From the IMG/VR virus record IMGVR_UViG_3300011431_000001, positions 1 through 54,285 of that record: 54,285 nucleotides of DNA, one strand, 5' to 3'. Below the pieces are notes generated by a model. It was not told where the DNA came from, made no database searches, and worked only from the letters and a program-made list of their open reading frames with translations. This document shows positions 1-54,285 of this stretch, one piece after another (positions within the stretch are counted from its first letter, which is position 1; every line of letters begins with the position of its first letter). The translations under genes and the position numbers were made by a program. This stretch comes from a virus.

Positions 1-123
1 CGTTTCTTTCAATATTTTGCATCTTTTAAGGGCAGTTCTTAAATAAGTCTTGCCCTTATTATCCATTTTTATGCCGGTCAATTCTTCTAATTGACTATAA
101 GAAAAATATTCGCCAGGAGTAGA
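1..123. repeat. Terminal direct overlap: 1-123 is identical to 54163-54285 (circular closure or terminal redundancy; unique length 54162 bp)
   Basis: Both ends read cgtttctttcaatattttgc...cgccaggagtaga; compared base by base by eye. Confidence 0.95.
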
Positions 124-186
124 TGAAGAAAGAATATTTTCTATCCTTAGCGTTTCGGCTGAAATCTGTTGTATTGATTTTGCCAT
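1..186 (-). CDS. 5' part (62 codons) of a wrap-around gene for a 151-aa winged-HTH-like protein; continues 54162->53893
   Basis: ATG at 186; MAKSIQQISAETLRIENILSSSTPGEYFSYSQLEELTGIKMDNKGKTYLRTALKRCKILKET reads in frame into ORF 53893-54243 through the overlap (456 nt in total). Confidence 0.7.
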   Translation of the reverse strand, partial: MAKSIQQISAETLRIENILSSSTPGEYFSYSQLEELTGIKMDNKGKTYLRTALKRCKILKET

Positions 187-210
187 TTATTATGTTTTTA
201 TAATTAAAAA

Positions 211-305
211 ATCATATCTTATCGGATCGCATCCAATCGAATCGTATCGCATCAAATCCTATCACATCGGATCCAATCGAATCAAATCTAATCCAGTCAC
301 ATCTC
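211..305 (-). repeat. Array 1: 19 contiguous pentamers ATCNN (NNGAU on the transcribed strand)
   Basis: atcat atctt atcgg atcgc atcca atcga atcgt atcgc atcaa atcct atcac atcgg atcca atcga atcaa atcta atcca gtcac atctc; 18/19 units start with ATC. Confidence 0.95.
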
Positions 306-312
306 AAAAAAG

Positions 313-879
313 TCATTCAATCCATTTCATACTTATTAATTCAAATCTACCATTATTCCCGCCACTAGCTGGCCTCCATGTACCTATTCCACGTAATTTA
401 CCAGCCTCTCTAATAACGGTCTCAAATACACTGGCTATAATTACATCATCTCCAATAAATACTTCAATTTCTCCTTCCCATTCATGTATAATTGGAAATT
501 TTCTTACTACTCTTGTCGTCCCCCCGGTCCTTCCATTGCTTGGAACAAATTGTGATACACCCATTAAGTCTTCCTTTTTTACTTTTGTGACAATATCGTC
601 GCTTATATAAATACCAGCTTTAAAATGTTTTGTATACAGCGATTTACCCTTGCCCGGTATTTGTATGCTTGAAAACTGAGCACAATCTTTAATGCAATTT
701 GAGATCATAATTCCCGGTATTTTTACAAACCCTTCTTTTGTAAAATGTGCCCTTTCTTTCCATATTCTTAAATCATATAAATCATCTCGTTCCTTTTCTT
801 CTTTTGGGAACTCAAATTGAAATGGCCTTCCGAATGTCACAGGCGTAAGACTTTTTAATTTACAAATTGCTCTTTTCAT
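313..879 (-). CDS. Hypothetical beta-rich protein, 188 aa; possible RAMP-like (Cas7/Csm3-type) fold, speculative
   Basis: ORF track; collinear motifs LTPVTFG, KIPGIMISNCIK, GIYISDD, RVVRKFPIIHEWEGEIEVFI, C-terminal Gly-rich GIGTWRPASGGNNGRFEL. Confidence 0.6.
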   Translation of the reverse strand: MKRAICKLKSLTPVTFGRPFQFEFPKEEKERDDLYDLRIWKERAHFTKEGFVKIPGIMISNCIKDCAQFSSIQIPGKGKSLYTKHFKAGIYISDDIVTKVKKEDLMGVSQFVPSNGRTGGTTRVVRKFPIIHEWEGEIEVFIGDDVIIASVFETVIREAGKLRGIGTWRPASGGNNGRFELISMKWIE

Positions 880-1046
880 AAAAATTATACGGCTCTCCCC
901 CGATGTGATTTACGCTCTACACTATGAAAGTGAAGAACCACCGGGTTCGAGCCTTATTTTAAATGAAATTTTAAGATTAATTGTCATAATGAAAGCGTAA
1001 ATCATTATGAAGCTAAAAAACTTTATTGACATTACAAAACAAAAAA
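880..1046 (-). promoter_or_regulatory. ORF-free leader with a long-range 11-bp helix (906-916 / 994-1004) and a crossing GGCTC/GAGCC pairing (891-895 / 948-952)
   Basis: tgatttacgct at 906-916 is the exact reverse complement of agcgtaaatca at 994-1004; GAGCC lies about 10 nt upstream of the ATG at 879. Confidence 0.4.
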
Positions 1047-1070
1047 CCAGGCAACTAAAAAGAAGCCTGG
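1047..1070 (-). terminator. Intrinsic terminator after the portal gene
   Basis: Minus strand reads CCAGGC-uucuuuuuaguu-GCCUGG followed by UUUUUUGUUUUG, 35 nt past the portal stop. Confidence 0.65.
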
Positions 1071-1104
1071 GAGGTGCAATCCAAAACCAACAGATTACAG
1101 ATTT

Positions 1105-2547
1105 TTACTTTAAAGGAACAGGAACCCCATTGCTAGGCACAGGAATCGGAGGCACAATAACAACCGTCTCCGCATCAATTCTTTCCAATTCAGCCTTTGG
1201 GTCAACGACAAATGGATTTTGCTCAATGGCTGTTTCTTTACTCAGTATTTTACCATCAACAGCTTTGGTAAGAGTTTCAATAAGCTCAACGGTATTCTTC
1301 GGCAAATAATATTCAAACTTCGGCTTAATGGTCAGTTTCAAAACAGACCTATATGTTGGATCTAAAATGGCTATGGTGTGTTTCAAAAAATTAATTCGTC
1401 TCTGAACCCCTTCCCCAAATATTTCTTCATTATCGGAGGCCTTGAGATGTGCGTCTAAAAACATTGTTTGAAGTGCTACTGTAGAGAAATACCCGAGCCC
1501 CTTTAAGTTTTCAAAGCTAATATCCGGCGTATGTGTCAGAGTGTGAATATACCTATTCAAATTATCCATTTCAAGCTTAACAGATTCTGGCAAAAAATTC
1601 CAAGTCAAATATTCCACTTTGGCGCCATTCTCTGCTGTTAATAATTTGCCTGTTTCGCCCTTTTGAGCAAACCCCTCCACCTTTCCAGACGCGACAACAA
1701 TCGGACTACCAAAATATTTATTTGTGTCATTATGATCTGAGGTTATAGTTTCAAGTGCTTCAATTAGTGGCTGTACATCATGCCACTCAGTAGCAGGCTT
1801 GCAGTAATAAATAACCGGTATTTTCTTTAATTCATTCGGAAGGCTTGTAAATTGACCGGTATAATCGACACCGTTGCTGAATAACCAAGCATTCCCTTCC
1901 TGTTTGCTTTTGAAAATCTCGTCCGCTGTATATACGTCGAAATGTTGAACCAGTTCGGCTTTTTCATTCATCACTTTATACCCCCGCCCAAATGCAATCA
2001 TGTTACCGAAATCATCAAAAACAGGCCATAGGCTATCACCGAGCGATCCTGCAATAAGCTTCACTCCTACTTTAAATTTAGAGTCCATTGGATAATCAAG
2101 CCAGTAGTCAGCCTCTGCATCGTTCACGTACCATAGTTCGGCGCAATGTCTTTCGCTCATCGTCTTTTTTGCAATAGCCTTGAACTTGTAATTAAGTTTA
2201 TTATCGTCCCAAATCTTTTTTAATATTGTAACGAAATCTTCTTCTGGTTGTCCTTCTGTAGTGACATCTATTTCGGGGCAACCGAGGAAGGCGGCGGCAA
2301 TTAAAACAATCTTTTTTTGGAGTGATAAAGGCAATCTTGCCACTTTTACAATATCAGATAACCCGCCTTCGCCGTCATTAATAATTTTATTTTTTCTTAT
2401 AGATTCATCAAATACCTGATGCCTATAAGGGTCATATTGTTTTAGGCAATCATAAACGTTTTTTATGGTGCAATTAATCTCTAAGGTGTGCATGCACCTT
2501 GCCATGTCGCCGGCGGCCATGAGCGCCTGAAGTTGCTGTAGTGTCAC
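1105..2547 (-). CDS. Portal protein (SPP1 gp6-like by size and position); GTG start
   Basis: 480 aa, immediately downstream of TerL; start codon GTG overlaps the stop of the upstream small ORF. Confidence 0.75.
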   Translation of the reverse strand: MTLQQLQALMAAGDMARCMHTLEINCTIKNVYDCLKQYDPYRHQVFDESIRKNKIINDGEGGLSDIVKVARLPLSLQKKIVLIAAAFLGCPEIDVTTEGQPEEDFVTILKKIWDDNKLNYKFKAIAKKTMSERHCAELWYVNDAEADYWLDYPMDSKFKVGVKLIAGSLGDSLWPVFDDFGNMIAFGRGYKVMNEKAELVQHFDVYTADEIFKSKQEGNAWLFSNGVDYTGQFTSLPNELKKIPVIYYCKPATEWHDVQPLIEALETITSDHNDTNKYFGSPIVVASGKVEGFAQKGETGKLLTAENGAKVEYLTWNFLPESVKLEMDNLNRYIHTLTHTPDISFENLKGLGYFSTVALQTMFLDAHLKASDNEEIFGEGVQRRINFLKHTIAILDPTYRSVLKLTIKPKFEYYLPKNTVELIETLTKAVDGKILSKETAIEQNPFVVDPKAELERIDAETVVIVPPIPVPSNGVPVPLK

Positions 2548-2657
2548 AGATCAAGTGGTTTATAAAATTTTTGTTTGATTATTTCTGAACGCCTGATCTT
2601 GCCCGCCATTGTAGCTTTTGCTTGAAATTGCCATTCTCCTAATTTTCCTGCTGCCAT
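2544..2657 (-). CDS. Small hypothetical protein, 37 aa
   Basis: ATG at 2657, MAAGKLGEWQFQAKATMAGKIRRSEIIKQKFYKPLDL; its TGA overlaps the portal GTG (GTGA). Confidence 0.4.
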   Translation of the reverse strand: MAAGKLGEWQFQAKATMAGKIRRSEIIKQKFYKPLDL

Positions 2658-2715
2658 AATATTAGTTTGAAAACAAAACTAATGATATTTTCAGAACTAA
2701 TTGAAAGAAATGAAC

Positions 2716-4152
2716 TTACCCAAAATATCCAACCTGGTTTTTAAGGTTTGACTTCATACCCTTATATTCCTGAAATTGTTTATCAAGTATGGTTAATACT
2801 AAATATCTCTTGTTATCAGAAATATGGCCTCGTGGTTCAAATGTCACGCCTGTTTCAGGGTCTTTCTCTTTTGTCTTTTGCATCTTACCTTCGGCGTCTT
2901 CTTTTACCATTACATAATCTTCTATGGAAGAAAAACAGGTATCTGAAATCGTAATACTCCATCCATATAAATTGTTTTCGTAAATAGCATTCACAAAAGC
3001 TGCAGATAAAGCAACTTCCGGGGCTGACTTCATAACCTTGTCGGTTACTCTATATCCCCTTGATTTAAGAACTTCAATGAACTTATCATAAAACGACTTA
3101 CTATTAGCGTCTACCGTGCTTCTTTTCTTCCCCGATGGATCCCCGCATACAAAGACCATGTCTGTGTGTTTAATGCTGTCAAGCCAATCAGCAGCCTTGC
3201 CTGCAGCTTTTGGAGCATTATTGTCTGGAGAATAACAAAGTATTTCTTTTATTTGGAAAATGGCTGTGCCACGAACCTGCCAGCCGGTTACCGTTACATA
3301 TGGATTAACGTTTTCATCCAATGATACCCAAATTACCCCTGGGCTGTACTGTACTTTTTTTACATGCTTTGTTTCATCGAATTGTTTCCAAAACTCTCCA
3401 CCCGTTCGCACGATGCCCCATTCAGCGTTAGCAATAGCATTCAGAACCGCCGCGTTGCCATTTGCTATAAGCTTCAATTTTTCGTAGTAGTCATCTTGAT
3501 TTATGAAAAGATTGTCTTTATAGGTGCTCTTATGCTTTACTGATTGATCTTTAAACTCCCCATCGAATAACACTTTTCTTATCCAGTGGGATTGATAAAT
3601 TTTCTCAGTATTAAAAGCCCCGTAAAGTTGAGTATTAGCCTTCTCTGTTCTAAGCCTTGAAAAAAGTATTCCAAAGTCATAAAAACTGAACTGATCAAGT
3701 TCCTCACAAAAAATATGCGTAGGATCCTTTATTGATTTTAGAGAATCTGGGTTATTGGCCCCGAATGGGTTGAACTCATTTTTGTTTTTTTTACATACGA
3801 TAAGCATTGAACCATTTGGAGAGTCAGAGAACGTGAAAAGATGATCCTTCTTTAATTCTTTTATCCTATCGGTTATGGTTTTAAAAACGGTTCCCCTTAT
3901 TGTCTCAAATATTTTTCGGCCATAGTAACACCTGAAATACCCATCATTCAAGCAATCATCAATTAATATATCGACAATGAAGACAGACTTTCCTGAGCCG
4001 TATGATCCATATAAAAGATTTATTTTATTTTGATTGCCCCATAAAGGAAGAAAGGCGTCGTTAACCGGGACGACCCCTGACAATATGAGCTGCAATTTGA
4101 GTTCATTGGGAAGAGGCTTGAATAATGAGGCTTCAAGGGGTTTTTGTTTCAC
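2716..4152 (-). CDS. terL: Terminase large subunit
   Basis: Walker A GSYGSGKS, Walker B-like HIFCEELDQ, C-terminal nuclease-like region; lies upstream of the portal. Confidence 0.9.
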   Translation of the reverse strand: MKQKPLEASLFKPLPNELKLQLILSGVVPVNDAFLPLWGNQNKINLLYGSYGSGKSVFIVDILIDDCLNDGYFRCYYGRKIFETIRGTVFKTITDRIKELKKDHLFTFSDSPNGSMLIVCKKNKNEFNPFGANNPDSLKSIKDPTHIFCEELDQFSFYDFGILFSRLRTEKANTQLYGAFNTEKIYQSHWIRKVLFDGEFKDQSVKHKSTYKDNLFINQDDYYEKLKLIANGNAAVLNAIANAEWGIVRTGGEFWKQFDETKHVKKVQYSPGVIWVSLDENVNPYVTVTGWQVRGTAIFQIKEILCYSPDNNAPKAAGKAADWLDSIKHTDMVFVCGDPSGKKRSTVDANSKSFYDKFIEVLKSRGYRVTDKVMKSAPEVALSAAFVNAIYENNLYGWSITISDTCFSSIEDYVMVKEDAEGKMQKTKEKDPETGVTFEPRGHISDNKRYLVLTILDKQFQEYKGMKSNLKNQVGYFG

Positions 4153-4483
4153 GCAACGCAGATATTATTTTATCAACCTGGGAATCCGATAGGGGTTTGA
4201 AAATTGGTTCGCCATCCTTACCGGTGTGTTCAAGACTTTGCTTCGCCTTCCCATAAGCCCTATCTAAAATCAATTCAGCAGCTCTTATATCGCCCTTAGT
4301 AGCTTTTGCCCGTAATGCAGCTAATATGGCCTCTGCTGCTGTTTTACCGTTTTTCTCTTCTCCTAATATTTCTGCCAGAAGAATGTCAAGGTTTGGCAAC
4401 TTTGTTGGCCTTCCCTTTGGGTTTCTTATTTCTCCCTTTTTAGGTGATACTAGGTTTTTTAATGATTTAGGGCTTACTGGCAT
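4133..4483 (-). CDS. Terminase small subunit-like protein (DUF5681-type NPKGRP motif)
   Basis: Basic N-terminus ...IRNPKGRPTKLP...; position directly upstream of and overlapping TerL. Confidence 0.55.
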   Translation of the reverse strand: MPVSPKSLKNLVSPKKGEIRNPKGRPTKLPNLDILLAEILGEEKNGKTAAEAILAALRAKATKGDIRAAELILDRAYGKAKQSLEHTGKDGEPIFKPLSDSQVDKIISALRETKTP

Positions 4484-4510
4484 TTTCGTATTATTTTCAA
4501 ATTAAAATGA

Positions 4511-5338
4511 CTAAAACAATACAATTTCTTTTTTAAAGTTGTTTTTAAGTGTAAGAAAATCCATATCTCTTTCTTCTTTGTTTAAAAAAGTGTCTTTATC
4601 AGACCATTCTGCTAAATCGTTTTTAATGTAAAACTGCTTTTTGTTTTTGCGCATTATTGTAATCGTTTTATTCAAAAAATCTGTCCAATTAAACTTTGCT
4701 TCGTGTTTTGGGAAATGATTTAGCTTACCAATCTTGTAACTATCAACATAATCTTTTGTTAGTTCCATAATTTCTAAAGATTGCTCTGGAATAATTACTG
4801 GCTCAATGCTTGCCCAGGTCTTTACTCCATTTTGGTGAAAAATTTTCAAAGCGTCAAATCTTTCATCGGGTGCGCTGCTGTTTTTCTCCCAATTCAAAGA
4901 ATCCTTTAAGTTTGTAAAAGTTAAACTTCCTCCTACCTGTATATTATCACCGAATCTTTTTATAATATCTAAATCCTGAAGTACATTATAACCGCCCTTT
5001 GAAAGAATGGAGACCGGAATATTGTGTTCTAAAAGGATTAATAAGACCTTTCTGGTTAGTTTTGTTTTATTATTGAAATGAGAATATGGATCAGTTAAAA
5101 AAGAAATGAAAACCTGCTTATCAGAGTTCCTGTGTTTTCTTGCACTAGCTGTTACTTCTTTTATTAATCCTGATTCTTCTTTAATATAAACATCTGAATG
5201 AACATATCCTGCGTTAAAACGCTTCATCATTTTAGGAACATAGCAATAAACACATCCATGGTCGCATCCTTTAATGTAATTAAGAGCAAGCGGAGAATAC
5301 TCCCTTGCGGCTCCTTGTGGTTCATAAATAGCTGCCAT
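4511..5338 (-). CDS. Radical SAM protein, SplB/COG1533-like
   Basis: CX3CX2C cluster in NYIKGCDHGCVYCYVP close to the N-terminus. Confidence 0.8.
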   Translation of the reverse strand: MAAIYEPQGAAREYSPLALNYIKGCDHGCVYCYVPKMMKRFNAGYVHSDVYIKEESGLIKEVTASARKHRNSDKQVFISFLTDPYSHFNNKTKLTRKVLLILLEHNIPVSILSKGGYNVLQDLDIIKRFGDNIQVGGSLTFTNLKDSLNWEKNSSAPDERFDALKIFHQNGVKTWASIEPVIIPEQSLEIMELTKDYVDSYKIGKLNHFPKHEAKFNWTDFLNKTITIMRKNKKQFYIKNDLAEWSDKDTFLNKEERDMDFLTLKNNFKKEIVLF

Positions 5339-5390
5339 AATTAAATAGTTTTAAAAGTTAATTAATTATAGCCAATTTACTGAATTTCAA

Positions 5391-5948
5391 TCAATTACAC
5401 AAGAAAAACCACAAATATTTTTTTTTAGCCGTTCCGCAAACCCTTATCTCTTTTATTCTGTTTTTAGCCAGAAAATCAAAGAACATTTTAAATATTTTTC
5501 CTCCAACAATTGCAGGACTTTCTTTAACGATTTCATGAGAAAGTCCGTAAGATTTACAAAGAGACGAATCAGGATTGATGGCTATTGTTGAAATAAACGT
5601 AACAACTACATACCCTGTATACTTTCTCTTTAAAAGAACTTCAATCTGTTTTACCGGACTTCCCCATGCATCCAGGTCAATTATATTAAATTGAGATAAA
5701 TCTTTTGTCCTTAAAAAATTAATATTATTTCCAACCCAATCAGCCCTATACTTTCCTACCCGATCTATGGAAAAAACAGATATATCTTTTTGCTCTGCTT
5801 TCTTTATTTCCTTCCAAATAATTCCTTCTCCTGCATAGCAGTCTAAAACTCTTGGGCTATCAACCAAATCAACTACTTCCTTCCTAAGTTTTATCTTTAC
5901 ATTTAGTAAATTATTGTCATTATTTATCCTTATATTATACTTTGGCAT
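5391..5948 (-). CDS. Small SAM-dependent methyltransferase with Trm1-like motifs
   Basis: Motif I VLDCYAGEG; IIDLDAWGSP resembles the Trm1 IDLDPFGSP motif. Confidence 0.6.
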   Translation of the reverse strand: MPKYNIRINNDNNLLNVKIKLRKEVVDLVDSPRVLDCYAGEGIIWKEIKKAEQKDISVFSIDRVGKYRADWVGNNINFLRTKDLSQFNIIDLDAWGSPVKQIEVLLKRKYTGYVVVTFISTIAINPDSSLCKSYGLSHEIVKESPAIVGGKIFKMFFDFLAKNRIKEIRVCGTAKKKYLWFFLCN

Positions 5949-6511
5949 TAATTAGAACTTCTTTTTATTTCACAATAATCCAAAAACTCGACTGGTTTTA
6001 TTATGTTGTTTATTTCTTGGTGCTTTTCAATCGGGAATGAAAGTAATATATGAGCCATTGTTTTTTCCCTCAACGACATATCTTCAATTTCAAAATTCTC
6101 TGACTTAAAATCAGGAATATCCAACCCCCACTCCGTGACCTGCTCTGCATCCCATTCATTAGCGATTGTTTCCCAATCCCATTCACCAAAGCCGATATTG
6201 TCTTTGATTATAAATTCTTTCTGTTGTTTAGGTGTTAACTGGCTGGCTTTGATAATCGGAATCTCCTTTAACCCGGCTTCTTTACAGGCTTTCAGACGCA
6301 TATTGCCTCCGATAACAATCATTTGATCGTTTACAACTATTGGCCTGATTTTTAACATTTCAGGAAATTCCAGAATTGATTTTACCAGTTGTTTGAATTT
6401 TTCGTCCTTAATTATTCTGGGATTATCTGGATTTAGTTTTATTTTAGAAATGTCTTGCAATTCTATAAAAAAAGTTTGTGCACCGTTTTTATGGGAAAGC
6501 TTATTTGACAT
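5948..6511 (-). CDS. ParB N-terminal-domain (ParB/Srx) protein
   Basis: IKLNPDNPRII ... IRPIVV ... VIGGNMRLKACKEAGLKEIPI. Confidence 0.75.
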   Translation of the reverse strand: MSNKLSHKNGAQTFFIELQDISKIKLNPDNPRIIKDEKFKQLVKSILEFPEMLKIRPIVVNDQMIVIGGNMRLKACKEAGLKEIPIIKASQLTPKQQKEFIIKDNIGFGEWDWETIANEWDAEQVTEWGLDIPDFKSENFEIEDMSLREKTMAHILLSFPIEKHQEINNIIKPVEFLDYCEIKRSSN

Positions 6512-6648
6512 AATAAACTAAAAATGAAGATTTATTTATTCACCACCATGCCGGCTGACGTATTTAAAGCCGCTGCCCTCGCTCCAACTTCTTCAATGAC
6601 AGTTATAGTGAGTTCTTTCTGAATGCCGAAATCTGACAAAACTAATAC

Positions 6649-6870
6649 TTATTTTTTCGAATTTACAGTTTTTTCTGAAAGTTCGGTAACCTGAGTATCA
6701 TAACGGAGCTTTATGACCTTTTTATTTTCCATGTCCCACACAGGCCTTTTGGTGCCGCCTATGTTATAGTTATTGTATTTCGGGGAAGTTATCGTTCGGA
6801 AGTCTTTGCCTCGATATTTGAACGGTGCCCCTGCGGATAACTCACTGAGGCGGACCTTCTGGCTTTTCAT
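6649..6870 (-). CDS. Hypothetical protein, 73 aa
   Basis: ORF track, co-oriented operon context. Confidence 0.55.
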   Translation of the reverse strand: MKSQKVRLSELSAGAPFKYRGKDFRTITSPKYNNYNIGGTKRPVWDMENKKVIKLRYDTQVTELSEKTVNSKK

Positions 6871-6926
6871 GAGGAAGATTTAAATATCATTTTCATCTAG
6901 TTCATCTAGTTGCTTTTGGGTTATTA

Positions 6927-7334
6927 TTACGGAATGGAGAATTTTATATCAATGTTTAATTCTTCTCCGGTTAATGCGAAGTATAAATTTTGTAGTTGAT
7001 GTACAAATTTAATTTCCTTGCCTAAATTATATTCTCCATCATTTACAGAAAATCTAAAAACGTTTTCATTTTCTTGAATTTCAAAATCATTAATTTCGAT
7101 AGTTGAATATACGTCAATATCGTTTTTAATAAATCCACATTTTTCAAGTATTTCAGAAGTTAATGGAATTGGTTGGATTCTTATTCCATAATCGTTATGA
7201 GTCGCCAATGATTGTTGGTGTATTTCGATTAATACACCGAAATCAACTTTCTTAAATTTATTATCTCCATAACTTACCCAATTGCCTATTCTCAACTCAT
7301 TTGCTGCTATTGTTTTTGAAGTAACTGCTTCCAT
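6927..7334 (-). CDS. Hypothetical protein, 135 aa
   Basis: ORF track, co-oriented. Confidence 0.6.
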   Translation of the reverse strand: MEAVTSKTIAANELRIGNWVSYGDNKFKKVDFGVLIEIHQQSLATHNDYGIRIQPIPLTSEILEKCGFIKNDIDVYSTIEINDFEIQENENVFRFSVNDGEYNLGKEIKFVHQLQNLYFALTGEELNIDIKFSIP

Positions 7335-7345
7335 ATATAAAAATT

Positions 7346-7549
7346 TTATTCAACCATTGTGTCAGACAAAATATTTTGGAATGATTCCCTATCAAGTTTT
7401 GAAATGTTGTCGCTTACTCTTACAAAGTAGTTTGCGTTTTCACATTCATACACTTCGAAGTATTGGTCATGGTCATTAATGGGGATAAACCATTCCGAAT
7501 ACTTGTGTATTGAATGGCCAGAAACGATGTAGCTGTTTATGATTTTCAT
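7346..7549 (-). CDS. Hypothetical protein, 67 aa
   Basis: ORF track, co-oriented. Confidence 0.5.
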   Translation of the reverse strand: MKIINSYIVSGHSIHKYSEWFIPINDHDQYFEVYECENANYFVRVSDNISKLDRESFQNILSDTMVE

Positions 7550-7579
7550 TTCAACCCCTAAGCTACAATTTTATAAAAG

Positions 7580-7656
7580 AACTGCCACAGTATCACGTAT
7601 AACCATTATCGAGGTAATGAAGCCCCGTTTTTTAAATTTTATGACCTGTGGCAGTT
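7580..7656. repeat. Perfect 11-bp inverted repeat AACTGCCACAG / CTGTGGCAGTT with a 55-nt spacer, in a 157-nt intergenic gap
   Basis: Arms at 7580-7590 and 7646-7656, read directly. Confidence 0.85.
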
Positions 7657-7706
7657 AACCGGCCTGGCATTGATATGCGTCCGGGATTTAACCATTAAAC
7701 CTTATC

Positions 7707-8174
7707 TTATGAAACTCTTAAACCATCAGCTATCCCATAAGGGCTGTGATTTGAATAATTTGAAAATTTTGTACGATCAATTATTTCAGGCTCAACTTTT
7801 ATTTTTTTATCAGGCACATATTTAATCTTCTTTGTCTTTATTCCCAATCTCTTGCAATAACCAGAAACATTTTCTCTGGAAATATTTAATTCCGCAGCTA
7901 TTTCCACAGATGTCATTGATGTGTAATTTTGCAATATGAATCTCCTATTTATAAGACATCTGGCTTCCTTAATAGGATCAGCATTTTTAATTTTTACTTC
8001 GATGCCAAAATCTTTTATAATAATCCATGTACGTTTAAACGAGGTCTTTAATTCCGTTTTTATTTCCGGCATGGTCCTGCCATTAAAATAATGTCTTACA
8101 AAATATTGGTATACTCCATACTGGCTTATTTTTCTGTATAAAGCAAAATCATTATATTTTTCAAAATAGCCCAT
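7707..8174 (-). CDS. HTH DNA-binding protein, 155 aa from the ATG at 8174
   Basis: C-terminal HTH SVEIAAELNISRENVSGYCKRLGI; the ATG at 8174 follows the upstream stop at 8176. Confidence 0.6.
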   Translation of the reverse strand: MGYFEKYNDFALYRKISQYGVYQYFVRHYFNGRTMPEIKTELKTSFKRTWIIIKDFGIEVKIKNADPIKEARCLINRRFILQNYTSMTSVEIAAELNISRENVSGYCKRLGIKTKKIKYVPDKKIKVEPEIIDRTKFSNYSNHSPYGIADGLRVS

Positions 8175-8175
8175 G

Positions 8176-8484
8176 TTATTTATTATAAGGATTGTACGGT
8201 TCTGCTTCTTCATCATCGTCAAATTCTCCCATCTCTGATTTTATTTCATCTCTGCAATCGCTGCAATAACCTGGCATATCTGAAAAATCAAAGCTGCTGA
8301 TTCCTGAACAATAATTTCCACACCTTAAACAAAATCCAGAATCTTTAATACAGTCTGGACAAAGTTTTGTTGTGCTACCATCGTGCGAATAGGTACAAAT
8401 CATTAAGCCATCTGTTCTTTTGCCACAATCATCACAAGCATCATGCTGTTCAAAAGATTCAAGTGATTTGTTTATTGCTTCCAT
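8176..8484 (-). CDS. Cysteine-rich zinc-ribbon protein, 102 aa
   Basis: CDDCG...CPDC...CLRCGNYC...CSDC. Confidence 0.6.
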   Translation of the reverse strand: MEAINKSLESFEQHDACDDCGKRTDGLMICTYSHDGSTTKLCPDCIKDSGFCLRCGNYCSGISSFDFSDMPGYCSDCRDEIKSEMGEFDDDEEAEPYNPYNK

Positions 8485-8698
8485 GATTATTATTTTTTAA
8501 ATACTCTTCGATATTATGATTTGCTTTTGCTATTTTAACTCTTATAGCATCCTTTGTAAAACCTGTAAGCGCTTGAATATCTTCAATGCTGAATTCTAAA
8601 AGCAATAAATCAATAACCCTTCTTTGATCAGCAGGAAGGCTCTCAATGGCATCTCTCCTGGCTGTGATTTGCTTTATTTGTTCTGGTGTATGGGTCAT
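8459..8698 (-). CDS. Sigma-70 region-4-like HTH protein, 79 aa (no region 2)
   Basis: LPADQRRVIDLLLLEFSIEDIQALTGFTKDAIRVKIAKANHNI. Confidence 0.55.
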   Translation of the reverse strand: MTHTPEQIKQITARRDAIESLPADQRRVIDLLLLEFSIEDIQALTGFTKDAIRVKIAKANHNIEEYLKNNNHGSNKQIT

Positions 8699-9207
8699 GA
8701 TTGTTGATTTTTAAGTTCCTGCCAAAGTTCATAGACTTCACAGTCACTGGGTCCTGATATTTCAATAACCTTTTCTGCGGCCTCGCATCTTGCAGTCAAG
8801 TGCTCAATTTCTTTCTCATTGGCCATCAATTCATCTATTTTGCTGGTTCTATCTGTAAATAACTCATTATAATTGCTCTCCAAAATTTCAATTGTCCTAT
8901 GTAATCTTATAATTTCCCTGTCCTTATACGCAATCATGGCTGTTGCTCCAGCTTTGAAGGCTACCGCGGTGCCTCGTTCATCATTTAATGCCCAATATGC
9001 TTTTGCGGCCTTCTCAATCCACTCCTTTATATCTTCTGGAATTGATTGGGTAAAATCTATCATTAAGTCTATAGTGTTTCTGATTTTACAACACGACTTT
9101 AAAATTGACTCTTTATCCGATTTATGATAATCGGCTATTATAGCAGAAAGGCAAGTTCTTAATAATTCAAGATCAACAGACATAGATGCCTTATTTTTTA
9201 TTTCCAT
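8695..9207 (-). CDS. Hypothetical protein, 170 aa
   Basis: ORF track, overlapping-stop operon context. Confidence 0.6.
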   Translation of the reverse strand: MEIKNKASMSVDLELLRTCLSAIIADYHKSDKESILKSCCKIRNTIDLMIDFTQSIPEDIKEWIEKAAKAYWALNDERGTAVAFKAGATAMIAYKDREIIRLHRTIEILESNYNELFTDRTSKIDELMANEKEIEHLTARCEAAEKVIEISGPSDCEVYELWQELKNQQS

Positions 9208-9216
9208 GATTTTGAT

Positions 9217-9330
9217 TTAAACAGTTTCTTTACCACATATCCTGCATTTAAAATGCATACAACCGGGATTGCCTTCTGGAATGAACTTATTATCATGTAG
9301 CCCAATTAGGCATAAAATTCTTTTTAGCAT
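9217..9330 (-). CDS. Small Cys-containing hypothetical protein, 37 aa
   Basis: Hand translation MLKRILCLIGLHDNKFIPEGNPGCMHFKCRICGKETV fills the gap. Confidence 0.35.
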   Translation of the reverse strand: MLKRILCLIGLHDNKFIPEGNPGCMHFKCRICGKETV

Positions 9331-9335
9331 TCGTG

Positions 9336-9803
9336 TCATTTATTATCTCCTTTTTGCTTTTTGGTAGTAAGCACTATTTTTATTTCATTATAAATCCTTA
9401 GCCTTATTCTTATTCTTTCTGTTTTCCCATTAATTTCTTTTTCGCTTTCAAGGCTTTTTATTTGCCCATTTACCCAATTATTTATTTTTTCAAGAATATA
9501 ATTTGCATCCACGTCATTAGATGATTTAAGAGAAGCAGCAAAAACATAAAAATATTCTTTATCAATATAATCGGCACCTTCTATCGTTTGTTTATGCGAT
9601 TCAAAAAAATGTAATGCTTCATCCTCCGCTGTTGAAGATGGAGTGGGTATAGACTCATCCTTATTAATAATCCTATGTGCCTTTTCATTGAATTCTACCT
9701 CGCTAATTTCAATAATTAACGGAGTATCACAAAACCCACATTTTTCCATGTACCCAAATGCTAGAGCCTTGCAATATTGACATTCATAATATTTTGGTTC
9801 CAT
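9336..9803 (-). CDS. Hypothetical protein with an N-terminal zinc ribbon, 155 aa
   Basis: YYECQYCKALAFGYMEKCGFCDTPL. Confidence 0.6.
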   Translation of the reverse strand: MEPKYYECQYCKALAFGYMEKCGFCDTPLIIEISEVEFNEKAHRIINKDESIPTPSSTAEDEALHFFESHKQTIEGADYIDKEYFYVFAASLKSSNDVDANYILEKINNWVNGQIKSLESEKEINGKTERIRIRLRIYNEIKIVLTTKKQKGDNK

Positions 9804-9806
9804 GGT

Positions 9807-9911
9807 TTATTTAATTTTAAGCGCCGAAAAATCTTTATCAATATTAGCCATTGCACAGTCATAAAATCTAACTTCGCACCATTCAATAATTTCTTCCTTA
9901 TCTATTGTCAT
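9807..9911 (-). CDS. Small hypothetical protein, 34 aa
   Basis: Hand translation MTIDKEEIIEWCEVRFYDCAMANIDKDFSALKIK fills the gap. Confidence 0.3.
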   Translation of the reverse strand: MTIDKEEIIEWCEVRFYDCAMANIDKDFSALKIK

Positions 9912-9923
9912 TATTTGTTGAAT

Positions 9924-10241
9924 TTAATAGGTTTCAATTATACATTGCTTAAGTATTTTAATTCGTTTATCCCACGCACGTTTGTCCCCGGCAAGCCAAA
10001 TCATGCTTTTATTATTTGGTTTTTTTCTTTTATATTCCGGGAAATATTTAAGATTTTCTGTCCAACAATCATTATGGTTTAAAAAATATTCGTTACTAAA
10101 ACAATCCACCCCTAATCCAAATAATTTATTTGCCAGTAGGCAAAGGCCAAAACATGAACTGAACAATTCTTTCTTATTTAGTTCTGCTTCTGCCAGCATA
10201 ATTATGTATGCTGTATGCCGCTGAAGTTTAGTAAGTCTCAT
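9924..10241 (-). CDS. Hypothetical protein, 105 aa
   Basis: ORF track. Confidence 0.55.
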   Translation of the reverse strand: MRLTKLQRHTAYIIMLAEAELNKKELFSSCFGLCLLANKLFGLGVDCFSNEYFLNHNDCWTENLKYFPEYKRKKPNNKSMIWLAGDKRAWDKRIKILKQCIIETY

Positions 10242-10263
10242 AATTTAATAAGTTTAAATTCTT

Positions 10264-10686
10264 TTAAATCATTGCTGCTTTTCTTGAATTAATTTCTCCC
10301 ATTTTTGACTGAACTCTAAAATCCAAAACTTCTCTTGCCTCGTCAAATGACCAGCATATTTCAGCCATCCATCCAATCTTTTTAAAATAATCTAGCCATA
10401 TTTCTTGGCTTGCTGTTAATCTGTTTGGCTTCACTTTTAATTCTATAATCAAAAGTAGCTCTGGGAAAATTAAATCCAAAAATCCTGAATCACTTCCTAA
10501 ATATTTGTATAAAAACTGCTCAAACTTTGTTCTCTTCCCTCCGTCCGGCGAATGATGATATTTCAACCAGGGGTATGCCAGCCCGCAGTATTTTATAAAC
10601 TCGTGCTGTAAAATATCTTCAGGCCTTAGAAACTTAAAGAATCCGTTTTCTGTCTTACCACGATATTTGTAGTTGCCCTTTCTCAC
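10264..10686 (-). CDS. VRR-NUC domain nuclease
   Basis: PD-(D/E)xK-type GFLDLIFPELLLIIELKVKPNRLTASQEIWL. Confidence 0.7.
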   Translation of the reverse strand: MRKGNYKYRGKTENGFFKFLRPEDILQHEFIKYCGLAYPWLKYHHSPDGGKRTKFEQFLYKYLGSDSGFLDLIFPELLLIIELKVKPNRLTASQEIWLDYFKKIGWMAEICWSFDEAREVLDFRVQSKMGEINSRKAAMI

Positions 10687-11000
10687 TGATTTATTATTCC
10701 GCTTTTTTCTTCTGTTTCTTTTATTCGTTTCAGAAATAATTCTTTCCCAATTTGTCTTGCAAATCTTTTTGCTTCAGTAAATGCAGTTTCTTTGTTGCTG
10801 GTATATAATAATCTAAATCCGGTAGAAAACTCTGAAACCGTATATTCTTTTTCACTCAATACAATCTCGTTTTCTTCATTAACTTCAAAACGTGGATGAA
10901 CAAAAAACGTCCTATTATAAATTTTAGGTAACAAAGTCCCTTCTACATTTATCACAATAGTTTCATCTTTTTTGAAACATTTTATTTTAAAGTTTGTCAT
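10683..11000 (-). CDS. Hypothetical protein, 105 aa
   Basis: ORF track. Confidence 0.55.
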   Translation of the reverse strand: MTNFKIKCFKKDETIVINVEGTLLPKIYNRTFFVHPRFEVNEENEIVLSEKEYTVSEFSTGFRLLYTSNKETAFTEAKRFARQIGKELFLKRIKETEEKSGIINQ

Positions 11001-11054
11001 GATGATAATTTTTTTAAAATGGATCTTCGCTCTTTTTTGATTCTGTGTAATCAG

Positions 11055-12446
11055 CTAAAATGGATCATCTTTGTCTTTGTATGGTAATGAAATTTCTTTT
11101 ACGTTAAATTCTATCCTTTCAGTGAATCTCATTTTTGGTGGATCAAAATCCAAAATCAAATGAGACGTTGCACCATTTCTCCATTTAGGAACTAATAAAT
11201 CAGCCAAAAATTCTGTACTTCTTCCATCTTCGTCAACTTCGTTTCCCGTAACCCAATCCCGGTGAATAAACATAACAATATCTGCGTCTTGCTCAATTGC
11301 ACCCGATTCTCTGAGGTCGCTAAGTTTTGGGTAACGATCTGCCTTACTCCTGGTTGTTGATGCCCTATTAAGCTGGCAAAGCACAACAATTGGAATATCT
11401 AATTCATGAGCAAGTAGTTTTATACCTCTTGATATTTTTGATACCTCCTGCTCCCTGTTGTATTGCTTATTTTCATTTGAAGAATCAACAAGCTGTAAGT
11501 AATCTATTATCAAACAATCACAACCTTTTGAAGATTTTAGTTTTGTTGCCTTAGCTCTTATATCCCTGATATTCACTTTTGTTTTATCGCTTGAAAAAAT
11601 TGGTAAGTTGATTGTGTTTTTAGAAATGTAATTATAAAACTTTTCATGAAGTTCCTGGTCGTTTGCAATTGTTCTGAATACCTTACTAAAATCTATATCC
11701 GTTTCAAGAGATGCCAATCTTGCTGCAATTTCCTTGTTGTTCATTTCAAGTGAAATAAGTCCTATCTTCTTACCGGTTTTTGCCATCTTGATTGCCATCT
11801 GCCCCATAAGCGCCGATTTACCTACTGAAGGTCTTGCGCCAATCACAATCATTTGTCCACCATAAAACCCACCATTCGTTTGGTCAAGTTTTTTAAATCC
11901 AGTAGTAATAAAAGTTTTTTTACCTTTAGCCATGTCATACTGATGAATTAAAAGATCGTACATTAATTCAGCCATATCATACCATTCCTGTTTATATTTG
12001 CTGCCTAAAATTTTATTCAGTTCATCATTCATGTTGTTCACTTCTTCATTCACGTTTATGCCATCAATTTTTTTGTATTTAAGTTCAATTATTTTTCTTC
12101 TCCGCCACATTTCTTTTATTAGGTGGCAATGGTATTCAAGATGAGCCGATGAAACAACATCATTAGTAAGTTTTGTGAGAAAATAGGTAACGTTGTAATC
12201 CAAAATTTCATTCACCTTTTTTTTACTTACTAAATATTCTGAAACTGTTAGGATATCAATAGGCAAAGATTGATCGTACATTTCCTTCATTGCCGAATAA
12301 ACAATTCTGTGGCAATTGAAATAAAAATTTTCTTCGTCAACAATCCCATAAGTTCTACCGAAGGCTGTTTTTTCTAAAAGACAAATACCTAAAATTGCTT
12401 CCTCTAAATCCTGGCCGTGATGGATGTATTTTTTAAATTCAATCAT
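11055..12446 (-). CDS. dnaB: Replicative DNA helicase, DnaB family
   Basis: Walker A GARPSVGKSALMGQMA, LIIDYLQL, RecA-like core; 463 aa. Confidence 0.9.
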   Translation of the reverse strand: MIEFKKYIHHGQDLEEAILGICLLEKTAFGRTYGIVDEENFYFNCHRIVYSAMKEMYDQSLPIDILTVSEYLVSKKKVNEILDYNVTYFLTKLTNDVVSSAHLEYHCHLIKEMWRRRKIIELKYKKIDGINVNEEVNNMNDELNKILGSKYKQEWYDMAELMYDLLIHQYDMAKGKKTFITTGFKKLDQTNGGFYGGQMIVIGARPSVGKSALMGQMAIKMAKTGKKIGLISLEMNNKEIAARLASLETDIDFSKVFRTIANDQELHEKFYNYISKNTINLPIFSSDKTKVNIRDIRAKATKLKSSKGCDCLIIDYLQLVDSSNENKQYNREQEVSKISRGIKLLAHELDIPIVVLCQLNRASTTRSKADRYPKLSDLRESGAIEQDADIVMFIHRDWVTGNEVDEDGRSTEFLADLLVPKWRNGATSHLILDFDPPKMRFTERIEFNVKEISLPYKDKDDPF

Positions 12447-13126
12447 AATGGTTTCATGTATTTTGGGATACCCTGATTTTCTTCCGGCTTAATTTCCTTT
12501 TTACCCCTCGCCTTCCATTTAGAAAAATGATCTTTGTAGTCTGCTGGATTTTTATCGTAAATGCCTCCTCTCTCAAGCATTTTATTAAATTCTGACAATT
12601 CTTTCTCGTTTGTCCTGTTTGCGTTTACGAATCTGTCATCGTTCATCGCAACAGTCAGGCAATGTTCAATTGTATAAAAAATCGTGGGGGCTTCTCTCTC
12701 TCCCTGTATTGATTCTTTATTATTTATTATTGGTATGGGTTTCATTTGGGTTACCCGTTTGGTTTCTGTGGGGAAACCGTTTGGTTCTGATTCAGATAAC
12801 CGTTTGGTTTTGGGGCGACCGCCCTTTTTACCATGCAACTGATTAATTTCCTTTTTATATTCAATATCCTTTCTTATTTCATCCATAACTAAATTTATAA
12901 GTTCACCTTCATTTTTTTTTATAAATTTTTTTGAAATTCTGTTCCAATTTTTTTTAATTTTTGGCGAAATTCTTTTCAATTCTTTTAAATCTTCCGGTAT
13001 TGATCCATTATCAAATTGATAAATTAATAGTCGGATATAAATACCAAATTCTTCGTCTGTCCAGCCGATAGTACTTGCTAAAAGTCTTTTATAGAATAAC
13101 GGGAAATAATAGTCTCCCTTAGCCAT
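12443..13126 (-). CDS. DUF1376-like replication-associated protein
   Basis: YYFPLFYKRLLASTIGWTDEEFGIYIRLLIYQFDNGSIP; sits upstream of dnaB. Confidence 0.55.
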   Translation of the reverse strand: MAKGDYYFPLFYKRLLASTIGWTDEEFGIYIRLLIYQFDNGSIPEDLKELKRISPKIKKNWNRISKKFIKKNEGELINLVMDEIRKDIEYKKEINQLHGKKGGRPKTKRLSESEPNGFPTETKRVTQMKPIPIINNKESIQGEREAPTIFYTIEHCLTVAMNDDRFVNANRTNEKELSEFNKMLERGGIYDKNPADYKDHFSKWKARGKKEIKPEENQGIPKYMKPL

Positions 13127-13210
13127 GATTAATTGATCTTAATTAATTTATCCTTCATCTATATGGGTTTTGGGCAAAACAGGAAAAGAACCCAAATTAT
13201 AAAATCTCTA

Positions 13211-14086
13211 TTAATTAGCCAATGGGAAAGACTCTTTCTCTGGATCGAATTTTAATAATTTAAAAACACGATTAGGCTGTCTAAAATAATTCCATGCTTT
13301 TATAATAAGACCAAACTTCAAGTTTCCCGTCATTTTTCTAATCGACATTTTATCTTTCATTAATTTATTTCTCAACTGTACTATGGCATCATGTTCAATG
13401 TTAAACCCGGTGCATAATTGCTCAATAAAATCATAAGCTTTATCTTCATTTAACGTTTCAAAATAAGCATAAAACCCGCCCAATACACTTGGCGCACAAA
13501 TTTTTGCAAAGGCATTATACCAGACCATTGTTTTTCTGGCCACTTCTTGCCAATATTTCTCGTTTAATAAATAATGTTCCAGTATCTGAGCATTAGTAAG
13601 ACGGGCATTTTTGGGCGAACTACTTATATCTTTCCATCCGGTTGTTAAAGAAAAATATTGTTGAATAATCGATGGTAGAATATTATCGTTTTTAATTCCA
13701 GAGGTTCTAAAAATATCTGATGCGCTTCTACTACAACCAGTATCAAGAACATCAAAAACTTTATCAGGAATATTAAATGCAATATGAAAATTTATAGAAA
13801 CTCCTGATTTCACAACTGCTTTAAGTCTGTGCTGTCCATCTATTATAATATTAGATGATGTTATTTTTATCGTTTCAGATGTATTATCTTTCCACCTTCC
13901 CTCCTTCATGTCATTAGAATACCTAAGAAGAACAGCCTCTCTCACTCTTCTGTTACTAAGAATATTTTTTTCTAAAAATTCCTTAGCCATTTCTGGAGTA
14001 ACAAGAATTTTTTTAATAGTTATCGTTTCATTTGCCTCTCCTAATACCCCGTTTGATTTTAATTCTGTAGAAGATCGGGAGTGCAT
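13211..14086 (-). CDS. ParB-like nuclease-domain protein (DGQHR motif); start uncertain (14086, 14152 or 14197)
   Basis: VTPEMAKEFLEKNILSNRRV...MKEGRWKD...IIIDGQHRLKAV. Confidence 0.7.
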   Translation of the reverse strand: MHSRSSTELKSNGVLGEANETITIKKILVTPEMAKEFLEKNILSNRRVREAVLLRYSNDMKEGRWKDNTSETIKITSSNIIIDGQHRLKAVVKSGVSINFHIAFNIPDKVFDVLDTGCSRSASDIFRTSGIKNDNILPSIIQQYFSLTTGWKDISSSPKNARLTNAQILEHYLLNEKYWQEVARKTMVWYNAFAKICAPSVLGGFYAYFETLNEDKAYDFIEQLCTGFNIEHDAIVQLRNKLMKDKMSIRKMTGNLKFGLIIKAWNYFRQPNRVFKLLKFDPEKESFPLAN

Positions 14087-14633
14087 TAATTCTTGAAATA
14101 AGTTCTTTGACTTCTGCTTCAAGTTCTGAGTCGTGTTTGGGTTTGACATCATTTTTGTTTTTATTGTTATGAAAAGATTTTGCAAGTGCAAGCGCACCGG
14201 AAGTCGTTAATTCAGATACGGCGTTGTGAACGGCCTGTTTCTTTTCCTGAATAAACCCCTCAAAATCTTCATCGGGTATAGATGCAATTTGTTGAAAAGC
14301 GGAAGATTGTTTGTGATTTAGCCCGATCTCCGGGATTGTTTTAGCAAGTTCCTCTACTTGTGAGGAAGAGGAACTATTCCCAAAAGATTGTGCATCTTGT
14401 CGTATCGTTCCCTTGCGTTGTCCCTCCGCAATCAGTTCGCCCAATATTCTTTGAGTTCTCAACTTCTGTTCGGCTACTATATTTTGAAGTTCAGCGTCCT
14501 TCTTTTCAGCCTTCACCCAAACATCAATTGCTTTTAATTTATTTAGATAAGTAATGCCATCTTCAACAGATTTTATTTGGAGTAACTCATTTTTGGCATT
14601 ATCTCTTAAAACTAAAATTTGGTTGTTGTCCAT
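14028..14633 (-). CDS. Hypothetical helical protein, 201 aa; its 3' end overlaps the next gene
   Basis: ORF track; LGELIAEGQRKG...IGLNHKQSSAFQQIASIPDEDFEGFI. Confidence 0.6.
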   Translation of the reverse strand: MDNNQILVLRDNAKNELLQIKSVEDGITYLNKLKAIDVWVKAEKKDAELQNIVAEQKLRTQRILGELIAEGQRKGTIRQDAQSFGNSSSSSQVEELAKTIPEIGLNHKQSSAFQQIASIPDEDFEGFIQEKKQAVHNAVSELTTSGALALAKSFHNNKNKNDVKPKHDSELEAEVKELISRINALPIFYRIKIKRGIRRGK

Positions 14634-14657
14634 TATAAATAATATTCTTTTATTTTT

Positions 14658-14673
14658 ATTTTACTATTGGTGG
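14658..14673 (-). promoter_or_regulatory. Conserved 16-mer (copy 1), 24 nt upstream of the ATG at 14633
   Basis: attttactattggtgg matches attttactattgttgg at 16190-16205 in 15 of 16 positions. Confidence 0.4.
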
Positions 14674-14842
14674 ATATTAAAAAGTAATGCCCCTGGTCTG
14701 GAAGGTTCATCTTTAAAATCTCCTAAGAGAGAGTAAAGCATCCAAACGCAAGGGCGTATTTTGATTAAAATTATTAAGGAACATTAAGAAATTTTAAAGA
14801 TGAACACTTCAAAAATACAACCTTTTATGAAATCACAAAATT

Positions 14843-15028
14843 TCATTTCTTTTCAGTTTCAAATTTTAGTTCGCCTGCAACCGTAGGCCTGCAAATTGAT
14901 TCCACACGCTTCCTAATCTCCTGAAATTTCACCAAGTCCTTTTCCGACAACTTCCCGTCCGTTTGCGACCAGGACGTTAATTTGCCCCTTATATCGCACT
15001 CTATTGTAAAAGAAAAAATGTGTCGCAT
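14843..15028 (-). CDS. Hypothetical protein, 61 aa
   Basis: ORF track. Confidence 0.45.
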   Translation of the reverse strand: MRHIFSFTIECDIRGKLTSWSQTDGKLSEKDLVKFQEIRKRVESICRPTVAGELKFETEKK

Positions 15029-15047
15029 GAATAAATGTTTTTATTTT

Positions 15048-15668
15048 TTATCCCCATTGTTCAGCCATAGCCTTAGCAATGCCAGAGAATGTTTTTGATA
15101 TGTCATGTGCTGTCTTGCCTTGCCTCCAATAGTAATTGTAAGGCTGACCAGCTTTCACCCCTGATTTTCTTATAATAGTTTTTGTTGGTTTTGGTTTATG
15201 AGCTTCAATATCCATAGCTACATCAACTAACCCCTGTAATTTTGGCAATCCTCTTAACCATAAGCAAGTTGTTTTTTGCTCTTTATCTCCGAAATAATAT
15301 GGCTGAATAATCTGATTTGGCTTTCTCCAATTTGTATTAAGCCAACCGGTAGGATTTTCTATACATAGCCTTTTGCAATTCTTTGTTTGCCAAATTTTAA
15401 CTACAAAATTAACAGCGGCTTCGTGCATCTTCTGTCGATCGACATTTCCTTTCAGATAATGAAGACCAGAATTAGCCAGATAAGTACAAGGCGGGTGCGC
15501 AATCATTAAATCCCATTCCTCGTTTAATATTTCCAAAACATCGCCCTGAATATGATTACCTGGTAATTCTGTTTGTAGTAAATCACAACTCCACGCATCA
15601 TGCCCTTTAGAAGCAAAAGCATCTCTAACAATTCCTGAATATTCACAAGCAACTAATACTTTCATCAT
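15048..15668 (-). CDS. Short C5-cytosine DNA methyltransferase-like protein (206 aa from MMKVLV)
   Basis: VACEYSGIVRDAF (motif I-like), HPPCTYLANSG (PC motif), CIENPTG (ENV-like); the ATG overlaps the upstream TAA. Confidence 0.5.
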   Translation of the reverse strand: MMKVLVACEYSGIVRDAFASKGHDAWSCDLLQTELPGNHIQGDVLEILNEEWDLMIAHPPCTYLANSGLHYLKGNVDRQKMHEAAVNFVVKIWQTKNCKRLCIENPTGWLNTNWRKPNQIIQPYYFGDKEQKTTCLWLRGLPKLQGLVDVAMDIEAHKPKPTKTIIRKSGVKAGQPYNYYWRQGKTAHDISKTFSGIAKAMAEQWG

Positions 15669-15880
15669 TAAAACATATTTTTTTGTTCTGTACTCGTTTT
15701 GAACCTTTCGGGGTCGTAGCCCTTCCTCCGCATCAGCTTGCACAATTCATCGACCTCCTTTTCCTTCTGAATGGAAAGTTTTTTGTCCGCCTGCATCCTA
15801 CGGGCAAAGAAGTCCCGCTGGTGGCCTCTCATCTCTTCGATACGGGCCAAAAGAAGTTCTATGTCGTATCTTTCATTCAT
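15668..15880 (-). CDS. Hypothetical protein, 70 aa
   Basis: ORF track. Confidence 0.5.
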   Translation of the reverse strand: MNERYDIELLLARIEEMRGHQRDFFARRMQADKKLSIQKEKEVDELCKLMRRKGYDPERFKTSTEQKNMF

Positions 15881-15904
15881 TATTTTAAGTGATTATATAC
15901 TTAT

Positions 15905-16162
15905 TCAATCCACTACTTTTTCATAAGAGTTATCAAAAATGTCTGGCTTACACGGATAAAATTCACCCTTAATTCCTTTAATAATCCAATCTTTTACATC
16001 AGCTATGTGATCGCCTTCTAGCGTTGGAATGGTTAATTTGGCTGTTTCTAATGAAAGTTTTGCAGTTCCATTTGTAAATGAAACAATATTGGCTAAAGAA
16101 TCAGCAGTTCCTAACCATTGTTCCGCATCAATTACTACTGGTTTTTTACGATACTTTCCCAT
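15905..16162 (-). CDS. Hypothetical small phage protein, 85 aa
   Basis: MGKYRKKPVVIDAEQW... N-terminus typical of a recurrent small phage family. Confidence 0.55.
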   Translation of the reverse strand: MGKYRKKPVVIDAEQWLGTADSLANIVSFTNGTAKLSLETAKLTIPTLEGDHIADVKDWIIKGIKGEFYPCKPDIFDNSYEKVVD

Positions 16163-16189
16163 TTTGATTGTGTTTTATTGTTTAAGAAT

Positions 16190-16205
16190 ATTTTACTATT
16201 GTTGG
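16190..16205 (-). promoter_or_regulatory. Conserved 16-mer (copy 2), 27 nt upstream of the ATG at 16162
   Basis: attttactattgttgg; see 14658-14673. Confidence 0.4.
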
Positions 16206-16230
16206 TTTTGATATATATAATCTTCTAATT

Positions 16231-16593
16231 TTAGAAAAGCATCTTTTCAATATCGTTAACTCTGTTTTTTAAAATAGCGTCGCCTTCCATCCAACCCTCT
16301 AAAGCTCGTATGGAATAAATGACTGTAGTATGATCCCTTCCTCCTAATTTTTCTCCAATTTCTTTTAAACTCATTTTAGTATGATTTTTTAACATCCAGA
16401 CAGCAACAAACCTGCAGAGGCAAACATCTTTCGTTCGTCTTTTACCTATTATTGCTTTAACATCGAATCCAAAATAATCACAAACAACTTGAAGTATTTC
16501 ATCAGCCTTTTGTTGCTTATAAAAAGATAAATAAGGCTTTCCATTCATTCCAGGAAAGACCATATAGGACTTATTTTGTATTATTGGGTTCAT
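16231..16593 (-). CDS. DnaA C-terminal (domain IV) DNA-binding protein, stand-alone, 120 aa
   Basis: KRRTKDVCLCRFVAVWMLKNHTKMSLKEIGEKLGGRDHTTVIYSIRAL. Confidence 0.8.
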   Translation of the reverse strand: MNPIIQNKSYMVFPGMNGKPYLSFYKQQKADEILQVVCDYFGFDVKAIIGKRRTKDVCLCRFVAVWMLKNHTKMSLKEIGEKLGGRDHTTVIYSIRALEGWMEGDAILKNRVNDIEKMLF

Positions 16594-17126
16594 GCTGACT
16601 CCATTTCTTTTTTCTTCTTCTTCTTGCTTTCAGGAAATTCCAACTCTGCCTGGTTGTCGGGAGCAAACTTGTCTCCGTTGATGTAAAGAATGATTTCCCT
16701 TTCAGCATCATTTAAACAAGTCTGCAGGTCGTCCATGAACGTATATCGTGATTCAGGAGCTATATCAATTCTTTCGAATGGAGTATTTAAGCCCAAAGCC
16801 TTGCCGTTGCGCAGGATTTTATGGCCCATGATAACTACTCCCTCTTCACCTTCTTTACCTCCGATGGAGAAGCCCCGGACTTCAAACTTTTCAACAAGCT
16901 TTTTGTCGTACTTGTTGATGTCTTTTACCTGGTCAACCGGGATTTGATCGGAGAGCAAGGCAAAGTGAATTGCAATAGCGTCAAAGGTTGCCTTTAAATC
17001 CTTGTGAATTTCTGCTGTGTGGTTTTCGGTGATCTCAATTGTATCTGAGTCTTCGGTTTTTGAGTAGGTGCATTCAAGAGTCTTACCCTTTACCAGCTTT
17101 GCCGATTTGATTGTGATTTTTGACAT
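16590..17126 (-). CDS. Hypothetical protein, 178 aa, with a Lys-rich tail
   Basis: ORF track. Confidence 0.6.
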   Translation of the reverse strand: MSKITIKSAKLVKGKTLECTYSKTEDSDTIEITENHTAEIHKDLKATFDAIAIHFALLSDQIPVDQVKDINKYDKKLVEKFEVRGFSIGGKEGEEGVVIMGHKILRNGKALGLNTPFERIDIAPESRYTFMDDLQTCLNDAEREIILYINGDKFAPDNQAELEFPESKKKKKKEMESA

Positions 17127-17146
17127 TTTGATTATTTATTAGTAGA

Positions 17147-17962
17147 TTAAAATAGTATTGGATGAATTTTACTTATTTCAGTTTTTGCGTAACCTAGGGT
17201 TTCCATTTCATGCTTTTTTAATATAGCTGCGTTTATTAATTCGCTTGCCTCTTTATAAAAATTCTTTTTTATTTCAAATCCAAATGCTTTTCGTCCACAT
17301 TCAATAGCTGCAACAAGAGTAGTTCCGCTGCCAGCAACAGGATCAATAACAACTTCGCTAGGGTCAGTAAATATTTCAATCAGTTTTTTAAGAAGGGGAA
17401 TTGATTTTTGAGTAGGATGAATTTTCTTGGTCTTGGTATCTCTTTCAATATCTAAACAATTAAATATCATTTTCCCATTGTTGTTGAACTTTGGAAGTTT
17501 GTCTCTATAAAAAATTAAACCATATTCACAGTTGCCTACTATTCTCATATTAGCTTTCAAGACTTGTGCTGAAAAATTCTTTCTAAAAATTAGATTGATA
17601 TATCTTTTCAAACCATATTCAACTGCGAGTTTTATTAAACTAAATTGCTGCTCGAACTCACAAAAAACTAACATACATGGAGCCTTACCGCTTTCCTTTG
17701 GTTCCTTAACTAACATAGTTGAACAGAAATGCATAAATTCTTTCACCCTAAAATCTTTATCGGTATCAAAGAACTCTGTTCCGGCTAATTTGCTTTCTCC
17801 GTTTTTATTGTCTCCATCAATATACCAGGACGGATTTGAACCGTAAGCGTTTTTCCCAATATTATACGGTATATCAGCAATAATTAATTGAGCTTTTGGT
17901 ATTGCATAAACTTTATAATTCTGAAAGTGATCGTTAAATAAAATATCTTTTCTGTTACTCAT
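17147..17962 (-). CDS. N6-adenine/N4-cytosine DNA methyltransferase, beta class
   Basis: Motif IV IIADIPYN near the N-terminus, motif I VIDPVAGSGTT near the C-terminus. Confidence 0.85.
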   Translation of the reverse strand: MSNRKDILFNDHFQNYKVYAIPKAQLIIADIPYNIGKNAYGSNPSWYIDGDNKNGESKLAGTEFFDTDKDFRVKEFMHFCSTMLVKEPKESGKAPCMLVFCEFEQQFSLIKLAVEYGLKRYINLIFRKNFSAQVLKANMRIVGNCEYGLIFYRDKLPKFNNNGKMIFNCLDIERDTKTKKIHPTQKSIPLLKKLIEIFTDPSEVVIDPVAGSGTTLVAAIECGRKAFGFEIKKNFYKEASELINAAILKKHEMETLGYAKTEISKIHPILF

Positions 17963-18591
17963 TGCTCCGTCATAGTTTTTTGAATATTAATAACTCCCAA
18001 ATTAACAAGCTTAAAAAAACATTCTTTTGTCGCTGTCACGTCTGCCAGGGCATTGTGGGCTGACTCCATTTCTTTATCAAACAATTTTTTGTATAATTCT
18101 GATAGCTTTGGGAATTTCCATTCTTTATTTTTCCAGGGACGGTGATCTTTTCCGAAAGGAATTTTGCATACATCCGTTCCCGCTACCATTGTGCAAATCT
18201 TTTGCCTTGCAGGATTGGGTTTGCCTCGTTTGTTATATCGGATCATCTCGCTTCCTAAAACCGGGTAGTCAAATTTTAAATTATGTGCCGCCAATATATC
18301 GCAGTCGTTGTAATCGTTAAAAAAATAATCCAGAACAAGCGGCATCTGTTTCCCTTCAATAATACTTCTTTCCGTAGAAAAACCATGTTCAATCCAAAAC
18401 GGTTCTTTGGGTATTGTCCAACCTTGCGGGTAGATAAGGTGGCATTCCGTTTTTAATACGTTCCCTAATTCATCAGATACTACCCAAGCTACTTGAATGC
18501 AGCGGGGAAAGTTGTCAACCTCCCCTGGATCGGTTATACCCCAATCAATTATTTTTCCCGTTGTTTCAACGTCAAAAAAACAGAATTTCAT
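17959..18591 (-). CDS. DEDDh 3'-5' exonuclease (DnaQ-like)
   Basis: FFDVETTG, AHNLKFDYPVL, HNALADV. Confidence 0.8.
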   Translation of the reverse strand: MKFCFFDVETTGKIIDWGITDPGEVDNFPRCIQVAWVVSDELGNVLKTECHLIYPQGWTIPKEPFWIEHGFSTERSIIEGKQMPLVLDYFFNDYNDCDILAAHNLKFDYPVLGSEMIRYNKRGKPNPARQKICTMVAGTDVCKIPFGKDHRPWKNKEWKFPKLSELYKKLFDKEMESAHNALADVTATKECFFKLVNLGVINIQKTMTEQ

Positions 18592-19220
18592 GCTATTTTC
18601 CTCCTAAGGCGTATTGGTATTGAAATGGCCCTTTCTATATCCCAATTAAGTTCATTAACCCTTCGCCATAATATGCGAGCTCGGATACCTGTGGATAATT
18701 CCAAATCGTAAAAACTTTGAAGTTTCCCATTGAAAAAAATCTTTGCTGTATTTCTCTTATTAAATGAGTTAACTCGTGTTGTAACAAATCGACAATTATC
18801 GGGAGAATAATTACCATCATTATTTCTACGATCTATTTCTAATCCATGTTTCCACGCATTATTAATACACCAATCATAAAAACGTATAAAATCTTTTTTC
18901 CATTCTTCACAGACAATGATGCCTCTGCCTCCATAGTCTTTATATGCTTGGTCTTTTGGATTAGAACACCTACTCTTCATTCCTGTCCACTTAGAATATA
19001 ATGGGTGATCTATAAAGTCATGCTTCCATCTTGAATTACTTATCAATACCCCCTTTTTGCATCCGCAACTTTTTGTAGCCCCATAAGCAAGATTCCCCTG
19101 AGAAACTATTGCATAATTGCCGCAGTCACATAGACAATTCCAGTAGTACTGTCCCTTTTGAATGTGACTAAACGAGACAATAGTTAAAAAATTATATTGT
19201 TCACCCATTCTATTTTTCAT
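18588..19220 (-). CDS. Homing-endonuclease-like Cys-rich protein (paralog A)
   Basis: CLCDCGN...KSCGCKK, YKDYGGRGIIVCEEW, LEIDRRNNDGNYSPDNCRFVT; paralog at 22650-23156. Confidence 0.5.
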   Translation of the reverse strand: MKNRMGEQYNFLTIVSFSHIQKGQYYWNCLCDCGNYAIVSQGNLAYGATKSCGCKKGVLISNSRWKHDFIDHPLYSKWTGMKSRCSNPKDQAYKDYGGRGIIVCEEWKKDFIRFYDWCINNAWKHGLEIDRRNNDGNYSPDNCRFVTTRVNSFNKRNTAKIFFNGKLQSFYDLELSTGIRARILWRRVNELNWDIERAISIPIRLRRKIA

Positions 19221-19221
19221 A

Positions 19222-19449
19222 TTAAGTAAATCGACGGCTTTTTAGATTTAGTGTTATCCCGTAATCATCAACCATGCTCTTTACAACTTTAGTATCAGCA
19301 TTCATTGCCCGCAGACTTTCCACCGTATTAAGTACATCGCAGGCAAAAGATTTCATGATTGAATTAATGATAACTTCTTTTGTTTCTTCGGTTTCCCCGT
19401 TCTTTATTTCGTTCATAAGATGCTTCGATGTCAATTCAAGCTTATTCAT
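19222..19449 (-). CDS. Hypothetical protein, 75 aa
   Basis: ORF track. Confidence 0.5.
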   Translation of the reverse strand: MNKLELTSKHLMNEIKNGETEETKEVIINSIMKSFACDVLNTVESLRAMNADTKVVKSMVDDYGITLNLKSRRFT

Positions 19450-19676
19450 AATCTGATTTGTTTTAATAGTTTATTAATGCCTCTACCATCTTTAATTGTT
19501 TTACCTGTGTGCCAGCCGGAATAAGGGAAAAATTTGATAACCTCATTTCGAAAAATAAATTCGATTCTTGTCGAACATTCAAATGTTATTTTATAGCCAA
19601 GCGATTTAATTTGTTGCTTGGCAAATTCCATTCTTTTTGGCTCAAACTCTTTTTGCCTTTCTATATCCTGCCTCAT
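19446..19676 (-). CDS. Hypothetical protein, 76 aa
   Basis: ORF track. Confidence 0.5.
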   Translation of the reverse strand: MRQDIERQKEFEPKRMEFAKQQIKSLGYKITFECSTRIEFIFRNEVIKFFPYSGWHTGKTIKDGRGINKLLKQIRL

Positions 19677-20008
19677 CCCATTTTATTTAATCTTGAATGA
19701 TTAATCTTAAGTGTCTTGGCTAAGTTTGGATTCAGTTCCGCGAATATGTGATGCTTGCGACAAAGTGCTTTCATCTTCTTTTTATCAGTGTAATTCTTTC
19801 CTACCCTGCCGCTTGCGTGATGTACATCAACCGATTTTTTAGGACACCCCGGCCACTGGCAAAATGGATGCTTTTTTAATACCTCTGCTTTAATCTTGAT
19901 GTACTGCTTCTCTTCAGTTTTTCGTTTGTCAGATTTATCATTAATCTGTTTTGTTCTGACTTTCTTACGTGCAACCTTTTTAATATTTCTGATTTCTTCT
20001 AGTCCCAT
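19673..20008 (-). CDS. Small HNH-type nuclease
   Basis: HPFCQWPGCPKKSVDVHHASGRVGKNYTDKKKMKALCRKHH. Confidence 0.55.
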   Translation of the reverse strand: MGLEEIRNIKKVARKKVRTKQINDKSDKRKTEEKQYIKIKAEVLKKHPFCQWPGCPKKSVDVHHASGRVGKNYTDKKKMKALCRKHHIFAELNPNLAKTLKINHSRLNKMG

Positions 20009-21240
20009 TATACTAATTCTTCTTTTTTAGTCTTAGTATTGGCAATAATGTGGCCGGTCAGTTCAGCAAGCATTTGATTTACCTCAATACCAAGCTTTTT
20101 CGCTTTAGCCGATTTCATTTCAGGTATAGTAATACTACCTATTTGCTCTATGACCGTTTGCCATTTTATCTTATCAGATGCAGCAGCAAGCTTTTCCTGG
20201 GATTCAATTTTAGCAAGCTTTTCCTGTTCAATCAAGCGAAGTCTTTCCTTTTCGGCGGCTTCCTTGCGCGCCTGTTCTAATTCATTTTTACGCTTTTGTT
20301 CTTCAACGGTAATAAGTTGTTGAATAGCAGATTTAGCATTCAAAATAGCCTTTTCAAAAACTTCATCCGTCATTTTTTCAATGGAAGTCTTTTCAATATT
20401 TAAAAGTCCATTGTATGTAAATCTCATCGCACCTTCGCCCATTCCGCAATCAGCAAGCCTTTGGTATCTTATTGCAATATTTTTTTGATTTGCTTCTCGT
20501 TTTTCATCTTCAATCTTTTTTTGATCAGCCCTGATAGTGGCTTCCTTTTCTTCCTGCTCCCGACGAATCTTTTTATTCTGTTCATCAATGATACGCTGGG
20601 CCTCAGCCTGTTTTTTTCGCAACTCTTCCAGTTCTTTTCTTTCATCAATTAACTGCTGCGCCTGAATTTTTGCAAGTCGATCAGCTTCCGCTTTAGCGGC
20701 AAGTTCCTTTTTATGTTCAATCCTGGCATTGTCAACTACTTTTTCAAAATCTTCATCTGAAATTGTTCTTATGAAAGTGATATCAATGGAAAAGCCGTAT
20801 TGTGCCAGGGTATCTATTCTTTTTTGTATTCTTGCCTCTTCGGCCCTCTCATCCTCTTCACGGATTCTTTTTTTCTCAGATTCAACCCAGTTTTCCTGTG
20901 CAAGTAATTCCCTTTCGGTTGGTTCAATTATTGCAACCAATTCCTTTTCCTTTTCAGAGATTGTCTTGTTAATCCTCGTCAGTGGATCACGCATTAATTT
21001 CCCCTCCTTCTCAATTTCAACCCTTGCAACCTTCAGCTTTTTACGAATGATTGAAACAGCCTGGATTGTAACTTTATCATCAATGGACTCAATCTTTAGC
21101 CCATGTGCCTCTGCTTTTAGTTCAATCAATTCAGTTTTTCTTTTTTCAAAAGCAGCAAGACCCGATTCAATCTTATTTGCAATGATTGCTATTTCTGAAT
21201 TGTTATTTTCTGGTAATGATGGGAGTGTTATATGTGTCAT
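20008..21240 (-). CDS. Coiled-coil protein, 410 aa, recombination-module associated (DUF1351-like by position)
   Basis: Long E/K/R-rich heptad-like sequence; adjacent to the exonuclease and SSAP genes. Confidence 0.5.
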   Translation of the reverse strand: MTHITLPSLPENNNSEIAIIANKIESGLAAFEKRKTELIELKAEAHGLKIESIDDKVTIQAVSIIRKKLKVARVEIEKEGKLMRDPLTRINKTISEKEKELVAIIEPTERELLAQENWVESEKKRIREEDERAEEARIQKRIDTLAQYGFSIDITFIRTISDEDFEKVVDNARIEHKKELAAKAEADRLAKIQAQQLIDERKELEELRKKQAEAQRIIDEQNKKIRREQEEKEATIRADQKKIEDEKREANQKNIAIRYQRLADCGMGEGAMRFTYNGLLNIEKTSIEKMTDEVFEKAILNAKSAIQQLITVEEQKRKNELEQARKEAAEKERLRLIEQEKLAKIESQEKLAAASDKIKWQTVIEQIGSITIPEMKSAKAKKLGIEVNQMLAELTGHIIANTKTKKEELV

Positions 21241-21242
21241 GT

Positions 21243-21992
21243 TTATAATTTTATTAGTGGAATAGAGGTTATGTCTTTTACGGCGATTGAATTATTTTGT
21301 CCGTTTTTTTGAATTAAGGAATAAATAATGTCGGCCAGATAATCTTCTGCTTTCGATAAAGCCGGATGGATCTTTTCATAAAATTCCATGTCAGGGAAAA
21401 TTTCGATGATTTTTAATTTCAAATAACCATCAGCCACAAGCGGGCAATAGCTGGCAAAAATTCCCTTCATTTCATGAAACTCAACCCCAAATTTTTTTGC
21501 AACGCATAGCATGTTCATTTGAATTTGATGATAATAGTCCCGTTGTACTTTCTTTAATTCTGCCGCATTTACGATTAAACAATATTCAACATGATTGGCG
21601 GGATCTTCGGGGCATTTGATTTCGGCAACCAGTTTATTTTCTTTGTCCCAACCGTCAGGACTGCCACCGGCAAAGTCTGAGTATTTAAAAAAAGTAGGGC
21701 TGTCCATGCTTGCAAACTGCATGGAAGGATATAATTCTTTCAACAGTGCAGCAGCATCAGGCTCATACTGTCGCCCCCATTCCATATAAGAGTTAGTAAC
21801 TTCTCTTATTGTTCCCGTGATTATTTCAGCCGCCCTGCCTCTTATGTATGTTTTTGCAATCTCAGAAAGATCACCCTTCTTTTTTGCTTCAGCAGATTTG
21901 GGCTCTGTAAGTAAAGCATCAATGCAGGATGCCGTGAATTTCCCGAGCCTTTGAATTTCCCAAGGAGTTTCAGCTATTACTTGACCGATCAT
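21243..21992 (-). CDS. YqaJ-like (lambda Exo-type) recombination exonuclease
   Basis: RLGKFTASCIDALL, GGSPDGW, VAEIKCP. Confidence 0.8.
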   Translation of the reverse strand: MIGQVIAETPWEIQRLGKFTASCIDALLTEPKSAEAKKKGDLSEIAKTYIRGRAAEIITGTIREVTNSYMEWGRQYEPDAAALLKELYPSMQFASMDSPTFFKYSDFAGGSPDGWDKENKLVAEIKCPEDPANHVEYCLIVNAAELKKVQRDYYHQIQMNMLCVAKKFGVEFHEMKGIFASYCPLVADGYLKLKIIEIFPDMEFYEKIHPALSKAEDYLADIIYSLIQKNGQNNSIAVKDITSIPLIKL

Positions 21993-22675
21993 TTTAAATC
22001 TATTTCAGATTGACTAATCTTTTTTGATTTCAGTTTTTCTGCTAAGTCAGCAGTCTCTTTTTTTACTTCCTCAGTAGGAACTACAGTCGAGTATGTGTCC
22101 TCTAATTCATCAGCCGAGTGCATACCCATTAAAATGTCAGGAGCATACAACCGCCCGAAAAAGGCTGCTGCACGATAGCGAAACATTAATTCAGGCATGG
22201 TTTTCCATTTGCTGCCAGCTTTATTCAACCAACCTTCAGCCTTTACCATTGACCAGGTTATTTTTGGCCCCTCCAATCTGTCTTTTGTTTGTAGATCGTA
22301 AGCCCATGCTGTGTACCCATAATCATCTGTTCCAAGTTCTCCGCTTACTTCAAACCGGATTGGTGAAAATCTTTTACAGGCATTAAGAGAAGCAATGATG
22401 AAAGATGACGACCATGAAGGCTTACCCATAACGATGTATAAATTTTGCATAACAAGTAAGGGACTGGCTCCAATCCTGTTTGCTAATTCCAATGCTATTA
22501 AAGTATTTTGAACGTTATTTTTATATGTGTCGGGAACTAATGAAGATGAAGCAATCATCTTAGCGATTCTCTGAGCATGTTCAAACCCTGATATTGAAAA
22601 AGCACTTGCTTCAGGAATTGTCTTTTCAGGTTGTTTGTTGTTGTCTGCATTAACTAATGATAGATTCGGTTCCAT
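21989..22675 (-). CDS. Single-strand annealing protein, Red-beta/Bet-like (start at MEPNLS)
   Basis: LVPDTYKNNVQNTLIALELANRIGASPLLVMQNLYIVMGKPS; WKTMPELMFRYRAAAFFGRLYAPDILMGMHSADE parallels the lambda Bet C-terminal region. Confidence 0.7.
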   Translation of the reverse strand: MEPNLSLVNADNNKQPEKTIPEASAFSISGFEHAQRIAKMIASSSLVPDTYKNNVQNTLIALELANRIGASPLLVMQNLYIVMGKPSWSSSFIIASLNACKRFSPIRFEVSGELGTDDYGYTAWAYDLQTKDRLEGPKITWSMVKAEGWLNKAGSKWKTMPELMFRYRAAAFFGRLYAPDILMGMHSADELEDTYSTVVPTEEVKKETADLAEKLKSKKISQSEIDLK

Positions 22676-23156
22676 GTTTTTTTCTTTTATTGTTATTTTG
22701 TTCAATTCGTGTTGCCCATTTGCAATTTTCTTTGTAATAATTATCGTCATTGTCTTTCCTGTCCAAAGTGGTTCCCTCTGGTCGTTTCCCCATGTCAGTT
22801 AAAAAATTTTGAAAAGATTGTAACCAGGATTCGCAAATTATTATTCCCCTACCTCCATAATCTTTGTATTGTTTGTGTTTGATGTCTGTACATCTTGCGA
22901 TCATTGCCCGGTAAGAATGATATGTCGGAGTATTATAGAAACCATGAATGGTTTTTCCATGTTTCATTTTTTCAGACCTAATACATCCGCAGGATTTTGT
23001 ATCATCTCTCAGAAGGCTATGCGATCTTATTGTCGTAATATTACCGCATTCACATTGGCATTTGTATGCGACATGAGGCCCAATATTTGCGCCTCTCTCA
23101 ATGACGATAAGTCTACCAAACTGCCTGCCTATAAGATTTATTAATTGCACGATCAA
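22650..23156 (-). CDS. Homing-endonuclease-like Cys-rich protein (paralog B)
   Basis: CQCECGN...KSCGC, YKDYGGRGIIICESW, TTLDRKDNDDNYYKENCKWAT. Confidence 0.5.
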   Translation of the reverse strand: MIVQLINLIGRQFGRLIVIERGANIGPHVAYKCQCECGNITTIRSHSLLRDDTKSCGCIRSEKMKHGKTIHGFYNTPTYHSYRAMIARCTDIKHKQYKDYGGRGIIICESWLQSFQNFLTDMGKRPEGTTLDRKDNDDNYYKENCKWATRIEQNNNKRKKHGTESIIS

Positions 23157-23174
23157 TAATATTTTACGTTTTGT

Positions 23175-23351
23175 TTAAGAACTTATTTTGCATTTTCGAT
23201 ATGTTTGATAAATTTTATCGAATTGTTCATAAGAAAAGACTCCATGCAGATAAAGCATACAGGCGTGCCAACAAATCCAAAACCTCGGATTATCTGTTTC
23301 GTTTGTACAATTCCACAATAATGCTCTTTCTATTTCTTCTTTTCGTATCAT
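23175..23351 (-). CDS. Small hypothetical protein, 58 aa
   Basis: Hand translation MIRKEEIERALLWNCTNETDNPRFWICWHACMLYLHGVFSYEQFDKIYQTYRKCKISS; co-oriented, unlike plus-strand ORF 23171-23470. Confidence 0.35.
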   Translation of the reverse strand: MIRKEEIERALLWNCTNETDNPRFWICWHACMLYLHGVFSYEQFDKIYQTYRKCKISS

Positions 23352-23461
23352 TTATTTTTTATATAAGTGTTATCAATGCTTCGTACGCATCACTTCCCAA
23401 AATTCACCATCTGGTATCGCATAATTTAATCGCATTCGTCTTTTTACTCTGTATTTGGGGT

Positions 23462-23716
23462 TTAGTTTAATAAAATTGAATCATTAAAAACCATAGGTTT
23501 ACAACTGAATATTTCCTTACGTATTTCGAAATATCTTTTTGCCACTACATAATATCTGCCGTAACCAATAGCCTTCATTTTTATTACCCGGAAACGCTTT
23601 GCATCATGCTTTTGAATGTTTCTGTAATTCTGTGAAGGACATCCAGAACGTGAACTAGCGCAAGATGATAACCAGGCGCAAAACATTAAAAAAAGAATCA
23701 ATTGTATAAGCCTCAT
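23462..23716 (-). CDS. Small lipoprotein (84 aa from the ATG at 23716)
   Basis: MRLIQLILFLMFCAWLSSCASS: signal peptide plus lipobox LSSC. Confidence 0.6.
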   Translation of the reverse strand: MRLIQLILFLMFCAWLSSCASSRSGCPSQNYRNIQKHDAKRFRVIKMKAIGYGRYYVVAKRYFEIRKEIFSCKPMVFNDSILLN

Positions 23717-23740
23717 AAAATAAGTTTTTAATTTAAAAAA

Positions 23741-23774
23741 CCGGGCATGAAAGCATTTCGTACCAGCCGCCCGG
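23741..23774 (-). terminator. Hairpin plus U6 (third of three tandem terminator-like elements)
   Basis: CCGGGC-22 nt-GCCCGG followed by TTTTTT on the minus strand; the loop is large. Confidence 0.4.
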
Positions 23775-23819
23775 TATGCAAGGGGTCCATTATTTTGAAA
23801 GAACTTAATTTTAAAAAGA

Positions 23820-23845
23820 GGGAGCTGGCCACCAATCCAGCCCCC
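23820..23845 (-). terminator. Intrinsic terminator (second of three)
   Basis: Minus strand GGGGGCTGG-attggtgg-CCAGCTCCC, then TCTTTTT. Confidence 0.65.
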
Positions 23846-23888
23846 ATTAAAACGAACCAACATCAATATTTCAAAAAAACTTTAAGAA

Positions 23889-23911
23889 GGGCTGGCCGAA
23901 CCAACCAGCCC
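23889..23911 (-). terminator. Intrinsic terminator (first of three)
   Basis: Minus strand GGGCTGG-ttggttcgg-CCAGCCC, then TTCTTAAAGTTTTTTT. Confidence 0.6.
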
Positions 23912-23953
23912 TATTTCAAACCACCCTCAACCACCTATGAGGTATCTTGAATA

Positions 23954-24117
23954 TTATCGGCGGTGAGGTTTTCCTGTGACTACTCTGCGTCGGGCGCACA
24001 TGGTACAACTTGTTTCACCGATTTAAACCATTTTTATGTGCCTTCTGTGCTATCCTGTTGTTTTGTCCGTGGCTTTCGAGTAAACCCCTGCACATTTCTA
24101 CGGCCTATCGCCGATAA
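23954..24117 (-). ncRNA. Candidate structured RNA (about 165 nt, ORF-poor, visibly more G+C-rich than its flanks); family unknown, strand inferred from context
   Basis: 9-bp closing helix ttatcggcg (23954-62) / cgccgataa (24109-17); competing helix cggtga (23961-66) / tcaccg (24015-20); inner hairpin 23986-23998. Confidence 0.3.
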
Positions 24118-24371
24118 CCGCCAATTATTTGAAAGAACTTTTTTTCTTATTAAAGCTCCCGTAGTGGAAACTAAGGAGCGTAACCAAATCCAATTGCTGT
24201 GAGAAAATTTATCATTAATAGAAAGATTCTGTGTCGTCTAATTTTCTAACAGTAGCTTCCTTTTCTTTTATTATTTTTCTTAAATGGCCTATTAATCTTG
24301 GAATCATGAAGAAGCAAATCCACATTAAAGAAATTGAAATAATAGAAAAAATAAATGTTAGCATTAGACAA

Positions 24372-24656
24372 TCATTTTATCAAAATCCTTTGACAATTAG
24401 TATTCAAAAGGAGTTTGTATTTACCGCCCAAAACGCTTCTCACTTTTTCCAAATCATGAAAATCTTGCCCAAACGTTTCCAGTCCAAATACAACCCCATT
24501 GCGCACATGACGAACCACATTGTAAGTTGCCTTCTGCAATTTTTCTTCAGCAGCTTTTAATTCAGGTGAAATCCTTGATTCCAAAATATTGTAGTGGCAA
24601 ATAATTTCTTCGTTGTCTACGCCGTGAAAGGTTGGTGTATGTTCGATTGTTGTCAT
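24372..24656 (-). CDS. Hypothetical protein, 94 aa
   Basis: ORF track. Confidence 0.55.
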   Translation of the reverse strand: MTTIEHTPTFHGVDNEEIICHYNILESRISPELKAAEEKLQKATYNVVRHVRNGVVFGLETFGQDFHDLEKVRSVLGGKYKLLLNTNCQRILIK

Positions 24657-24823
24657 TTCAATTCAGTTAAAAGATTTTCAGCTTTAGCAATATTTTCTTC
24701 AATAGTTTCCATCACTATGGGATAGTAGACTTCGTAGTCCTTCTCTGGTAATAGATGCACCCATTTTATAAGCTGCCTGTTGGTCTCCAAAATGTCTTCG
24801 ACTAAATCAAGAATTTCCTCCAT
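24653..24823 (-). CDS. Small hypothetical protein, 56 aa
   Basis: Hand translation MEEILDLVEDILETNRQLIKWVHLLPEKDYEVYYPIVMETIEENIAKAENLLTELK; ATGA overlap with the next gene. Confidence 0.5.
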   Translation of the reverse strand: MEEILDLVEDILETNRQLIKWVHLLPEKDYEVYYPIVMETIEENIAKAENLLTELK

Positions 24824-24855
24824 GTCATTAGTAGATTATCAATTCTTAGGGTTTA

Positions 24856-25062
24856 TCAATTAATTATTTGTTCCCAATTCTTTTTTATAAAAGAAATATC
24901 AAGACCTGTTTTCATTGCTATGTATAATCTTGTAACAAAGGGCTTAGATTGAAAAACAGCCCTTGCTTTGTTTATTTGTATTTGCCTTGTTCTTTCTAAA
25001 TCTTCAGGCGTAACATTGCTTACTTTAACTTTTAGTTTCATTTTTCTTGTATAATGGGACAT
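24856..25062 (-). CDS. Hypothetical protein, 68 aa
   Basis: ORF track. Confidence 0.5.
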   Translation of the reverse strand: MSHYTRKMKLKVKVSNVTPEDLERTRQIQINKARAVFQSKPFVTRLYIAMKTGLDISFIKKNWEQIIN

Positions 25063-25095
25063 TTCCTATTTGCTTGTTTGAAATCAAGTTGTATT

Positions 25096-25335
25096 TTACT
25101 CTCCCCTATTACTTTCTTCATTCGCTATGATCAACCTGCGATCTTCAATTCTCTTTCTGAAAAACTGAAGCACTTCCACCGCTGTGTCCAAGTCCTTGCC
25201 TAATCCATTCAAATATTGAATAACCGTAGTCTCAGCCCAAGGGGCTTCTTTTCTGTCAGAAGTTGTTACGCTAGGCTTTAATCTTGTAATGGCCTCGTTT
25301 GCAGTTTCCAAATCAGTTTTTTGCTTGTTTGCCAT
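25096..25335 (-). CDS. First leftward early gene, 79 aa (Cro-like position)
   Basis: Divergent from the repressor gene across a 108-nt control region. Confidence 0.5.
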   Translation of the reverse strand: MANKQKTDLETANEAITRLKPSVTTSDRKEAPWAETTVIQYLNGLGKDLDTAVEVLQFFRKRIEDRRLIIANEESNRGE

Positions 25336-25401
25336 GTTATTAGTACTTTAGTAATGCTTTGTGAATACAACATTACAACTATCTTACAACACCACAAAAT
25401 T

Positions 25402-25444
25402 TTTGAGAAACTATTTTGAAAATAATTTTGAAACAAAGTTTCAA
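25402..25444 (+). promoter_or_regulatory. Bacteroidota-type promoter (TTTG at 25402-05, TAATTTTG at 25423-30) with an overlapping palindromic operator TTGAAACaaaGTTTCAA (25428-44)
   Basis: Motifs read directly; the palindrome spans the -7 box through the A of the repressor ATG; three (T)TACAAC direct repeats lie at 25366-25390. Confidence 0.55.
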
Positions 25445-25845
25445 TGCTTACAAAAGGACAAATAGATCAATTTTATAGAGATGTAGAAAATCTGCGCCTG
25501 AAGTTCCCTGTAGCATCTATAACGGAGGCTACAGGTATGTCGAAGGGAAATGTAAGCAAATATCTAAGCGGCAAATTAAGCCCCTCTGAATCGTTCCTAC
25601 AACTATTCTATGAAAAGTTTCATATTGAAACCGTTCCCCGTGAAAAAGAAAATAGTAATCATAAACCTATCCATAAATTGACAAGCTCAACAAGCACACC
25701 AGTATTTGACATGAAGCCAGGAAGTGGCAAACCAAGCGAACATGATATTACTATTGAAAGTCTAAACAAAGTGATTAATGGTCAAAAAGAAATCATCATG
25801 AAATTGATTGATCTTTTGGCTATTAATGGAATAGAGAAAAAGTAA
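25444..25845 (+). CDS. CI-like HTH repressor, 133 aa (no S24 peptidase domain)
   Basis: ITEATGMSKGNVSKYLSGKLSPSESFLQLF. Confidence 0.6.
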   Translation: MLTKGQIDQFYRDVENLRLKFPVASITEATGMSKGNVSKYLSGKLSPSESFLQLFYEKFHIETVPREKENSNHKPIHKLTSSTSTPVFDMKPGSGKPSEHDITIESLNKVINGQKEIIMKLIDLLAINGIEKK

Positions 25846-26000
25846 TTTCCAGTAGTTTGGTAATCATACTAACCTTCAACTAATCCATAATATAAATTAT
25901 AAGAAAGTGGGTAACGTTCAACCTATGGAATTATTGCAGCAATCTTTTAACCAGGCATCCGTTGTAATTGATAATCATTAAACTCCAAACCTCAATTCCT

Positions 26001-26297
26001 ATGGATGCCTATAAAGTCCTCCAAAAAATGACTTTTTCTAAGTCTATGACCGAAACCGTTAAACGTGCTATTCGTGTTCGCCTTCAGACTATCCTGGACC
26101 AGGAAATTAAATCCTTTGAACGATGGAACGAAGTGATTAAACCGAACATGAATTTAACCAGGCAAAAACAAGTCTCCAGGGAATTCAAAAAACGCATACA
26201 GGCTATGAAAATTGTGATCCATGCATTGACTCCTTTTTTTGAGAGAACCGAAGACGTGCCGACTTTTGTGGTTAGGAAAAATAAAAAGGACCCATGA
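26001..26297 (+). CDS. Hypothetical protein (98 aa from the ATG at 26001)
   Basis: ORF track entry begins at a TTG; the first ATG is at 26001. Confidence 0.5.
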   Translation: MDAYKVLQKMTFSKSMTETVKRAIRVRLQTILDQEIKSFERWNEVIKPNMNLTRQKQVSREFKKRIQAMKIVIHALTPFFERTEDVPTFVVRKNKKDP

Positions 26298-26320
26298 GCC
26301 TTTATTTCAAATACATCACT

Positions 26321-26328
26321 TATATTTG
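26321..26328 (+). promoter_or_regulatory. TAnnTTTG -7 box (TATATTTG) upstream of the gene at 26356
   Basis: Exact consensus match 28 nt upstream of the ATG. Confidence 0.4.
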
Positions 26329-26355
26329 ACGTATCAAAATAAAATGATATAAAAA

Positions 26356-26562
26356 ATGAAGTCAATTAAACAAAAAATATTAGATAAAGGGGTAACAAAA
26401 CAACAAATTGCGAAAATGGTTGGCATCAACAATGCTACACTTTCAAGAATTATTTCTAAATCGCAAAGCTATGTATCTGAAGACGTTATAAACAATATTC
26501 ACGCTTATTTAGATGCCTTAAATACAGATGATAAAAATATTTTAAAAAAAGATGTCAAATGA
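26356..26562 (+). CDS. XRE-family HTH protein, 68 aa
   Basis: VTKQQIAKMVGINNATLSRIISKSQ. Confidence 0.7.
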   Translation: MKSIKQKILDKGVTKQQIAKMVGINNATLSRIISKSQSYVSEDVINNIHAYLDALNTDDKNILKKDVK

Positions 26563-26852
26563 TTTTGCTGTCAATTATTTTTGACTTACCTTTATGTCTT
26601 ATTAGTAACAATCAAAAACAAATCAAAATGACAACACTGAATTTCAAACGGCAAGATGGTTGCGAAAAGGTTTATTTAAATCCATTAGACAAGGAAACAG
26701 CAGAGGGTGACGTGCTAAAAGTTGTTGTACTGATAAATAATGACAACTCTATTCATAGCTACGATATTACCTATAGAGAGGGGCATTTTTATATGGGCAA
26801 CAGAACAGAATCAACAATCCTATTGCCTGAAAACATTATTTTACAAGATTAA
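26559..26852 (+). CDS. Hypothetical protein (97 aa with a hydrophobic N-terminus, or 74 aa from the ATG at 26628)
   Basis: ATGA overlap with the upstream stop; alternative start MTTLNF. Confidence 0.5.
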   Translation: MILLSIIFDLPLCLISNNQKQIKMTTLNFKRQDGCEKVYLNPLDKETAEGDVLKVVVLINNDNSIHSYDITYREGHFYMGNRTESTILLPENIILQD

Positions 26853-26862
26853 AAAACCAGAA

Positions 26863-27069
26863 ATGAACAAGACAATAACAAATATTATCTATAGCTATTT
26901 CGATAACAAAGAAGATAAAAGATTGCAATCATCAACAGGTATTGACATCGAAGGTAAAGTAACCCCCTCAAGAATAAGGGCTGCCGTTATAGATAAATGG
27001 AATAAAACAAAATACACAACCGGGGATTTCAACTCTATAGAAATAGAACACGAAGAAATAGTAAAATAA
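26863..27069 (+). CDS. Hypothetical protein, 68 aa (MNKTITN...)
   Basis: Internal ATG that avoids overlap with the previous gene. Confidence 0.5.
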   Translation: MNKTITNIIYSYFDNKEDKRLQSSTGIDIEGKVTPSRIRAAVIDKWNKTKYTTGDFNSIEIEHEEIVK

Positions 27070-27080
27070 AATTAAAAATT

Positions 27081-27191
27081 ATGATAGTAACTATGGACTT
27101 ACTCCAATTAAAAAAACTCATCAAAGACATTGAGTTTAAAACAAAAAAGATGAAAACGTCTCTCACATCTAAAAAGCCCCAGCTTCTTTAG
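27081..27191 (+). CDS. Small hypothetical protein, 36 aa
   Basis: Hand translation MIVTMDLLQLKKLIKDIEFKTKKMKTSLTSKKPQLL. Confidence 0.3.
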   Translation: MIVTMDLLQLKKLIKDIEFKTKKMKTSLTSKKPQLL

Positions 27192-27201
27192 ACCAGGGCT
27201 T
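27174..27201 (-). terminator. Weak hairpin terminator at the convergence of the late operon and the plus-strand module
   Basis: AAGCCC-16 nt-GGGCTT, followed by TTTTT on the minus strand. Confidence 0.4.
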
Positions 27202-27270
27202 ACCCAACTAATAGGAATTCTTTAAACCCTTTTTAGTTGCTGACAATATTGCCAGTAAGTTACGCTGTGA

Positions 27271-27651
27271 TTAGCAAAAAATAATCTCTCCATTTGTAAT
27301 AAAAAAATGAGCCTTGCATCCGATAGTTAATAAAACAGAACTACTGCCTGCAATCAGAGTTAAATCATTAAAATCATTTCCATTAATTTTCCATCTTCCA
27401 GGTATTGGCGAAGTTGTTTGAGGTACATTAGGGCACCAACAAACAACATAATGAGTTCCGATAACGCTGTTTTTATTGTTCTTATAACATAACGGGCATA
27501 CGAACCAAATTCCATCTGCTTCCTTTACACTATTAACAGTTTTAAAATTAGCATCGTCAATCCATTTTAAAAACTCAGGATTAAGTTCTATTAGCCTCAT
27601 ACAATATTGCCAGTAAGTTTTAAGTAGAAGAGGCATTTTCTTTTTTATCAA
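27271..27651 (-). CDS. Zinc-binding phage protein (DUF6527-like pattern); start ambiguous (27651, 27636 or 27600)
   Basis: WFVCPLC...H...GRWKINGNDFNDLTL...GCKAHFFITNGEIIFC. Confidence 0.55.
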   Translation of the reverse strand: MIKKKMPLLLKTYWQYCMRLIELNPEFLKWIDDANFKTVNSVKEADGIWFVCPLCYKNNKNSVIGTHYVVCWCPNVPQTTSPIPGRWKINGNDFNDLTLIAGSSSVLLTIGCKAHFFITNGEIIFC

Positions 27652-28069
27652 CTATTTCTAACCATATCTTTTCAGATTGCTGCACCTTATAAATTAAATC
27701 ACATAAGTCATTCATAGCAGCTTTGTCATTGATAAGTACATGATGTTTATCGTCATCTTTATAGCTGACAATTATACAACCAGCAGACGACAGTTCAGAT
27801 GTTCCATTATGGATACGTATTCCTTCGAAATCAGGGACATTAAAAACGCCAGTTAGTAGTCGATTAAATCTATTACTCCAAGTAACCAAGACAGGATAGC
27901 GACCATAAGGGATTGCTGTTTTAGCATATACCTTTAATCCAGCGTTCCATTCTCCCGGCTTCGCTCTTATAACATCTTCGATTGTATTACAAAACCATTT
28001 ATCGTTCACATACAAATTTCCTTCAGTTGAATGAGGATTATGAATTTTTCTTTCTAAAATTAATTTCAT
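27620..28069 (-). CDS. DUF5675-like protein; candidate cell-wall hydrolase (H...GC motif reminiscent of the YkuD fold)
   Basis: STEGNLYVNDKWFCNTIED...TAIPYGRYPV...VPDFEGIRIHNGTSELSSAGCIIV. Confidence 0.45.
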   Translation of the reverse strand: MKLILERKIHNPHSTEGNLYVNDKWFCNTIEDVIRAKPGEWNAGLKVYAKTAIPYGRYPVLVTWSNRFNRLLTGVFNVPDFEGIRIHNGTSELSSAGCIIVSYKDDDKHHVLINDKAAMNDLCDLIYKVQQSEKIWLEIVDKKENASST

Positions 28070-28425
28070 AAAAAATAAAGTAAAATTAAATTTATCAATA
28101 GTCCATATTGTAATAAAAAGCCGGTAATGCCTAATTTCCTCATTTGTTTATCAATCCATGAAGTTGAGCCAATGTAAAACCAGTTTTGGCCTATCATGAT
28201 GTTGAAAAGGCCATTAAACAGCGTCATGTAAAGCAACCCTTCAACCGCAGCCCCTAAAACGTGATCATGCGGTAGAAAGACTACCGAAGGAATGAGGCCA
28301 GCAATACGCAACAAAAAACCTCTGACATGATTGATTTTCTCTCGCTTTAAATATCTTCTTAGATCAGTCAAAAGATCAACGCCAAGAATAGCTAAAAATA
28401 TGATTGCTGACAATATCATAACCAT
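28066..28425 (-). CDS. Multi-pass membrane protein, 119 aa
   Basis: Several hydrophobic segments (ILSAIIFLAILGV, LLRIAGLIPSVVFL, GFLLQYGLLINLILLYF). Confidence 0.6.
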   Translation of the reverse strand: MVMILSAIIFLAILGVDLLTDLRRYLKREKINHVRGFLLRIAGLIPSVVFLPHDHVLGAAVEGLLYMTLFNGLFNIMIGQNWFYIGSTSWIDKQMRKLGITGFLLQYGLLINLILLYFL

Positions 28426-28757
28426 ATAAATATTAATCCAAGTATACCAATAGCGAAACCAGCATAATTAGGCCAAACACTGCCGGCTGGAAGCAAGACG
28501 GTTCCAATAAATCTTTGCCATAAGCCTGATAAATAAAATACAAATATTAATAGAAAGGCAATGCCAATACCATTAATAAAGCTAGTAGGATGAAGGGCGT
28601 CCCATAGTGTGACATTAGAAAATTTATCTGTGCCACTTCCGGAGCCCTTTATCACGTAGCCAAATAAAATGAATACAATGACTATAATACCTAAGAATAT
28701 TCTTACACCTGTAGCTAATAGATGTTCATCTTTTGGAAGTTTTTTGTCGTCTGACAT
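28416..28757 (-). CDS. Membrane protein, 113 aa (holin candidate)
   Basis: About three TM segments; adjacent to the candidate hydrolase. Confidence 0.5.
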   Translation of the reverse strand: MSDDKKLPKDEHLLATGVRIFLGIIVIVFILFGYVIKGSGSGTDKFSNVTLWDALHPTSFINGIGIAFLLIFVFYLSGLWQRFIGTVLLPAGSVWPNYAGFAIGILGLIFIWL

Positions 28758-28761
28758 AAAA

Positions 28762-29379
28762 TTATTTTTTAAAGGTTATTAAAAATTTTCGTGATCCAAA
28801 TATATAAAGTCGTTTATCATTACCATATAATGCTCCGGCTTCCCAAATCCCGTTATGTTTATTTTTGAGAAGGCCAGAGAAGCCTAAGTAAACATTCTGC
28901 TTTGTATCAGTCATGCCATTCACTCCGAAATAAATCTGGTTTCGTTTAGATTCGGGCTTTATTATCGTGGTTGTAATCGTAGGGATATTGAGGTCTGTTA
29001 TTAATCTTCTGCCGGCAATCCTATTTTGAGTAACCGTATCATTGATAATCACTTTCCCGTACTGGACTTTTTGGGTATCAGAATAAATTGCTTTTGAAAA
29101 ATAATCTCTGAGAATTACTGCCGTATCAACATCTTTCAAGTTCTCGATGTATAATGTGTCTAATTTATAAACCGGTCGCTCTACTTGAACAACTTTTATC
29201 AAAGATGGTTTGTAAAAAGTATCTCGTTTTTGTTCTGTCCATAACGTATCATGGGTAACAATTACTTCTGACTCTTTTACTTTTTTTCTATTACAACTTC
29301 TTCCGCATCGAAAGGAAAAGATAATAATGATCGCAATAATGATCAGCCAGAATAAATAACCAATCAGTCTTATTTTCAT
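28762..29379 (-). CDS. N-terminally membrane-anchored protein (205 aa from the ATG at 29379)
   Basis: MKIRLIGYLFWLIIIAIIIIFSF anchor followed by a beta-rich domain. Confidence 0.55.
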   Translation of the reverse strand: MKIRLIGYLFWLIIIAIIIIFSFRCGRSCNRKKVKESEVIVTHDTLWTEQKRDTFYKPSLIKVVQVERPVYKLDTLYIENLKDVDTAVILRDYFSKAIYSDTQKVQYGKVIINDTVTQNRIAGRRLITDLNIPTITTTIIKPESKRNQIYFGVNGMTDTKQNVYLGFSGLLKNKHNGIWEAGALYGNDKRLYIFGSRKFLITFKK

Positions 29380-29458
29380 ATGATTTAGTTTAATAAAGCC
29401 ATTACGAGTGTAATTATTAAAAGAATAGCGCAAACTTTTAAAGCATCATGATCCTGTT

Positions 29459-29821
29459 TCATTTTTTTTGTTTTAAAGCATCCTCAAAACCGTTTTTGTA
29501 ATTCATCCAATCATTAAATTTTCTTACCTCTCTACCAACATTATCTACCTGATCTCTTTGAATGGAATATTGACGAGTAACCTTTTCATCTAAATCCTTT
29601 ATTTGTTCTCTTAATGTTTGGACTTCTTTTTCATCTGCCTTCTGCTTTACCTCATTCCATGTATCTTTTGTCCTCATCCAAAAAACAACGAGTGCAATAA
29701 TACCGGCTCCAATATAGATAGCAGTCTGTGGATTAAGAAAATTCCCAACCCATGTTCTACTACTTTTAATTGATATGTTACTGTTTTCCTCCAACGTTCT
29801 CAGCTTTTTCAATATTTTCAA
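29459..29821 (-). CDS. TM plus coiled-coil protein, 120 aa
   Basis: AIYIGAGIIALVVFW followed by a K/E-rich helix. Confidence 0.55.
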   Translation of the reverse strand: MKILKKLRTLEENSNISIKSSRTWVGNFLNPQTAIYIGAGIIALVVFWMRTKDTWNEVKQKADEKEVQTLREQIKDLDEKVTRQYSIQRDQVDNVGREVRKFNDWMNYKNGFEDALKQKK

Positions 29822-30059
29822 TCTTGGTTATCGTCGGTGGTTTAGGCGTTGACTTAAATACCTCTTTCCAACTTTCAATAGCAATACCGACATAAAATAC
29901 AAGTATCATATAGAAAAGCTGATCCTCAAATGTTTCTCTAAGCACATACCCACCATAGAGATTAGAAAAGAAATAAATTACCCAAAGAATCATAAGCACA
30001 AGAGTGAAAAGTCTTTTGGAAGACTGTTCCTGGTTTGGCCCATTTAAGAATTTGAACAT
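29778..30059 (-). CDS. Membrane protein, 93 aa
   Basis: LFTLVLMILWVIYFF and LFYMILVFYVGIAI. Confidence 0.55.
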   Translation of the reverse strand: MFKFLNGPNQEQSSKRLFTLVLMILWVIYFFSNLYGGYVLRETFEDQLFYMILVFYVGIAIESWKEVFKSTPKPPTITKIENIEKAENVGGKQ

Positions 30060-30064
30060 AATTT

Positions 30065-30355
30065 TTATTTTTTTGATTGTAAAAATTCATCTTGTCTTTG
30101 TCTTAATTCATTTACCTGAAGTTGAATACCTTCCTGTTCTTTTCTATAAATACTATTTTGCAATTCCAAACTTTTAAATTTTTCTTCATAATATCGTTCT
30201 TTACCTTCTCCTTTAGTTTGACCATCTCTATAATCACTTTTTAATTCAGCGTAAAACCATACTGCTGTTGCAACAAGTATTATTGTGTGGCCAAATAACC
30301 ACATTAGAAATTTAACAGTAATTCCTTTCAATTCGCTTTTTTCTAAATCGGTCAT
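30065..30355 (-). CDS. TM plus coiled-coil protein, 96 aa
   Basis: FLMWLFGHTIILVATAVWFY followed by a coiled coil. Confidence 0.55.
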   Translation of the reverse strand: MTDLEKSELKGITVKFLMWLFGHTIILVATAVWFYAELKSDYRDGQTKGEGKERYYEEKFKSLELQNSIYRKEQEGIQLQVNELRQRQDEFLQSKK

Positions 30356-32490
30356 AATTGTATGGCTTGAGAAATTTTAGTACCATATTTTATTCTATAC
30401 CATTTTTTTGGTTTAATTAATATTTGATATGAAGTTGCTGAAACGGTAATAATAGTAGAAAAGCCTTCATTTCTTTTTTGTGATCGTTGGATCTCTACCG
30501 CACCTGCCGGAGTTACTTGCCAACTAAGCATTTTATTTATTCCGGAAAAAGAATTGATCACAGTATCAGTAGGCGGTGGAGGCGGTGGAGGTATAAAAGT
30601 AGTATCTCCTGTTGTTGCCCAAACAGTGTCGCTCCATTGAGCATAATTCCCGGCTGGATCAAATGCCCTGACATGAAACCAATAAGTATCATTATGAAGT
30701 AACCCTCCGGCTGGATAATCACTTGCAACCCATGTTCCACCAAAGCCCCAGTTTCCGGCCACATTTAATCCTTCAATTTGATACGCAGATACTTTTACGT
30801 TATCAGTCGCGTCTGTCCAATCGTAATCTATTTCGGTCGGTTTTATCGCTGTAATAGTAACAACAACTTTAGTCGGAGCAATTACATCCTTTGTCCCTGT
30901 CGTCGTTACTTTAATTTCTGTCCCTGGGCTAACCAATCCTTGTTTATTTATTTGATAAACAGTAAAACTATATTCTACTCCGGGAGACAATCCACCTTCA
31001 TTTAGAAATCTGTAAAAAGTTGAAATTTGCTGATATTCAATGCCACTTTGTTTGATTATTATTCCATAGAAATATATTCCACTCTCTGGATCTGAAACAG
31101 AATCCCATGCAATGCTAATAAAATTATCGGTTATATTCGTAGTTCTTAAATTAGCTACTGCCGGAGGTGGTGTAAAATCAACAAATGGTCGTGGTAAAAT
31201 TGGTCGTGGTGTATACACATCATTATTACCCTGTGTAAAAGTAGAAACATCAAGAGTGCCACCAGTTAAACATTTACCTTGAAAGGCCTGTTCTTTTCTT
31301 GTACTATTTAATATAGCCGCTTTTATTTCTGAATAATGTGCCGATTGATGACCGGAAGCATAAAGAGCACAAGCACCTGCAACATGTGGCGTCGCCATAC
31401 TCGTCCCTGAAAAGGCAACATAAATAGGATTCGCACTCCCGTCATACCCTGTGCTCCAAACATTCACACCAGGAGCAAATAAATGAACAGATAACCCATA
31501 GTTTGAAAAACTGGCTTTATTACCACTGATATCTTTTGCACCCACTGAAATAACGTTATCTATTTTATGATTGGCAGGGTAAAAATTTATGATATCATTA
31601 TTTGAATTATTATTCCCCGCCGCACAAACAAATAAAATATCAGCTAGTCTTGCCCTATTTATCGCATCACTAAGGGCAACAGTTGAATCTCCCTGATAAC
31701 CCCATGAATTACTCATAGCGACGAAATGAAAACCACTATCTACCTTCAACATTATAGAGTAATCAATCGCTTCAATGGCCGCTGATAAAGGACCACTTCC
31801 CTCTAAGAATTTTTCTTGAACAATAGTAACCTGCGGACATACACCAATTACGCCAATTGAATTATTTCCAGCTCCGCCAATTGTTCCTGCAGTATGAGTT
31901 CCATGATGGTCAGCAAAATCAAAAATAGTGCTATCATGATGAAGGAAATCATAGCTATGTGGAACATCTAGATTGGGCCCTAAATCGGGATGATAATAAG
32001 CTGCACCCTCATCAATATCAGCTACATATATTTTTTGGCTTCCTATGTTTGTCGCCCATGCAGTAGCGGCACCAATATCTTTCATGCCCCAAAGATCATT
32101 TGTTAGGTAAAGTGAATCATTGGGATAATCTTGTTTTGTTACTATCCAATTTGGAGAAACTGATTTAACGTTGAGGTTCTTTTTTAAAATATCAATAGCC
32201 GCCTGAACATCAACTACATTTAATATATCAACTGGAGTGCTATGAAAATTTCTCATAGCCTTTGTAAAGATTGTTCTTTTTACTGAGGCTCCCATCAAAC
32301 GCATTGATTTCTCATCTTTAGTATTCCACTGTACTAATACCTCATTATCCACCCACCTTTTGCCATCATATTGATTTTTAAATTGAGTAGTTTTAGGAAC
32401 TGTTTTTTCTAATGCTTTTTGATCTTTAATTTGTTTACTACAAGAAAGTAGAATTACAAAAACAAATAGGGTACAGATTATTTTTTTCAT
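30352..32490 (-). CDS. Lipoprotein subtilisin-like serine protease (S8) with C-terminal FN3-like repeats
   Basis: Lipobox ILLSCSK; triad contexts VADIDEGA, HGTHTAGTIGG, GTSMATPHVAG; PPPPPPP linker. Confidence 0.9.
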   Translation of the reverse strand: MKKIICTLFVFVILLSCSKQIKDQKALEKTVPKTTQFKNQYDGKRWVDNEVLVQWNTKDEKSMRLMGASVKRTIFTKAMRNFHSTPVDILNVVDVQAAIDILKKNLNVKSVSPNWIVTKQDYPNDSLYLTNDLWGMKDIGAATAWATNIGSQKIYVADIDEGAAYYHPDLGPNLDVPHSYDFLHHDSTIFDFADHHGTHTAGTIGGAGNNSIGVIGVCPQVTIVQEKFLEGSGPLSAAIEAIDYSIMLKVDSGFHFVAMSNSWGYQGDSTVALSDAINRARLADILFVCAAGNNNSNNDIINFYPANHKIDNVISVGAKDISGNKASFSNYGLSVHLFAPGVNVWSTGYDGSANPIYVAFSGTSMATPHVAGACALYASGHQSAHYSEIKAAILNSTRKEQAFQGKCLTGGTLDVSTFTQGNNDVYTPRPILPRPFVDFTPPPAVANLRTTNITDNFISIAWDSVSDPESGIYFYGIIIKQSGIEYQQISTFYRFLNEGGLSPGVEYSFTVYQINKQGLVSPGTEIKVTTTGTKDVIAPTKVVVTITAIKPTEIDYDWTDATDNVKVSAYQIEGLNVAGNWGFGGTWVASDYPAGGLLHNDTYWFHVRAFDPAGNYAQWSDTVWATTGDTTFIPPPPPPPTDTVINSFSGINKMLSWQVTPAGAVEIQRSQKRNEGFSTIITVSATSYQILIKPKKWYRIKYGTKISQAIQL

Positions 32491-32549
32491 TTTAATTGTT
32501 TTCGCTGTTATTAATTTTTTTTTATTTCATTTCTATATTTTTGAACATA

Positions 32550-32732
32550 TCAGTAGCAGCTTCGGAAACGGAGTTTCGCAGTCTTCCCTGTTTCCTGTAA
32601 TTCTGCAACCTGAATACAAGGTTGCGGTCGTGCCTTAGTAATGACATTTTGTAATTTATTGATATTATCTTTTTCTTTTTTACACCCAAATAATAAGATG
32701 GCTGTGATAAATAATAAAAATAATTGTTTCAT
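32550..32732 (-). CDS. Small lipoprotein, 60 aa
   Basis: MKQLFLLFITAILLFGCKKE. Confidence 0.6.
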   Translation of the reverse strand: MKQLFLLFITAILLFGCKKEKDNINKLQNVITKARPQPCIQVAELQETGKTAKLRFRSCY

Positions 32733-32736
32733 GCTG

Positions 32737-32913
32737 TTAATTTTTTAATTCCATTTGAATGCTTTTGAGCATATTAATAAGATATAAATAAGCCGATTCA
32801 GTATTTACAACATGCTCATAATTTGCATCTGCCATTGATTGAGTCACTTTTATTGGAGTGTTTTTTATCGCCTCTGCCTTAGCGATAATTTCATCAAGAA
32901 AAGTAGTAGTCAT
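32737..32913 (-). CDS. Small hypothetical protein, 58 aa
   Basis: Hand translation MTTTFLDEIIAKAEAIKNTPIKVTQSMADANYEHVVNTESAYLYLINMLKSIQMELKN. Confidence 0.45.
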   Translation of the reverse strand: MTTTFLDEIIAKAEAIKNTPIKVTQSMADANYEHVVNTESAYLYLINMLKSIQMELKN

Positions 32914-33029
32914 GTCTGCCTCCTTAATATTTTTTGCATGAAGTCTTCTAAATCTTCAAATCTCATTTTCCAATAATCAGGTTTTCTTTTATAATACCAA
33001 TAAACAATCGTTGCGAAAATATTTCTCAT
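32910..33029 (-). CDS. Small hypothetical protein, 39 aa
   Basis: MRNIFATIVYWYYKRKPDYWKMRFEDLEDFMQKILRRQT; ATGA overlap with the next ORF. Confidence 0.35.
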   Translation of the reverse strand: MRNIFATIVYWYYKRKPDYWKMRFEDLEDFMQKILRRQT

Positions 33030-33034
33030 GGCAC

Positions 33035-33331
33035 TTATTTAGGCTTTTGTGTTCTTAACCATTCTGCATATTTTTCATTAATGAAAGTGTAATACTGCCG
33101 GGCAAAATCATCCAATGCTTTTTTAGTTAGTACATCATAATTTTTCGTTGTGTACCAATTAGAGAACTCTGCCGCTGTTAATTTATTCCCGACTTCACCA
33201 AAGAATTTCTCTTGTCTTGTCCGCTCTATTGCAGAGCTATCAAAAACTGCTTTCCTTGTTGGAACGTTGATGTTTTGTGCGGAGCAATAACCGGCGATTG
33301 AGATAAATAAAATAATAATTAGTTTTTTCAT
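33035..33331 (-). CDS. Secreted small protein, 98 aa
   Basis: Signal peptide MKKLIIILFISIAGYCSA/QN. Confidence 0.6.
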   Translation of the reverse strand: MKKLIIILFISIAGYCSAQNINVPTRKAVFDSSAIERTRQEKFFGEVGNKLTAAEFSNWYTTKNYDVLTKKALDDFARQYYTFINEKYAEWLRTQKPK

Positions 33332-33347
33332 ATACCGTATTTAAAGT

Positions 33348-34619
33348 TTAAAAAACATGAAAAAATCCTCCTTTATTAAAAACTGCTGGTACGGCCGGTG
33401 CAAATTCTGCTTCTATCATTATACCTCTCCAGTATTGATCTGGATTAGCATCACTTGCATACCCAAAACGAGCTCGTATATTATTGAAATTACCAGCTCC
33501 ACTTACTACTGTCCATGCACCTCCTGTGGGTGCAACAGCATAAAATTTACTTGCATATCTATCTGTTATTACACCCGCAACTACACCTCTAGCTATTATA
33601 GTACTTTCAGTACCATTATCATTAAGTTTGGTTGTAAAATCACCAGTTGATGTTGTCGCTTCTCTATCTGCAGTTATTACTTCAACCCCTCTTGGTGCAA
33701 CCGTTGGAGTTGAAATTCCAGGAGCTGCCCCAAATATTTCTTCGGCGTATAATGTAGTTCCGTTTGATTGTTGGTTTACTAATCTTGTATTATTAGTTGC
33801 ACCGCCAAGCAAGGGAACAGCATTGACCCAATTAAATACATCTGTTGCGCCGGCTACATTGCCTTCACCTGTAGGTGCAGCAATCGTTCCTTTAACTATT
33901 GTTGTAGTTGTTGCGGTATGAGTACCATCTGAAGTTGGTATAAAATGATTGACATAACCTGCTCCGATTGGATAATCTGCCAAAGTTTGAGAAACTAAAA
34001 CATCATCTATAAAATAATCTGCTGTTGGAATAGCAGCATCGGTTCCAAAAACTATATTTGTTGAAGTTGAAGCTGCCAATGCTCTCGTGGCTTGACCACA
34101 TGCTGTGCCATCGACACTTACATCAATTGTCCATGGATTTGCACTTTGATCAAACTTAACATCAATTAAATACCAGACTCCTGTAGTAACGGTTACACCT
34201 GTCGCCCCTACTGATGTGCCTCCAACTATATGACCAGCATAAATTTTAGAATCAGACACTTTAAAAACTGCTCCGCCGATGGCCGTCACGGCTCCCACAC
34301 TCACAATTGGCAGATCAATACTTGGAAGTGTAGCAAATCTAATATATGCTCTTATTACATATATAGCTGATGAAGTTAAAGAAGCACTTGTTGACCAGCC
34401 TGTACTCACTCCCGCTGGATTAATTCTTAAAGATTGCGCTCCATTGTTAACGGTTGTAGTACTATATGTTACAACAGTTACAGATCCAAATCTAAAATGC
34501 TGCCCGATATCTGTAACACTACTAACACCGCATTCAAAACCACAAGTAAAAACTGGTATTAGAGTTGCATTACAAAAAATGCAAACAAAAAGACTGAGTA
34601 TTAAAAATATTTGTTTCAT
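33348..34619 (-). CDS. Signal-peptide protein with a jelly-roll/LamG-like N-domain (423 aa from the ATG at 34619)
   Basis: MKQIFLILSLFVCIFC...; GVWYLIDVKFD...WTIDVSVDG. Confidence 0.6.
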   Translation of the reverse strand: MKQIFLILSLFVCIFCNATLIPVFTCGFECGVSSVTDIGQHFRFGSVTVVTYSTTTVNNGAQSLRINPAGVSTGWSTSASLTSSAIYVIRAYIRFATLPSIDLPIVSVGAVTAIGGAVFKVSDSKIYAGHIVGGTSVGATGVTVTTGVWYLIDVKFDQSANPWTIDVSVDGTACGQATRALAASTSTNIVFGTDAAIPTADYFIDDVLVSQTLADYPIGAGYVNHFIPTSDGTHTATTTTIVKGTIAAPTGEGNVAGATDVFNWVNAVPLLGGATNNTRLVNQQSNGTTLYAEEIFGAAPGISTPTVAPRGVEVITADREATTSTGDFTTKLNDNGTESTIIARGVVAGVITDRYASKFYAVAPTGGAWTVVSGAGNFNNIRARFGYASDANPDQYWRGIMIEAEFAPAVPAVFNKGGFFHVF

Positions 34620-34620
34620 A

Positions 34621-37600
34621 TTAATATCCCTTTGAATAAGCCACAACCATCCATCTTGTACCGTTGTAAACACATCCTATTAAATCAGTTTTTCCTGAAG
34701 CTGTTACTGTTAATCCTGTTATATCAGAACCAAAAATAAAATCACCTGTTGTCGCTGTAGGTAAAGTCAATGTACTTGTAGTGCCGCTTGCAGTATACTC
34801 TATAATCATTTTTTGCCCATTTGTAGGATTAGTTGTTGTTCCTGCCGTACGAGTGGCACTTGTAGTTGTCCAAGTAAATACATTACCAAGTGAAGCGTCT
34901 ATTACCGCACCTGCACCATCTGATACTGTCACTACTTTTTCAAGTAAAGCATTTCCTATATTAACTCCTTTTGTACCTTTACCTGTTATAGTAATAGGTA
35001 CGTTTGTTTCTCCTGATGCTGTTATAGTAGGCCCGTTTCCTGTTGCGCCATTTGCAATTGTAAATTCATTTACTGCAGAGCCAGTTGCTGTAATTTTAAA
35101 TACCTCATTCCCGTTTGCATCACTTATGTCAGTGGTTATTTTAGGAGAAGTCATAGATTGAATACCAGTGAAAGTTTGCGCTGCGTCAGTCCTTGCTATA
35201 GTTGCGGAAGTTGTTGGAAACGTCATCGTAGTGGCGTCCGTTCCTTCAAGTGTAATAGATTTATTAAATGTTAACGTCTTTGCGGCAACTCCTGTTAATG
35301 TGTACGTCCCGGTTGTAAATGTATTGCCGTTAATAGTTGTGGCCGTAGCTGCACCCAAAGTCGGTGTAGTGAAAGAAGGTGAGGTAGTTAAGGCAAGTTG
35401 TGTCCCGCTTCCACTGGTTGTCATTTCACCAACTACACCGGCATTATCATATAAAACTCTTCCGCTTGTTCCACCTGTTATTACAGATGAGCCTATAGTT
35501 ATTCCACTTCCACCACCAGGAGTAGCCATCGTCAAAATATTTCCGCTTGCATCAAAACCTAAAACACCAACCGAAGTGCCAGAGAATGAACCTGTTGTTG
35601 TGTATAATGGTAACTTTAATTGGCCAGTTGATATTATTCTCATCTTTTCTGAACCGCCACCGCTTGAAGTTGCCCCGGCGGCCATTAGTCCAATTACAAA
35701 ATCAAAATCCTCTGATGCACTTGTAACATCGGTTGATATTGATCGAATTGTTGCCCCGTATTTAATGCCCGCTGTAGTTTCTGTTCCGAAGTTGATTCCT
35801 GTACCTATGCCATTTGCAGGCGTTCCGGATGTAGTATGAGTTAATTCTAAAGGACTTGAAAAAACATTATTTGAAGCATCATCACTTTGAATAGTCGTAA
35901 ATGCGTTAAATGTATTATTACCAGTAAATGAATTATTATTAGCAAGAAATACATCGCCGCCACCTTGTTGATCCAATTGATAACGTGTGCCTGCATTAAC
36001 AGCCGTAAAATAAAGATGTGTACCGTTATATTCAATTGCACCTGCTTCAGTAGTTGTAAGATTAGTTCCACTTGTAAGTTTTAATGGTGCTGTCCCTGCT
36101 GTTGCTGTTCCTGCTTTTAATTCTATATAGGCACTGCCATTAACACCTGTATTACTTAAATTTCCAAGATAATCTATTCTCCATCTTTCTGCAGGCCCAG
36201 AATTATTAGCTGTAGAAAAAATTAATGCTCCTTTATAAGCACCATTACTTATATCAGTAAGTGTCCCGGCTATTCGTGATGCTACCGTTTCACCACCCGT
36301 TGTTCTGTTTAATGAGAATGCAAACCCCATTGTTAGACTTGTACTTGCTGCGTCTGAATTGAAAAAATTAAGACCATTGCCATTATTACCTATCCCACCA
36401 CCTTGATATTTAACAGGAGCATTTGCTCCCAATTCCCATACCACAGGTTTATTTGGCCACATACTTACAGTTGACGCAGCAGATTCTAATGTTATATACT
36501 GATTAGTTGTAAGAGCAAATCTTCCATTGCCACCAACATCTCCGGTTATTGAACCCATGAAAGTGCCATTACTATGTAATACTCTCATTGCACCTTTATG
36601 GGTACTACTGCCAATTTGAAAATCACCGCTATTTAAAAATCTTCCACCTTCAACATTCCCATTATTTCCTGTTTGAAAAATAATATCTGCTCCTGTTGTA
36701 CCTATACCTGTTGTTGATTTTAATGTAAGAGGAGAAGTAGTCCCTGTTCCCCCTATTAATATTGGATTTGTTAGTGAAACACCAATTATTCCTGCGCCAT
36801 CAATATTAAAATTTGATGAAACTTGTTGTGAGGTTTGATTTTTTATATAGGAAGTACCAATATCGGGTATATCGCCAGCTACTAAAATATTCCATCCTGG
36901 TGCAGCACTTATAGTTGCATTACCTGTTTGTGTTAAAAATTTCTTTGTTGTAGTTATATTACCTGCCAGTCTTGCAGCAGCAGGAGTTGCATCTTCATAT
37001 ATAATATCTCCTAATGTTGTCATTGGGTTTGAGAATCCTGAACCACTTGGAGTTGCCCATGTTCCATCTCCACGCCAAAATGTAGACGAACTTGCACTTG
37101 TACCTGAATTTAAATTTGTAACAGGTAGATTACCTGTTACTGCATTTGATGAAGCTAAATTAATTGCTCCAAATGCCAATGCAGTTCCTGAACGCCTCAA
37201 TACCTGATTATCTGTGCCAGCAACTATGTCAGCTAAATTAGCTGTTGCATTTCCGGTTACTCCCAAAATACTTAATGCTGTTCCTTGCTGAATCTTAGCA
37301 TAAGTAATTGTATTGGTTGTAATGTCACCATTTACTATTGCTCCCCATGAAGGATTACCGGCAGCATTACCATGAAGCACAGTTACAGTTGTTCCCTGAT
37401 TTACAAAATCGGCAGAAGCAAGTGCGGGTGAACTATATGAAGGCGCAGCAGTACTTGCAGTAAAGTTTCCAAAGAAAGTATGAGCTGCGGCCGTACTTAA
37501 AGAAAATGTGAGTGCAGGCGTTGTTGTTGCGGTTGCTACAGAGGTTGTAAATAATGGCGATAAGGTTCCAGCGCTGAATGATGTTACAGTTCCATTTCCA

Positions 37601-39279
37601 CCGCCTATTGCAGTTAAAAAAGATGACGCACTTAAAGCTGTTACAGTATTGTCTGCATTTATTCTCGGAAATGTTATAGCAGATGGATTTGTTAAGGTAA
37701 AGAAGTTTATACCAACTGTAGTTCCGCCTAATGCTGTTCTTGCAGAAGATGGTATAACGCTTGCCCATGCCGATGCAACACCCACCATGAAGTTATTAGT
37801 CGTAGCTGTAAGTCCTGCAATGGTAGTAAGATCTGCATCCAACGGCTGATATGCGGCATTACCTGCCGATATTGTAAGCCATTTAGTTGCATCAATAGTT
37901 ATTAAATTACTGGCAAGATCAAAGTCAGCAGAAGCGAAAGAATTAAATTGAAGATCAACCCCAACTTTTGTAGAATAATTTGCAAGACCACCGCCAAGGT
38001 TTGATGCGGTATTTGCTTCACCACCACCTCCTCCTCCACCGCCCACGCTTCTTGCATAGCCTTTTGTTGCAAGTGTATCAGCATTATTGTTTACTCTTAC
38101 AATACCGCCTGTTTGAATATTCATGAATGTTTCCTTAGTCCCACCATTCAATCCAATTATAGATGCCTGTGATGTTACTGAAGCTAATGTTGCGTTTGAT
38201 AAAAATGCTTGAAATCTTATAGCTGTATCGCCGCCAGGGTTACTAGAAATGTAAAAATCAAGACTTTCGCCTATTCCATTTCCAGGTGTTCCTGATGTAG
38301 TTCTTATTAGTTGCAATGTAGAAGAAATAGTATTTGTAGATGAAGGAGTAAGAGAGAAATATCCTGCTCTTTCTCCCGTTCCAGACGCAGTAAAAATGTC
38401 AGCTAATTTACCCGATAATTGTAGCGGTATTCCGTTGCTGCTTAAAAATATATTCTGCCCGCCTGTTGTTCCAATTATTTCCAACCTGTTTGATCCCGTT
38501 GAAATAGTATCCGTTTTCGTTAATATACTTCCTCCAATTTGAGTATTGAACACCTGTTGAAGTGTTGGAGTTGAACCGCCGCTTCCAGGCCAATAGGAAA
38601 AATTCTTTATATTTCCACTTGCATCAATTGCAGTAGGTTTATAAGTTGTCGTATCTGAAACAGCCGTTCCAAGTCCAGGTAATTTAACTCCGGCATCAAA
38701 AATCACATTACCTTTTACATAAAGTTTTGTACTGGGGCCACCAACAGAGATATTGGGTATATTAATCCCAAGTTTTATGTTAGTTGAATCAAAAAGAAAT
38801 TTAGCGTTACTCCTGATATGATTATTCCCGCCTGAGAATAAAACTCTTGTCTGCGGTTGTCCAGTGCTATCCAATGGGACTGAAAAAATGGTTGTATCAC
38901 CTTTACTCAAACCAGTAAACAATATCGTCGTATCAACTCGATAGGTCGAATCATTAACACGAATCAATCCATAGCTTCCAATATTGCCAAGCTGTGATAT
39001 GCCCGATCCTCCCGTTGTTTTAAGCCCATCCCACCTATATCCTGACCACTGCCAAAATCTTTGATTTTTCCAGGCAATAGCGCCGGAATCTGAAACACGA
39101 AGCTTGAAAGTATCGCGTGGCAGCCTGGCGGAGCTATCAATGGCAAAGTTTTTATATCGACTACCATACGTATTGACGGGCAAAAGAGTCTTAGTCGTGT
39201 CTACCTGCGCACCCGCTTGAGCGCTCGCCTTACTAGAATAAATCGCAATTAAGAAAAATAGAAATAATATTTGTTTCAT
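34621..39279 (-). CDS. Giant fibre/adhesin-like protein, 1552 aa, with an N-terminal signal peptide
   Basis: MKQILFLFFLIAIYSSKASA/QA; G/T/S/A/N-rich beta-repeat sequence; located in the tail-fibre region. Confidence 0.75.
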   Translation of the reverse strand: MKQILFLFFLIAIYSSKASAQAGAQVDTTKTLLPVNTYGSRYKNFAIDSSARLPRDTFKLRVSDSGAIAWKNQRFWQWSGYRWDGLKTTGGSGISQLGNIGSYGLIRVNDSTYRVDTTILFTGLSKGDTTIFSVPLDSTGQPQTRVLFSGGNNHIRSNAKFLFDSTNIKLGINIPNISVGGPSTKLYVKGNVIFDAGVKLPGLGTAVSDTTTYKPTAIDASGNIKNFSYWPGSGGSTPTLQQVFNTQIGGSILTKTDTISTGSNRLEIIGTTGGQNIFLSSNGIPLQLSGKLADIFTASGTGERAGYFSLTPSSTNTISSTLQLIRTTSGTPGNGIGESLDFYISSNPGGDTAIRFQAFLSNATLASVTSQASIIGLNGGTKETFMNIQTGGIVRVNNNADTLATKGYARSVGGGGGGGGEANTASNLGGGLANYSTKVGVDLQFNSFASADFDLASNLITIDATKWLTISAGNAAYQPLDADLTTIAGLTATTNNFMVGVASAWASVIPSSARTALGGTTVGINFFTLTNPSAITFPRINADNTVTALSASSFLTAIGGGNGTVTSFSAGTLSPLFTTSVATATTTPALTFSLSTAAAHTFFGNFTASTAAPSYSSPALASADFVNQGTTVTVLHGNAAGNPSWGAIVNGDITTNTITYAKIQQGTALSILGVTGNATANLADIVAGTDNQVLRRSGTALAFGAINLASSNAVTGNLPVTNLNSGTSASSSTFWRGDGTWATPSGSGFSNPMTTLGDIIYEDATPAAARLAGNITTTKKFLTQTGNATISAAPGWNILVAGDIPDIGTSYIKNQTSQQVSSNFNIDGAGIIGVSLTNPILIGGTGTTSPLTLKSTTGIGTTGADIIFQTGNNGNVEGGRFLNSGDFQIGSSTHKGAMRVLHSNGTFMGSITGDVGGNGRFALTTNQYITLESAASTVSMWPNKPVVWELGANAPVKYQGGGIGNNGNGLNFFNSDAASTSLTMGFAFSLNRTTGGETVASRIAGTLTDISNGAYKGALIFSTANNSGPAERWRIDYLGNLSNTGVNGSAYIELKAGTATAGTAPLKLTSGTNLTTTEAGAIEYNGTHLYFTAVNAGTRYQLDQQGGGDVFLANNNSFTGNNTFNAFTTIQSDDASNNVFSSPLELTHTTSGTPANGIGTGINFGTETTAGIKYGATIRSISTDVTSASEDFDFVIGLMAAGATSSGGGSEKMRIISTGQLKLPLYTTTGSFSGTSVGVLGFDASGNILTMATPGGGSGITIGSSVITGGTSGRVLYDNAGVVGEMTTSGSGTQLALTTSPSFTTPTLGAATATTINGNTFTTGTYTLTGVAAKTLTFNKSITLEGTDATTMTFPTTSATIARTDAAQTFTGIQSMTSPKITTDISDANGNEVFKITATGSAVNEFTIANGATGNGPTITASGETNVPITITGKGTKGVNIGNALLEKVVTVSDGAGAVIDASLGNVFTWTTTSATRTAGTTTNPTNGQKMIIEYTASGTTSTLTLPTATTGDFIFGSDITGLTVTASGKTDLIGCVYNGTRWMVVAYSKGY

Positions 39280-39315
39280 TATTTTCAGTTTTTACTGAAA
39301 TTTCTGTAAGTTAGT

Positions 39316-40698
39316 TTAAATATGCCTCAGATATATCACGCCAAAGTTTTCAGTCAGATTTTCATCACCACCAGATGCTTCAATCAAGGCAGCAGAGCTA
39401 TTATATCCGTCACTCAGATTTGATTTTCTAAGAGCCACTACCGGATCGGCCGTATTACTTCCTCCTATCTTAATTCTATGTGTGTGTGTCTTCACCTGCC
39501 CATCCTGCCAACCGCCTGGATAATCAATAGGCCTGGTCGTGTCCGAGCCATAGGAATCAAAATCCTTCAACGCCCTTTCATACAATCGTTGAGTATTTGG
39601 AAGCCTGAATTGTTTTAATGTGCTATGAATTACGAATTGGCCGAGTTTATTACCAGGGTGAACATATCCGCCGCTCACTACTGTGTCGTCGGTTATATAA
39701 TGAGTATTTGGTAATACATTTCTGATAAACCAATAAATAGCGGGATATTCGTCGCCATCAAGCAACCGCCCATCTTCAGGTAAATAATTCAAATGGTTTA
39801 AATAAGTAGCCGCCATCCTTTCGCCAACTCTTGCGCCATCATAATCGTTTATTATTTCCCAATAACTGCCTTCTTTACGCAGGTAAAGACTCCCGCCACG
39901 GCTGGCCCATAACTCAGAAAGTAATGTAGTACCAGAAAAGCCATTATAGAAAACTTTATCAGTACCGTTTGTTTTTATTCTGCTTTGCGCCTGAACGCCA
40001 TCTCTCTTGTGTTCGAGATAAACCATATCTCCCGCGGCAAGGGATGAAAGAGGGGGCAATGTGACTTCCTGCTTTGTCCCCGTACAATCAAGGCAAAACC
40101 TTTTTCCTTTGTCGAGTGCAGATATTGAATAAGAAGCAGCGGTGACCGTAATCGTCGCAATGAATAAACTGCTGGCTGAAGTACTTACCGATCCTCCGGC
40201 ATTATATTTAATTTCTACAATAAATTTTTCCCCATCGGACATTTCCGCTCCTATTTCTGTAATAGCCCCTATTGCATCATTAAAAGTCCATTCTGTAGTT
40301 GGTTCAAGATATCGGAATCCCTCTTTAAAAATCCCTGAGATGTTTTTATTAATCAAATAGGGGTCGGTTAGAATTGTCCTGGTGCCATCAAGTGTGGCCC
40401 CACCCGATAAGGCGCCAATTAAATAAAATCTTCTTTCATATAAAAATTCTCCTGTTTGAGCATTTACGAAAGCTTCACTAACTAAGGTACCGAGTGCGAC
40501 ATTTGTAGGGGCATCCCTAAACCGGATAAAATAATCATCAGGATCAAGTCCGGGTATTATCAGAATGTAATTTGTAACCGGGACATCAATATACTGGACA
40601 AACACTTCCGTAGAAGGACTGCTCACCTTAGCTGCGCTTACCCGAAGCCAATCGGTATATGCGACAGTCCCAATAACGAGTTTTAATGTTACGCTCAT
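39316..40698 (-). CDS. Tail fibre protein with a tail-collar-like segment
   Basis: GRLLDGDEYPAIYWFI...FRLPNTQRLYERAL; position downstream of the tail tip genes. Confidence 0.5.
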   Translation of the reverse strand: MSVTLKLVIGTVAYTDWLRVSAAKVSSPSTEVFVQYIDVPVTNYILIIPGLDPDDYFIRFRDAPTNVALGTLVSEAFVNAQTGEFLYERRFYLIGALSGGATLDGTRTILTDPYLINKNISGIFKEGFRYLEPTTEWTFNDAIGAITEIGAEMSDGEKFIVEIKYNAGGSVSTSASSLFIATITVTAASYSISALDKGKRFCLDCTGTKQEVTLPPLSSLAAGDMVYLEHKRDGVQAQSRIKTNGTDKVFYNGFSGTTLLSELWASRGGSLYLRKEGSYWEIINDYDGARVGERMAATYLNHLNYLPEDGRLLDGDEYPAIYWFIRNVLPNTHYITDDTVVSGGYVHPGNKLGQFVIHSTLKQFRLPNTQRLYERALKDFDSYGSDTTRPIDYPGGWQDGQVKTHTHRIKIGGSNTADPVVALRKSNLSDGYNSSAALIEASGGDENLTENFGVIYLRHI

Positions 40699-40775
40699 AT
40701 TGCTTCTTTATATTGCCATTTAAATCCGTAAGCTGTTTTCATTTCTCCTTTCCAGATTTCCATAATTATTAATTT

Positions 40776-41735
40776 TTACTCTACGTCAAGCAATGGCACT
40801 ACATTTCCGCTGCCCTGATTTGATGTATCACCCCATACTTTTGCTTCAACTACAATTCCATAAACAAGCTTCTTAGTAGTGTCGGTTTCCTGCATTCTGA
40901 TTGCACTGCGTCTATTTATTCCTTCCTCAACTATTAACTTCACAAAACGCTTTGGATATTTTTGATATGTAAAATCTTCAATCGAGAAATCGCCATCACC
41001 GGCGGCAAATGATTTATTGTCAATTAATACGTTATTGCATCCCCAAATCCTGTTTAATAAATCAATTTCATCATCGGGAAGACCGAAATCATCACCAAAA
41101 AAAACATCAAACTTTCTGAATGTTTTGCTGCTTAAAAGAGTAGTATTATATTGCTGATCCTTATACTTTTCCTCGTCACGGCCCGGATTCATAAAACCTA
41201 TATGGCCAAGAATTCTTTTCTGAAATTTTATCCCTGTTTCGAAGATTATATCCTCATGGAATCTGGAATGCCAGTATTCGAGCATGAGCGTTGGGAAATC
41301 AAAAGCCACGGATGATATATACATTATTGAAGACTCGTAAATTTTCTGTGTGGGGCCAGAAGTGCCCGCAGTAATTCTAAGCTTGTAACAACCAGTGGAA
41401 ATGCTTGCCAAGCTCATGCTGATTTCAAAAGAAAAAGTATTTGGATAGTATTTATTTGGAAGGCCAATAAGAGCCGGAAGCGTTATAACAGCAACATTGT
41501 TCGAATTAATTAATTCCACTATGATCGGATCAAAAGTTGATTCGAACTGTAAATTTATTATATCAGTCGTCTGCCAAAGTTGAGTGTAATCTGTTGGGTC
41601 ATGCCACGCGTAAAGTCTTTCAGCAAAAGGATAATCATCAAATTGCCGCGTAAAATACTTAGGCAAATTGCTCCTGGTTACGTCGAAAAAACGTACTGGA
41701 TTAATGAATGGTATGCCAATAAAATTATCCGCCAT
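40776..41735 (-). CDS. Tail tip/baseplate-region protein, 319 aa
   Basis: Position only. Confidence 0.45.
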   Translation of the reverse strand: MADNFIGIPFINPVRFFDVTRSNLPKYFTRQFDDYPFAERLYAWHDPTDYTQLWQTTDIINLQFESTFDPIIVELINSNNVAVITLPALIGLPNKYYPNTFSFEISMSLASISTGCYKLRITAGTSGPTQKIYESSIMYISSVAFDFPTLMLEYWHSRFHEDIIFETGIKFQKRILGHIGFMNPGRDEEKYKDQQYNTTLLSSKTFRKFDVFFGDDFGLPDDEIDLLNRIWGCNNVLIDNKSFAAGDGDFSIEDFTYQKYPKRFVKLIVEEGINRRSAIRMQETDTTKKLVYGIVVEAKVWGDTSNQGSGNVVPLLDVE

Positions 41736-43797
41736 AATAATCTATAAGTGGACTCAAATCAGTATCAGCTGTAGGCCATAGCTGATAAGTCTGCGCCTTG
41801 TTTCTTTTCGGGTTTATGCTGTTTTTAATGCTTATGCCTTTATAAAGATTCCCATCAAATAAAAAAGAAAAAGTTTTCAAAGGATTGGAATCAAGATCAT
41901 CTAGTAAATCGTCAGGAACGATGACATCAATACTTATAAGTACGGGATTAAAAAATTTATTATCAAGACTTCCTACCGGTTCATCTGCATTTTCTACTAT
42001 TACATCGACGCCATTTATATAGCTCATATTTTGATTACGGTCAGCTGAAATGAATTTTAAAATTTTATTATCGGCCAGGTATAACGATGAATGCAGAAAG
42101 TCGCTGCTCCTGCGCAGGCAACGTTTTGGAGAAAAGATTACATTGAAAATCGTTTCTTTTTCATCAACTCCTATAAGAAAAGTATTCAGTGAACGATCAA
42201 GTTCATAATGATCGGGAATATCACCGCTGCTAGCAATTAATGTTTTTGCTATATGCAATACATAAATATCATTATCACTTTTATTATCAGTTGTATCTCT
42301 GCTGGCTTGATCAATTCTTATGTTTTCAATGTCGTAACATGAGGCTTTTATTTGGCTGATTTTTTCATACTTCCGTGGTACTTTTGTCGTTCCAAGTGAA
42401 TAAATGAATGTTGTATTGAATTCATTTTTACCATTTACAAAGCCATCTTCATTTTTCACGTCCGGGTAGCCGATTGCCAATTCATTAAATGGAAGATCTT
42501 TGTCAAATGAAATTTTAAGCTTACTGGCTTCTCCGAGGTCAATAACATTTAACTGATCAATTAAATTATTCTTTCTATCAAATAGAACTTTTTTATTCAA
42601 TTCACGGATTCCCACCTCGTCATAAGTATTCCAGAATCCAAAAAATAAAGACCAGGAAATTTTCAGCTTTGCGTCCGGAAGCCCTCTTATCGCATCCCCT
42701 GAAGTAAAGACTTTATCAATATTTTGAAGTTCTCCGAAATAGGGACAATCTTCGGCTGAATATTCTCCATCTGTCATTTTATCTATTAATTCAGCAAAGA
42801 CATCTTGACAACGATTAGCCTTAATGTAGGAAGTGCTAAATCTCGATGCAAAATTTATAGAAAATGTCGATTCCTTATAATGAACTTTTTCTAATACCGT
42901 TCCAGTATAAAATCCAACAAGAAAAAATTTTTCATTTGCGAACGCATCAAAAGTTTCATTAACAGAAATATCATATAAAATACCTCCCGTTGGAGGAGGG
43001 GAAACCAAAACAACGAGATCAATATCTCTATTTGTATCAGTATGTAGCCTTACGCCAAATGGTATACCAACATCAAGGATGAATTTAAAATTACCTATAA
43101 ATGTCAACCCGGTAATATCTTGTGTAACAGCAAACAAATATTCTGTGGATGTTGTCCAATCTCCCGGTGAATCTTGACCAAAAACTGAGAAAGATGCAAA
43201 TCCGGCTGCATTCCCTTCTTTGTTTATAAATGAGGCACCAATCAGATGCTCTGTTACTTGTGTTTGTTCAGTAAGTAAAAAATTATGTTTTTCTTTTAAT
43301 AAAATACCATCTTCTTTTATGTAGAGTCCGTTCAATTCAAGCTCATAAACCGTGTTTTCATTGGCTTTAAGATGCTTGGCGAGTCCTTCCTCAGAATTAG
43401 CTGCAGTAACATAAGCCCCCACATGCTCAAATGTGCTAAGATCAACCTCGCTTCTGAAAATCTGTTTATACCAATAGCCATATTCCACGCCTGGAGTATA
43501 AACAAGTTGAAGGGAGCAGATAATCAGGTAAACCGATTCTTCGATTCCCTTTTTGTAAAAAATATGCTTTATGATTTTGGCGCCGTCTTCTACATACTTG
43601 AAAGGCGCTGAAACAGTTCTATCAATTGCCCAATATTTTTTATTACGCACATTTTCAACGGTCGTATCCATCCAGCCATCGGGAGAAAAAAGCAAGGGAT
43701 AAGGGTTGTTGTTTATGACCACATCACCATTAGAATCAAGGCCCCAAAACCTGCGGCTCTTATCTTGTAAAAAGAAGATATAGTCATGGTGAGTCAT
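41725..43797 (-). CDS. Distal tail / tail-tip protein, 690 aa
   Basis: Immediately downstream of the tape measure gene (ATGA-type junction). Confidence 0.5.
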   Translation of the reverse strand: MTHHDYIFFLQDKSRRFWGLDSNGDVVINNNPYPLLFSPDGWMDTTVENVRNKKYWAIDRTVSAPFKYVEDGAKIIKHIFYKKGIEESVYLIICSLQLVYTPGVEYGYWYKQIFRSEVDLSTFEHVGAYVTAANSEEGLAKHLKANENTVYELELNGLYIKEDGILLKEKHNFLLTEQTQVTEHLIGASFINKEGNAAGFASFSVFGQDSPGDWTTSTEYLFAVTQDITGLTFIGNFKFILDVGIPFGVRLHTDTNRDIDLVVLVSPPPTGGILYDISVNETFDAFANEKFFLVGFYTGTVLEKVHYKESTFSINFASRFSTSYIKANRCQDVFAELIDKMTDGEYSAEDCPYFGELQNIDKVFTSGDAIRGLPDAKLKISWSLFFGFWNTYDEVGIRELNKKVLFDRKNNLIDQLNVIDLGEASKLKISFDKDLPFNELAIGYPDVKNEDGFVNGKNEFNTTFIYSLGTTKVPRKYEKISQIKASCYDIENIRIDQASRDTTDNKSDNDIYVLHIAKTLIASSGDIPDHYELDRSLNTFLIGVDEKETIFNVIFSPKRCLRRSSDFLHSSLYLADNKILKFISADRNQNMSYINGVDVIVENADEPVGSLDNKFFNPVLISIDVIVPDDLLDDLDSNPLKTFSFLFDGNLYKGISIKNSINPKRNKAQTYQLWPTADTDLSPLIDYYGG

Positions 43798-46700
43798 TAT
43801 TTCCAGTTAGTTTGATCATTTATGTAATTCACGCTATTGGCGCCATACTGCCACATTGCGGCTAATCCATCGCCTGAAGCGTTCATTTTTAATACTGGCT
43901 TGCGGTTAATCGCATTTGTTACATTTTTCAGTTCGCCTTTTAGTTCATTGGTCATATTCTCAAAATGCCCGCTATTATCGGGGACCACTAGTGAAATGTT
44001 TGCCATTTTCCTTGCATGTGAGCCAATCAGATAATTGAGCATTTTATCAATGCTCGTAAAAATGATGTCCTCTTTATGCACATGAGTTATGCGGGGCGTA
44101 TTGCCGCCTATTTCTATATGACCGTCCCGCCTCAAAATAGGTTCCGCTTTGCCTGCATCGTCAACGATACCAAGGCCTTCATATGGCTCATTCTTTTTCT
44201 TTCCTTTAAAGAATCTTGGAATTGGCGTAGCAATAGCGACCCCTAATTGTGCCGCTCCTATTGCGCCAACAATGAATGCCATGGCAATATTTGCAGGCGT
44301 GAATGGCTTTGCTCCTAAAGCGCGAATAACTGCGATGGCAGTTTCTTGAATAATTGAGGCAATATTAGCAGCTTTTTCGAACCGCGCCCGGCGTTGGTCG
44401 ATTTCCCTTTTTCTTCTTTCAAGAGCTTCTTTCTGTGCCGCGGCCCTAGCTTCGATAATAGCTATTGCGTTAGCTCTTTCAGTAGCATTTATTATAGTTT
44501 GATTCGCAACTTCAATATCCTTTTCCTTCTTTTTGTCTAAAAGATCGATCTGATCCTGAATAGCGTTTTTTTCTCTGTCAGCTGAGGCTTGCGCAAAGCC
44601 TCCAATAATATCAAATACCGATTTTGCGACATCGGATATATCCTGAAACATTTTTATGAAATCATCCTTTGTCTGATCCGTTTTCTTTTTGAAAAAATCA
44701 GCAACCAGATTTGCAAGCTTTATCTTTAAAGAGGCCAGCTTCTTTTCAGAGGTTGAAATAATTTCATTATCAGTTAATTCAATATCCTTTAACCTGGCTC
44801 TGGCTTCCTCTATGGCTTTGGTATTTTCTTCGGTAGGATTAAGGACATTTCTGGCCGCAGCGATATCTATTTCTGCGGCAAGTATTTTTTTATCAAAATC
44901 AAGCTTTTCTTTTGCATTAGCTATCTGCTGTTCAGTGAAAGCAATATCTGCTTCGAGTAATGATTTTTGAAGATTTACCTGTAATAAAAGTCGCTGCTTA
45001 TTATAGTTTTTTTCAGATATAAGCCCTTTATCAAACTTTATTTCGAGGGCTGATAATTCCTGATCATAGCCATTCTGGATTTGTTGCAATTCTATATCAT
45101 GAACCGGCCCTTGATGCTTTTCAAATTGTTCTCTTAATTGTTGTTCGCGCTTTAGTTTATCAATCCTCGATTTTGCCTCTTTTTCAAGCAAATCCGTTCT
45201 TTGTTTTTCTGAAGTGATATTTAATTTTAAAATATCGCTATTAAATTTTTGATGGATGGAAAGTTCAATGGCATTTTCTTTTTCTGCGAGTAATTGCAAT
45301 TCCTTATTTAAATCTTCACGCTGTTTTACGGTTAAATCTTTTTTACCCAATTTAAGTTCGACTTGTCTTATTTCTTCATCTGTAGCTACTTTTGCGGCAG
45401 AAATTTCATAGGCTTCATTCAGATCAATAAGCTCCTTTGACTTATCATAGAATACCTGTGTAGCTGCATATCTTTCCTGATATGATCTTCTGTCATCGAC
45501 AATAATGGCTGCCAGTGAATCAATTTCATCCTGACGCCGTTGTTTTAAGGCTTCAAAATTAGCTTTTGAAATATCGGCCTGAATACGAGCTAAGTCTTTA
45601 CCGAAATCTTCTATAGCCTTTTTTTCTCCGGATAAAGCATCGGGATTCCCTAATCCTATAGGCTTGTTACGATCACCAGCTAAAAGCTTAGAAAGCCCTG
45701 TTAACGCTTCTTTATTTACGTCTATGCCCTTTTTAAATCTTTCGATGTCATCTGTCGAAAATGTTTTTTCTTTATTCAATCTGGCCAGCGATAGTAATCT
45801 ATATAATTCTGTCAATCTGATATGTACATTATCCATTTCATTTTCTACTTCCTTAATAGGTTTATCAGAAAATGCATCAACTATTAAAGCTGCTCCAGCC
45901 TTCACTTCTTTATTATATTGCTGTTGCTGCTTAATTACATGATTTGCTGCACCCTGCGCACCGCCAAAAAAGTCAAAAAAATCAGAAGTGGTTTCTTTTA
46001 ATTTCGTGCCTAAAAATTCTAATCCTGTAATTATATCACTAAACCAATGTAATAAGCCAGCTAATGCAGGAGCCAATTGACTCCCTATTTCTTCTTTCAT
46101 CTTTCTGAATTCTTCTGTGGAGGCCGCTATTTTACCAGCATTACTCCCACCGAAAGCCTCAGCCACGCCATCAATACGAGGTTTCAACTCTTCCATAATA
46201 AGTTTAAACCTATCCGTAACAGTATGAGCGTCTTTTATATTTATACCGAATTCTTTTAAACCTCGGTTATTCCCTTCCAATGATTTTAAAAGAGTTGATG
46301 TTGCTTCTGGTAGTGTTTGTCCAGTAGCTGAGGCAAGATTTATAACAACAGGCAATAAATCATTTATCTGATTTTCGGATAGCTTCCCATAGATCAATAG
46401 TTTATTAAATGATGAAGCAATATCTTCTTCCTTTAAAAACTTAAATTGTTCTCCAAGATGTTTTGTTTTGTCCTCTATCCTTCCAAAAAGTTCAGGCACA
46501 CCCAAATTTCTGGTCGTATTTTGTAATAAGCGAAGAGCCTTATCAAGTTCCAAGAATTGGTCGATAGAACTTTCAAAAAATCTAATCCCTGCAGTTATGC
46601 CAACGAATCCTAGAATAATATTTCCTACTTCTTTTATTTTACCCCTGACGCCATCCCATGCTTTGCCATAATTACCTACATCTCGCTGATGTTGGCCTAC

Positions 46701-47414
46701 TGAAGCATCAATAGTCTTTAGTTGATTATTTAATGCGAGTGCTGATTTTGCTGCGGCTTGTGCCCTTGGATCAAGGGCGCCATATTGTGCTGCAAGGTTC
46801 TTTGCCTCCCTCGCGGCGGCATTAAACCTTATTACTAGCTGTTTATACGGCTCGTTTAGTTCAGCAGCTTTCTTTGCTTGCTTTTCTTCAGCCGCCGTAA
46901 CTTTTGCGGCAGCATCTGATTCTATTTTTTTAGCTTTGGCAGTCTCGGTAATTATTTTCGCCTCATTAAGCTTTGCCTGGGATAATTCTTTCTCAGCTTT
47001 TATCTCATTGAGTTTTGCGGCTGACGTTTCTTTTGAAGCCTTCGCTTCGTTTAATTTAGCTGACTCAGTTTCAGTAATTGCTTTGGCTTCGTTGAGTTTT
47101 GCGGCAGCGGATTCCTTTGCAGCTTTTGCATCATTGAGTAAGGTTTGCGTAAACTCTTTGTTTTGGCCATTTAATTGTGCAGTACGTTCTGTTACTCGCT
47201 GAACAGCCTTTTCGTAAACATCGAGAGAGGAAGATACTTGTTGTGTCGTTGACGCTACTTTGCCCATCTCATTAATGCCATTAAGTCCAACCCGAAGAGA
47301 AGATAATTTATTGTATGCGGTGATAATCTCATTCAAGTTTTTAAGCATAAACTCCGTATCCTGCTGCACCCCAGTACGGTCAATATATTCCGATATTCTT
47401 TCCTCGTTTGCCAT
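43797..47414 (-). CDS. Tape measure protein, 1205 aa
   Basis: Size, long coiled-coil A/K/E-rich sequence, hydrophobic segments, position. Confidence 0.85.
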   Translation of the reverse strand: MANEERISEYIDRTGVQQDTEFMLKNLNEIITAYNKLSSLRVGLNGINEMGKVASTTQQVSSSLDVYEKAVQRVTERTAQLNGQNKEFTQTLLNDAKAAKESAAAKLNEAKAITETESAKLNEAKASKETSAAKLNEIKAEKELSQAKLNEAKIITETAKAKKIESDAAAKVTAAEEKQAKKAAELNEPYKQLVIRFNAAAREAKNLAAQYGALDPRAQAAAKSALALNNQLKTIDASVGQHQRDVGNYGKAWDGVRGKIKEVGNIILGFVGITAGIRFFESSIDQFLELDKALRLLQNTTRNLGVPELFGRIEDKTKHLGEQFKFLKEEDIASSFNKLLIYGKLSENQINDLLPVVINLASATGQTLPEATSTLLKSLEGNNRGLKEFGINIKDAHTVTDRFKLIMEELKPRIDGVAEAFGGSNAGKIAASTEEFRKMKEEIGSQLAPALAGLLHWFSDIITGLEFLGTKLKETTSDFFDFFGGAQGAANHVIKQQQQYNKEVKAGAALIVDAFSDKPIKEVENEMDNVHIRLTELYRLLSLARLNKEKTFSTDDIERFKKGIDVNKEALTGLSKLLAGDRNKPIGLGNPDALSGEKKAIEDFGKDLARIQADISKANFEALKQRRQDEIDSLAAIIVDDRRSYQERYAATQVFYDKSKELIDLNEAYEISAAKVATDEEIRQVELKLGKKDLTVKQREDLNKELQLLAEKENAIELSIHQKFNSDILKLNITSEKQRTDLLEKEAKSRIDKLKREQQLREQFEKHQGPVHDIELQQIQNGYDQELSALEIKFDKGLISEKNYNKQRLLLQVNLQKSLLEADIAFTEQQIANAKEKLDFDKKILAAEIDIAAARNVLNPTEENTKAIEEARARLKDIELTDNEIISTSEKKLASLKIKLANLVADFFKKKTDQTKDDFIKMFQDISDVAKSVFDIIGGFAQASADREKNAIQDQIDLLDKKKEKDIEVANQTIINATERANAIAIIEARAAAQKEALERRKREIDQRRARFEKAANIASIIQETAIAVIRALGAKPFTPANIAMAFIVGAIGAAQLGVAIATPIPRFFKGKKKNEPYEGLGIVDDAGKAEPILRRDGHIEIGGNTPRITHVHKEDIIFTSIDKMLNYLIGSHARKMANISLVVPDNSGHFENMTNELKGELKNVTNAINRKPVLKMNASGDGLAAMWQYGANSVNYINDQTNWK
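46920..47129 (-). repeat. Five tandem 14-aa (42-nt) repeats inside the tape measure gene
   Basis: AKAAKESAAAKLNE / AKAITETESAKLNE / AKASKETSAAKLNE / IKAEKELSQAKLNE / AKIITETAKAKKIE. Confidence 0.85.
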
Positions 47415-48049
47415 TATTTCTTTTTAATACTTTCGATGTAAACGTTTAACCGCCTAATCCTTTCGCAATATTCAAAGACAGTCATGTCATCGGCCCTTAG
47501 TTTATACTCAGCATGATCGCTAAGAGTAATTAAAACGCTTTGGAAATATTCGCGTGTGGGTTGTAATTCGCCCTTTTCAGCCATCTTCTTAAGCATGGAT
47601 TCAAGGGTCATCCTTTTTAAATTCAGATCAATCAGCTGCCCTTTGCTTCTATTAATAGCCTTCTGTAATTCCTTGTCGTATTCACCCGGCCTCATGACAT
47701 CAAAAACAAACTTGTAATTCATAAGCTTATTTAATGCATCATGAAATTGAACTACATATCTGTCCCTTAATTGCTCCACTAACATTTTAACCTGATCTTG
47801 AAAAATTTCAAGTCTCAAAATGTCTGCGCTAAGTCTTGCAAAAGCGACATAATCGTGATCCTTAATAGCATCAGCATATTGAATTCTTATTTCTTGCCAG
47901 GATTCGTGAAGTTGTTCTATTGTCGGATTTCCAGAAATTACCAAAGCGTGAAGATTATCATCAATGAAGCAATCTATGAACTTATTTAACGGCAGATCAT
48001 TGATATTGCGATACCACTGTGACAATATTATAGCCATTGGAGATGGCAT
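47414..48049 (-). CDS. Tail assembly chaperone candidate (211 aa from MPSPMA), by position
   Basis: Directly upstream of the tape measure gene; the upstream 24 codons overlap ORF 47997-48206. Confidence 0.4.
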   Translation of the reverse strand: MPSPMAIILSQWYRNINDLPLNKFIDCFIDDNLHALVISGNPTIEQLHESWQEIRIQYADAIKDHDYVAFARLSADILRLEIFQDQVKMLVEQLRDRYVVQFHDALNKLMNYKFVFDVMRPGEYDKELQKAINRSKGQLIDLNLKRMTLESMLKKMAEKGELQPTREYFQSVLITLSDHAEYKLRADDMTVFEYCERIRRLNVYIESIKKK

Positions 48050-48206
48050 ATTCTGCGCTGTAGAAACTGAACTCCGTTCCTTCTTTGCAAACAGCAACTG
48101 CAATTTTGTTTTCCTGCGCATAAAGTTTTGCTTTGACTATTTTTTCATTCAGTTCTTTATCGTCTCTTCCCGGGACGCTTAATCCACAAGTCATGCAGCC
48201 ATTCAT
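47997..48206 (-). CDS. Hypothetical protein, 69 aa
   Basis: ORF track. Confidence 0.45.
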   Translation of the reverse strand: MNGCMTCGLSVPGRDDKELNEKIVKAKLYAQENKIAVAVCKEGTEFSFYSAEYAISNGYNIVTVVSQYQ

Positions 48207-48207
48207 A

Positions 48208-48633
48208 TCATTTCATTAAAAGTCCAACCGCATTTAGAATCTTATTCCGGAATTCAGGCCTTATCTTTTCTATCATGGCTTCATTTTTAAACTTTTCGCT
48301 TAGTCCTTCTATCTCGGGCCCATATCTTTCAACAAGCATTGCATCTTTTGAATCCGTGGAAGCAAATTGTATTCTGTCGCCTATTACCCTGGCATATAAC
48401 CCCGATTGCCAAGCACCCGTATCCCTTAATCTTATTGGCCCCGGTTGTTTGCCATACTGGATCACGGACCTCAAAGAATAGTCTGGCATCAAACTGCCAT
48501 CGGCACGAATTCCGCTGTTAATTTGTTCTGTATTTAAATCGGCAAGAATACTCGTCGAATCAGAAATGACTTCCTCAATGACTCTATTAGTGTCAAGGGA
48601 ATCAAATTTTCTTTTTAATCCGAGTATTGTCAT
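48208..48633 (-). CDS. Tail/neck-module protein (141 aa from the ATG at 48633)
   Basis: The annotated GTG start at 48666 lies inside a terminator stem; the ATG at 48633 lies 10 nt past it. Confidence 0.55.
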   Translation of the reverse strand: MTILGLKRKFDSLDTNRVIEEVISDSTSILADLNTEQINSGIRADGSLMPDYSLRSVIQYGKQPGPIRLRDTGAWQSGLYARVIGDRIQFASTDSKDAMLVERYGPEIEGLSEKFKNEAMIEKIRPEFRNKILNAVGLLMK

Positions 48634-48643
48634 TTTATAAAAA

Positions 48644-48671
48644 AGGCGGCGACTTTTTTGGTTCACCGCCT
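48644..48671 (-). terminator. Strong intrinsic terminator downstream of the major tail protein gene
   Basis: Minus strand AGGCGGUGA-accaaaaaag-UCGCCGCCU (9 bp, one G-U), then UUUUUAU. Confidence 0.7.
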
Positions 48672-48697
48672 GGATAATATTTATTTGCTAACCGATT

Positions 48698-48877
48698 TTA
48701 TTCTGACTTCTCAGAAGGTTTTTCTTCTTGTTTACACAAGTTCCAGATTTCTTTCATTTTGTCATCTGGTATCCCGTGATGTTTTTCATGAGCAATAAAT
48801 TCTTTTAAGGTCACCGATGCCACCCATTCTTTATTAAACCATACCGTTCCACGATCAGCTTCAAATGGTATAAACAT
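48698..48877 (-). CDS. Small hypothetical protein, 59 aa
   Basis: Hand translation MFIPFEADRGTVWFNKEWVASVTLKEFIAHEKHHGIPDDKMKEIWNLCKQEEKPSEKSE. Confidence 0.45.
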   Translation of the reverse strand: MFIPFEADRGTVWFNKEWVASVTLKEFIAHEKHHGIPDDKMKEIWNLCKQEEKPSEKSE

Positions 48878-48879
48878 GA

Positions 48880-49833
48880 TTATACTTTAATATAAGTTAC
48901 GGAGATAAGTTCCACATTGGTTACCGTACCTGCATCAAGCTGCGCCGGCGTCGGAGGTATTAACATGATATTACCTGTAGCTGATGTATATGCAGCACTG
49001 TTATAAGTAACTTCAAGGGTTTTATTTGTTGCATTCGCCGTTATCGATGTTATGGCTAGTGATACCGTTGGCACGCCAGCACCTGACTTAGCTGAAAAAT
49101 TGGCCACCAAAGCCGCAACAGCACTTCCATAATCATCCCAAATATTATATGGAGTTATCAGATTTGATCCGGCAATCTTCATACTAATCTGATGCACGTT
49201 TGTGACTCCGGAAACAAAGGCCAGCGGAACATCAATCAGGCCATCGATATCTTCAACGTTGAACGCTGACATAGCTGCCCAGTAGGCATTATCGAAATAT
49301 TCAGAAGTCGAAAGAATAGAAAGTGTGAACGTAACAATACCTTCTTCAACATTAGTGCCGGTAGCAAGCTTATTACCTACAAAGAAAAATTTAGCCTGGA
49401 ATCCCTTGAAGTTTGTTCCCGCCTTTGTCCCCCATATAGTACCATTGGCATCCCATTCAAAAATTCTTACCGTTTGGTTATTGAACGTCCTCAGTCTCTT
49501 CAAAAGATCAGCACCGGCAAATATTTTTACCGTATATGCTGGGCGGCCTTCTCTCAGGATGGCTTTGAAACCAAGGCCCAAAGTTCCTTCAGTATTAGCT
49601 TCAGAAGAATCGGCAACGTCCTGTGCTTCTTTTATGGGGAAAACTTTGTTCCCATCTGACTTTGATAGATCAGAATTAGCCACTAGCTTATTAAATAGGG
49701 CCGTTTCTGTGGCGTAATCAGAGGTGCCGATTAAGCCGTTAAAAATTAAAAGTTTTTTAAGAACACCACGCGACTTATCACAGGCCAGTTCGCCAGTATT
49801 TGATACAGAAGATGAACAAAGTGAAAGTGCCAT
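48880..49833 (-). CDS. Major tail protein candidate, 317 aa
   Basis: Position between the head-tail genes and the chaperone/TMP genes; followed by a terminator. Confidence 0.55.
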   Translation of the reverse strand: MALSLCSSSVSNTGELACDKSRGVLKKLLIFNGLIGTSDYATETALFNKLVANSDLSKSDGNKVFPIKEAQDVADSSEANTEGTLGLGFKAILREGRPAYTVKIFAGADLLKRLRTFNNQTVRIFEWDANGTIWGTKAGTNFKGFQAKFFFVGNKLATGTNVEEGIVTFTLSILSTSEYFDNAYWAAMSAFNVEDIDGLIDVPLAFVSGVTNVHQISMKIAGSNLITPYNIWDDYGSAVAALVANFSAKSGAGVPTVSLAITSITANATNKTLEVTYNSAAYTSATGNIMLIPPTPAQLDAGTVTNVELISVTYIKV

Positions 49834-49843
49834 ATTTTATTAG

Positions 49844-50383
49844 TTAAGAAGTTATTAATTGCCCCACACAAATTGACTGTCGTTTTACTTTTAATCTCAA
49901 GCCTTTAATATAAATCTCGTCCACATAAAGCTGATCAAAAAGATTTTTAGTATCCGGCCCTCCTACTAATCCACCACCCCAATAAGGCCTTATTATCCTT
50001 GTATGTCTCACATCTCCCATTATTAGAAAATCTCCACCCGCTTTAATTTGCTTCATGAACTCATCATATATAAGAAGAAGCCTGGGTTTAAAAATCAGAT
50101 CATCCCTTTGTTGTTGAGTATAGCTAGCCTCAGTTGTTGCAGATATGCTCATGTCGCATGTAACGTCTGAGAAATACCGGAAATCACCCATATCCTCAGA
50201 GTAGTTCATTATGAGCCAAATAAGCGGCGTGTTTGCGCCTTCCTCAGAATAAACCTTTTTTGCTACCTGCGAATAAATTCCTTTATCAAAGAACACTTCA
50301 AAAGGATCGGTTAATCTTGTCGAAAAGGTATTATTAACCCTTCCCACCACTTGTTCCATTATGTCCGGTAAATATGGTCCCAT
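49844..50383 (-). CDS. Head-tail joining / tail completion protein candidate
   Basis: Position. Confidence 0.45.
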   Translation of the reverse strand: MGPYLPDIMEQVVGRVNNTFSTRLTDPFEVFFDKGIYSQVAKKVYSEEGANTPLIWLIMNYSEDMGDFRYFSDVTCDMSISATTEASYTQQQRDDLIFKPRLLLIYDEFMKQIKAGGDFLIMGDVRHTRIIRPYWGGGLVGGPDTKNLFDQLYVDEIYIKGLRLKVKRQSICVGQLITS

Positions 50384-50384
50384 G

Positions 50385-50708
50385 TTACCATACTGCTTTC
50401 GTGTTTATTGTCGGCAGGCTCTCATCTGTAACTCCAAGCTCTCCTTTCAAAAGTTTTATACGGGCAAGTATCGCCACGCGGTCATATTTTACAGAATGAA
50501 CAAACCCAGCCGCTGCGTTGCCATCACTTACATCAGCCGTTGTTAACAGCGATTGTAAAAGTTCAATTGCAGCCTTTTTAAGAGCTATAACATTCGTCCC
50601 ATCGTAAGGAGATGTCCCCAAAATTCCCGCATCTATCAGCGCTCCTTCAACAGAGTCAAAAGAAGGAGCGAAACCAAGTAGTGAAATAAATCTTTCCTTA
50701 TTCGTCAT
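50385..50708 (-). CDS. Head-tail connector candidate, 107 aa
   Basis: Position directly after the capsid gene. Confidence 0.45.
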   Translation of the reverse strand: MTNKERFISLLGFAPSFDSVEGALIDAGILGTSPYDGTNVIALKKAAIELLQSLLTTADVSDGNAAAGFVHSVKYDRVAILARIKLLKGELGVTDESLPTINTKAVW

Positions 50709-51817
50709 ACAAACGGTCCTGCAAAGACTGTATCTGTTTTCAAAATAAATATGCCATCAATACTGAGGCCCGGGAAAGCGTTCATTTCCATCCCGGTATA
50801 TTCAACCAGGGGATCATCTTCACCCCATTTTGAAACCAGTGTAGGGCCGAAATTCGCATAAGTCTTCCCACCAGCCGGATGAACTGAACTCATTGAAATA
50901 GCGTTGAACAGTGTACCAATCTTACCGGCCGGAACGAATACGACGTTATTAGAATTAAACGGCTTAATGAACGTCGGTTTCCCGTCAACTTCAATATTTG
51001 CCGTATAATTCATGATCTCAATCTGAGGCCACAGGTTTGCGGTAAATGCTTCATTCACATTCGCAAGGGTTACCGCGAAGGCGCTGTTGCCCTTTCCTGT
51101 ATTATAAAAACTAGCTAAAAAGTTTTTTACTTGGGTCGTTTTCTTGAACGTAACCCACAGTTCATAAGACATGAGAATTTTGCCAAACTGCCTTCCCCTT
51201 ATGTTCCACATTGCCTGTAAAAAGGCTTCAATATCATCTATGGGGGTGGCAGTCGCAATAGTTGTCCATACAATTGGCACACCCTGCAATTGATATGATT
51301 GCGATAAAAGGTCAATAGTTCCATAGGCGGCGCCATCAGGATTGTTAGTTGTATTGATGTCAATTTGAAGGGTGGACAAGGCCTGAAGTAGCATAATATC
51401 TACTCTCTTGTCCCCGGATACGGCCGCTTCCTGCAAGTCTTTCATTAAAAACGCAATGAGAGCCTCATTACTTGAGTTGCCGGAAATAGGAAGTAATCTG
51501 AGAACTTCGATAGATCTCATATCATCTTGGTTCATTCTAAACTTTTCTTTAATAGCCGGTATTTTTCCTTTGTAAAGTTCCAGTTTATTCCGGCTCCTTA
51601 AAGGCGCAGGAGAATCAACATCCACAATGGAGGCCGCGGCAGCTATTCTTTCTCTTCCGATTGCAGAATCGAAATTTATCGACATCTGCGGAAGACCCTC
51701 GTTTAGCCAATTACGCCAGATCGACGATCCTGTAAGGAGATTCTGCGACTGATCCAAAAGGAACTGTAAGTTTTGGCTCTGCGCAAGGTTTGAAAAGTAA
51801 CTCGGAACTATTGCCAT
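50705..51817 (-). CDS. Major capsid protein (lambda gpE-like class, by size and order)
   Basis: 370 aa, preceded by scaffold-like and decoration-like genes. Confidence 0.7.
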   Translation of the reverse strand: MAIVPSYFSNLAQSQNLQFLLDQSQNLLTGSSIWRNWLNEGLPQMSINFDSAIGRERIAAAASIVDVDSPAPLRSRNKLELYKGKIPAIKEKFRMNQDDMRSIEVLRLLPISGNSSNEALIAFLMKDLQEAAVSGDKRVDIMLLQALSTLQIDINTTNNPDGAAYGTIDLLSQSYQLQGVPIVWTTIATATPIDDIEAFLQAMWNIRGRQFGKILMSYELWVTFKKTTQVKNFLASFYNTGKGNSAFAVTLANVNEAFTANLWPQIEIMNYTANIEVDGKPTFIKPFNSNNVVFVPAGKIGTLFNAISMSSVHPAGGKTYANFGPTLVSKWGEDDPLVEYTGMEMNAFPGLSIDGIFILKTDTVFAGPFV

Positions 51818-51842
51818 TTTAATGAGTTTGAATTATTAAAAA

Positions 51843-52442
51843 TTACTTCGACTGGGAGTAAATAATGTCATCAAATTGCGCTTCAATCGAAGTCGTATAA
51901 GGAACCCGGCGGGCATAAACGGTGCCTTTAATAACCGCACTAACGCTGAGCACAAAACCGGTTTTTATCACTACGTCACAATAAAGAAGTGCGTTGTCAG
52001 AAGGTAATGCTCCTGCGGTAGCGCCTGTGGCTGTTGAAGCCCAAAGGGTATCGCCTGCTGTAACGGCTCCAATTGTGGTACCTACTGTTAGTAGATCCCA
52101 AAGTGTGCTTGTTGTTGTATCAATGGCGGTTATGGCATAAGCTGGGCCGCCAATAGCACCCTTTGAGAGGTAATCACCAATCTTGATAGTACTTCCTTTT
52201 AATACGTGATATGTAACAGCAGCGCCAGATTCATTTTGCTGTGCGATAGCTGTGTCTAAAAAGGTTGCCACCCTGGTCGATTCATTAATAACCAGTGGGG
52301 TGCCGGCTGGAATTACCGTATCATCCGGATAACCTGTCGCCGTTAACTTGAACCCGCCCTGTGCGAGCTGAATATCTTTTGACGTGCCTTGCCAAACCGG
52401 TATTCCGGAAGCTCCTAAAGATCGCGTGATTCCAATTGGCAT
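51843..52442 (-). CDS. Head decoration-like protein, 199 aa
   Basis: Position between the scaffold and capsid genes; A/G/T-rich beta protein. Confidence 0.45.
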   Translation of the reverse strand: MPIGITRSLGASGIPVWQGTSKDIQLAQGGFKLTATGYPDDTVIPAGTPLVINESTRVATFLDTAIAQQNESGAAVTYHVLKGSTIKIGDYLSKGAIGGPAYAITAIDTTTSTLWDLLTVGTTIGAVTAGDTLWASTATGATAGALPSDNALLYCDVVIKTGFVLSVSAVIKGTVYARRVPYTTSIEAQFDDIIYSQSK

Positions 52443-52454
52443 AACTTAAAAATT

Positions 52455-53129
52455 TTATTTTAATGAATTATTTACTTCTGCTCCGTTTTTGTTCATTGCC
52501 GCCTGTTTTTCCACAAAAGCCTTTATTTCAGGGCTTACTACTTTTGAATCAACCGGCGGGGCGGCGCTGCTCTTTGGCGCCGAAAGCATCGATAACCCTT
52601 TTTCTGTGCTTTCTTTTACCAGGCCAGACCAATCGGTCTGAACCTCTGTTACAAAGGCTTCAATTTCTTCCTCCTTATCTGGAATGATTCTTTTACCCCA
52701 AAATGAAGCAGGGACTTCTTTACCCTTTTCATTCAACTTATCCGTGATCTTGCCATGGATAGTTGTTTTTATCTTTTCCCCCTGTAACGCGGTAAGTCCT
52801 TCATTAAGCTTCTTGTTTTGCTCAATGAGCGCCTTTGCCCATGCGGGGGTATCGTCCGTCACTTCAATTGGCGGATCTTCTTTTACTTCTTCTTTTTTGG
52901 GGGGCTGTGCAGCTTTTAGTTTTGCTTCGAGGTTCCTTATTGTGTCGTCCTGCTTTGCAATATCCGCAATAGGGTTGAAGTCGTTGTAGCTGTCCAGTGC
53001 AGCGTCTACTTTTGTCTCATCGTCTATTACCTTTTTTTCAATAAAGGCTGCAATTTCATTGAGCCTCTTTTTTGATAAGTTAATAGCCGGAAATTTGGCT
53101 TTTATAGCCGCAATAATCTTTTCTTTCAT
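52455..53129 (-). CDS. Scaffolding protein candidate, 224 aa
   Basis: Helical, K/E-rich; upstream of the decoration and capsid genes. Confidence 0.55.
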   Translation of the reverse strand: MKEKIIAAIKAKFPAINLSKKRLNEIAAFIEKKVIDDETKVDAALDSYNDFNPIADIAKQDDTIRNLEAKLKAAQPPKKEEVKEDPPIEVTDDTPAWAKALIEQNKKLNEGLTALQGEKIKTTIHGKITDKLNEKGKEVPASFWGKRIIPDKEEEIEAFVTEVQTDWSGLVKESTEKGLSMLSAPKSSAAPPVDSKVVSPEIKAFVEKQAAMNKNGAEVNNSLK

Positions 53130-53158
53130 ATTTCTAAGAGCTTGTTTACTTATTAAAA

Positions 53159-53176
53159 TTTCAGAATTTTCTGAAA
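53159..53176. promoter_or_regulatory. Perfect palindrome TTTCAGAAttTTCTGAAA in the divergent region between the scaffold and RHH genes
   Basis: 8-bp arms with a 2-nt spacer, read directly. Confidence 0.6.
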
Positions 53177-53208
53177 CTACAGGTATAAAAATAAACAGGT
53201 TGAAAGTT

Positions 53209-53243
53209 TTTGTAGTATTATTGTATGCTATATACTACTTTTG
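53209..53243 (+). promoter_or_regulatory. Bacteroidota-type promoter for the RHH gene (TTTG at 53209-12, TACTTTTG at 53236-43)
   Basis: TAnnTTTG match 8 nt upstream of the ATG at 53251, which implies a near-leaderless transcript. Confidence 0.4.
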
Positions 53244-53250
53244 TATTCCC

Positions 53251-53445
53251 ATGAGTTTGAATAAATTTAAACCCATTCCGGTTAGATTAAATGAGCTTAC
53301 ACCCACGCTGAGAACGTGGGCTAATGAGGAAGACCGGTCAGCCCAATATATGATTAGAAAAATTCTTGAAGAGGCTATTATAAAGAAATTTGGCTATAAA
53401 CCAGATTATTTCAAGAAGATGAGGGCGCAACGAAAAGCTAGTTAG
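53251..53445 (+). CDS. Ribbon-helix-helix (Arc/CopG-like) protein, 64 aa
   Basis: KPIPVRLNELTPTLRTWANEEDRSAQYMIRKILEEAI: beta-strand then two helices; the only plus-strand gene in the late region. Confidence 0.5.
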   Translation: MSLNKFKPIPVRLNELTPTLRTWANEEDRSAQYMIRKILEEAIIKKFGYKPDYFKKMRAQRKAS

Positions 53446-53515
53446 TTATAGAGAAATTATTTTTGGCGCCAAAGTTATACGAGAGTGGGACTTTTTTATT
53501 TCAAGTACGCGGGCT

Positions 53516-53668
53516 TCATTTAACTGTTTTACTAAATTGGGTTATTACAAATCCAACAATAGGTGAAAGCAACATAGAAATACCAAAACCACCCCAAAAA
53601 CCACATTGACGTCGCCTAGAGTCATAACCGATGCAGATGCTGAAAATGATCCAAAGTATTATAATCAT
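53516..53668 (-). CDS. Small membrane protein, 50 aa
   Basis: Hand translation MIIILWIIFSICIGYDSRRRQCGFWGGFGISMLLSPIVGFVITQFSKTVK. Confidence 0.45.
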   Translation of the reverse strand: MIIILWIIFSICIGYDSRRRQCGFWGGFGISMLLSPIVGFVITQFSKTVK

Positions 53669-53807
53669 AAATCTAAAATAAGTCTTTTATAAAAAATATG
53701 CAATAGTATTTTTACGAATAAATTGGATTATTTTTTTCTCATTGCGCGAATCAAAGCAATATCCGCCAAGTTTCGATGATCTTTTTCATGTATTAAAGAT
53801 AACAAAA

Positions 53808-53825
53808 AGCCCCAATTAAGGGGCT
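53808..53825 (-). terminator. Intrinsic terminator immediately after array 2
   Basis: Minus strand AGCCCC-uuaauu-GGGGCU followed by UUUUUGUU. Confidence 0.7.
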
Positions 53826-53829
53826 AAAA

Positions 53830-53889
53830 ATCTTATCATATCAGATCGCATCTCATCAAATCCGATCACATCTAATCGCATCTTATCGA
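53830..53889 (-). repeat. Array 2: 12 contiguous perfect ATCNN pentamers
   Basis: atctt atcat atcag atcgc atctc atcaa atccg atcac atcta atcgc atctt atcga. Confidence 0.95.
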
Positions 53890-53892
53890 ACA

Positions 53893-54285
53893 TCAATTAC
53901 TTATTTGTCCTATTATTGGCCGTTCTATTTCAAATATTTTTTTCCATTGAGCCGTAAATGCGAGGGTAGTTCCTAATCCGGCTGCAATAAGATTCATTGA
54001 TTTCTGTTCAACTTCCGGCAGCGATGGATAAATATTACTTTTTATAACACTGTCTGTTATCTTTTTAGCTCTTTTAATTCCTCTTCCAACTTTTTGAACA
54101 CTCTCAATAACTATGGGTGCGGCATTATCAATGCACAAAGTTTTTACTCCTTTCCCTCTTATCGTTTCTTTCAATATTTTGCATCTTTTAAGGGCAGTTC
54201 TTAAATAAGTCTTGCCCTTATTATCCATTTTTATGCCGGTCAATTCTTCTAATTGACTATAAGAAAAATATTCGCCAGGAGTAGA
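53893..54285 (-). CDS. 3' part of the wrap-around wHTH-like gene (151 aa in full; true ATG at position 186 of the first copy)
   Basis: The ORF stays open to the window end; HTH-like FSYSQLEELTGIKMDNKGKTYLRTALKRC followed by IRGKGVKTL. Confidence 0.7.
   Translation of the reverse strand, partial: STPGEYFSYSQLEELTGIKMDNKGKTYLRTALKRCKILKETIRGKGVKTLCIDNAAPIVIESVQKVGRGIKRAKKITDSVIKSNIYPSLPEVEQKSMNLIAAGLGTTLAFTAQWKKIFEIERPIIGQISN
54163..54285. repeat. Second copy of the terminal overlap (identical to 1-123)
   Basis: See 1-123. Confidence 0.95.

Follow-up and report, generated by a model that had tools for sequence, protein, structure and literature searches.

Here we report that a 1.46-kb cassette, which separates the portal gene of an environmental phage from its scaffold and capsid genes and is bounded by a terminator at each edge, very probably represents an accessory VIPR (Viral Interference Programmable Repeat) system, housed where the terminase-portal operon meets the scaffold-capsid operon. 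The assignment is made because its 188-aa protein matches the SUSP1 Vipr structure (36pp) and the AF2 model of that protein matches Cas7 and Csm3. Homology also points to a likely role in RNA-guided DNA binding and silencing in phage-phage conflict. The cassette would thus be a natural example of VIPR residing as a terminator-bounded moron in a head module, and direct genome comparison displays gain or loss of the cassette as a whole. Systems of this kind are already known from preprints of 2026; new here are the GAU handle of the repeats, the minimal 3' end of the predicted guide RNAs and an array that separates vipr from vap.

VIPR systems were defined in April 2026 as consisting of Vipr, a minimal RAMP protein, a vap accessory gene, and vrRNAs of 9-16 pentamers ending in a structured 3' tail that does not vary (bioRxiv 10.64898/2026.04.26.720920,.720927). 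In the pentamers described there, a conserved GGY alternates with a hypervariable NN. According to the model of the same two preprints, one Vipr protomer binds per repeat, GGY is flipped out and a filament forms, and NN pairs with double-stranded DNA while one target base per repeat, often a codon wobble position, is skipped and transcription is silenced. Natural targets reported in these sources are satellites, prophages, phages and other VIPRs; the systems presented there are described as lacking self-targets, with guides that turn over between near-identical phages. In Escherichia phage SUSP1, a change of GGY to GAY abolishes silencing and vap1 strengthens it. The preprints distinguish seven VIPR types, state that the vaps of several of them are winged-helix or HTH DNA binders, and present VIPR as a CRISPR ancestor and as a programmable DNA binder of very small size (bioRxiv 10.64898/2026.04.26.720920,.720927).

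Organisation of the cassette and its surroundings

The window, by which we mean the whole stretch of DNA analysed (54,285 nucleotides; IMG/VR record IMGVR_UViG_3300011431_000001), has a GC content of ~36%. Self-comparison of the sequence shows that its first 123 bases are identical to its last 123 bases, and the contig is therefore circular, with a unit of 54,162 bp. Every gene near the island lies on the minus strand, and the order of the island on that strand is terminator 1, leader, vipr, array 1, vap, array 2 and terminator 2. The features are as follows.

4133-4483, minus strand: DUF5681 protein, weak small-terminase match
2716-4152, minus strand: TerL
1105-2547, minus strand: portal (SPP1_portal, E 7e-47)
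1041-1070, minus strand: predicted intrinsic terminator 1, stem 1070 to 1047 and U-tract U6 1046 to 1041, -13.2 kcal/mol, z -5.3; left island edge, after the portal gene
1046 to 880, minus strand: 167-nt leader upstream of vipr, with a 9-bp A/U hairpin and a GC-rich stem-loop
879 to 313, minus strand: vipr, 188-aa minimal RAMP with RRM core, thumb and glycine-rich loop GIGTWRPASGGNNGRF
205-303, minus strand: array 1, putative vrRNA1 template, 19 pentamers at 303 to 209 (18 GAU and 1 GAC, each followed by NN)
185 to 1, then 54162 to 53893, minus strand: vap, 151-aa ORF crossing the contig join (N-terminal part, then C-terminal part)
53826-53887, minus strand: array 2, putative vrRNA2 template, 12 GAU+NN pentamers at 53887 to 53828
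53803-53825, minus strand: predicted intrinsic terminator 2, stem 53825 to 53808 (AGCCCC-uuaauu-GGGGCU) and U5, -12.1 kcal/mol; right island edge
53251-53445, plus strand: 64-aa RHH gene, weak RHH match only (E 0.055)
52455-53129, minus strand: scaffold-like gene, across the join from the island
50705-51817, minus strand: capsid gene, lambda-E-type

A 199-aa gene is additionally listed on the minus strand between the scaffold-like and capsid genes. The first-pass annotation of this DNA had named the leader, the two proteins, the two arrays and the bounding hairpins as elements of one island, and all of them were found on the minus strand when ORFs, repeats and folds were checked; the span of 1-1070 given for the island was wrong, the true one running from 1104 across the join to 53803. 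Both hairpins that had been called terminators, at 1070 to 1047 and 53825 to 53808, are also predicted as such from their folds and U-tracts, terminator 1 having been missed by a consensus scanner because its loop is longer than 8 nt.

Between 880 and 1025 the leader folds better than its shuffles (z -5.3), and the stretch 880-960 reaches -30.2 kcal/mol (z -4.7). The GC-rich stem-loop, of ~67 nt (887-953), stands right before the vipr start codon; inspection by eye revealed no counterpart upstream of vipr in the related loci L003 or L095. A tRNA-like nature of this stem-loop was ruled out by eye, with ARAGORN and with Rfam, and a tRNA search of the window returned none. Rfam held no family for the leader or the arrays and gave no hammerheads (whole window at gathering, positions 1-1200 in E-value mode, and 17 related loci). 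The Bacteroidetes promoter motif TAnnTTTG is absent from the leader, and a promoter scan recognised none for the cassette.

On the far side of terminator 2, the RHH gene does have the opposite orientation ascribed to it earlier, but it is not just beyond the terminator, being ~360 bp off with a 50-aa ORF between; the "perfect palindrome" noted there is in fact a pair of inverted 8-bp arms separated by 2 nt (53159-53176). Ahead of the head genes lies the divergent intergenic region between the RHH and scaffold genes, which carries inverted repeats. With this region on one side and, on the other, a terminator closing the terminase-portal unit, the portal/scaffold junction resembles an operon boundary and may therefore be a permissive site for insertion.

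The 188-aa protein as a Vipr homolog

The profile of the 188-aa family matches one solved structure, deposited as "SUSP1 Vipr protein", with an E-value of 1.1e-12, and hhalign of the family against full SUSP1 Vipr yields a full-length alignment with 98.2% probability (E 4e-14). The AF2 model of the protein has a pLDDT of 93.9, and its best Foldseek matches are Cas7, Csm3, Cmr and Cas7-11 proteins of types VII, III-A, III-B and III-E (E 1e-8 to 1e-5). What had been recorded as a "RAMP-like motif" is thus a RAMP, both by profile match and by the AF2/Foldseek comparison. The family counts 101 homologs of ~185 aa. The match to SUSP1 exists at the profile level only, and in a single-sequence search of GenBank phages the Vipr relatives were only 27-28% identical over ~65% of the length. 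Among PHROGs, the 188-aa protein alone of the cassette proteins was placed, in phrog_4652, to which no function is assigned there.

The RRM, thumb and glycine-rich-loop fold is held in common with the backbone proteins of class 1 CRISPR-Cas (Cas7, Csm3, Cmr4 and type VII Cas7), in which a protein filament on guide RNA likewise flips bases out periodically. The window differs from these systems in a period of 5 nt rather than 6 nt, in a non-contiguous guide that would use 2 of every 5 bases, and in its single small protein. CRISPR-Cas itself was rejected as a candidate: the arrays present are of 5-nt period only, an array of spacers set between identical repeats of ~24-48 nt is lacking, cas1/cas2 and all other cas genes are absent, and Pfam, NCBIfam and PADLOC had no match for either cassette protein.

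Pentamer arrays and guide turnover

Array 1 begins 10 nt past the vipr stop codon and stops 19 nt short of the vap start codon. The handle, by which we denote the fixed triplet of the pentamers, is GAU in 30 of the 31 units of the two arrays and GAC in the remaining one. The variable dinucleotides read GU UG UA UU UC UG CC GU AG UU GC AC UC UG GC CC AA AU UU in array 1 and AA GC UA GU CG UU GA GC CU AU AA UU in array 2. Six GAT triplets at a 5-nt period are matched 19 times in the genome, against 0.00 expected (100 shuffles), and any other triplet at this period attains at most five copies genome-wide.

Two close relatives of the window phage reveal how these arrays change. In L096, 99.3% identical over TerL, portal and vipr, 11 units with different NN replace the 19 of the window; in L097, at 99.1% identity, vrRNA1 is the same as in the window and vrRNA2 has 14 units with different NN. 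The GAU handle and both flanks are kept in both relatives despite the change of NN and unit number. Turnover of NN, a fixed GAU and the lack of a self-target (see below) speak for a guide function of the arrays, the putative vrRNA templates.

The earlier view that the arrays are part of the module is upheld by relatives, in which same-strand arrays recur together with vipr and vap. The layout vipr, array, vap (~150 aa), array is found again in L001, L002, L004 and L005, and in L003, L093, L094 and L095 arrays are present between vipr and vap only. Relatives carry as many as 7-10 arrays per locus, with arrays of up to 22 units; these counts refer to arrays adjoining vipr on its own strand, which is the strand that the full survey scanned.

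The 3' ends are simple. Array 1 closes with ...GAUAA GAUAU GAU-U6, followed by no stable fold (-0.9 kcal/mol), and array 2 with ...GAUAU GAUAA GAU-U5, abutting the hairpin of terminator 2. An ending of the form (GAUAW)2-4 GAU-U5-8 is characteristic of the GAU clade: the window has it, as do L001, L003, L094 and L095, and L093 shows a less regular version; among these relatives it extends to four GAUAA units and U8. Across handles, vrRNAs end in 2-4 final units with NN = AA (CGCAA x3, GUUAA x4).

A predicted winged-helix Vap

The first-pass annotation described the 151-aa protein as a wHTH protein, in agreement with the modelled fold: its AF2 model (pLDDT 88.6) has a predicted winged helix-turn-helix at residues 10-70, followed by long helices at 76-103 and 112-138. 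The Foldseek matches are weak (E >= 0.03), with winged-helix regulators making up the majority of the top ones. The protein aligns with the second cassette gene of L001, L003, L004 and L005, and a profile search collected 58 homologs of ~158 aa. Comparison with SUSP1 vap1 by hhalign was marginal (40%, E 3e-4), so that the two appear at best remotely related. A winged-helix vap in the window is consistent with what the preprints state of the vaps of several VIPR types.

Comparison with type II VIPR

The closest published systems are those of type II, from Escherichia phage SUSP1 and from a P. fulva prophage. With these the window shares a Vipr of ~190 aa bearing the G-loop motif G-x-G-x-W-R-P...G-R-F, an adjacent vap of ~150 aa (DNA-binding there, predicted to be so here), and same-strand pentamers of three fixed and two hypervariable bases; likewise in common are carriage by a phage, the lack of self-targets and the turnover of guides among near-identical phages. 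The layout is also similar to that of the SUSP1 locus (L089), which runs vrRNA, vipr, vap1 and three vrRNAs, although, unlike SUSP1, the window has one array between vipr and vap.

Further differences concern the RNA and its contacts. The handle is GAU, as opposed to GGY in SUSP1, and the SUSP1 RNA-contact residues D177 and R138 align with T167 and F128 in the window Vipr. The arrays comprise 12-19 units against the published 9-16, and the predicted vrRNAs end in (GAUAW)2 GAU-U5-6 in place of the pseudoknot tail of the SUSP1 and P. fulva systems. Besides GGY, the alternative handles listed in the preprints are NNNGG, YNNNG and NNNNG, all with a G at handle position 2, and "a related consensus" is also allowed (bioRxiv 10.64898/2026.04.26.720920,.720927). 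The window corresponds to none of the four named patterns. Since its handle lacks a G at position 2, we place it, as far as the list given in those sources extends, outside type II and yet inside VIPR: the Vipr homolog, the same-strand pentamer arrays, the hypervariable NN with a constant handle and an adjacent vap with predicted DNA interaction are all present.

An accessory module gained or lost as a unit

That this is a self-contained accessory module had been suggested previously, with the proposal that relatives lacking it be sought. One such relative is the IMG/VR contig L090, ~95% identical to the window phage (96% over TerL, 91% over the portal gene, and 96% over the stretch that starts with the RHH gene and ends with the capsid gene), which has the portal/scaffold region and no island. 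In L090, 1,464 bp of the window (from 1108 across the join to 53803) are swapped for 545 bp of small ORFs; homology ends at 1109 and restarts at 53802, one base past terminator 2. Elsewhere, the same kind of cassette stands in other genomic contexts: beside RecT and replication genes in L001, in a divergent early promoter region in L003, adjoining an integrase in L094, and immediately ahead of TerL in L095, a Ginsengibacter (Bacteroidota) MAG that holds the nearest cassette relative of the window phage. Because the two proteins did not turn out to be conserved head components at a fixed spacing, an accessory module is the favoured interpretation.

The immI unit of P22 (arc/mnt/ant), cited earlier as a precedent, is apt with regard to position: like other late-operon morons, it is an autonomous terminator-bounded unit among late structural genes. 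The analogy stops there, immI being a protein repressor/antirepressor circuit with no relation to the window cassette in sequence or mechanism.

Several relatives carry the cassette among replication genes.

Possible mode of action, target searches and alternative explanations

By analogy with the SUSP1 and P. fulva work, both arrays would be transcribed into vrRNAs. One Vipr protomer would then seat on each pentamer with the GAU handle flipped out and the NN dinucleotides presented, and the resulting helical filament would base-pair with double-stranded DNA through NN, passing over one target nucleotide in each repeat (often a codon wobble). In this way a competing phage, prophage or satellite could be silenced transcriptionally, with the winged-helix Vap perhaps reinforcing the block in the manner of SUSP1 vap1. 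The regulatory or anti-defence role suggested by the first-pass annotation accommodates such a function loosely, on the strength of homology.

Targets were sought under the published rule of a 1-nt skip, using exact sub-patterns of 9-11 units; imperfect targets would escape such searches, since exact matches over 9-11 units were required. In viral contigs, vrRNA1 and vrRNA2 had 0 matches. In metagenomes and GTDB genomes (185,579 species genomes), vrRNA1 again had 0 matches, and vrRNA2 had one metagenome and two genome matches, in unrelated GC-rich contigs and MAGs, which are at chance level by estimate and none of which reaches units 11-12. Exact sub-patterns of the guides of L096, L097 and L095 gave 0 target matches. 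In its reverse-strand reading, vrRNA1 would spell roughly G-A-Q/H-E/D-V-A-K/N-L-T-G, a peptide of HTH-like character. Within the window genome, no self-target rose above shuffled controls at skips of 0-2, and at skip 3 only the arrays themselves were recovered. When 153 guides of related loci were compared with all those loci, skip 1 was no richer than skip 0 or 2.

That no rival-phage target was found in any collection searched would be expected if the guides acted on the host chromosome or set the timing of the phage itself, making the system a silencer of host genes or a developmental switch, and the position of the cassette at an operon boundary, adjoining a divergent RHH-controlled promoter region, fits that use as well. 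The same searches nevertheless argue against it, given the lack of self-matches above the controls, the absence of any vrRNA1 match in the species genomes and the two chance-level, unrelated MAGs for vrRNA2. Quick replacement of guides between 99%-identical phages is more in keeping with an arms race than with fixed control of a host, and the natural targets described so far in the preprints are phages and satellites (bioRxiv 10.64898/2026.04.26.720920,.720927). We therefore regard a host-directed or developmental use as improbable.

Two further explanations dispense with guides altogether. The arrays could act as duplex-DNA iterons to which the winged-helix protein binds, serving as a centromere, a replication origin or a pac-like site, with the RAMP incidental. 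TubR/tubC and ParR/parC, which combine a DNA-binding protein with repeats, are loosely comparable; repeat arrays do flank the winged-helix gene, and the cassette lies amid replication genes in several relatives. Three fixed and two hypervariable bases at a 5-bp period would, however, offer an iteron-binding protein too little sequence and too much variation, none of the related loci inspected has a ParA, ParM or TubZ gene called beside the cassette, and the island is dispensable in L090; moreover, the arrays were found beside vipr on the vipr strand, the one strand that the full survey scanned, and the handle co-varies with RAMP residues aligned to RNA contacts, as detailed below. An iteron function is accordingly very hard to credit, and the partition and packaging-site roles of the first-pass annotation find no support, there being no motor gene in any related locus inspected and the repeats being conserved triplets with two hypervariable bases. 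Alternatively, a ring or filament on GAU-NN mRNA could, in the manner of TRAP, regulate how much Vap is made or how far transcripts run on into the head genes. TRAP sites consist of ~11 or more conserved triplets with variable 2-nt spacers, this combination being the optimal geometry; the window arrays have that geometry, and 19 nt separate the end of array 1 from the first codon of vap. Yet the protein is a RAMP of Vipr/Cas7 type and not of the unrelated TRAP fold, and the spacers of TRAP sites carry no information, whereas the NN of the window are the variable and, as we infer, information-bearing part. A regulatory site, furthermore, has no need of NN turnover, of changes in unit number (11-19) between 99%-identical phages, or of up to 7-10 arrays per locus, and we see hardly any room for attenuation of this kind. 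The 5-nt period had at first suggested TRAP-like attenuation or a partition centromere; the RAMP/Vipr identity of the protein and the turnover of NN led to both being dropped.

Handle diversity in the Vipr clade

Returning to the VIPR interpretation, the handle was surveyed in 80 IMG/VR loci of the window's Vipr clade together with loci collected earlier (86 related loci). Confident handles, duplicates included, were GGC in 41 loci, GAC in 12, GUC in 5, GAU and CGC in 4 each, AGU in 3 and CUC in 2, with GUU, CAC and AGC in a single locus each. In these period-5 arrays the handle next to vipr changes by lineage, and parsimony on a neighbour-joining tree of the 62 distinct Viprs requires at least 20 changes of handle.

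Mutual information across the same 62 proteins, a measure that ignores shared ancestry, identified columns that track the handle and that include the SUSP1 contacts R138, D177, W178, E71 and M72. For handle position 1 the top column is F128 of the window (R138 in SUSP1); the columns for position 2 include T167 (D177), W168 (W178) and I57 (E71), and those for position 3 include M58 (M72) and W168. At window positions T15, F16, T167, W168 and F128, the GGC clade carries S, Q, R, F and F/Y, respectively. Because ancestry is uncorrected and some GAC loci carry GGC-like contact residues, this co-variation is suggestive only. These patterns suggest that handle identity is labile and co-evolves with Vipr, and that its specificity may be re-tuned by few contact residues. 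As the change of GGY to GAY abolishes silencing in SUSP1, function of the GAU system would depend on such co-adaptation of its Vipr.

A tentative extension, which we consider possible rather than probable, is that the handle triplet serves as a fast-evolving "private key", co-evolving with the RNA contacts of Vipr and selected against cross-loading with rivals, so that the GAU Vipr/vrRNA pair would be naturally orthogonal. Such a barrier would keep a rival Vipr from the phage's own guides and the phage's own Vipr from rival guides. If true, it would add a layer of self/non-self discrimination to phage-phage conflict and offer orthogonal Vipr/vrRNA pairs for multiplexed tools. Some of the handle variants surveyed here may already stand in figure S17 of the preprints.

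Arrays and leader in related vipr loci

In a GC-rich relative (L004) with a 39% identical Vipr, positions 4540-6800 hold eight (GGCNN)10-14 arrays. A shared ~45-nt hairpin element, aaggaactGGCAGTGGG-15 nt-CCCACTGCac, comes after every one of them. It forms a structured tail on the inferred array transcripts (vrRNAs) that the GAU clade, the Vipr lineage with a GAU handle, lacks. The L004 contig also contains long simple repeats (3590-3700 and 4060-4230) and codes for several pentapeptide-repeat proteins. Two GAU-clade relatives have multiple vrRNAs in the interval between vipr and vap, seven in L093 (3990-4545) and four in L094 (4565-4966). Position 2 of the handle seems relaxed in both loci, because many of their units have GGU or GUU in place of GAU.

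The AT-rich leader of vipr in the window contains a stem-loop directly upstream of the start codon:

887-953, - strand: GC-rich stem-loop, ~67 nt

The segment 880-960, which includes it, has a folding energy of -30.2 kcal/mol (z -4.7), and the stem-loop has no match in Rfam. A different GC hairpin followed by T6 occupies the equivalent spot in L001, and none is visible by eye upstream of vipr in L003 or in the Ginsengibacter MAG locus L095.

Variable and retained regions around the island

A second variable patch lies directly downstream of the island, at 53460-53727 in the window, 7061-7703 in L090 (a close relative without the island) and 3628-4298 in L097 (a relative with 99% identical flanks). 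The window carries a single short ORF here. L090 has a pair of ORFs (109 and 106 aa), and L097 an additional ~670 bp that includes an ORF of 144 aa. Cargo seems to be exchanged especially often at this junction. The gap between TerL and portal is 168 bp in the window, versus a 2.9-kb insertion in L090 (2047-4907) that includes ORFs of 574 and 158 aa, neither with a Pfam match. The region 53130-53445 is kept in L090. Within it lies the common intergenic region of the divergent scaffold and RHH-like genes, which may be an operator-controlled promoter driving the head operon.

53159-53176: inverted repeat TTTCAGAA-tt-TTCTGAAA, RHH/scaffold intergenic region
53212-53238: inverted repeat GTAGTAT-13 nt-ATACTAC, same region
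53251-53445, + strand: RHH-like gene, 64 aa, weak FitA-like RHH match (E 0.055)
53516-53668, - strand: hydrophobic ORF, 50 aa, in the second variable patch

Contig structure and other genes

Positions 1-123 exactly duplicate 54163-54285, the two termini (123 bp). The contig was assembled as a circle, 54,162 bp long, and its join splits vap. None of the ten window ORFs scanned against Pfam was an integrase. The A/T-rich repeat listed here may serve as a replication origin:

11055-12446: DnaB-type helicase gene
12443-13126: DUF1376 gene, adjoining the helicase gene
12915-12990: A/T-rich tandem repeat within the 5' portion of the DUF1376 gene, 2.3 copies at a period of 32-33

Elsewhere, a radical-SAM protein gene (4511-5338) adjoins the packaging genes, and 30352-32490 encodes a subtilase of 712 aa that carries an fn3 domain.

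What the first reader, a model, noticed from the sequence alone, without database searches (positions are those of the whole stretch)
211..305. Intercistronic array of 19 phased pentamers (ATCNN, or GAU plus a 2-nt spacer on the mRNA)
Seen in sequence:
- Read in 5-nt steps, 18 of 19 units start with ATC while the last two positions vary freely.
- The tract is not coding (period 5, with TGA stops in the minus frames).
- It is not a CRISPR, because there is no 25-40 nt repeat/spacer unit.
- It is not a slippage microsatellite, because the units differ.
- It begins 7 nt after the stop of ORF 313-879 and ends 24 nt before the ATG at 186. On the transcript it is therefore a (NNGAU)19 tract leading into the next start codon.
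- A second same-orientation array follows that gene at 53830-53889.

Established precedents:
- Conserved triplets with 2-3 nt spacers are the binding signature of ring homo-oligomers on RNA, such as TRAP on 11 (G/U)AG repeats and HutP on UAG repeats.
- Contiguous short DNA repeats are bound by RHH proteins such as omega of pSM19035 (heptads).
- Short-repeat centromeres flank type Ib par operons, and clustered hexamers define the P1 pac site.

Inference: the array is a platform for cooperative binding by an oligomeric protein. I do not recognise this 5-nt architecture as a described element.
Basis: partly seen in the sequence, partly recalled or inferred. Interest (0 to 1): 0.85.

Follow-up and report, generated by a model that had tools for sequence, protein, structure and literature searches.

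The report
Phage VIPR guide-RNA repeat arrays
The run of five-base repeats is real. It most likely encodes guide RNAs of a VIPR system, a CRISPR-like phage weapon first described in 2026, in which a small Cas7-like protein coats the repeat RNA and uses the two variable bases of each repeat to find rival DNA; here the fixed triplet is GAU rather than the published GGY.

Summary
There are 19 phased ATCNN units at 211-305 and 12 more at 53830-53889; nothing like this occurs in shuffled sequence or elsewhere in the window.

The upstream ORF 313-879 is a RAMP/Cas7-fold protein homologous to the SUSP1 Vipr protein (PDB 36pp; profile E 7.6e-14, hhalign 98.6%). The gene between the two arrays encodes a winged-helix protein with a helical hairpin, which fits a Vap accessory. 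Together they form a VIPR locus as described in two 2026 bioRxiv preprints. In those systems, vrRNAs made of pentanucleotide repeats are coated by one Vipr protomer per repeat, and the NN dinucleotides pair with double-stranded DNA while skipping one target base.

In about 100 related loci the same cassette recurs. The arrays are on the gene strand in the 18 loci checked against the vap homologue. The triplet differs between clades (GAU, GGC, GAC, GUC). In the loci aligned, GAU goes with a different Vipr G-loop (T/Y-W/F against R-F).

A 99%-identical strain differs mainly inside array 2, almost only at NN positions.

No natural target was found, so that test is inconclusive. No self-target exists.

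Verdict: a new member of a very recently described kind, with a non-GGY (GAU) handle. It is not a TRAP-like translational platform.

The parts
313..879 (-). vipr gene: 188-aa RAMP (Cas7-like) protein with G-loop GIGTWRPASGGNNGRF. Predicted to bind one pentanucleotide repeat per protomer.
   Evidence: AF2 model pLDDT 86.7. Foldseek top hits are type VII Cas7, Csm3, Cmr4 and Cas7-11 (E about 1e-6, TM about 0.55). Profile against PDB sequences hits 36pp 'SUSP1 Vipr protein' at E 7.6e-14; phmmer gives 1e-5; hhalign gives 98.6%, E 1.4e-15 over 152 columns. No Pfam family; phrog_4652 of unknown function.
211..305 (-). vrRNA array A: 19 x (GAU NN) on the minus-strand transcript. NN code 5'->3': GT TG TA TT TC TG CC GT AG TT GC AC TC TG GC CC AA AT (TT).
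   Evidence: The RNA is predicted no more structured than shuffles (z -0.34). Identical in strain L121.
187..210 (-). 3' end of array A: a run of six U that begins with the U of the last GAU (window 211 down to 206), then an A/U-rich spacer up to the vap start codon.
   Evidence: Nearly every array block seen in relatives ends in AAG-xx-AAG(A/G) followed by T5-8, or in that motif plus a terminator hairpin.
1..186 (-). 5' part of the vap-like gene (151 aa in all). N-terminal winged helix.
   Evidence: Translation across the circular junction. AF2 pLDDT 89.5: wHTH at residues 10-70 plus a long helical hairpin at 73-141. Weak Foldseek matches to wHTH regulators. 124 homologue clusters, none with a Pfam domain.
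53893..54162 (-). 3' part of the same vap-like gene. Positions 54163-54285 repeat 1-123.
53830..53889 (-). vrRNA array B: 12 x (GAU NN). NN code: (TC) AA GC TA GT CG TT GA GC CT AT AA (TT).
   Evidence: This is the hot spot of strain differences: 18 of 30 differences over 3.6 kb lie here, and 9 of 10 substitutions inside the array fall on NN positions.
53800..53829 (-). GC hairpin plus U-run directly after array B. Intrinsic terminator and possible 3' cap of the vrRNA.
   Evidence: Terminator scan: stem 53825-53808 followed by TTTTGTT. Fold z -4.0. Equivalent hairpins follow the downstream arrays in L155, L160 and L169.

Best explanation
The tract is the DNA template of a VIPR guide RNA (vrRNA). 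The locus reads, on the minus strand: vipr (313-879), array A, a winged-helix accessory gene (vap-like), array B, then a terminator.

The mechanism below was shown experimentally for the homologous SUSP1 and P. fulva systems and is inferred here. The arrays are transcribed and matured into small RNAs. One Vipr protomer binds each 5-nt repeat, and the protomers form a helical filament. The conserved triplet (here GAU) is flipped out and held by the G-loop, thumb and RRM of two neighbouring protomers. The two variable bases of each repeat are displayed and pair with a DNA strand, skipping one target base per repeat. The target therefore reads NNxNNx...

The filament sits on double-stranded DNA and blocks transcription of a competing phage, prophage or satellite. 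The winged-helix protein is an accessory that may enhance this, as vap1 does in SUSP1.

For this phage the predicted protospacers are GTxTGxTAxTTxTCxTGxCCxGTxAGxTTxGCxACxTCxTGxGCxCC (array A) and AAxGCxTAxGTxCGxTTxGAxGCxCTxAT (array B). The last one or two AA/AU units plus the U-run probably serve as the 3' handle.
For: Shown here:
1. gp188 is a Vipr homologue with a Cas7-type RAMP fold.
2. The arrays have three conserved and two hypervariable positions per 5 nt.
3. The cassette vipr - array - vap - array recurs in metagenomic relatives. In the 18 loci inspected against the vap homologue the arrays sit before and after it on the gene strand. In the wider strand-blind survey the same triplet classes are read on the vipr strand.
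4. The triplet is clade-specific: GAU, GGC, GUC and GAC. In the 21 loci aligned, the GAU-array Viprs carry T/Y plus W/F at the residues equivalent to SUSP1 D177/W178, which contact G1/G2, whereas the GGC, GUC and GAC loci carry R-F. This points to specific protein-triplet recognition.
5. A strain that is 99.2-99.9% identical over the aligned stretches differs mostly inside array B, and almost only at NN positions. That is what a reprogrammable guide should show.
6. Array B is followed at once by an intrinsic terminator on the gene strand, so it is transcribed.
7. There is no self-target: the best 1-nt-skip match in the phage's own genome is 61-62% of NN bases, the same as shuffled controls. 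This agrees with the preprint's finding for native systems.
8. The SUSP1 locus (L204) shows the same NNGGT arrays in both intergenic regions flanking vipr-vap1.

From the literature: vrRNA expression, RNP formation, one protomer per repeat, the 1-nt skip rule, transcriptional silencing, and vrRNAs of 9-16 and up to 30 repeats.
Against: - The triplet is GAU, not the published GGY. The SUSP1 residue that holds G2 (R138) aligns with an invariant F in this subfamily, so the recognition chemistry must differ.
- No conserved structured 3' tail like the SUSP1 pseudoknot is visible. Array A simply ends in a U-run.
- gp151 has no detectable sequence similarity to SUSP1 Vap1.
- No natural target was found. 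Five 9-unit exact patterns in IMG/VR and one 10-unit pattern in GTDB genomes gave only chance-level hits that do not extend. These scans allow no mismatches, whereas the preprint accepts 80% or more NN identity, so the negative result is weak.
- Expression of small RNAs from this locus is not shown.
Confidence: 0.88

Rival explanations
1. DNA-level array. The ATCNN repeats would be double-stranded binding sites for the winged-helix protein they flank. That would make them an operator for autoregulation, an iteron origin (P1 incC/incA-like), or a partition centromere coated by a protein filament.
For: Two same-orientation arrays flank a gene for a winged-helix protein with a dimerising helical hairpin. 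This architecture recalls repA/incC-incA and ParR/parC.
Against: - No partition NTPase or replication gene is adjacent; the neighbours are portal and scaffold genes.
- In the aligned loci GAU arrays go with a distinct G-loop of the neighbouring RAMP protein. In contrast, the winged-helix proteins of the GGC-type and GUC-type loci look very similar by eye (identity not computed).
- Arrays are always on the transcribed strand in the loci checked, and the downstream one ends at a terminator.
- The homologous SUSP1 arrays are experimentally RNAs bound by Vipr.
- A 5-bp spacing would put successive proteins on opposite faces of the helix, with no room for a 17-kDa protein per site.
Confidence: 0.05
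2. A TRAP/HutP-like ring or other RNA-binding oligomer binds the (NNGAU)19 leader and controls translation or termination of the downstream gene.
For: The triplet-plus-2-nt-spacer geometry matches TRAP sites (general knowledge). Array A ends 24 nt before the start codon.
Against: - Arrays also follow the gene and occur as 2-5 tandem blocks of up to 43 units.
- The NN positions turn over between strains while the rest stays fixed. That is not expected for inert spacers.
- The only RNA-binding fold encoded nearby is a Cas7-like RAMP homologous to a guide-RNA-binding protein.
- No TRAP- or HutP-like protein was detected among the four neighbouring proteins searched.
Confidence: 0.04
3. Packaging signal. 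The repeats would be a pac site bound by a small terminase, because they sit in the packaging and head module. A similar array lies between terminase and portal genes in an unrelated contig (L040).
For: The location is downstream of the TerL and portal genes. The L040 array lies between TerL and portal. The P1 pac site uses clustered short repeats (general knowledge).
Against: The cassette moves independently of packaging genes: in L120 it is next to a DNA methylase, and in L125 next to an unannotated 200-aa ORF that I only guessed to be nuclease-like. gp151 shows no terminase similarity. The RAMP partner and the clade-specific triplets are unexplained by this model.
Confidence: 0.02

Closest known systems
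VIPR (Viral Interference Programmable Repeat) systems, type II of Escherichia phage SUSP1 and a Pseudomonas fulva prophage (bioRxiv 10.64898/2026.04.26.720920 and 10.64898/2026.04.26.720927)
   Same: - A roughly 20-kDa RAMP protein homologous to SUSP1 Vipr.
- Tandem pentanucleotide repeats with a fixed triplet and hypervariable NN, in the intergenic regions around vipr.
- A small accessory gene predicted to bind DNA.
- A phage-borne locus.
- Repeat numbers (12 and 19) within the reported 9-30.
- No self-targeting.
   Different: - The triplet is GAU (G1 kept, G2 replaced by A, Y3 = U) rather than GGY.
- The G-loop reads T-W-R where SUSP1 has D177-W178-R179, and F stands in place of R138.
- The arrays flank vap rather than the vipr-vap pair.
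- There is no recognisable hairpin leader or pseudoknot tail. Blocks end in AAGAU plus a U-run or a terminator.
- The Vap has no sequence similarity to Vap1.
- The target is unknown.
Class 1 CRISPR-Cas backbone (Cas7/Csm3/Cmr4 on crRNA)
   Same: Same protein fold: RRM core, G-loop and thumb. A protein filament with fixed nucleotide periodicity forms on a guide RNA, and bases are flipped out periodically.
   Different: - The period is 5 nt with three bases sequestered, not 6 nt with one flipped.
- No CRISPR repeat-spacer array was detected (repeat and RNA-family scans). Cas genes were not searched for.
- The guide is interleaved with the handle instead of being a contiguous spacer.
TRAP-trp leader (11 x (G/U)AG with 2-3-nt spacers)
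   Same: The RNA carries triplets separated by 2-nt spacers, and one protein subunit binds per triplet.
   Different: - TRAP is a closed 11-mer beta-wheel that regulates attenuation, and its spacers carry no information.
- Here the binder is a RAMP.
- The arrays vary in length, lie on both sides of a gene, and their spacers are the hypervariable, information-bearing part.

Membership tests
VIPR system | A Vipr protein, i.e. a minimal RAMP (single RRM core, G-loop, thumb), is encoded next to the repeats. | tested here: met
   Foldseek to Cas7-type RAMPs. Profile hit to PDB 36pp SUSP1 Vipr at E 7.6e-14. hhalign 98.6%. G-loop GIGTWRP...GRF aligned to SUSP1 GVGDWRPRFGRF.
VIPR system | Tandem pentanucleotide repeats in which a conserved triplet alternates with hypervariable NN. 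| tested here: met
   18 of 19 and 12 of 12 units carry the triplet. NN information is about 0.1 bit.
VIPR system | The conserved triplet is GGY (unit YNNGG). | tested here: not met
   The triplet is GAU. The preprint allows 'a related consensus' and names NNNGG, YNNNG and NNNNG. GAU is not named in the text I could read, and figure S17 is not held. Related loci with the same proteins do use GGC.
VIPR system | vrRNAs of about 9-16 repeats (up to 30). | tested here: met
   19 and 12 units.
VIPR system | A conserved structured 3' tail caps the repeat tract (a pseudoknot in the SUSP1 clade). | tested here: inconclusive
   Array A ends in a U-run with no structure (z -0.34). Array B is followed by a terminator hairpin. 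Relatives share an AAG-xx-AAG-(G/A)-U(n) ending.
VIPR system | An accessory vap gene, predicted to interact with DNA. | tested here: met
   gp151 is a winged helix plus helical hairpin and is syntenic with vipr in more than 20 loci. It is not similar in sequence to SUSP1 Vap1, so which of vap1-6 it represents is unknown.
VIPR system | Mostly carried by viruses or proviruses. | tested here: met
   The window is a circular 54,162-bp phage genome with TerL, an SPP1-type portal, scaffold and capsid genes.
VIPR system | The NN code matches DNA of competing elements under the 1-nt skip rule, with no self-target. | tested here: inconclusive
   No self-target. Exact 9-10-unit patterns found no extendable match in IMG/VR or GTDB genomes. 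A search tolerating mismatches was not possible.
VIPR system | vrRNAs are expressed as small RNAs and co-purify with Vipr. | not testable with these tools
   Needs RNA-seq and pull-down experiments.
CRISPR-Cas | A repeat-spacer array with 25-40-nt repeats, plus adaptation genes. | tested here: not met
   The tandem-repeat scan and Rfam show no CRISPR array in the window. Only a solo RAMP gene is present.
TRAP/HutP-type RNA-binding attenuation proteins | A ring homo-oligomer of that family is encoded, and its site lies in a leader that controls a downstream gene. | tested here: not met
   No such family was found among the four neighbouring proteins searched. Arrays also lie in the 3' UTR and in multi-block tracts.

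The most novel reading that the evidence does not exclude
The fixed triplet may itself be an evolvable specificity code. Within one Vipr subfamily the handle has switched between GGC, GAC, GUC and GAU, and apparently also CGC, CAC, CUC, AAC and GUU. The third base is always a pyrimidine. In the loci aligned, the GAU arrays go with a different G-loop (T/Y-W/F against R-F), and the two GUC loci differ from the GGC loci at one residue next to the thumb (T against S/C). This would create mutually orthogonal Vipr-vrRNA pairs, so that co-infecting phages cannot load or hijack each other's guides. The GAU type, which lacks the G2 contact seen in the cryo-EM structures, would be an undescribed recognition mode and a ready-made second, orthogonal channel for VIPR tools.
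Probability: 0.35. Interest if true: 0.6.

Novelty: new member of a known kind. Interest (0 to 1): 0.5.

Why it matters
VIPR is a weeks-old class of RNA-guided DNA recognition that has been proposed as the ancestor of CRISPR effectors. This window adds a complete, uncultivated phage genome, probably of a Bacteroidota host, with a compact locus whose handle is GAU instead of GGY. Its relatives give a natural series of handle switches with matched protein changes.

That series can be used directly to map how Vipr reads its handle and to build orthogonal Vipr/vrRNA pairs. It also shows that searches keyed on YNNGG will miss part of the family.

For genome annotation, the practical lesson is that period-5 'ATCNN'-type tracts next to a roughly 190-aa orphan gene should be read as guide arrays, not as microsatellites or protein-binding operators.

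Tried and rejected
- Microsatellite. A scan of IMG/VR for six phased ATC units returned mostly pure pentanucleotide microsatellites. The window arrays differ because their NN positions are heterogeneous.
- Coding tract. The 34-aa ORF 212-316 and a 25-aa ORF across array B stay open in the x-[IM]-[RG]-x-D frame. I rejected this because the long arrays in L125 have stops in all frames and variation follows period 5.
- pac site or small terminase, iteron origin, ParR- or omega-type centromere. All were considered from the gene order and from L040. I dropped them once gp188 proved to be a RAMP and the cassette was seen in other gene contexts.
- Known phages. No DNA or protein match in the phage collection for the region or for gp151.
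- gp188 relatives in IMG/VR by peptide patterns: none found.
- Rfam: no family matched.
- A terminal-motif scan (GAT..GATAAGATNTT) found only L040 and two TnpB-associated 10-mer microsatellites.
- Target search: no convincing hit.
  - Local 1-nt-skip scans of all arrays against all held sequence, with 0-, 2- and 3-nt-skip controls.
  - Five exact scans of IMG/VR and one of GTDB genomes.
- GTDB genomes. These gave only relatives of 45% identity or less, in MAGs of many phyla, and no locus in which GAU was the dominant triplet. The host remains uncertain; one Ginsengibacter MAG carries close homologues of both proteins.

Full report
OBSERVATION. The tract is exactly as described. Positions 211-305 read as 19 consecutive 5-nt units, 18 starting with ATC and one with GTC. 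Positions 53830-53889 read as 12 further ATC units. Four phased ATC units occur 23 times in the window, all inside these two tracts, and never in 100 dinucleotide-preserving shuffles. A triplet-agnostic scan finds no other phased array in the 54 kb. The last two positions of the unit carry about 0.1 bit of information.

The window is a circular assembly whose first 123 nt repeat at the end. The gene starting at the ATG at 186 therefore continues through position 1 to 53893 and encodes 151 aa. The two arrays flank that single gene in the same orientation.

One detail of the finding is inaccurate. One of the three minus-strand frames is open through array 1 (ORF 212-316). The tract is nevertheless non-coding, as shown below.

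SURROUNDINGS. All genes in this region are on the minus strand. The order is: large terminase (4152-2716), SPP1-type portal (2547-1105), gp188 (879-313), array A, gp151, array B, a GC hairpin with U-run (53825-53808), a small membrane ORF, then scaffold and capsid genes. On the transcript the arrays read (NNGAU)n.

COMPARATIVE EVIDENCE. gp188 has about 100 homologue clusters in public protein data. A scan of metagenome contigs with their alignment found 556 confirmed loci, of which the 80 best were kept. gp151 looked like an orphan in a single-sequence search, but tblastn showed a homologue directly downstream of the gp188 homologue in more than 20 of those loci. A profile search then found 124 clusters.

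In the 18 loci whose sequence I read against the vap homologue, the stretch between the two genes is a period-5 array on the gene strand, and so is the stretch after the second gene wherever that sequence is held. These arrays often come as several blocks, each ending in AAG-xx-AAG(A/G) plus a T-run. The downstream one is often followed by a terminator hairpin.

The conserved triplet differs by clade. GAU occurs in the closest relatives of the window (L120, L121, L124-L127, L129, L131). GGC, GUC and GAC occur in others. A wider strand-blind survey adds CGC, CAC, CUC, AAC and GUU, read on the vipr strand; for CGC, CUC and AAC the block endings support that orientation (L217, L220, L202). The third base is always a pyrimidine and the NN positions are uninformative everywhere.

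L125 carries more than 150 units, in blocks of up to 43, with stops in all frames. This rules out a coding explanation.

A strain that is 99.2-99.9% identical over the two aligned stretches (about 5.6 kb; L121) has an identical array A. In contrast, 18 of its 30 differences over 3.6 kb lie in the 65 nt around array B. Inside that array, 9 of 10 substitutions fall on NN positions, and one unit has been gained.

WHAT THE PROTEINS ARE. The AlphaFold model of gp188 (pLDDT 86.7) matches Cas7-family RAMPs: type VII Cas7, Csm3, Cmr4 and Cas7-11, with Foldseek probability 1.0, E about 1e-6 and TM about 0.55. A profile of the family hits one PDB sequence, 36pp 'SUSP1 Vipr protein', at E 7.6e-14. The single sequence gives 1e-5, and hhalign gives 98.6%.

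gp151 folds (pLDDT 89.5) as an N-terminal winged helix followed by a long helical hairpin. Its Foldseek matches to wHTH regulators are weak.

IDENTIFICATION. [quoted passage not shown] The components are a roughly 20-kDa ancestral RAMP (Vipr), an accessory gene (vap, which is WH- or HTH-like in several types), and vrRNAs made of 9-16 (up to 30) pentanucleotide repeats in which GGY alternates with hypervariable NN.

For phage SUSP1 and a P. fulva prophage the preprints show the following:
- The vrRNAs are expressed and co-purify with Vipr.
- One protomer binds each repeat in a right-handed filament.
- The GGY bases are flipped out and held by the RRM, G-loop and thumb.
- The NN bases pair with DNA while skipping every third target base.
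- Binding silences transcription of rival phages or satellites.

The SUSP1 locus, which I fetched (L204), shows the same NNGGT arrays in both intergenic regions around vipr-vap1. The window locus has the defining parts of such a system.

HOW IT DIFFERS. The handle is GAU, not GGY. In an alignment of 21 Vipr proteins from this subfamily with SUSP1 Vipr, three points stand out:
- The residues equivalent to SUSP1 D177/W178, which contact G1/G2, are T-W in most GAU-array loci (Y-W and T-F in two others), but R-F in every GGC, GUC and GAC locus.
- The R138 equivalent, which holds G2 in SUSP1, is an invariant F in the whole subfamily.
- The two GUC loci differ from the GGC loci at the preceding residue (T against S/C).

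So the GAU handle goes with a distinct RAMP G-loop, and the residues seen to hold G2 in SUSP1 are not conserved in this subfamily. By contrast, the winged-helix proteins of the GGC and GUC loci look very similar by eye (identity not computed). This is what specific Vipr-handle recognition predicts.

The preprint text mentions 'a related consensus' and the units NNNGG, YNNNG and NNNNG. GAU is not named, but I could not see figure S17 or the data files, so I do not claim it is undescribed.

Other differences are these. The arrays flank vap rather than the vipr-vap pair. No hairpin leader or pseudoknot tail is visible: array A RNA is no more structured than shuffles (z -0.34), and array B is capped by the terminator hairpin. 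gp151 shows no sequence similarity to SUSP1 Vap1.

FUNCTIONAL TEST OF THE CODE. [quoted passage not shown]

The phage does not target itself. The best match is 61-62% of NN bases, equal to order-shuffled controls, as reported for native systems.

No natural target emerged. Scanning all arrays against all sequence held, with 0-, 2- and 3-nt-skip controls, gave no excess for the 1-nt skip. Five exact 9-unit patterns in IMG/VR and one 10-unit pattern in GTDB genomes returned only the few hits expected by chance, none of which extends. This negative result is therefore weak, and the target remains unknown.

RIVALS. Four alternatives were considered:
- A DNA-level operator, iteron or centromere for the winged-helix protein. 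This fits the flanking geometry but not the RAMP partner, the strand bias, the terminator, the distinct Vipr G-loop of the GAU clade, or the 5-bp spacing.
This fits the triplet-plus-spacer geometry but not the arrays downstream of the gene, the multi-block tracts, or the turnover of the 'spacers'.
- A pac site. This is contradicted by the cassette's mobility between gene contexts.
- Microsatellite and coding explanations. These are excluded by NN heterogeneity and by stops in all frames of the long arrays.

VERDICT. It is best explained, with confidence about 0.88, as the guide-RNA arrays of a VIPR system in an uncultivated phage.

The kind is known, though only since 2026. This locus is a new member with a GAU handle. 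Its relatives suggest that the handle triplet itself evolves together with the Vipr G-loop. The host is probably a Bacteroidota, since one Ginsengibacter MAG carries close homologues of both proteins, but this is not established.

Noticed in passing
L121 3560-4360 (single copy at window about 53745-53800): The near-identical strain L121 carries a roughly 750-bp insertion with a 144-aa ORF immediately after the array-B terminator. The insertion is bounded by two copies of a roughly 55-nt sequence that is present once in the window. It looks like a small cassette gained or lost by recombination between direct repeats.
   Followed up: partly
L040 1186-1240 (IMGVR_UViG_3300028920_001575): An unrelated 5.4-kb viral contig has an 11-unit heterogeneous ATCNN array, ending GATAAGATTTT on the other strand, between the terminase stop and the portal start. 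It is antisense to both genes, and there is no vipr on the contig. It could be an orphan vrRNA or a coincidence.
   Followed up: partly
L124-L236 (e.g. L132 GAC, L160 GTC, L217 CGC, L215 CAC, L220 CTC, L202 AAC, L185 GTT): Across loci encoding gp188 homologues, the conserved triplet of the period-5 arrays is clade-specific and often contains no GG. The third base is always a pyrimidine. Arrays end in AA-triplet-AA-triplet followed by a T-run. The orientation of the CAC and GTT classes was not checked independently.
   Followed up: partly
L125 1434-2771: One 3.2-kb soil contig devotes about 800 nt to GAU arrays: more than 150 units in 5-6 blocks, the longest 42-43 units. This is longer than the 'up to 30 repeats' quoted in the structural preprint. 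The blocks may be staggered or multi-guide arrays.
   Followed up: no
L122 589-638 and L123 14347-14399: A TnpB-like ORF is followed by a (TTGATAAGAT)n 10-mer repeat that resembles the terminal GATAAGAT motif of the GAU arrays. This is probably an unrelated microsatellite.
   Followed up: no
window 424-526: Six of the 30 differences between the window and strain L121 cluster within about 100 nt of vipr (codons about 118-152, the thumb-proximal part). The rest of the 3.6 kb outside array B and the insertion junction is identical.
   Followed up: no
window 12915-12990: A 32-nt tandem repeat (2.3 copies) lies in a T-rich intergenic stretch, next to further short repeats at 12707-12881. It may be a regulatory or origin region.
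   Followed up: no
window 1-123 and 54163-54285: The two ends of the window are identical over 123 nt, so the record is a circular or terminally redundant assembly of 54,162 bp. Base composition is strongly skewed (T 35%, A 29%, C 20%, G 16%), and every long ORF examined is on the minus strand.
   Followed up: yes

Follow-up and report, generated by a model that had tools for sequence, protein, structure and literature searches.

Genes, hairpins, and repeats at the locus

The window (i.e., the whole 54,285-nucleotide stretch of viral DNA analyzed here) carries on its minus strand a leftward early operon, a non-coding interval with several hairpins, and then genes for a lipoprotein, recombination, and replication. 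The features of this region, listed in the direction of the minus strand, are the following:

25368 to 25398, minus strand: best candidate early promoter of the operon, TTTG-N19-TAATGTTG, of the Bacteroidetes -33/-7 type
24215 to 24364 (read from 24364 to 24215), minus strand: fifth early gene, taken from the list of open reading frames; 49 aa, hydrophobic membrane-type peptide
23868 to 24257, minus strand: block present in this phage, with approximately 45 nt in its place in relatives (blastn, alignment, and raw sequences)
24153 to 24180, minus strand: hp0, hairpin GCUCCUUAGUUUCCACUACGGGAGC with a poor U-run, first 'hairpin + repeat' unit (minimum free energy fold and sequence)
24124 to 24140, minus strand: DR1, first copy of the direct repeat, AAGUUCUUUCAAAUAAU, with a boxA-like core GUUCUUUCAAA at 24138-24128
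23954 to 24117, minus strand: G+C-rich tract, orphan non-coding sequence, 47.6% G+C
23889 to 23911, minus strand: hp1, terminator-like hairpin of 11 pairs, this phage only, -19.3 kcal/mol in the hairpin scan
23864 to 23880, minus strand: U-run of hp1 and degenerate third copy of the repeat, GUUUUUUUGAAAUAUUG (from the sequence)
23820 to 23845, minus strand: hp2, conserved hairpin of the intrinsic-terminator type, 9 pairs, then UCUUUUU
23789 to 23806, minus strand: DR2, second copy of the direct repeat, AAGUUCUUUCAAAAUAAU, with its core at 23804-23794
23741 to 23774, minus strand: hp3, conserved hairpin of the intrinsic-terminator type, 7-8 pairs, then UUUUUU
23462 to 23716, minus strand: lipoprotein gene, 84 aa, signal peptide ...CAWLSSC, first downstream gene

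The preliminary description of this DNA placed the end of the early genes at 24372. That placement was wrong, as it overlooked the conserved 49-aa gene (24364 to 24215), which is the true end of the early gene block, at 24215. The 49-aa product shares 75% protein identity with its counterparts in the related sequences L086/L100 and 69% with those in L093/L097, and all four nucleotide differences from L086 in the conserved first part of the gene (approximately 33 codons) are synonymous. The gene caller used on the source contig also missed this gene. Since the fifth gene extends to 24215, the non-coding interval spans 24214-23717 (498 nt). The early proteins of 79, 68, 56, and 94 aa had no Pfam or PHROG matches, and those of 79, 68, and 94 aa had no sequence matches in the PDB. 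An N-terminal arginine-rich motif was not evident among the early proteins, and no N-like protein was recognized.

The ATG of the lipoprotein gene lies at 23716, 24 nt past hp3, and is followed by a 58-aa ORF, HNH, RecT, and YqaJ exonuclease genes. On the minus strand, a consensus scan found no Bacteroidetes-type promoter candidate between 25375 and 20335, where the next candidate lies; being consensus-based, such scans may miss a non-canonical or phage-specific promoter inside the repeat. Given that no promoter candidate was found from 25375 to 20335, some read-through would be needed for the downstream genes. The earlier observation that the lipoprotein, recombination, and replication genes follow the last hairpin without leaving room for a promoter is in agreement with these data. 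Our data suggest a Bacteroidetes-like host, since SD-like motifs precede only 6 of 50 genes, TTTG/TAnnTTTG promoters are present on both sides of the control region, and the relatives of RecT are mostly found in Flavobacterium phages. ARAGORN identified no tRNA or tmRNA in the window.

In a scan of the 54-kb window, hp1, hp2, and hp3 ranked first to third in stability among terminator-like hairpins of the minus strand (-19.3, -16.9, and -15.1 kcal/mol, respectively). No other terminator-like site on this strand falls below -14.4 kcal/mol, and all three hairpins lie within approximately 170 nt. Each combines a stable G+C-rich stem-loop with a U-rich run on the transcribed strand, the run of hp1 being interrupted (UUCUUAAAGUUUUUUU), and a simple consensus terminator scanner called only hp2 among the three. 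The stems of hp2 and hp3 are kept in relatives despite sequence change. In counts that come from 2-4 sequences, a number at which shuffle controls are not decisive, hp2 is kept in L093 and L086 with 91.7% of alignment cells pairing and both-sided changes in 2 pairs when its paralogue hp1 is counted, while hp3 keeps 8/8 stem pairs in L093 (100% pair) with both-sided changes in two of the eight (A-U to C-G and C-G to G-C). In L086, hp3 is interrupted by an HNH gene. From these properties we infer that hp1-hp3 terminate transcription. The paralogy of hp1 and hp2 is reflected in their alignment score (30 vs 13.1 +/- 2.1 for shuffles), and the pattern GGCTGG..CCAGC matches the window only at these two hairpins (0.02 matches expected). 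A fourth hairpin, hp0, lies upstream of the first repeat copy and is missing from the relatives.

The direct repeat, AAGTTCTTTCAAA(A)TAAT, occurs at 24140-24124 and 23806-23789 (17/18 nt) with a local alignment score of 30 compared to 15.6 +/- 2.6 for shuffles. The degenerate third copy aligns weakly with DR1 (score 17 vs 13.8 +/- 2.5 for shuffles). The hairpins at 23911-23889, 23845-23820, and 23774-23741 and the near-identical repeat had been noted previously, and both are real; the resulting cluster of terminator-like hairpins, which separates the small early genes from those for the lipoprotein, RecT, and exonuclease, is dense and exceptional, with two of its hairpins conserved. A genome-wide promoter or operator role for the repeat was rejected, as it was found only at this locus in the window. 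A partial motif, TTTCAAAAT, is common to the repeat and the control region (25410-25433), with weak statistics.

The G+C-rich tract

The tract contains 47.6% G+C compared to a window mean of 36.5%, which places it in the top 1.4% of 165-nt windows. These values bear out the earlier observation of a tract of approximately 165 nt that is richer in G+C than its flanks and has no credible ORF. A 79-aa antisense ORF within it had no real homologue among 1.84 billion representative proteins. The tract had been read as a cis-acting structured RNA, similar to HK022 put or to a riboswitch, that would either act on RNA polymerase or change its own conformation to enable read-through of the three terminators behind it. 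Several features favor this reading, i.e., the location of the tract just ahead of three strong hairpins of the terminator type on the transcribed strand, a G+C content unusually high for non-coding DNA here, ORFs without relatives, and downstream genes without a visible promoter.

However, the folding energy of the tract is no better than that of shuffled sequences on either strand (minus, z = -1.1; plus, z = -0.9), and its minimum free energy structure is a multi-branch fold whose stability does not exceed that of shuffles. The 9-bp helix proposed to close the tract (24117-24109 with 23962-23954) and a second helix of 6 bp (24020-24015 with 23966-23961) both exist at the positions described, but a perfect long-range helix of at least 9 bp arises in 36.5% of dinucleotide shuffles of the 498-nt spacer, and the 9-bp helix is therefore expected by chance. 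The preliminary description had called for an Infernal/Rfam search; Rfam 15 gave no match at gathering thresholds across the whole window, and at E<=10 it returned only chance matches driven by the hairpins in 23600-24400. A search for pairings that would compete with hp1, hp2, or hp3 found only short, scattered, and weak alternative partners, and blocking the 3' arm of a hairpin costs approximately 4-12 kcal/mol: 11.7 for hp1, 10.6 for hp2, and 3.9 for hp3 in the full-length transcript or 6.5 if folding is restricted to the sequence past hp2. Furthermore, neither relative has the tract, and both retain hp2, hp3, and the genes downstream. Known put RNAs comprise approximately 70 nt near promoters (PMC9378689), whereas the tract lies approximately 1.2 kb and five genes downstream. 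With no excess folding, Rfam match, homologue, or conservation to its credit, an RNA-based antitermination or riboswitch-like checkpoint in the tract is highly improbable.

Homologues of the tract were sought by blastn among phages and plasmids and by blastn and nhmmer among 80 RecT-anchored viral loci (689 kb), and none was found. Exact 19-22-mers of the tract were searched in IMG/VR, JGI metagenomes, and GTDB genomes; no homologue was present among the matches listed, which were bare coincidences of 19-27 nt and a 21-mer shared with three related contigs of high G+C, where it falls at the beginning of an unrelated gene. The tract does not appear to be a decayed gene, since tblastn of all ORFs of the relatives and the window gave only chance-level matches; one of these, from several hundred queries, was a stretch of 16 aa on the opposite strand resembling the signal peptide of the lipoprotein (E = 0.01). 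We also rejected a simple tandem duplication (the sequences after DR1 and after DR2 are dissimilar), a MITE (the sequence shows no terminal inverted repeats), an attP (no integrase was found among the ORFs scanned against Pfam and PHROGs), an origin of replication (no iterons were seen), and a packaging site (the locus is far from the terminase gene). Even without excess folding or homologues, the tract may still have a function as RNA.

The inserted block and the boxA-like repeat

With the two flanking genes as protein queries, we obtained three clusters each among 5.8 billion proteins, and the contigs of these clusters provided two informative variants of the locus, L086/L087 and L093. In JGI metagenomes, a conserved 20-mer of the 49-aa gene matched only these two contigs apart from chance matches, and searching with an HMM built from the hp2-repeat-hp3 module did not reveal any more copies. 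Comparison by blastn with L086/L087/L093 showed that homology ends at 24257 and restarts at 23867. The relatives bridge the distance from the 49-aa gene to hp2 in approximately 45 nt and retain hp2, the repeat core, hp3, and the downstream genes. In this phage, the corresponding block of approximately 350-390 nt (non-coding part approximately 24214-23868) contains a diverged 3' end of the 49-aa gene, hp0, DR1, the tract, hp1, and the degenerate repeat copy. The relatives carry other accessory cargo at the site: L086/L087 have an HNH gene and L093 has a 105-aa ORF. Judged by these sequence variants, the site is a recombination hot spot. Since the only two independent relatives are closer to each other than to the window here, one event explains the insertion or deletion, and either a gain here or a loss in the relatives could account for it.

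Terminator clusters were rare among RecT-related phages, and the one inspected (L029) lies within high-G+C coding sequence and is thus most likely a false positive. Flavobacterium phage FCV-1 contained no region comparable to this locus. At the analogous place, L011/L013 carry a tRNA-Met, a boxA-like motif, and an ORF-free tract of 270 nt, which is also an orphan without excess folding.

The block might be an RNA 'moron', i.e., a small non-coding RNA of approximately 230 nt that ends at hp1, is either transcribed from a promoter of its own at or close to DR1 or processed from the 3' end of the early mRNA, and acts in trans on targets of the host or the phage. Its presence/absence pattern and deviant G+C content are typical of morons, the tract is bounded by hp0 upstream and the strong terminator hp1 downstream, no ORF has relatives, and a weak sigma-70-like sequence (TTAATA-18-AATAAT) overlaps DR1. 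We consider this unlikely: the sigma-70-like sequence matches at 9/12 positions in a scan that finds no more sites than in shuffles, no Bacteroidetes-type promoter was found, the tract has no excess structure, and, since it has no homologues, there is no evidence of selection. A stand-alone sRNA, which the preliminary description had offered as its alternative, likewise found no support, as no recognizable promoter was found for it.

Alternatively, two diverged phages could have recombined at shared 'terminator hairpin + repeat' boundaries, much as PeSL cassettes are shuffled in T4-like phages, and left the block as a functionless scar with the tract as carried-over junk. Duplicated boundary units do surround the block (hp0 with DR1, hp1 with the degenerate repeat, and hp2 with DR2), variants of the site hold unrelated cargo nearby, the tract is an orphan in which structure and coding signals are absent, and stem-loop/promoter cassettes that mediate insertions and deletions are a precedent (PMC2839356). 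Such a scar is nonetheless improbable, as 47.6% G+C in a 36% genome is not where decaying phage DNA drifts, phage genomes are pressed to shed useless DNA, and the repeat differs from PeSLs in having no recognizable promoter and only three local copies.

A boxA is the binding site of the host factors NusB and S10. The direct repeat resembles a boxA and is a candidate cis signal for protein-assisted antitermination, which the preliminary description had proposed without recognizing this signal and which may still apply. Within the spacer between hp2 and hp3, both relatives have conserved a single block, AGUUCUU, which overlaps the repeat core GUUCUUU. The core GUUCUUUCAAA (aligned as GTTCTTTCAAA) matches 9/10 specified positions of the published boxA consensus GYTCTTTAANA (PMC5725501), and GUUCUUU is identical to the core of a Bacteroidetes rRNA leader (L109). 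Bacteroidetes rRNA leaders contain G(U/A)UCUUUGA after a small hairpin; at position 8 the phage repeat has C, the Bacteroidetes leaders have G, and E. coli has A. The pattern GYTCTTTNAAA matches the window three times, always on the transcribed strand (0.94 expected). Copies of the 7-nt boxA core are common in this A+T-rich genome, with 9 minus-strand and 24 plus-strand occurrences. BoxA-like motifs did not favor one strand in related low-G+C phage loci (291 kb) and were absent from the intergenic region of FCV-1. A small hairpin, CGGC-GAUAG-GCCG (4 bp, loop GAUAG), lies 14 nt after DR1 only and has no counterpart at DR2.

We regard it as a tentative possibility, based on these resemblances, that the repeat would load host NusB/S10 and permit read-through into the downstream genes. 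A fuller version of this reading, in which the duplicated GUUCUUUCAAA, preceded by a hairpin as its rRNA-leader counterparts are, recruits NusB/S10 of a Bacteroidetes host, alone or together with an unrecognized phage protein, and thereby carries RNA polymerase through the tandem intrinsic terminators into the recombination and replication genes, is quite unlikely. In the relatives the motif lies after hp2, and there it would be of no help to RNA polymerase passing hp2. If the fuller version were true, Nus-dependent, lambda-like antitermination would exist outside enterobacterial lambdoid phages, and the G+C-rich RNA of the insert would be a further module that this phage has attached to a second copy of the signal.

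The explanation we favor, and consider reasonably probable, is that the phage has a Bacteroidetes-type host and that this interval bounds its leftward early operon on the 3' side, being made up of tandem terminators and a strain-specific insert, and that the genes beyond are reached by read-through. The conserved working part would be small, consisting of hp2 and hp3, approximately 45 nt apart, with the GUUCUUU motif between them. These hairpins would stop or attenuate transcripts from the promoter near 25375 ahead of the lipoprotein, HNH, RecT, exonuclease, and replication genes, which have no recognizable promoter of their own and would be reached by read-through. Just upstream, this phage would have an extra block of approximately 350-390 nt with hp0, the second repeat copy, the tract, and hp1 as a copy of hp2. 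The early mRNA probably runs on through the tract, which would form its 3' tail, and stops at hp1. Given the differing cargo at the recombination hot spot, we view the tract as an accessory, strain-specific non-coding insert, which would not be a device that gates delayed-early expression.

The main value of this result is negative, as the tract should not enter catalogues as a new class of regulatory RNA. The locus is a routine phage feature in which tandem terminators lie where relatives swap accessory DNA, and a tandem-terminator boundary between early and recombination/replication genes is ordinary. To our knowledge, transcription control in Bacteroidetes phages is almost unstudied. The conserved terminator / GUUCUUU / terminator module offers a compact cassette that can be tested, and should the repeat function as a boxA, a new group of phages and hosts would join those with Nus-factor antitermination.

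Comparison with known systems

The locus is similar to the lambda tL1/tR1 terminators with N/nut in that a divergent control region lies beside HTH repressor-like genes and in that terminators, and after them RecT/exonuclease recombination genes, come behind a short leftward early operon. As in nut, the transcript contains a boxA-like motif of 11 nt, with agreement at 9/10 specified positions. Unlike the lambda system, the host here is Bacteroidetes-like rather than enterobacterial, no N-like protein is recognized, a conserved boxB is absent, and the motif of the relatives comes behind the first terminator and not ahead of all of them.

The arrangement of rRNA leaders, in which a boxB hairpin precedes boxA, is closer in some respects since here, too, a hairpin is followed after approximately 10-15 nt by G(U/A)UCUUU. 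Bacteroidetes rRNA leaders have GAGUUCUUUGAGAAAA and GCGAUCUUUGAACA after a small hairpin, and the phage repeat has AAGUUCUUUCAAAA after hp0 and hp2. In contrast to the leaders, the phage hairpins are terminator-like, having long G+C stems and U-runs, position 8 of the repeat is C instead of G, and no boxC-like AUUUACAUA lies behind it. Antitermination complexes of the rRNA type mainly counter Rho-dependent termination and act less on intrinsic termination.

With HK022 put the locus shares only the concept of an RNA element before early terminators in a temperate-like phage. The put RNA forms two stem-loops within its approximately 70 nt, and put sites lie near early promoters, just downstream of PL or approximately 270 nt after PR, and are conserved among each other (PMC9378689). 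The tract instead comprises 165 nt and is not significantly folded; it starts at 24117, approximately 1.2 kb and five genes past the promoter at 25375 rather than before the first genes and terminators, and it is not conserved, as L086/L087 and L093 share the terminators without it. Compared to riboswitches, the tract contains no aptamer family known to Rfam 15, and there is no mutually exclusive anti-terminator helix of similar stability.

The block resembles morons in being an extra segment of deviant G+C content that lies between two genes, is closed by a terminator, and occurs in one phage but not in its relatives. A moron has its own promoter and gene, whereas no promoter could be identified here, no protein-coding gene is present, and the ORFs have no relatives. 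The promoter-early stem-loop (PeSL) cassettes of T4-like phages mediate insertions and deletions, contain a strong promoter, and number approximately 50 per genome (PMC2839356). Here, three local units are present at this locus only, and none has a recognizable promoter. Similar to PeSLs, however, units of a stem-loop terminator and a short conserved sequence (hp0 with DR1, hp1 with the degenerate repeat, and hp2 with DR2) lie exactly at the borders of the insertion or deletion in a region of small accessory genes, and the locus thus shows hairpin-plus-repeat units as recombination boundaries at base-pair resolution.

Genome layout and host type

The 54 kb of the window make up a nearly complete genome of a phage, and ENA holds a 55-kb contig (L083) identical to it. 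The minus strand carries almost all of the genes. On the plus strand, HTH repressor-like genes flank a divergent control region (25336-25443); leftward of this region, small early genes lead into a RecT/YqaJ-exonuclease module, followed by HNH genes, methylases, a DnaB-type helicase, and terminase, portal, capsid and tail genes. Shine-Dalgarno-like motifs of any kind were found in just 6 of 50 genes, control-region promoters on both strands are of the TTTG-N17/19-TAnnTTTG type, and RecT relatives among isolated phages belong chiefly to Flavobacterium phages. Together, these sequence features indicate that the host is Bacteroidetes-like. The candidate promoters of this type are:

Within 25336-25443, minus strand: leftward candidate promoter, TTTG-N19-TAATGTTG
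Within 25336-25443, plus strand: rightward candidate promoter, TTTG-N17-TAATTTTG

The control region also contains TTTCAAAAT repeats, which may be operators. Exact matches to a 12-mer, TTTCAAAATWAT, are confined to this region and DR2, one copy of a direct repeat. The preliminary description saw no room for a promoter after the last hairpin; a Bacteroidetes-type consensus scan of minus strand 25375-20335 returned no promoter candidates, which makes the idea of a gate reasonable. Gaps 19221-19672 and 14634-15047 hold the promoter-like matches that come next (19557 and 14817, respectively); these and 15744-16230 (minus strand) are other ORF-poor gaps of 400-500 nt on the transcribed strand.

Hairpins and the G+C-rich tract

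The early genes had been described as ending at 24372, which overlooks a fifth gene conserved in both relatives recovered here (L086/L087 and L093). Because this gene runs to 24215, the non-coding spacer spans 24214-23717. All features listed previously were found at their coordinates; with the fifth gene and a further hairpin, hp0, added, the interval holds:

24364 to 24215, minus strand: fifth early gene, 49-aa hydrophobic peptide, present in both relatives and absent from the source-contig gene calls
24180-24153, minus strand: hp0, a fourth hairpin, preceding DR1
24140-24124: DR1, first copy of the 17/18-nt direct repeat
23954-24117: the tract, G+C-rich and non-coding
23911 to 23889, minus strand: hp1
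23845 to 23820, minus strand: hp2
23806-23789: DR2, second copy of the repeat
23774 to 23741, minus strand: hp3

L086 is the closest relative; its 49-aa gene differs from that of the window by four nucleotides in the conserved first part (~33 codons), every one of them synonymous, and the C-terminus of the peptide has diverged.

When the whole window was scanned for terminators by hairpin dG and T-rich tail, hp1-hp3 were the three most stable transcribed-strand sites (-19.3, -16.9 and -15.1 kcal/mol; next best minus-strand site, -14.4), all inside ~170 nt. The three reported hairpin-plus-U-run elements are thus both present and exceptional. By sequence, hp1 is clearly a paralogue of hp2: their alignment scores 30 (shuffles, 13.1 +/- 2.1) and they alone in the window carry the GGCTGG...CCAGC pattern. 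Across three hp2 orthologues and hp1, 91.7% of cells pair, with both-sided changes at two pairs; in L093, 8/8 hp3 pairs are kept, two of them altered on both sides (A-U to C-G and C-G to G-C). These changes are consistent with selection on the stems, the sequences being too few to be statistically decisive.

The tract had been read as a G+C-rich structured RNA. Its composition bears this out (47.6% G+C, top 1.4% among 165-nt windows), but its structure does not, since folding showed no excess stability over shuffles (z = -1.1 for the minus and -0.9 for the plus strand). The perfect 9-bp closing helix exists but is at chance level, as a perfect long-range helix of at least 9 bp is also present in 36.5% of spacer sequences after dinucleotide shuffling. 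We found no homologues of the tract in phage or plasmid records or in a set of RecT-anchored viral loci totalling 689 kb, and scanning IMG/VR, JGI metagenomes and GTDB genomes for exact words gave nothing beyond bare 19-27-nt coincidences. Comparison with neighbouring genes and those of the relatives rejected an origin as a decayed gene copy, and a search of 1.84 billion representative proteins gave no real relative of a 79-aa ORF antisense to the tract. At its 3' end (23954-23974) the tract shares 21 identical nucleotides, GGAAAACCTCACCGCCGATAA, with the beginning of the coding sequence for a membrane protein in three viral contigs (L115-L117) that are related and high in G+C; the flanks share no similarity, and we judged the match coincidental, though its chance expectation is low (~0.03, a rough estimate). 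The tract is an orphan, strain-specific, non-coding insert with duplicated terminator/repeat borders.

Relatives and origin of the extra block

The lineage is rare, with three clusters for each flanking protein among 5.8 billion proteins, and two informative variants of the locus were recovered:

Window: extra block of ~350-390 nt after the 49-aa gene, then hp2; lipoprotein gene directly after hp3
L086/L087 (94-aa gene 93% identical): 49-aa gene, ~45 nt, hp2; HNH endonuclease gene inside hp3
L093 (lipoprotein 67% identical): 49-aa gene, ~45 nt, hp2; extra 105-aa ORF directly after hp3

Homology to both relatives runs through the 49-aa gene, ends at 24257 and restarts at 23867; in both, ~45 nt separate the 49-aa gene from the orthologue of hp2, which is followed by a spacer and the orthologue of hp3, and hp0, DR1, the tract and hp1 are missing. 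Since they retain hp2 and hp3 as well as the genes downstream, the tract is dispensable for such phages. The HNH gene interrupts hp3 after GGGGCGGTAG (L086 2000-2700; L087 likewise) and the 105-aa ORF (within L093 354-684) occupies the same intergenic site, so that, with the window block differing too, the site is a hot spot for accessory DNA. Three HNH-endonuclease-like genes in the early/middle region (minus strand 22650-23156, 18588-19220 and 19673-20008; two in PHROG 374) are consistent with active homing and mosaicism near the terminator locus. In a phage whose RecT is 65% identical (L011 3046-3413, L013 identical), the small early genes are separated from RecT by a tRNA-Met, then a boxA-like AAAGTTCTTTTAAATAG and then ~270 nt without an ORF, at the position that corresponds to the window spacer; this stretch had no Rfam match or homologues among the collected loci (folding z = -1.4).

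At this site the two relatives resemble each other more than either resembles the window, so a single event suffices for the block difference; deviant G+C and duplicated borders suggest, without proving, that the window gained it. The direct repeat reported earlier is real (score 30; shuffles, 15.6 +/- 2.6) and belongs to a recurring unit of hairpin, U/A-rich run and (A)AGUUCUUUCAAA(A)UAAU, recognisable three times:

hp0 with DR1
hp1 with a degenerate copy, GUUUUUUUGAAAUAUUG
hp2 with DR2

Plain tandem duplication was rejected because the sequences after DR1 and DR2 share no similarity beyond the repeat. The pattern fits recombination between diverged phages at common terminator/boundary sequences. 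Such recombination has been demonstrated at the promoter-stem-loop (PeSL) cassettes of T4-like phages (PMC2839356); unlike these, the window repeat has no recognisable promoter and is not genome-wide.

Candidate mechanisms and boxA likeness

The terminators would form the gate. That tract RNA is the key to it, as in the put-like and riboswitch-like readings proposed earlier, is very unlikely. The HK022 put RNA is ~70 nt with two stem-loops near early promoters (PMC9378689), whereas ~1.2 kb and five genes separate the 165-nt tract from the best promoter candidate, and the tract shows neither structure by energy criteria nor conservation. As for a riboswitch or attenuator, an Rfam search of the tract region gave no match, and blocking terminator 3' arms cost 4-12 kcal/mol, with only scattered partners and no competing helix. 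A 3'-UTR-derived RNA ending at hp1 is possible; against a stand-alone sRNA, no host-type promoter was found, and the sole sigma-70-like match (9/12) came from a scan yielding no more sites than shuffles. Protein-assisted antitermination is a possibility. The early proteins (79, 68, 56 and 94 aa) matched no Pfam/PHROG family and have no evident arginine-rich N-terminus, and a PDB sequence search gave no solved relative of the 79-, 68- and 94-aa proteins.

What is robust from sequence comparison is that a Bacteroidetes-type phage has, where its early genes give way to the delayed-early ones, a conserved module of tandem terminators that includes a short boxA-like motif, also conserved. In the relatives this motif comes after hp2, and AGUUCUU is the sole block of the hp2-hp3 spacer conserved with them. 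The repeat core GUUCUUUCAAA agrees at 9 of 10 specified positions with GYTCTTTAANA, the boxA consensus published for gamma-proteobacteria (PMC5725501). The window contains three copies of GYTCTTTNAAA, always on the transcribed strand (0.94 expected); the 7-mer core by itself is frequent in this A+T-rich genome, and related low-G+C phage loci showed no strand bias of the motif. That the repeat works as a boxA is a tentative and somewhat unlikely lead; interest in the locus would grow if it proves a functional Nus-factor loading site.

Bacteroidetes boxA was sampled from five rRNA-operon starts in IMG/VR contigs. Contigs L109-L113 (mostly sample 3300045988), catalogued as viral, carry Bacteroidetes 16S rRNA 5' ends with leaders, which suggests cellular DNA in or attached to them. 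In their leaders a TTTG...TAccTTTG promoter precedes a small hairpin, which is followed by boxA (GAGUUCUUUGAGAAAA in a low-G+C genome, GCGAUCUUUGAACA in Bacteroides-like genomes), read from L109-L113 as G(U/A)UCUUUGA. Position 8 of the repeat is C, whereas boxA of the compared systems has G or A. Like these leaders, the phage repeat has a hairpin followed by G(U/A)UCUUU, and its core is exactly that of the low-G+C Bacteroidetes rRNA leader.

Follow-up and report, generated by a model that had tools for sequence, protein, structure and literature searches.

The window, that is, the whole stretch of DNA analysed here, comprises 54,285 nucleotides of IMG/VR virus record IMGVR_UViG_3300011431_000001. 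Its source is a roughly 55-kb siphovirus-type phage, the host of which belongs to the Bacteroidota and is probably of the Chitinophagaceae type. On the minus strand, the gene for a 1205-aa tape measure protein (43797-47414) is followed by genes for signal-less tail-tip candidates of 690, 319 and 460 aa (39316-43797, minus strand), which close the cytoplasmic part of the tail module. The 690-aa protein had no relatives in the IMG/VR scan and the 460-aa protein had no match in the PDB sequence search. Downstream of them, six genes lie close together in a block (30352-39279, minus strand); five of these open with an export signal, three of the signal peptidase I (SPase I) type and two in the form of lipoboxes. 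The other border of the block is a lysis-type cluster (27620-30355, minus strand) that encodes six small membrane proteins (28066-30355, minus strand) and a DUF5675 protein (27620-28069, minus strand). At least the membrane proteins of 96 and 120 aa combine, as judged by eye, a transmembrane segment and a tail that is charged and heptad-like. Placed between tail genes and lysis genes, the block forms the distal part of the late operon, the one that faces the envelope. A moron, an accessory gene expressed independently, would be expected to bring its own promoter and terminator and a deviant composition. The intergenic gaps of the block measure 1-121 nt and its G+C content of 0.34-0.40 is near that of the remaining window. 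Megablast of the block against GenBank phages gave no match, and a promoter and terminator scan revealed no sigma-70-like or terminator excess within the block, Bacteroidota-type promoters lying outside the models of the tool.

An earlier, sequence-only reading of this DNA had described five consecutive genes with N-terminal export signals. All five genes are present in the block on the minus strand; they are not strictly adjacent, as a signal-less 58-aa ORF (32737-32913, minus strand), preceded by a strong AAGGAGG (32919-32925), separates the 98-aa from the 60-aa gene. Signals were scored with a crude scheme of n-region, h-region and cleavage site, applied to 85 non-overlapping ORFs of the window. 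Flagged were the genes for the proteins of 1552, 98, 60 and 712 aa and, from its ATG start alone (34619), the 423-aa gene. Public gene callers place the start of the latter at the GTG at 34673 (441 aa), and this longer ORF was scored 'none'; the ATG is preferred because the homologues and the 1-nt spacing agree with it. The other flags fell on the first holin-like membrane protein (28066-28425) and on a few short, probably spurious ORFs, and none on the head and tail genes, from that of the major capsid protein through that of the 460-aa protein. Each of the five signal genes starts with an ATG located 1-59 nt from the upstream stop, and no alternative start was found within 30 codons. The possibility, conceded in the sequence-only reading, that the true starts lie downstream of the hydrophobic segments did not materialize, and a start-codon artefact as the source of the signals is ruled out by the ATGs that abut the upstream genes and have no alternative nearby.

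The first gene of the block encodes a G/T/S-rich mosaic fibre-like protein of 1552 aa (34621-39279, minus strand) with the SPase I signal MKQILFLFFLIAIYSSKASA/Q. The signal comprises residues 1-20 (39220-39279) and cleavage is predicted at ASA/Q. Residues 650-750 (37030-37332) form a domain common to at least 588 IMG/VR stretches, and 59 of the 77 scored proteins that contain this domain are classical signal-less fibres. The C-terminal tip (residues 1285-1552; 34624-35427; 268 aa) shares 85% identity with that of P0002, a fibre that differs elsewhere. Judged by this sharing of domains and exchange of tips with known phage fibres, by which receptor-binding proteins are recognized, the 1552-aa protein is a typical receptor-binding mosaic with a swapped C-terminal tip. 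In a tblastn search of GenBank phages the fibre matched over a 100-aa domain alone, and the PDB sequence search returned nothing. The AlphaFold2 model of residues 1-420, computed from a 14-row alignment, reached a pLDDT of 45.8 and was confident for the signal helix alone (residues 2-18).

The second gene encodes a lectin-like protein of 423 aa (33348-34619, minus strand) with the SPase I signal MKQIFLILSLFVCIFCNA/TL. The signal peptide consists of residues 1-18 (34566-34619), and the predicted cleavage site, CNA/TL, lies just before PVFTCGFECG. The AlphaFold2 model (pLDDT 84) bears out the jelly-roll protein of the sequence-only reading in that it contains two beta-sandwich domains, residues 23-211 (33987-34553, minus strand) and residues 222-406 (33402-33956, minus strand); together they form a tandem beta-sandwich of the lectin/CBM-like type. 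Structures that matched the model over its whole length were phage proteins, one of them annotated as a virion structural protein, and the family occurs in virus-sized contigs and in structural modules. GTDB genomes contained two matches, both signal-less, in Verrucomicrobiia and Saccharibacteria MAGs. No relative was found by tblastn against GenBank phages, and the family profile had no match in the PDB sequence search. Among 120 homologues, 108 open directly with M(A)TPVFCCGFECG, and 11 (about 10%) carry, like the window's protein, a signal peptide exactly before this motif. The predicted cleavage of the 423-aa protein restores the usual N-terminus of the family. Signal-bearing forms contain on average 4.6 Cys residues versus 6.3 in signal-less forms (p=0.0016), and TC replaces CC in their motif (p=0.0004), relatedness being ignored in both tests. 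Comparison of the family members shows the signals to be a lineage-specific addition to otherwise signal-less families.

The 98-aa protein (33035-33331, minus strand) carries the SPase I signal MKKLIIILFISIAGYCSA/Q, in which residues 1-18 (33278-33331) precede the predicted cleavage site CSA/Q. Among 1.8 billion representatives it had three small homologues, which makes it a near-orphan, and its gene position suggests a candidate fibre-assembly helper. The 60-aa lipoprotein (32550-32732, minus strand) has the lipobox LFG/C at Cys17 (32682-32732) and a mature part of 44 aa. It weakly matches phrog_1119, the Cor exclusion protein (E=2.5e-4, 22 bits), over residues 1-58, mostly in the signal peptide, and has no homology to known spanins; a candidate role would be that of an o-spanin-like protein or of a Cor/Llp-like exclusion protein.

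The last gene of the block encodes a lipoprotein subtilase of 712 aa (30352-32490, minus strand; lipobox LLS/C at Cys17, 32440-32490). A prodomain-like region (residues 40-114; 32149-32373, minus strand) is followed by the S8 domain (residues 152-400; 31291-32037, minus strand), an FN3 domain (residues 444-527; 30910-31161, minus strand) and further beta-rich C-terminal repeats. The earlier assignment as an S8 subtilase with an intact D/H/S triad was confirmed by a Peptidase_S8 (PF00082) score of 151.9 bits (cut-off 21.8) and by residues D160, H196 and S364, with N261 as the likely oxyanion residue. Of the FN3-like repeats seen earlier, one reaches Pfam significance (fn3, 38.4), whereas a second is implied by a phrog_31 match to residues 433-628. 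The prodomain (PF22148) scores 19.9 bits, just under its cut-off of 21, and most homologues carry this domain in precomputed annotation. The combined architecture of lipobox, prodomain, S8 and FN3 is common to about 20 virus-sized metagenomic contigs only; of 19 homologues with the full architecture, 13 were scored as lipoproteins and a further 3 had a different type of signal. The IMG/VR scan found no relatives of the subtilase, and PADLOC returned a generic subtilase match alone. The O-glycosylation motif D[ST][AILVMT] occurs 7 times in the subtilase, with 2.8 expected; its count in the fibre is not significant and it is absent from nearly all signal-bearing members of the 423-aa family. In a pattern-level test, Cys17 of both the 60-aa (LFG/C) and the 712-aa protein (LLS/C) follows the h-region and falls within 15-25 residues of the start, as expected of a lipobox. 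Surface-exposed lipoproteins of Bacteroidota carry K-(D/E)2 or Q-A-(D/E)2 right behind the +1 Cys (PMC5080379). No such surface-export signal is contained in CKKEKD (60 aa) or CSKQIKD (712 aa), where no two adjacent acidic residues follow K, and both proteins are therefore probably located on the periplasmic side. C-terminal sorting domains of type IX secretion (TIGR04183, TIGR04131) were not found in any of the five proteins in an NCBIfam scan (E<=0.1).

A positively charged n-region, a hydrophobic h-region of approximately 10-15 residues and a small-x-small site, the architecture of SPase I substrates, are present in the 1552-, 423- and 98-aa proteins. Gln at position +1, known as the Q-rule, specifically marks the SPase I substrates of Bacteroidota (PMC5837995). 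It is found in the fibre (ASA/Q) and in the 98-aa protein (CSA/Q); the 423-aa protein has T instead (CNA/T), which counts against the reading favoured below, an exported module that in part joins the tail. In 64 relatives with an n-region and an h-region, chosen without cleavage-site information, [ASGC]Q occurred within 16 residues past the hydrophobic core in 60, compared with 7.4 +/- 2.5 in control windows of the same proteins. The signals also covary among neighbours: where the protein of the 423-aa family carries a signal peptide, 18 of 29 neighbouring genes (62%, 5 loci) have signals, as opposed to 7 of 79 (9%, 15 loci) where it does not (p=5e-8, relatedness ignored). Export of the block products is thus well supported by signatures in the sequences, namely the Q-rule, the signals placed before a signal-less family and the covariation.

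The sequence-only reading had also considered the hydrophobic N-termini to be non-cleaved assembly elements. As uncleaved membrane anchors or assembly elements they would allow the proteins to fold and to be built into the tail within the cytoplasm or on the inner face of the membrane. This would agree with classical tail assembly, which is cytoplasmic, and with the 423-aa family, which is signal-less in most phages; the detection of Cellulophaga phage proteins in virions, discussed below, would then require no new assembly route. Arguing against this explanation is the small-x-small/Gln site conserved in 60 of the 64 proteins, which would have no reason to persist if SPase I never cleaved it. 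Likewise, the lipobox Cys residues are at the canonical distance, the subtilase has a match to a secretion-type prodomain, albeit at 19.9 bits under a cut-off of 21, cleavage would return the 423-aa protein to the N-terminus of its family, and Cys residues are lost in the signal-bearing forms. Uncleaved anchors are therefore disfavoured and appear improbable.

The sequence-only reading had regarded each of its three options as unusual. This applies to phages in general, but in a subset of Bacteroidota phages the layout is recurrent: at least seven unrelated loci of metagenomic phages or prophages share it, as do two cultured phages of Cellulophaga, phi10:1 and phi18:3. Runs of 3-6 signal genes that end at membrane proteins and an endolysin were observed in loci L104, L115, L116/117, L118, L119, L120, L123 and L124, and the run in L124 closes, like that of the window, with a lipoprotein S8+FN3 subtilase. 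The Bacteroidota phages phi17:1 and 11b are without such a run, which counts against the favoured reading. Recurrence bears on the idea that the block is host-derived cargo, bacterial surface and adhesin genes that a temperate phage acquired for lysogenic conversion and that are unrelated to the mechanics of infection. The catalytic domain of the subtilase shares approximately 40% identity with cellular S8 lipoproteins, those of Chitinophagaceae included, some fibre homologues sit on very large bacterial contigs, and the related loci L115 and L124 contain integrases. Cargo would not be expected to keep its gene order across unrelated phages, always between tail and lysis genes, nor does it fit with fibre domains that are those of phage fibres, with a 423-aa family found in virus-sized contigs and structural modules, or with a block that has no separate promoter or terminator found and a G+C content near that of the rest of the window. 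We consider acquisition as cargo very improbable.

The genomes of phi10:1 and phi18:3 (GenBank KC821618 and KC821620; Holmfeldt 2013) link this layout to virions. As in the window, a run of Q-rule genes (phi10:1 gp091-gp095, phi18:3 gp085-gp087) directly follows signal-less tail genes, encodes fibre-like proteins and an envelope-degrading enzyme and belongs to phages of Bacteroidota; in phi10:1, small membrane proteins follow directly, also as in the window. Seven of these Q-rule proteins, phi10:1 gp091-094 and phi18:3 gp085-087, bear the GenBank note 'structural protein ... experimental MS/MS'; the annotation does not mention signal peptides. Envelope material that co-purifies with virions is detectable by MS/MS as well, a caveat that counts against the favoured reading. 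The two systems differ in that the Cellulophaga enzyme is a pectate lyase instead of an S8 protease and the hosts are marine Flavobacteriaceae. Blastp revealed no similarity between window and Cellulophaga phage proteins, so that the layout alone is in common, and this also counts against the favoured reading.

Acquisition of exported components by the virion, one of the options of the sequence-only reading, finds support for its premise in the evidence for export and indirect support, by analogy, in the MS/MS notes; for the window's own phage, incorporation is suggested by this analogy only. Another of its options, superinfection exclusion, receptor destruction or surface remodelling, draws on the same premise of export, supported by the Q-rule, family and covariation results, and may apply to the small lipoprotein and the protease. 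If extended to all five products, it becomes an explanation in which none enters the virion and the envelope of the infected or lysogenic cell is their sole site of action: they would mask or destroy receptors, which would exclude superinfection and spare progeny from debris, and could also remodel the surface or help to disrupt the outer membrane at lysis. The signals are genuine under this explanation too, and the block occupies the site between tail and lysis genes at which genes of the Cor, Llp and Lom type are found in other phages. It would also account for the weak similarity of the 60-aa lipoprotein to phrog_1119 (E=2.5e-4), for the resemblance of the subtilase to cellular lipoprotein peptidases and for the fact that gp095, with which the phi10:1 run ends, has no MS note. 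Moreover, the exported set could be accessory because the signal-less 690-, 319- and 460-aa tail-tip candidates encoded upstream might suffice for adsorption. Difficult to reconcile with action on the envelope only are the seven analogous proteins annotated from virion MS/MS in two phage genera and the 1552-aa fibre, the mosaic build and exchanged tip of which are typical of receptor-binding proteins of virions. Among the called genes upstream of the run in L119 there is no other obvious fibre candidate, and the runs in L115 and L118 come directly after head-type genes. The block itself is packed tightly into the late operon, a separate promoter or terminator signal was not found for it, and the Cor match lies mainly over the signal peptide. 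An exclusively envelope-directed block is possible, yet we consider it doubtful. In the model that we favour, and to which we assign an even chance, the block is an exported host-recognition and envelope-acting module, part of which joins the tail outside the cytoplasm.

According to this model of an exported module, the five products would cross the inner membrane via Sec late in infection. SPase I would cut the fibre, the 423-aa and the 98-aa proteins, the N-terminal Gln of the fibre and of the 98-aa protein would be cyclised by the host, and the 60-aa protein and the subtilase would be lipidated at Cys17 and probably stay on the periplasmic side, where the subtilase would remove its own prodomain. 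The fibre and the 423-aa lectin-like protein would be the receptor-binding proteins and would most likely dock on the cytoplasm-built tail once holin and endolysin action opens the barrier between the compartments. The small 98-aa protein, exported into the same compartment, would be a candidate helper of the fibre. The lipoprotein and the protease would act on the envelope, as a lysis aid or in the destruction or masking of receptors, or the protease may be a virion-borne enzyme. We tentatively extend this scheme, with less than even confidence, to a sizeable subset of Bacteroidota tailed phages that would complete their adsorption apparatus outside the cytoplasm through Sec export of fibres, lectin-like receptor-binding proteins and envelope-degrading enzymes, processing by signal peptidases and glutaminyl cyclase of the host, and docking on cytoplasm-built tails after the holin/endolysin breach of the inner membrane. 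To our knowledge, a two-compartment assembly pathway has not been described for Caudoviricetes.

The prevailing teaching is that tailed phages assemble entirely in the cytoplasm. Should receptor-binding proteins of Bacteroidota phages pass through the periplasm, assembly would gain an extracytoplasmic step, and such fibres may depend on folding in the periplasm, on disulfide chemistry or on pyroGlu capping, which matters for the production of recombinant receptor-binding proteins and depolymerases. Annotation pipelines that count a signal peptide against a virion role would then mislabel host-range determinants in Bacteroidota phages from the gut and the environment. The same proteins, once exported, could also block receptors, which would link host recognition to superinfection exclusion. 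Should the products be envelope-acting accessories only, the module would still represent an uncharacterised, widespread phage strategy for changing the host surface.

A literature search on signal peptides of Bacteroidota phage tail fibres found no paper; the sole related remark concerns Porphyromonas gingivalis phages with five scattered Q-rule genes of unknown function (Matrishin et al. 2023, PMC10367356). Its authors viewed these genes as an adaptation to the host Sec pathway and proposed modification of the outer membrane (PMC10367356). As in the window, predicted SPase I cleavage exposes Gln and the host belongs to the Bacteroidota; unlike here, no link was drawn to fibres, virions or a conserved module. 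The subtilases of Bacillus phages (e.g. vB_BsuM-Goe3) share the S8 domain with the window enzyme at 32-36% identity, and its cellular lipoprotein relatives likewise have a lipobox and a prodomain; the full combination with FN3 repeats is common to the window enzyme and the roughly 20 virus-sized contigs mentioned above only. The 60-aa lipoprotein is of the size of Rz1 and, like an o-spanin gene, its gene is near lysis genes and genes for transmembrane proteins with charged, heptad-like tails. It differs from an o-spanin in that its mature part contains two Pro only and in its gene context, as an o-spanin gene would lie within, overlap or adjoin an i-spanin gene, whereas the candidate i-spanins here lie beyond the 2.1-kb subtilase gene. 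Small exported proteins or lipoproteins are encoded beside tail-fibre or receptor-binding genes in several phages, as exemplified by Cor of T1, phi80 and N15, Llp of T5, and Lom and Bor of lambda. These are single small genes, whereas in the window a whole run is present, with a protease and a fibre of 1552 aa among its products. Virion proteins with Sec signal peptides that join the particle outside the cytoplasm are represented by pIII and pVIII of the Ff phages. The Ff phages are non-lytic and tail-less and are extruded through the envelope, in contrast to the window phage, which has a head and a tape-measure tail of the cytoplasmic Caudoviricetes type.

The block is part of a phage genome that is nearly complete. 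This genome comes from a metagenomic contig of 55 kb and has a siphovirus-type tail module and a G+C content of 0.32-0.42 across the window; no close relative was found among GenBank phages. Portal and large terminase genes occupy 1.1-4.2 kb, and a radical-SAM protein gene (4511-5338) adjoins the terminase genes; DnaB helicase and YqaJ recombinase genes lie in the middle of the window. The late genes are all on the minus strand and comprise those for the major capsid protein (50705-51817), a tail protein, the 1205-aa tape measure (43797-47414) and tail-tip proteins of 690, 319 and 460 aa, followed directly by the block of signal-bearing genes (30352-39279) and then by a lysis region with six small membrane proteins (28066-30355) and a DUF5675 protein (27620-28069). 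Neither a recognised endolysin domain nor an adjacent spanin pair was found in the lysis region (27620-30355); two of its membrane proteins (96 and 120 aa) have, judged by eye, a transmembrane segment and a charged, heptad-like tail.

The ORFs and N-termini of the five signal-bearing products, a 1552-aa fibre, a 423-aa lectin-like protein, a 98-aa protein, a 60-aa lipoprotein and a 712-aa subtilase, agree with the sequence-only reading of the window. The five genes had also been called consecutive; the signals are present but strict consecutiveness does not hold, as a signal-less 58-aa ORF (32737-32913, minus strand) is located inside the run. This ORF has a perfect AAGGAGG (32919-32925) five bases before its ATG, unusual for a Bacteroidota-type genome, and no such site was seen in the 25 bases upstream of the other five block genes. 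All 85 non-overlapping ORFs of the window were run through a simple scorer that looks for a charged n-region followed by a hydrophobic core and either a lipobox or a small-x-small site. Besides the 1552-, 98-, 60- and 712-aa genes of the block, it picked out the first holin-like membrane protein and a small number of short ORFs that are probably spurious; none of the head and tail genes upstream of the block scored. The 423-aa gene was positive only when read from its ATG, because the longer GTG ORF scored as having no signal. The GTG, the gene callers' start, overlaps the fibre gene by 53 nt; the ATG sits one base past the fibre stop and yields the N-terminus seen in homologues. All five signal genes start with ATG, 1-59 nt after the preceding stop. 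True starts downstream of the hydrophobic segments, the case that the earlier reading had held against itself, are not apparent: no alternative start occurs within 30 codons in any of the five.

Three independent lines of sequence evidence indicate that the export signals are genuine. Most Bacteroidota substrates of signal peptidase I expose a Gln at +1 that is later cyclised (PMC5837995), and this Q-rule is obeyed by the fibre (ASA/Q) and the 98-aa protein (CSA/Q). Among relatives chosen by n-region and h-region only, with cleavage-site information unused, 60 of 64 contained [ASGC]Q within 16 residues past the core, against 7.4 +/- 2.5 in control windows of the same proteins. Such retention would not be expected of an uncleaved anchor, and the proposal that the hydrophobic N-termini are anchors of this kind, which fits the data poorly, is improbable. 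The neighbours of 423-family genes point in the same direction: in five loci with a signal-bearing member 18 of 29 neighbouring genes carried signals, versus 7 of 79 in fifteen loci with a signal-less member (p=5e-8).

The remaining line of evidence is the 423-aa family itself, which comprises more than 360 matches of about 400 aa with 45-64% identity. Of 120 homologues, 108 start without a signal at M(A)TPVFCCGFECG, whereas in 11, and in the window's protein, a signal peptide is placed exactly before this motif, so that predicted cleavage restores the family's normal N-terminus. The signal-bearing members have fewer Cys and usually TC for CC in the motif (kinship ignored), which fits a move to an oxidising compartment; Thr mostly replaces the first Cys. 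In the family alignment (A1), Cys26, Glu29, Cys30 and His41 at the extreme N-terminus are invariant (CCGFECG, residues 24-30, at 34530-34550), as are many further Asp and His residues, and together they may form a metal or active site. The predicted structure (pLDDT 84) consists of two beta-sandwich domains resembling tandem CBM22, sialidase lectin domains and botulinum-toxin binding domains; whole-length matches of the model are two-domain phage proteins, one of them annotated as a virion structural protein. In several IMG/VR loci (L090, L091, L098, L106) a lone signal-peptide gene is followed immediately by a signal-less, often much longer member; arrangements of a mixed kind thus exist besides full runs.

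The fibre has a mosaic build. At least 588 IMG/VR stretches share its central domain of about 100 aa (37030-37332, motif FWRGDGTW), which is extremely common in viral contigs across a broad spread of G+C contents; of the 77 such proteins scored, 59 are classical signal-less fibres. Over its C-terminal 268 residues the window's fibre shows 85% identity to the tip of a fibre that otherwise differs from it. A signal peptide was found in 38 of 62 fibre homologues, with Gln at +1 in 36 of the 38, and a subset has a loosely conserved motif after the cleavage site. An eight-Gly run (38026-38049) divides the N-terminal third of the window's fibre from the remainder.

In the subtilase, a prodomain-like segment is combined with an S8 domain, whose triad D160/H196/S364 is intact, and with FN3 repeats; of the FN3-like repeats described earlier, only one reaches Pfam significance. 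The full architecture is common to 19 homologues on 3-55 kb contigs, 13 of which score as lipoproteins, and the next tier consists of cellular S8 lipoproteins of about 460 aa. That the block is host-derived cargo is nevertheless a poor fit to the data and highly improbable. The Bacteroidota O-glycosylation motif D[ST][AILVMT] occurs seven times in the subtilase (30352-32490; 2.8 expected, p about 0.02) and four times in the 223-aa membrane protein at 28762-29433 (0.5 expected, p about 0.002), and is absent from nine of ten signal-bearing 423-family members. The 98-aa protein is a near-orphan. The 60-aa lipoprotein matches the Cor exclusion family weakly and has the size of an o-spanin but does not adjoin candidate i-spanins. 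The K-(D/E)2 signal for surface export of Bacteroidota lipoproteins (PMC5080379) is absent from both window lipoproteins (60 and 712 aa), and no type IX sorting domain was found in the five signal-bearing proteins; they are therefore predicted to end up in the periplasm or on the periplasmic face of a membrane.

Runs of three to six signal-bearing genes recur in otherwise unrelated metagenomic phages and prophages; where loci are long enough, the runs follow structural genes that lack signals and stop at membrane proteins and an endolysin. In L104 a 2726-aa Q-rule protein is followed by a 423-family member and two further signal-bearing genes; in L115, a Chitinophagaceae prophage, six such genes are consecutive, one of them for a tailspike-like pectate lyase with a lipoprotein signal; L116/117 and L118 also carry such runs. 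L119 and L120 have runs as well and carry fibre homologues, and L120 shows synteny with the window over the tape measure gene and the genes of 690 and 319 aa; the phage-sized contig L119 also contains two IS605-family OrfB/TnpB (Cas12f-like) genes (20858-22123 and 24866-24953). L123 and L124, which also have runs, carry subtilase homologues, and in L124, as in the window, the lipoprotein S8+FN3 enzyme comes last, directly before the lysis genes. By contrast, the fibres of Cellulophaga phage phi17:1 and Flavobacterium phage 11b lack signals, and these phages have only a lipoprotein, encoded beside the endolysin. Judged from these genomes, the signal-bearing fibre is a lineage-specific trait.

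Cultured phages offer an analogue. Cellulophaga phage phi10:1 has a run of this kind, gp091-gp095, between its tape measure and its membrane proteins. All five products have textbook Q-rule signals, and GenBank notes for gp091-094 read 'structural protein; annotation based on experimental MS/MS proteomics analysis'. Both the signals and the note recur for gp085-087 of the unrelated phi18:3 (Pachyviridae); across two phage genera, seven proteins with signals were thus detected in purified particles. The phi19:3 counterparts are so annotated by similarity, and PHROGs labels for the Cellulophaga run proteins are virion structural protein, pectate lyase and tail fibre. Since no sequence similarity to the window's proteins was found and vesicle carry-over is possible in the Cellulophaga data, this support is analogy, not proof.

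In the model we favour, the five products would leave the cytoplasm through Sec at a late stage of infection and be matured by peptidases of the host; export is very probable. The fibre and the lectin-like protein would be receptor-binding proteins that most likely join the tail, itself built in the cytoplasm, after holin and endolysin have removed the compartment barrier. By analogy with the Cellulophaga particles, the chances that these two enter virions are about even, and the more radical reading, a two-compartment route of tail assembly, is put forward tentatively. The 98-aa protein may assist the fibre in the compartment that the two would share, and the 60-aa lipoprotein and the subtilase would act on the envelope; confidence in any specific role of these three is low. 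The main rival, that all five act only on the envelope of the infected cell, is considered rather unlikely.

Small exported genes beside fibre genes are known (Cor, Llp, Lom), as are Sec-dependent virion proteins in filamentous phages. In the literature searched, no paper was found to connect signal peptides with the tail fibres or the virion proteins of Bacteroidota phages; the sole related statement there is that the Q-rule holds for five Porphyromonas gingivalis phage genes of unknown function (PMC10367356). Exported neighbours of fibre genes are thus familiar; what appears to be new is a fibre and receptor-binding module that itself carries export signals.
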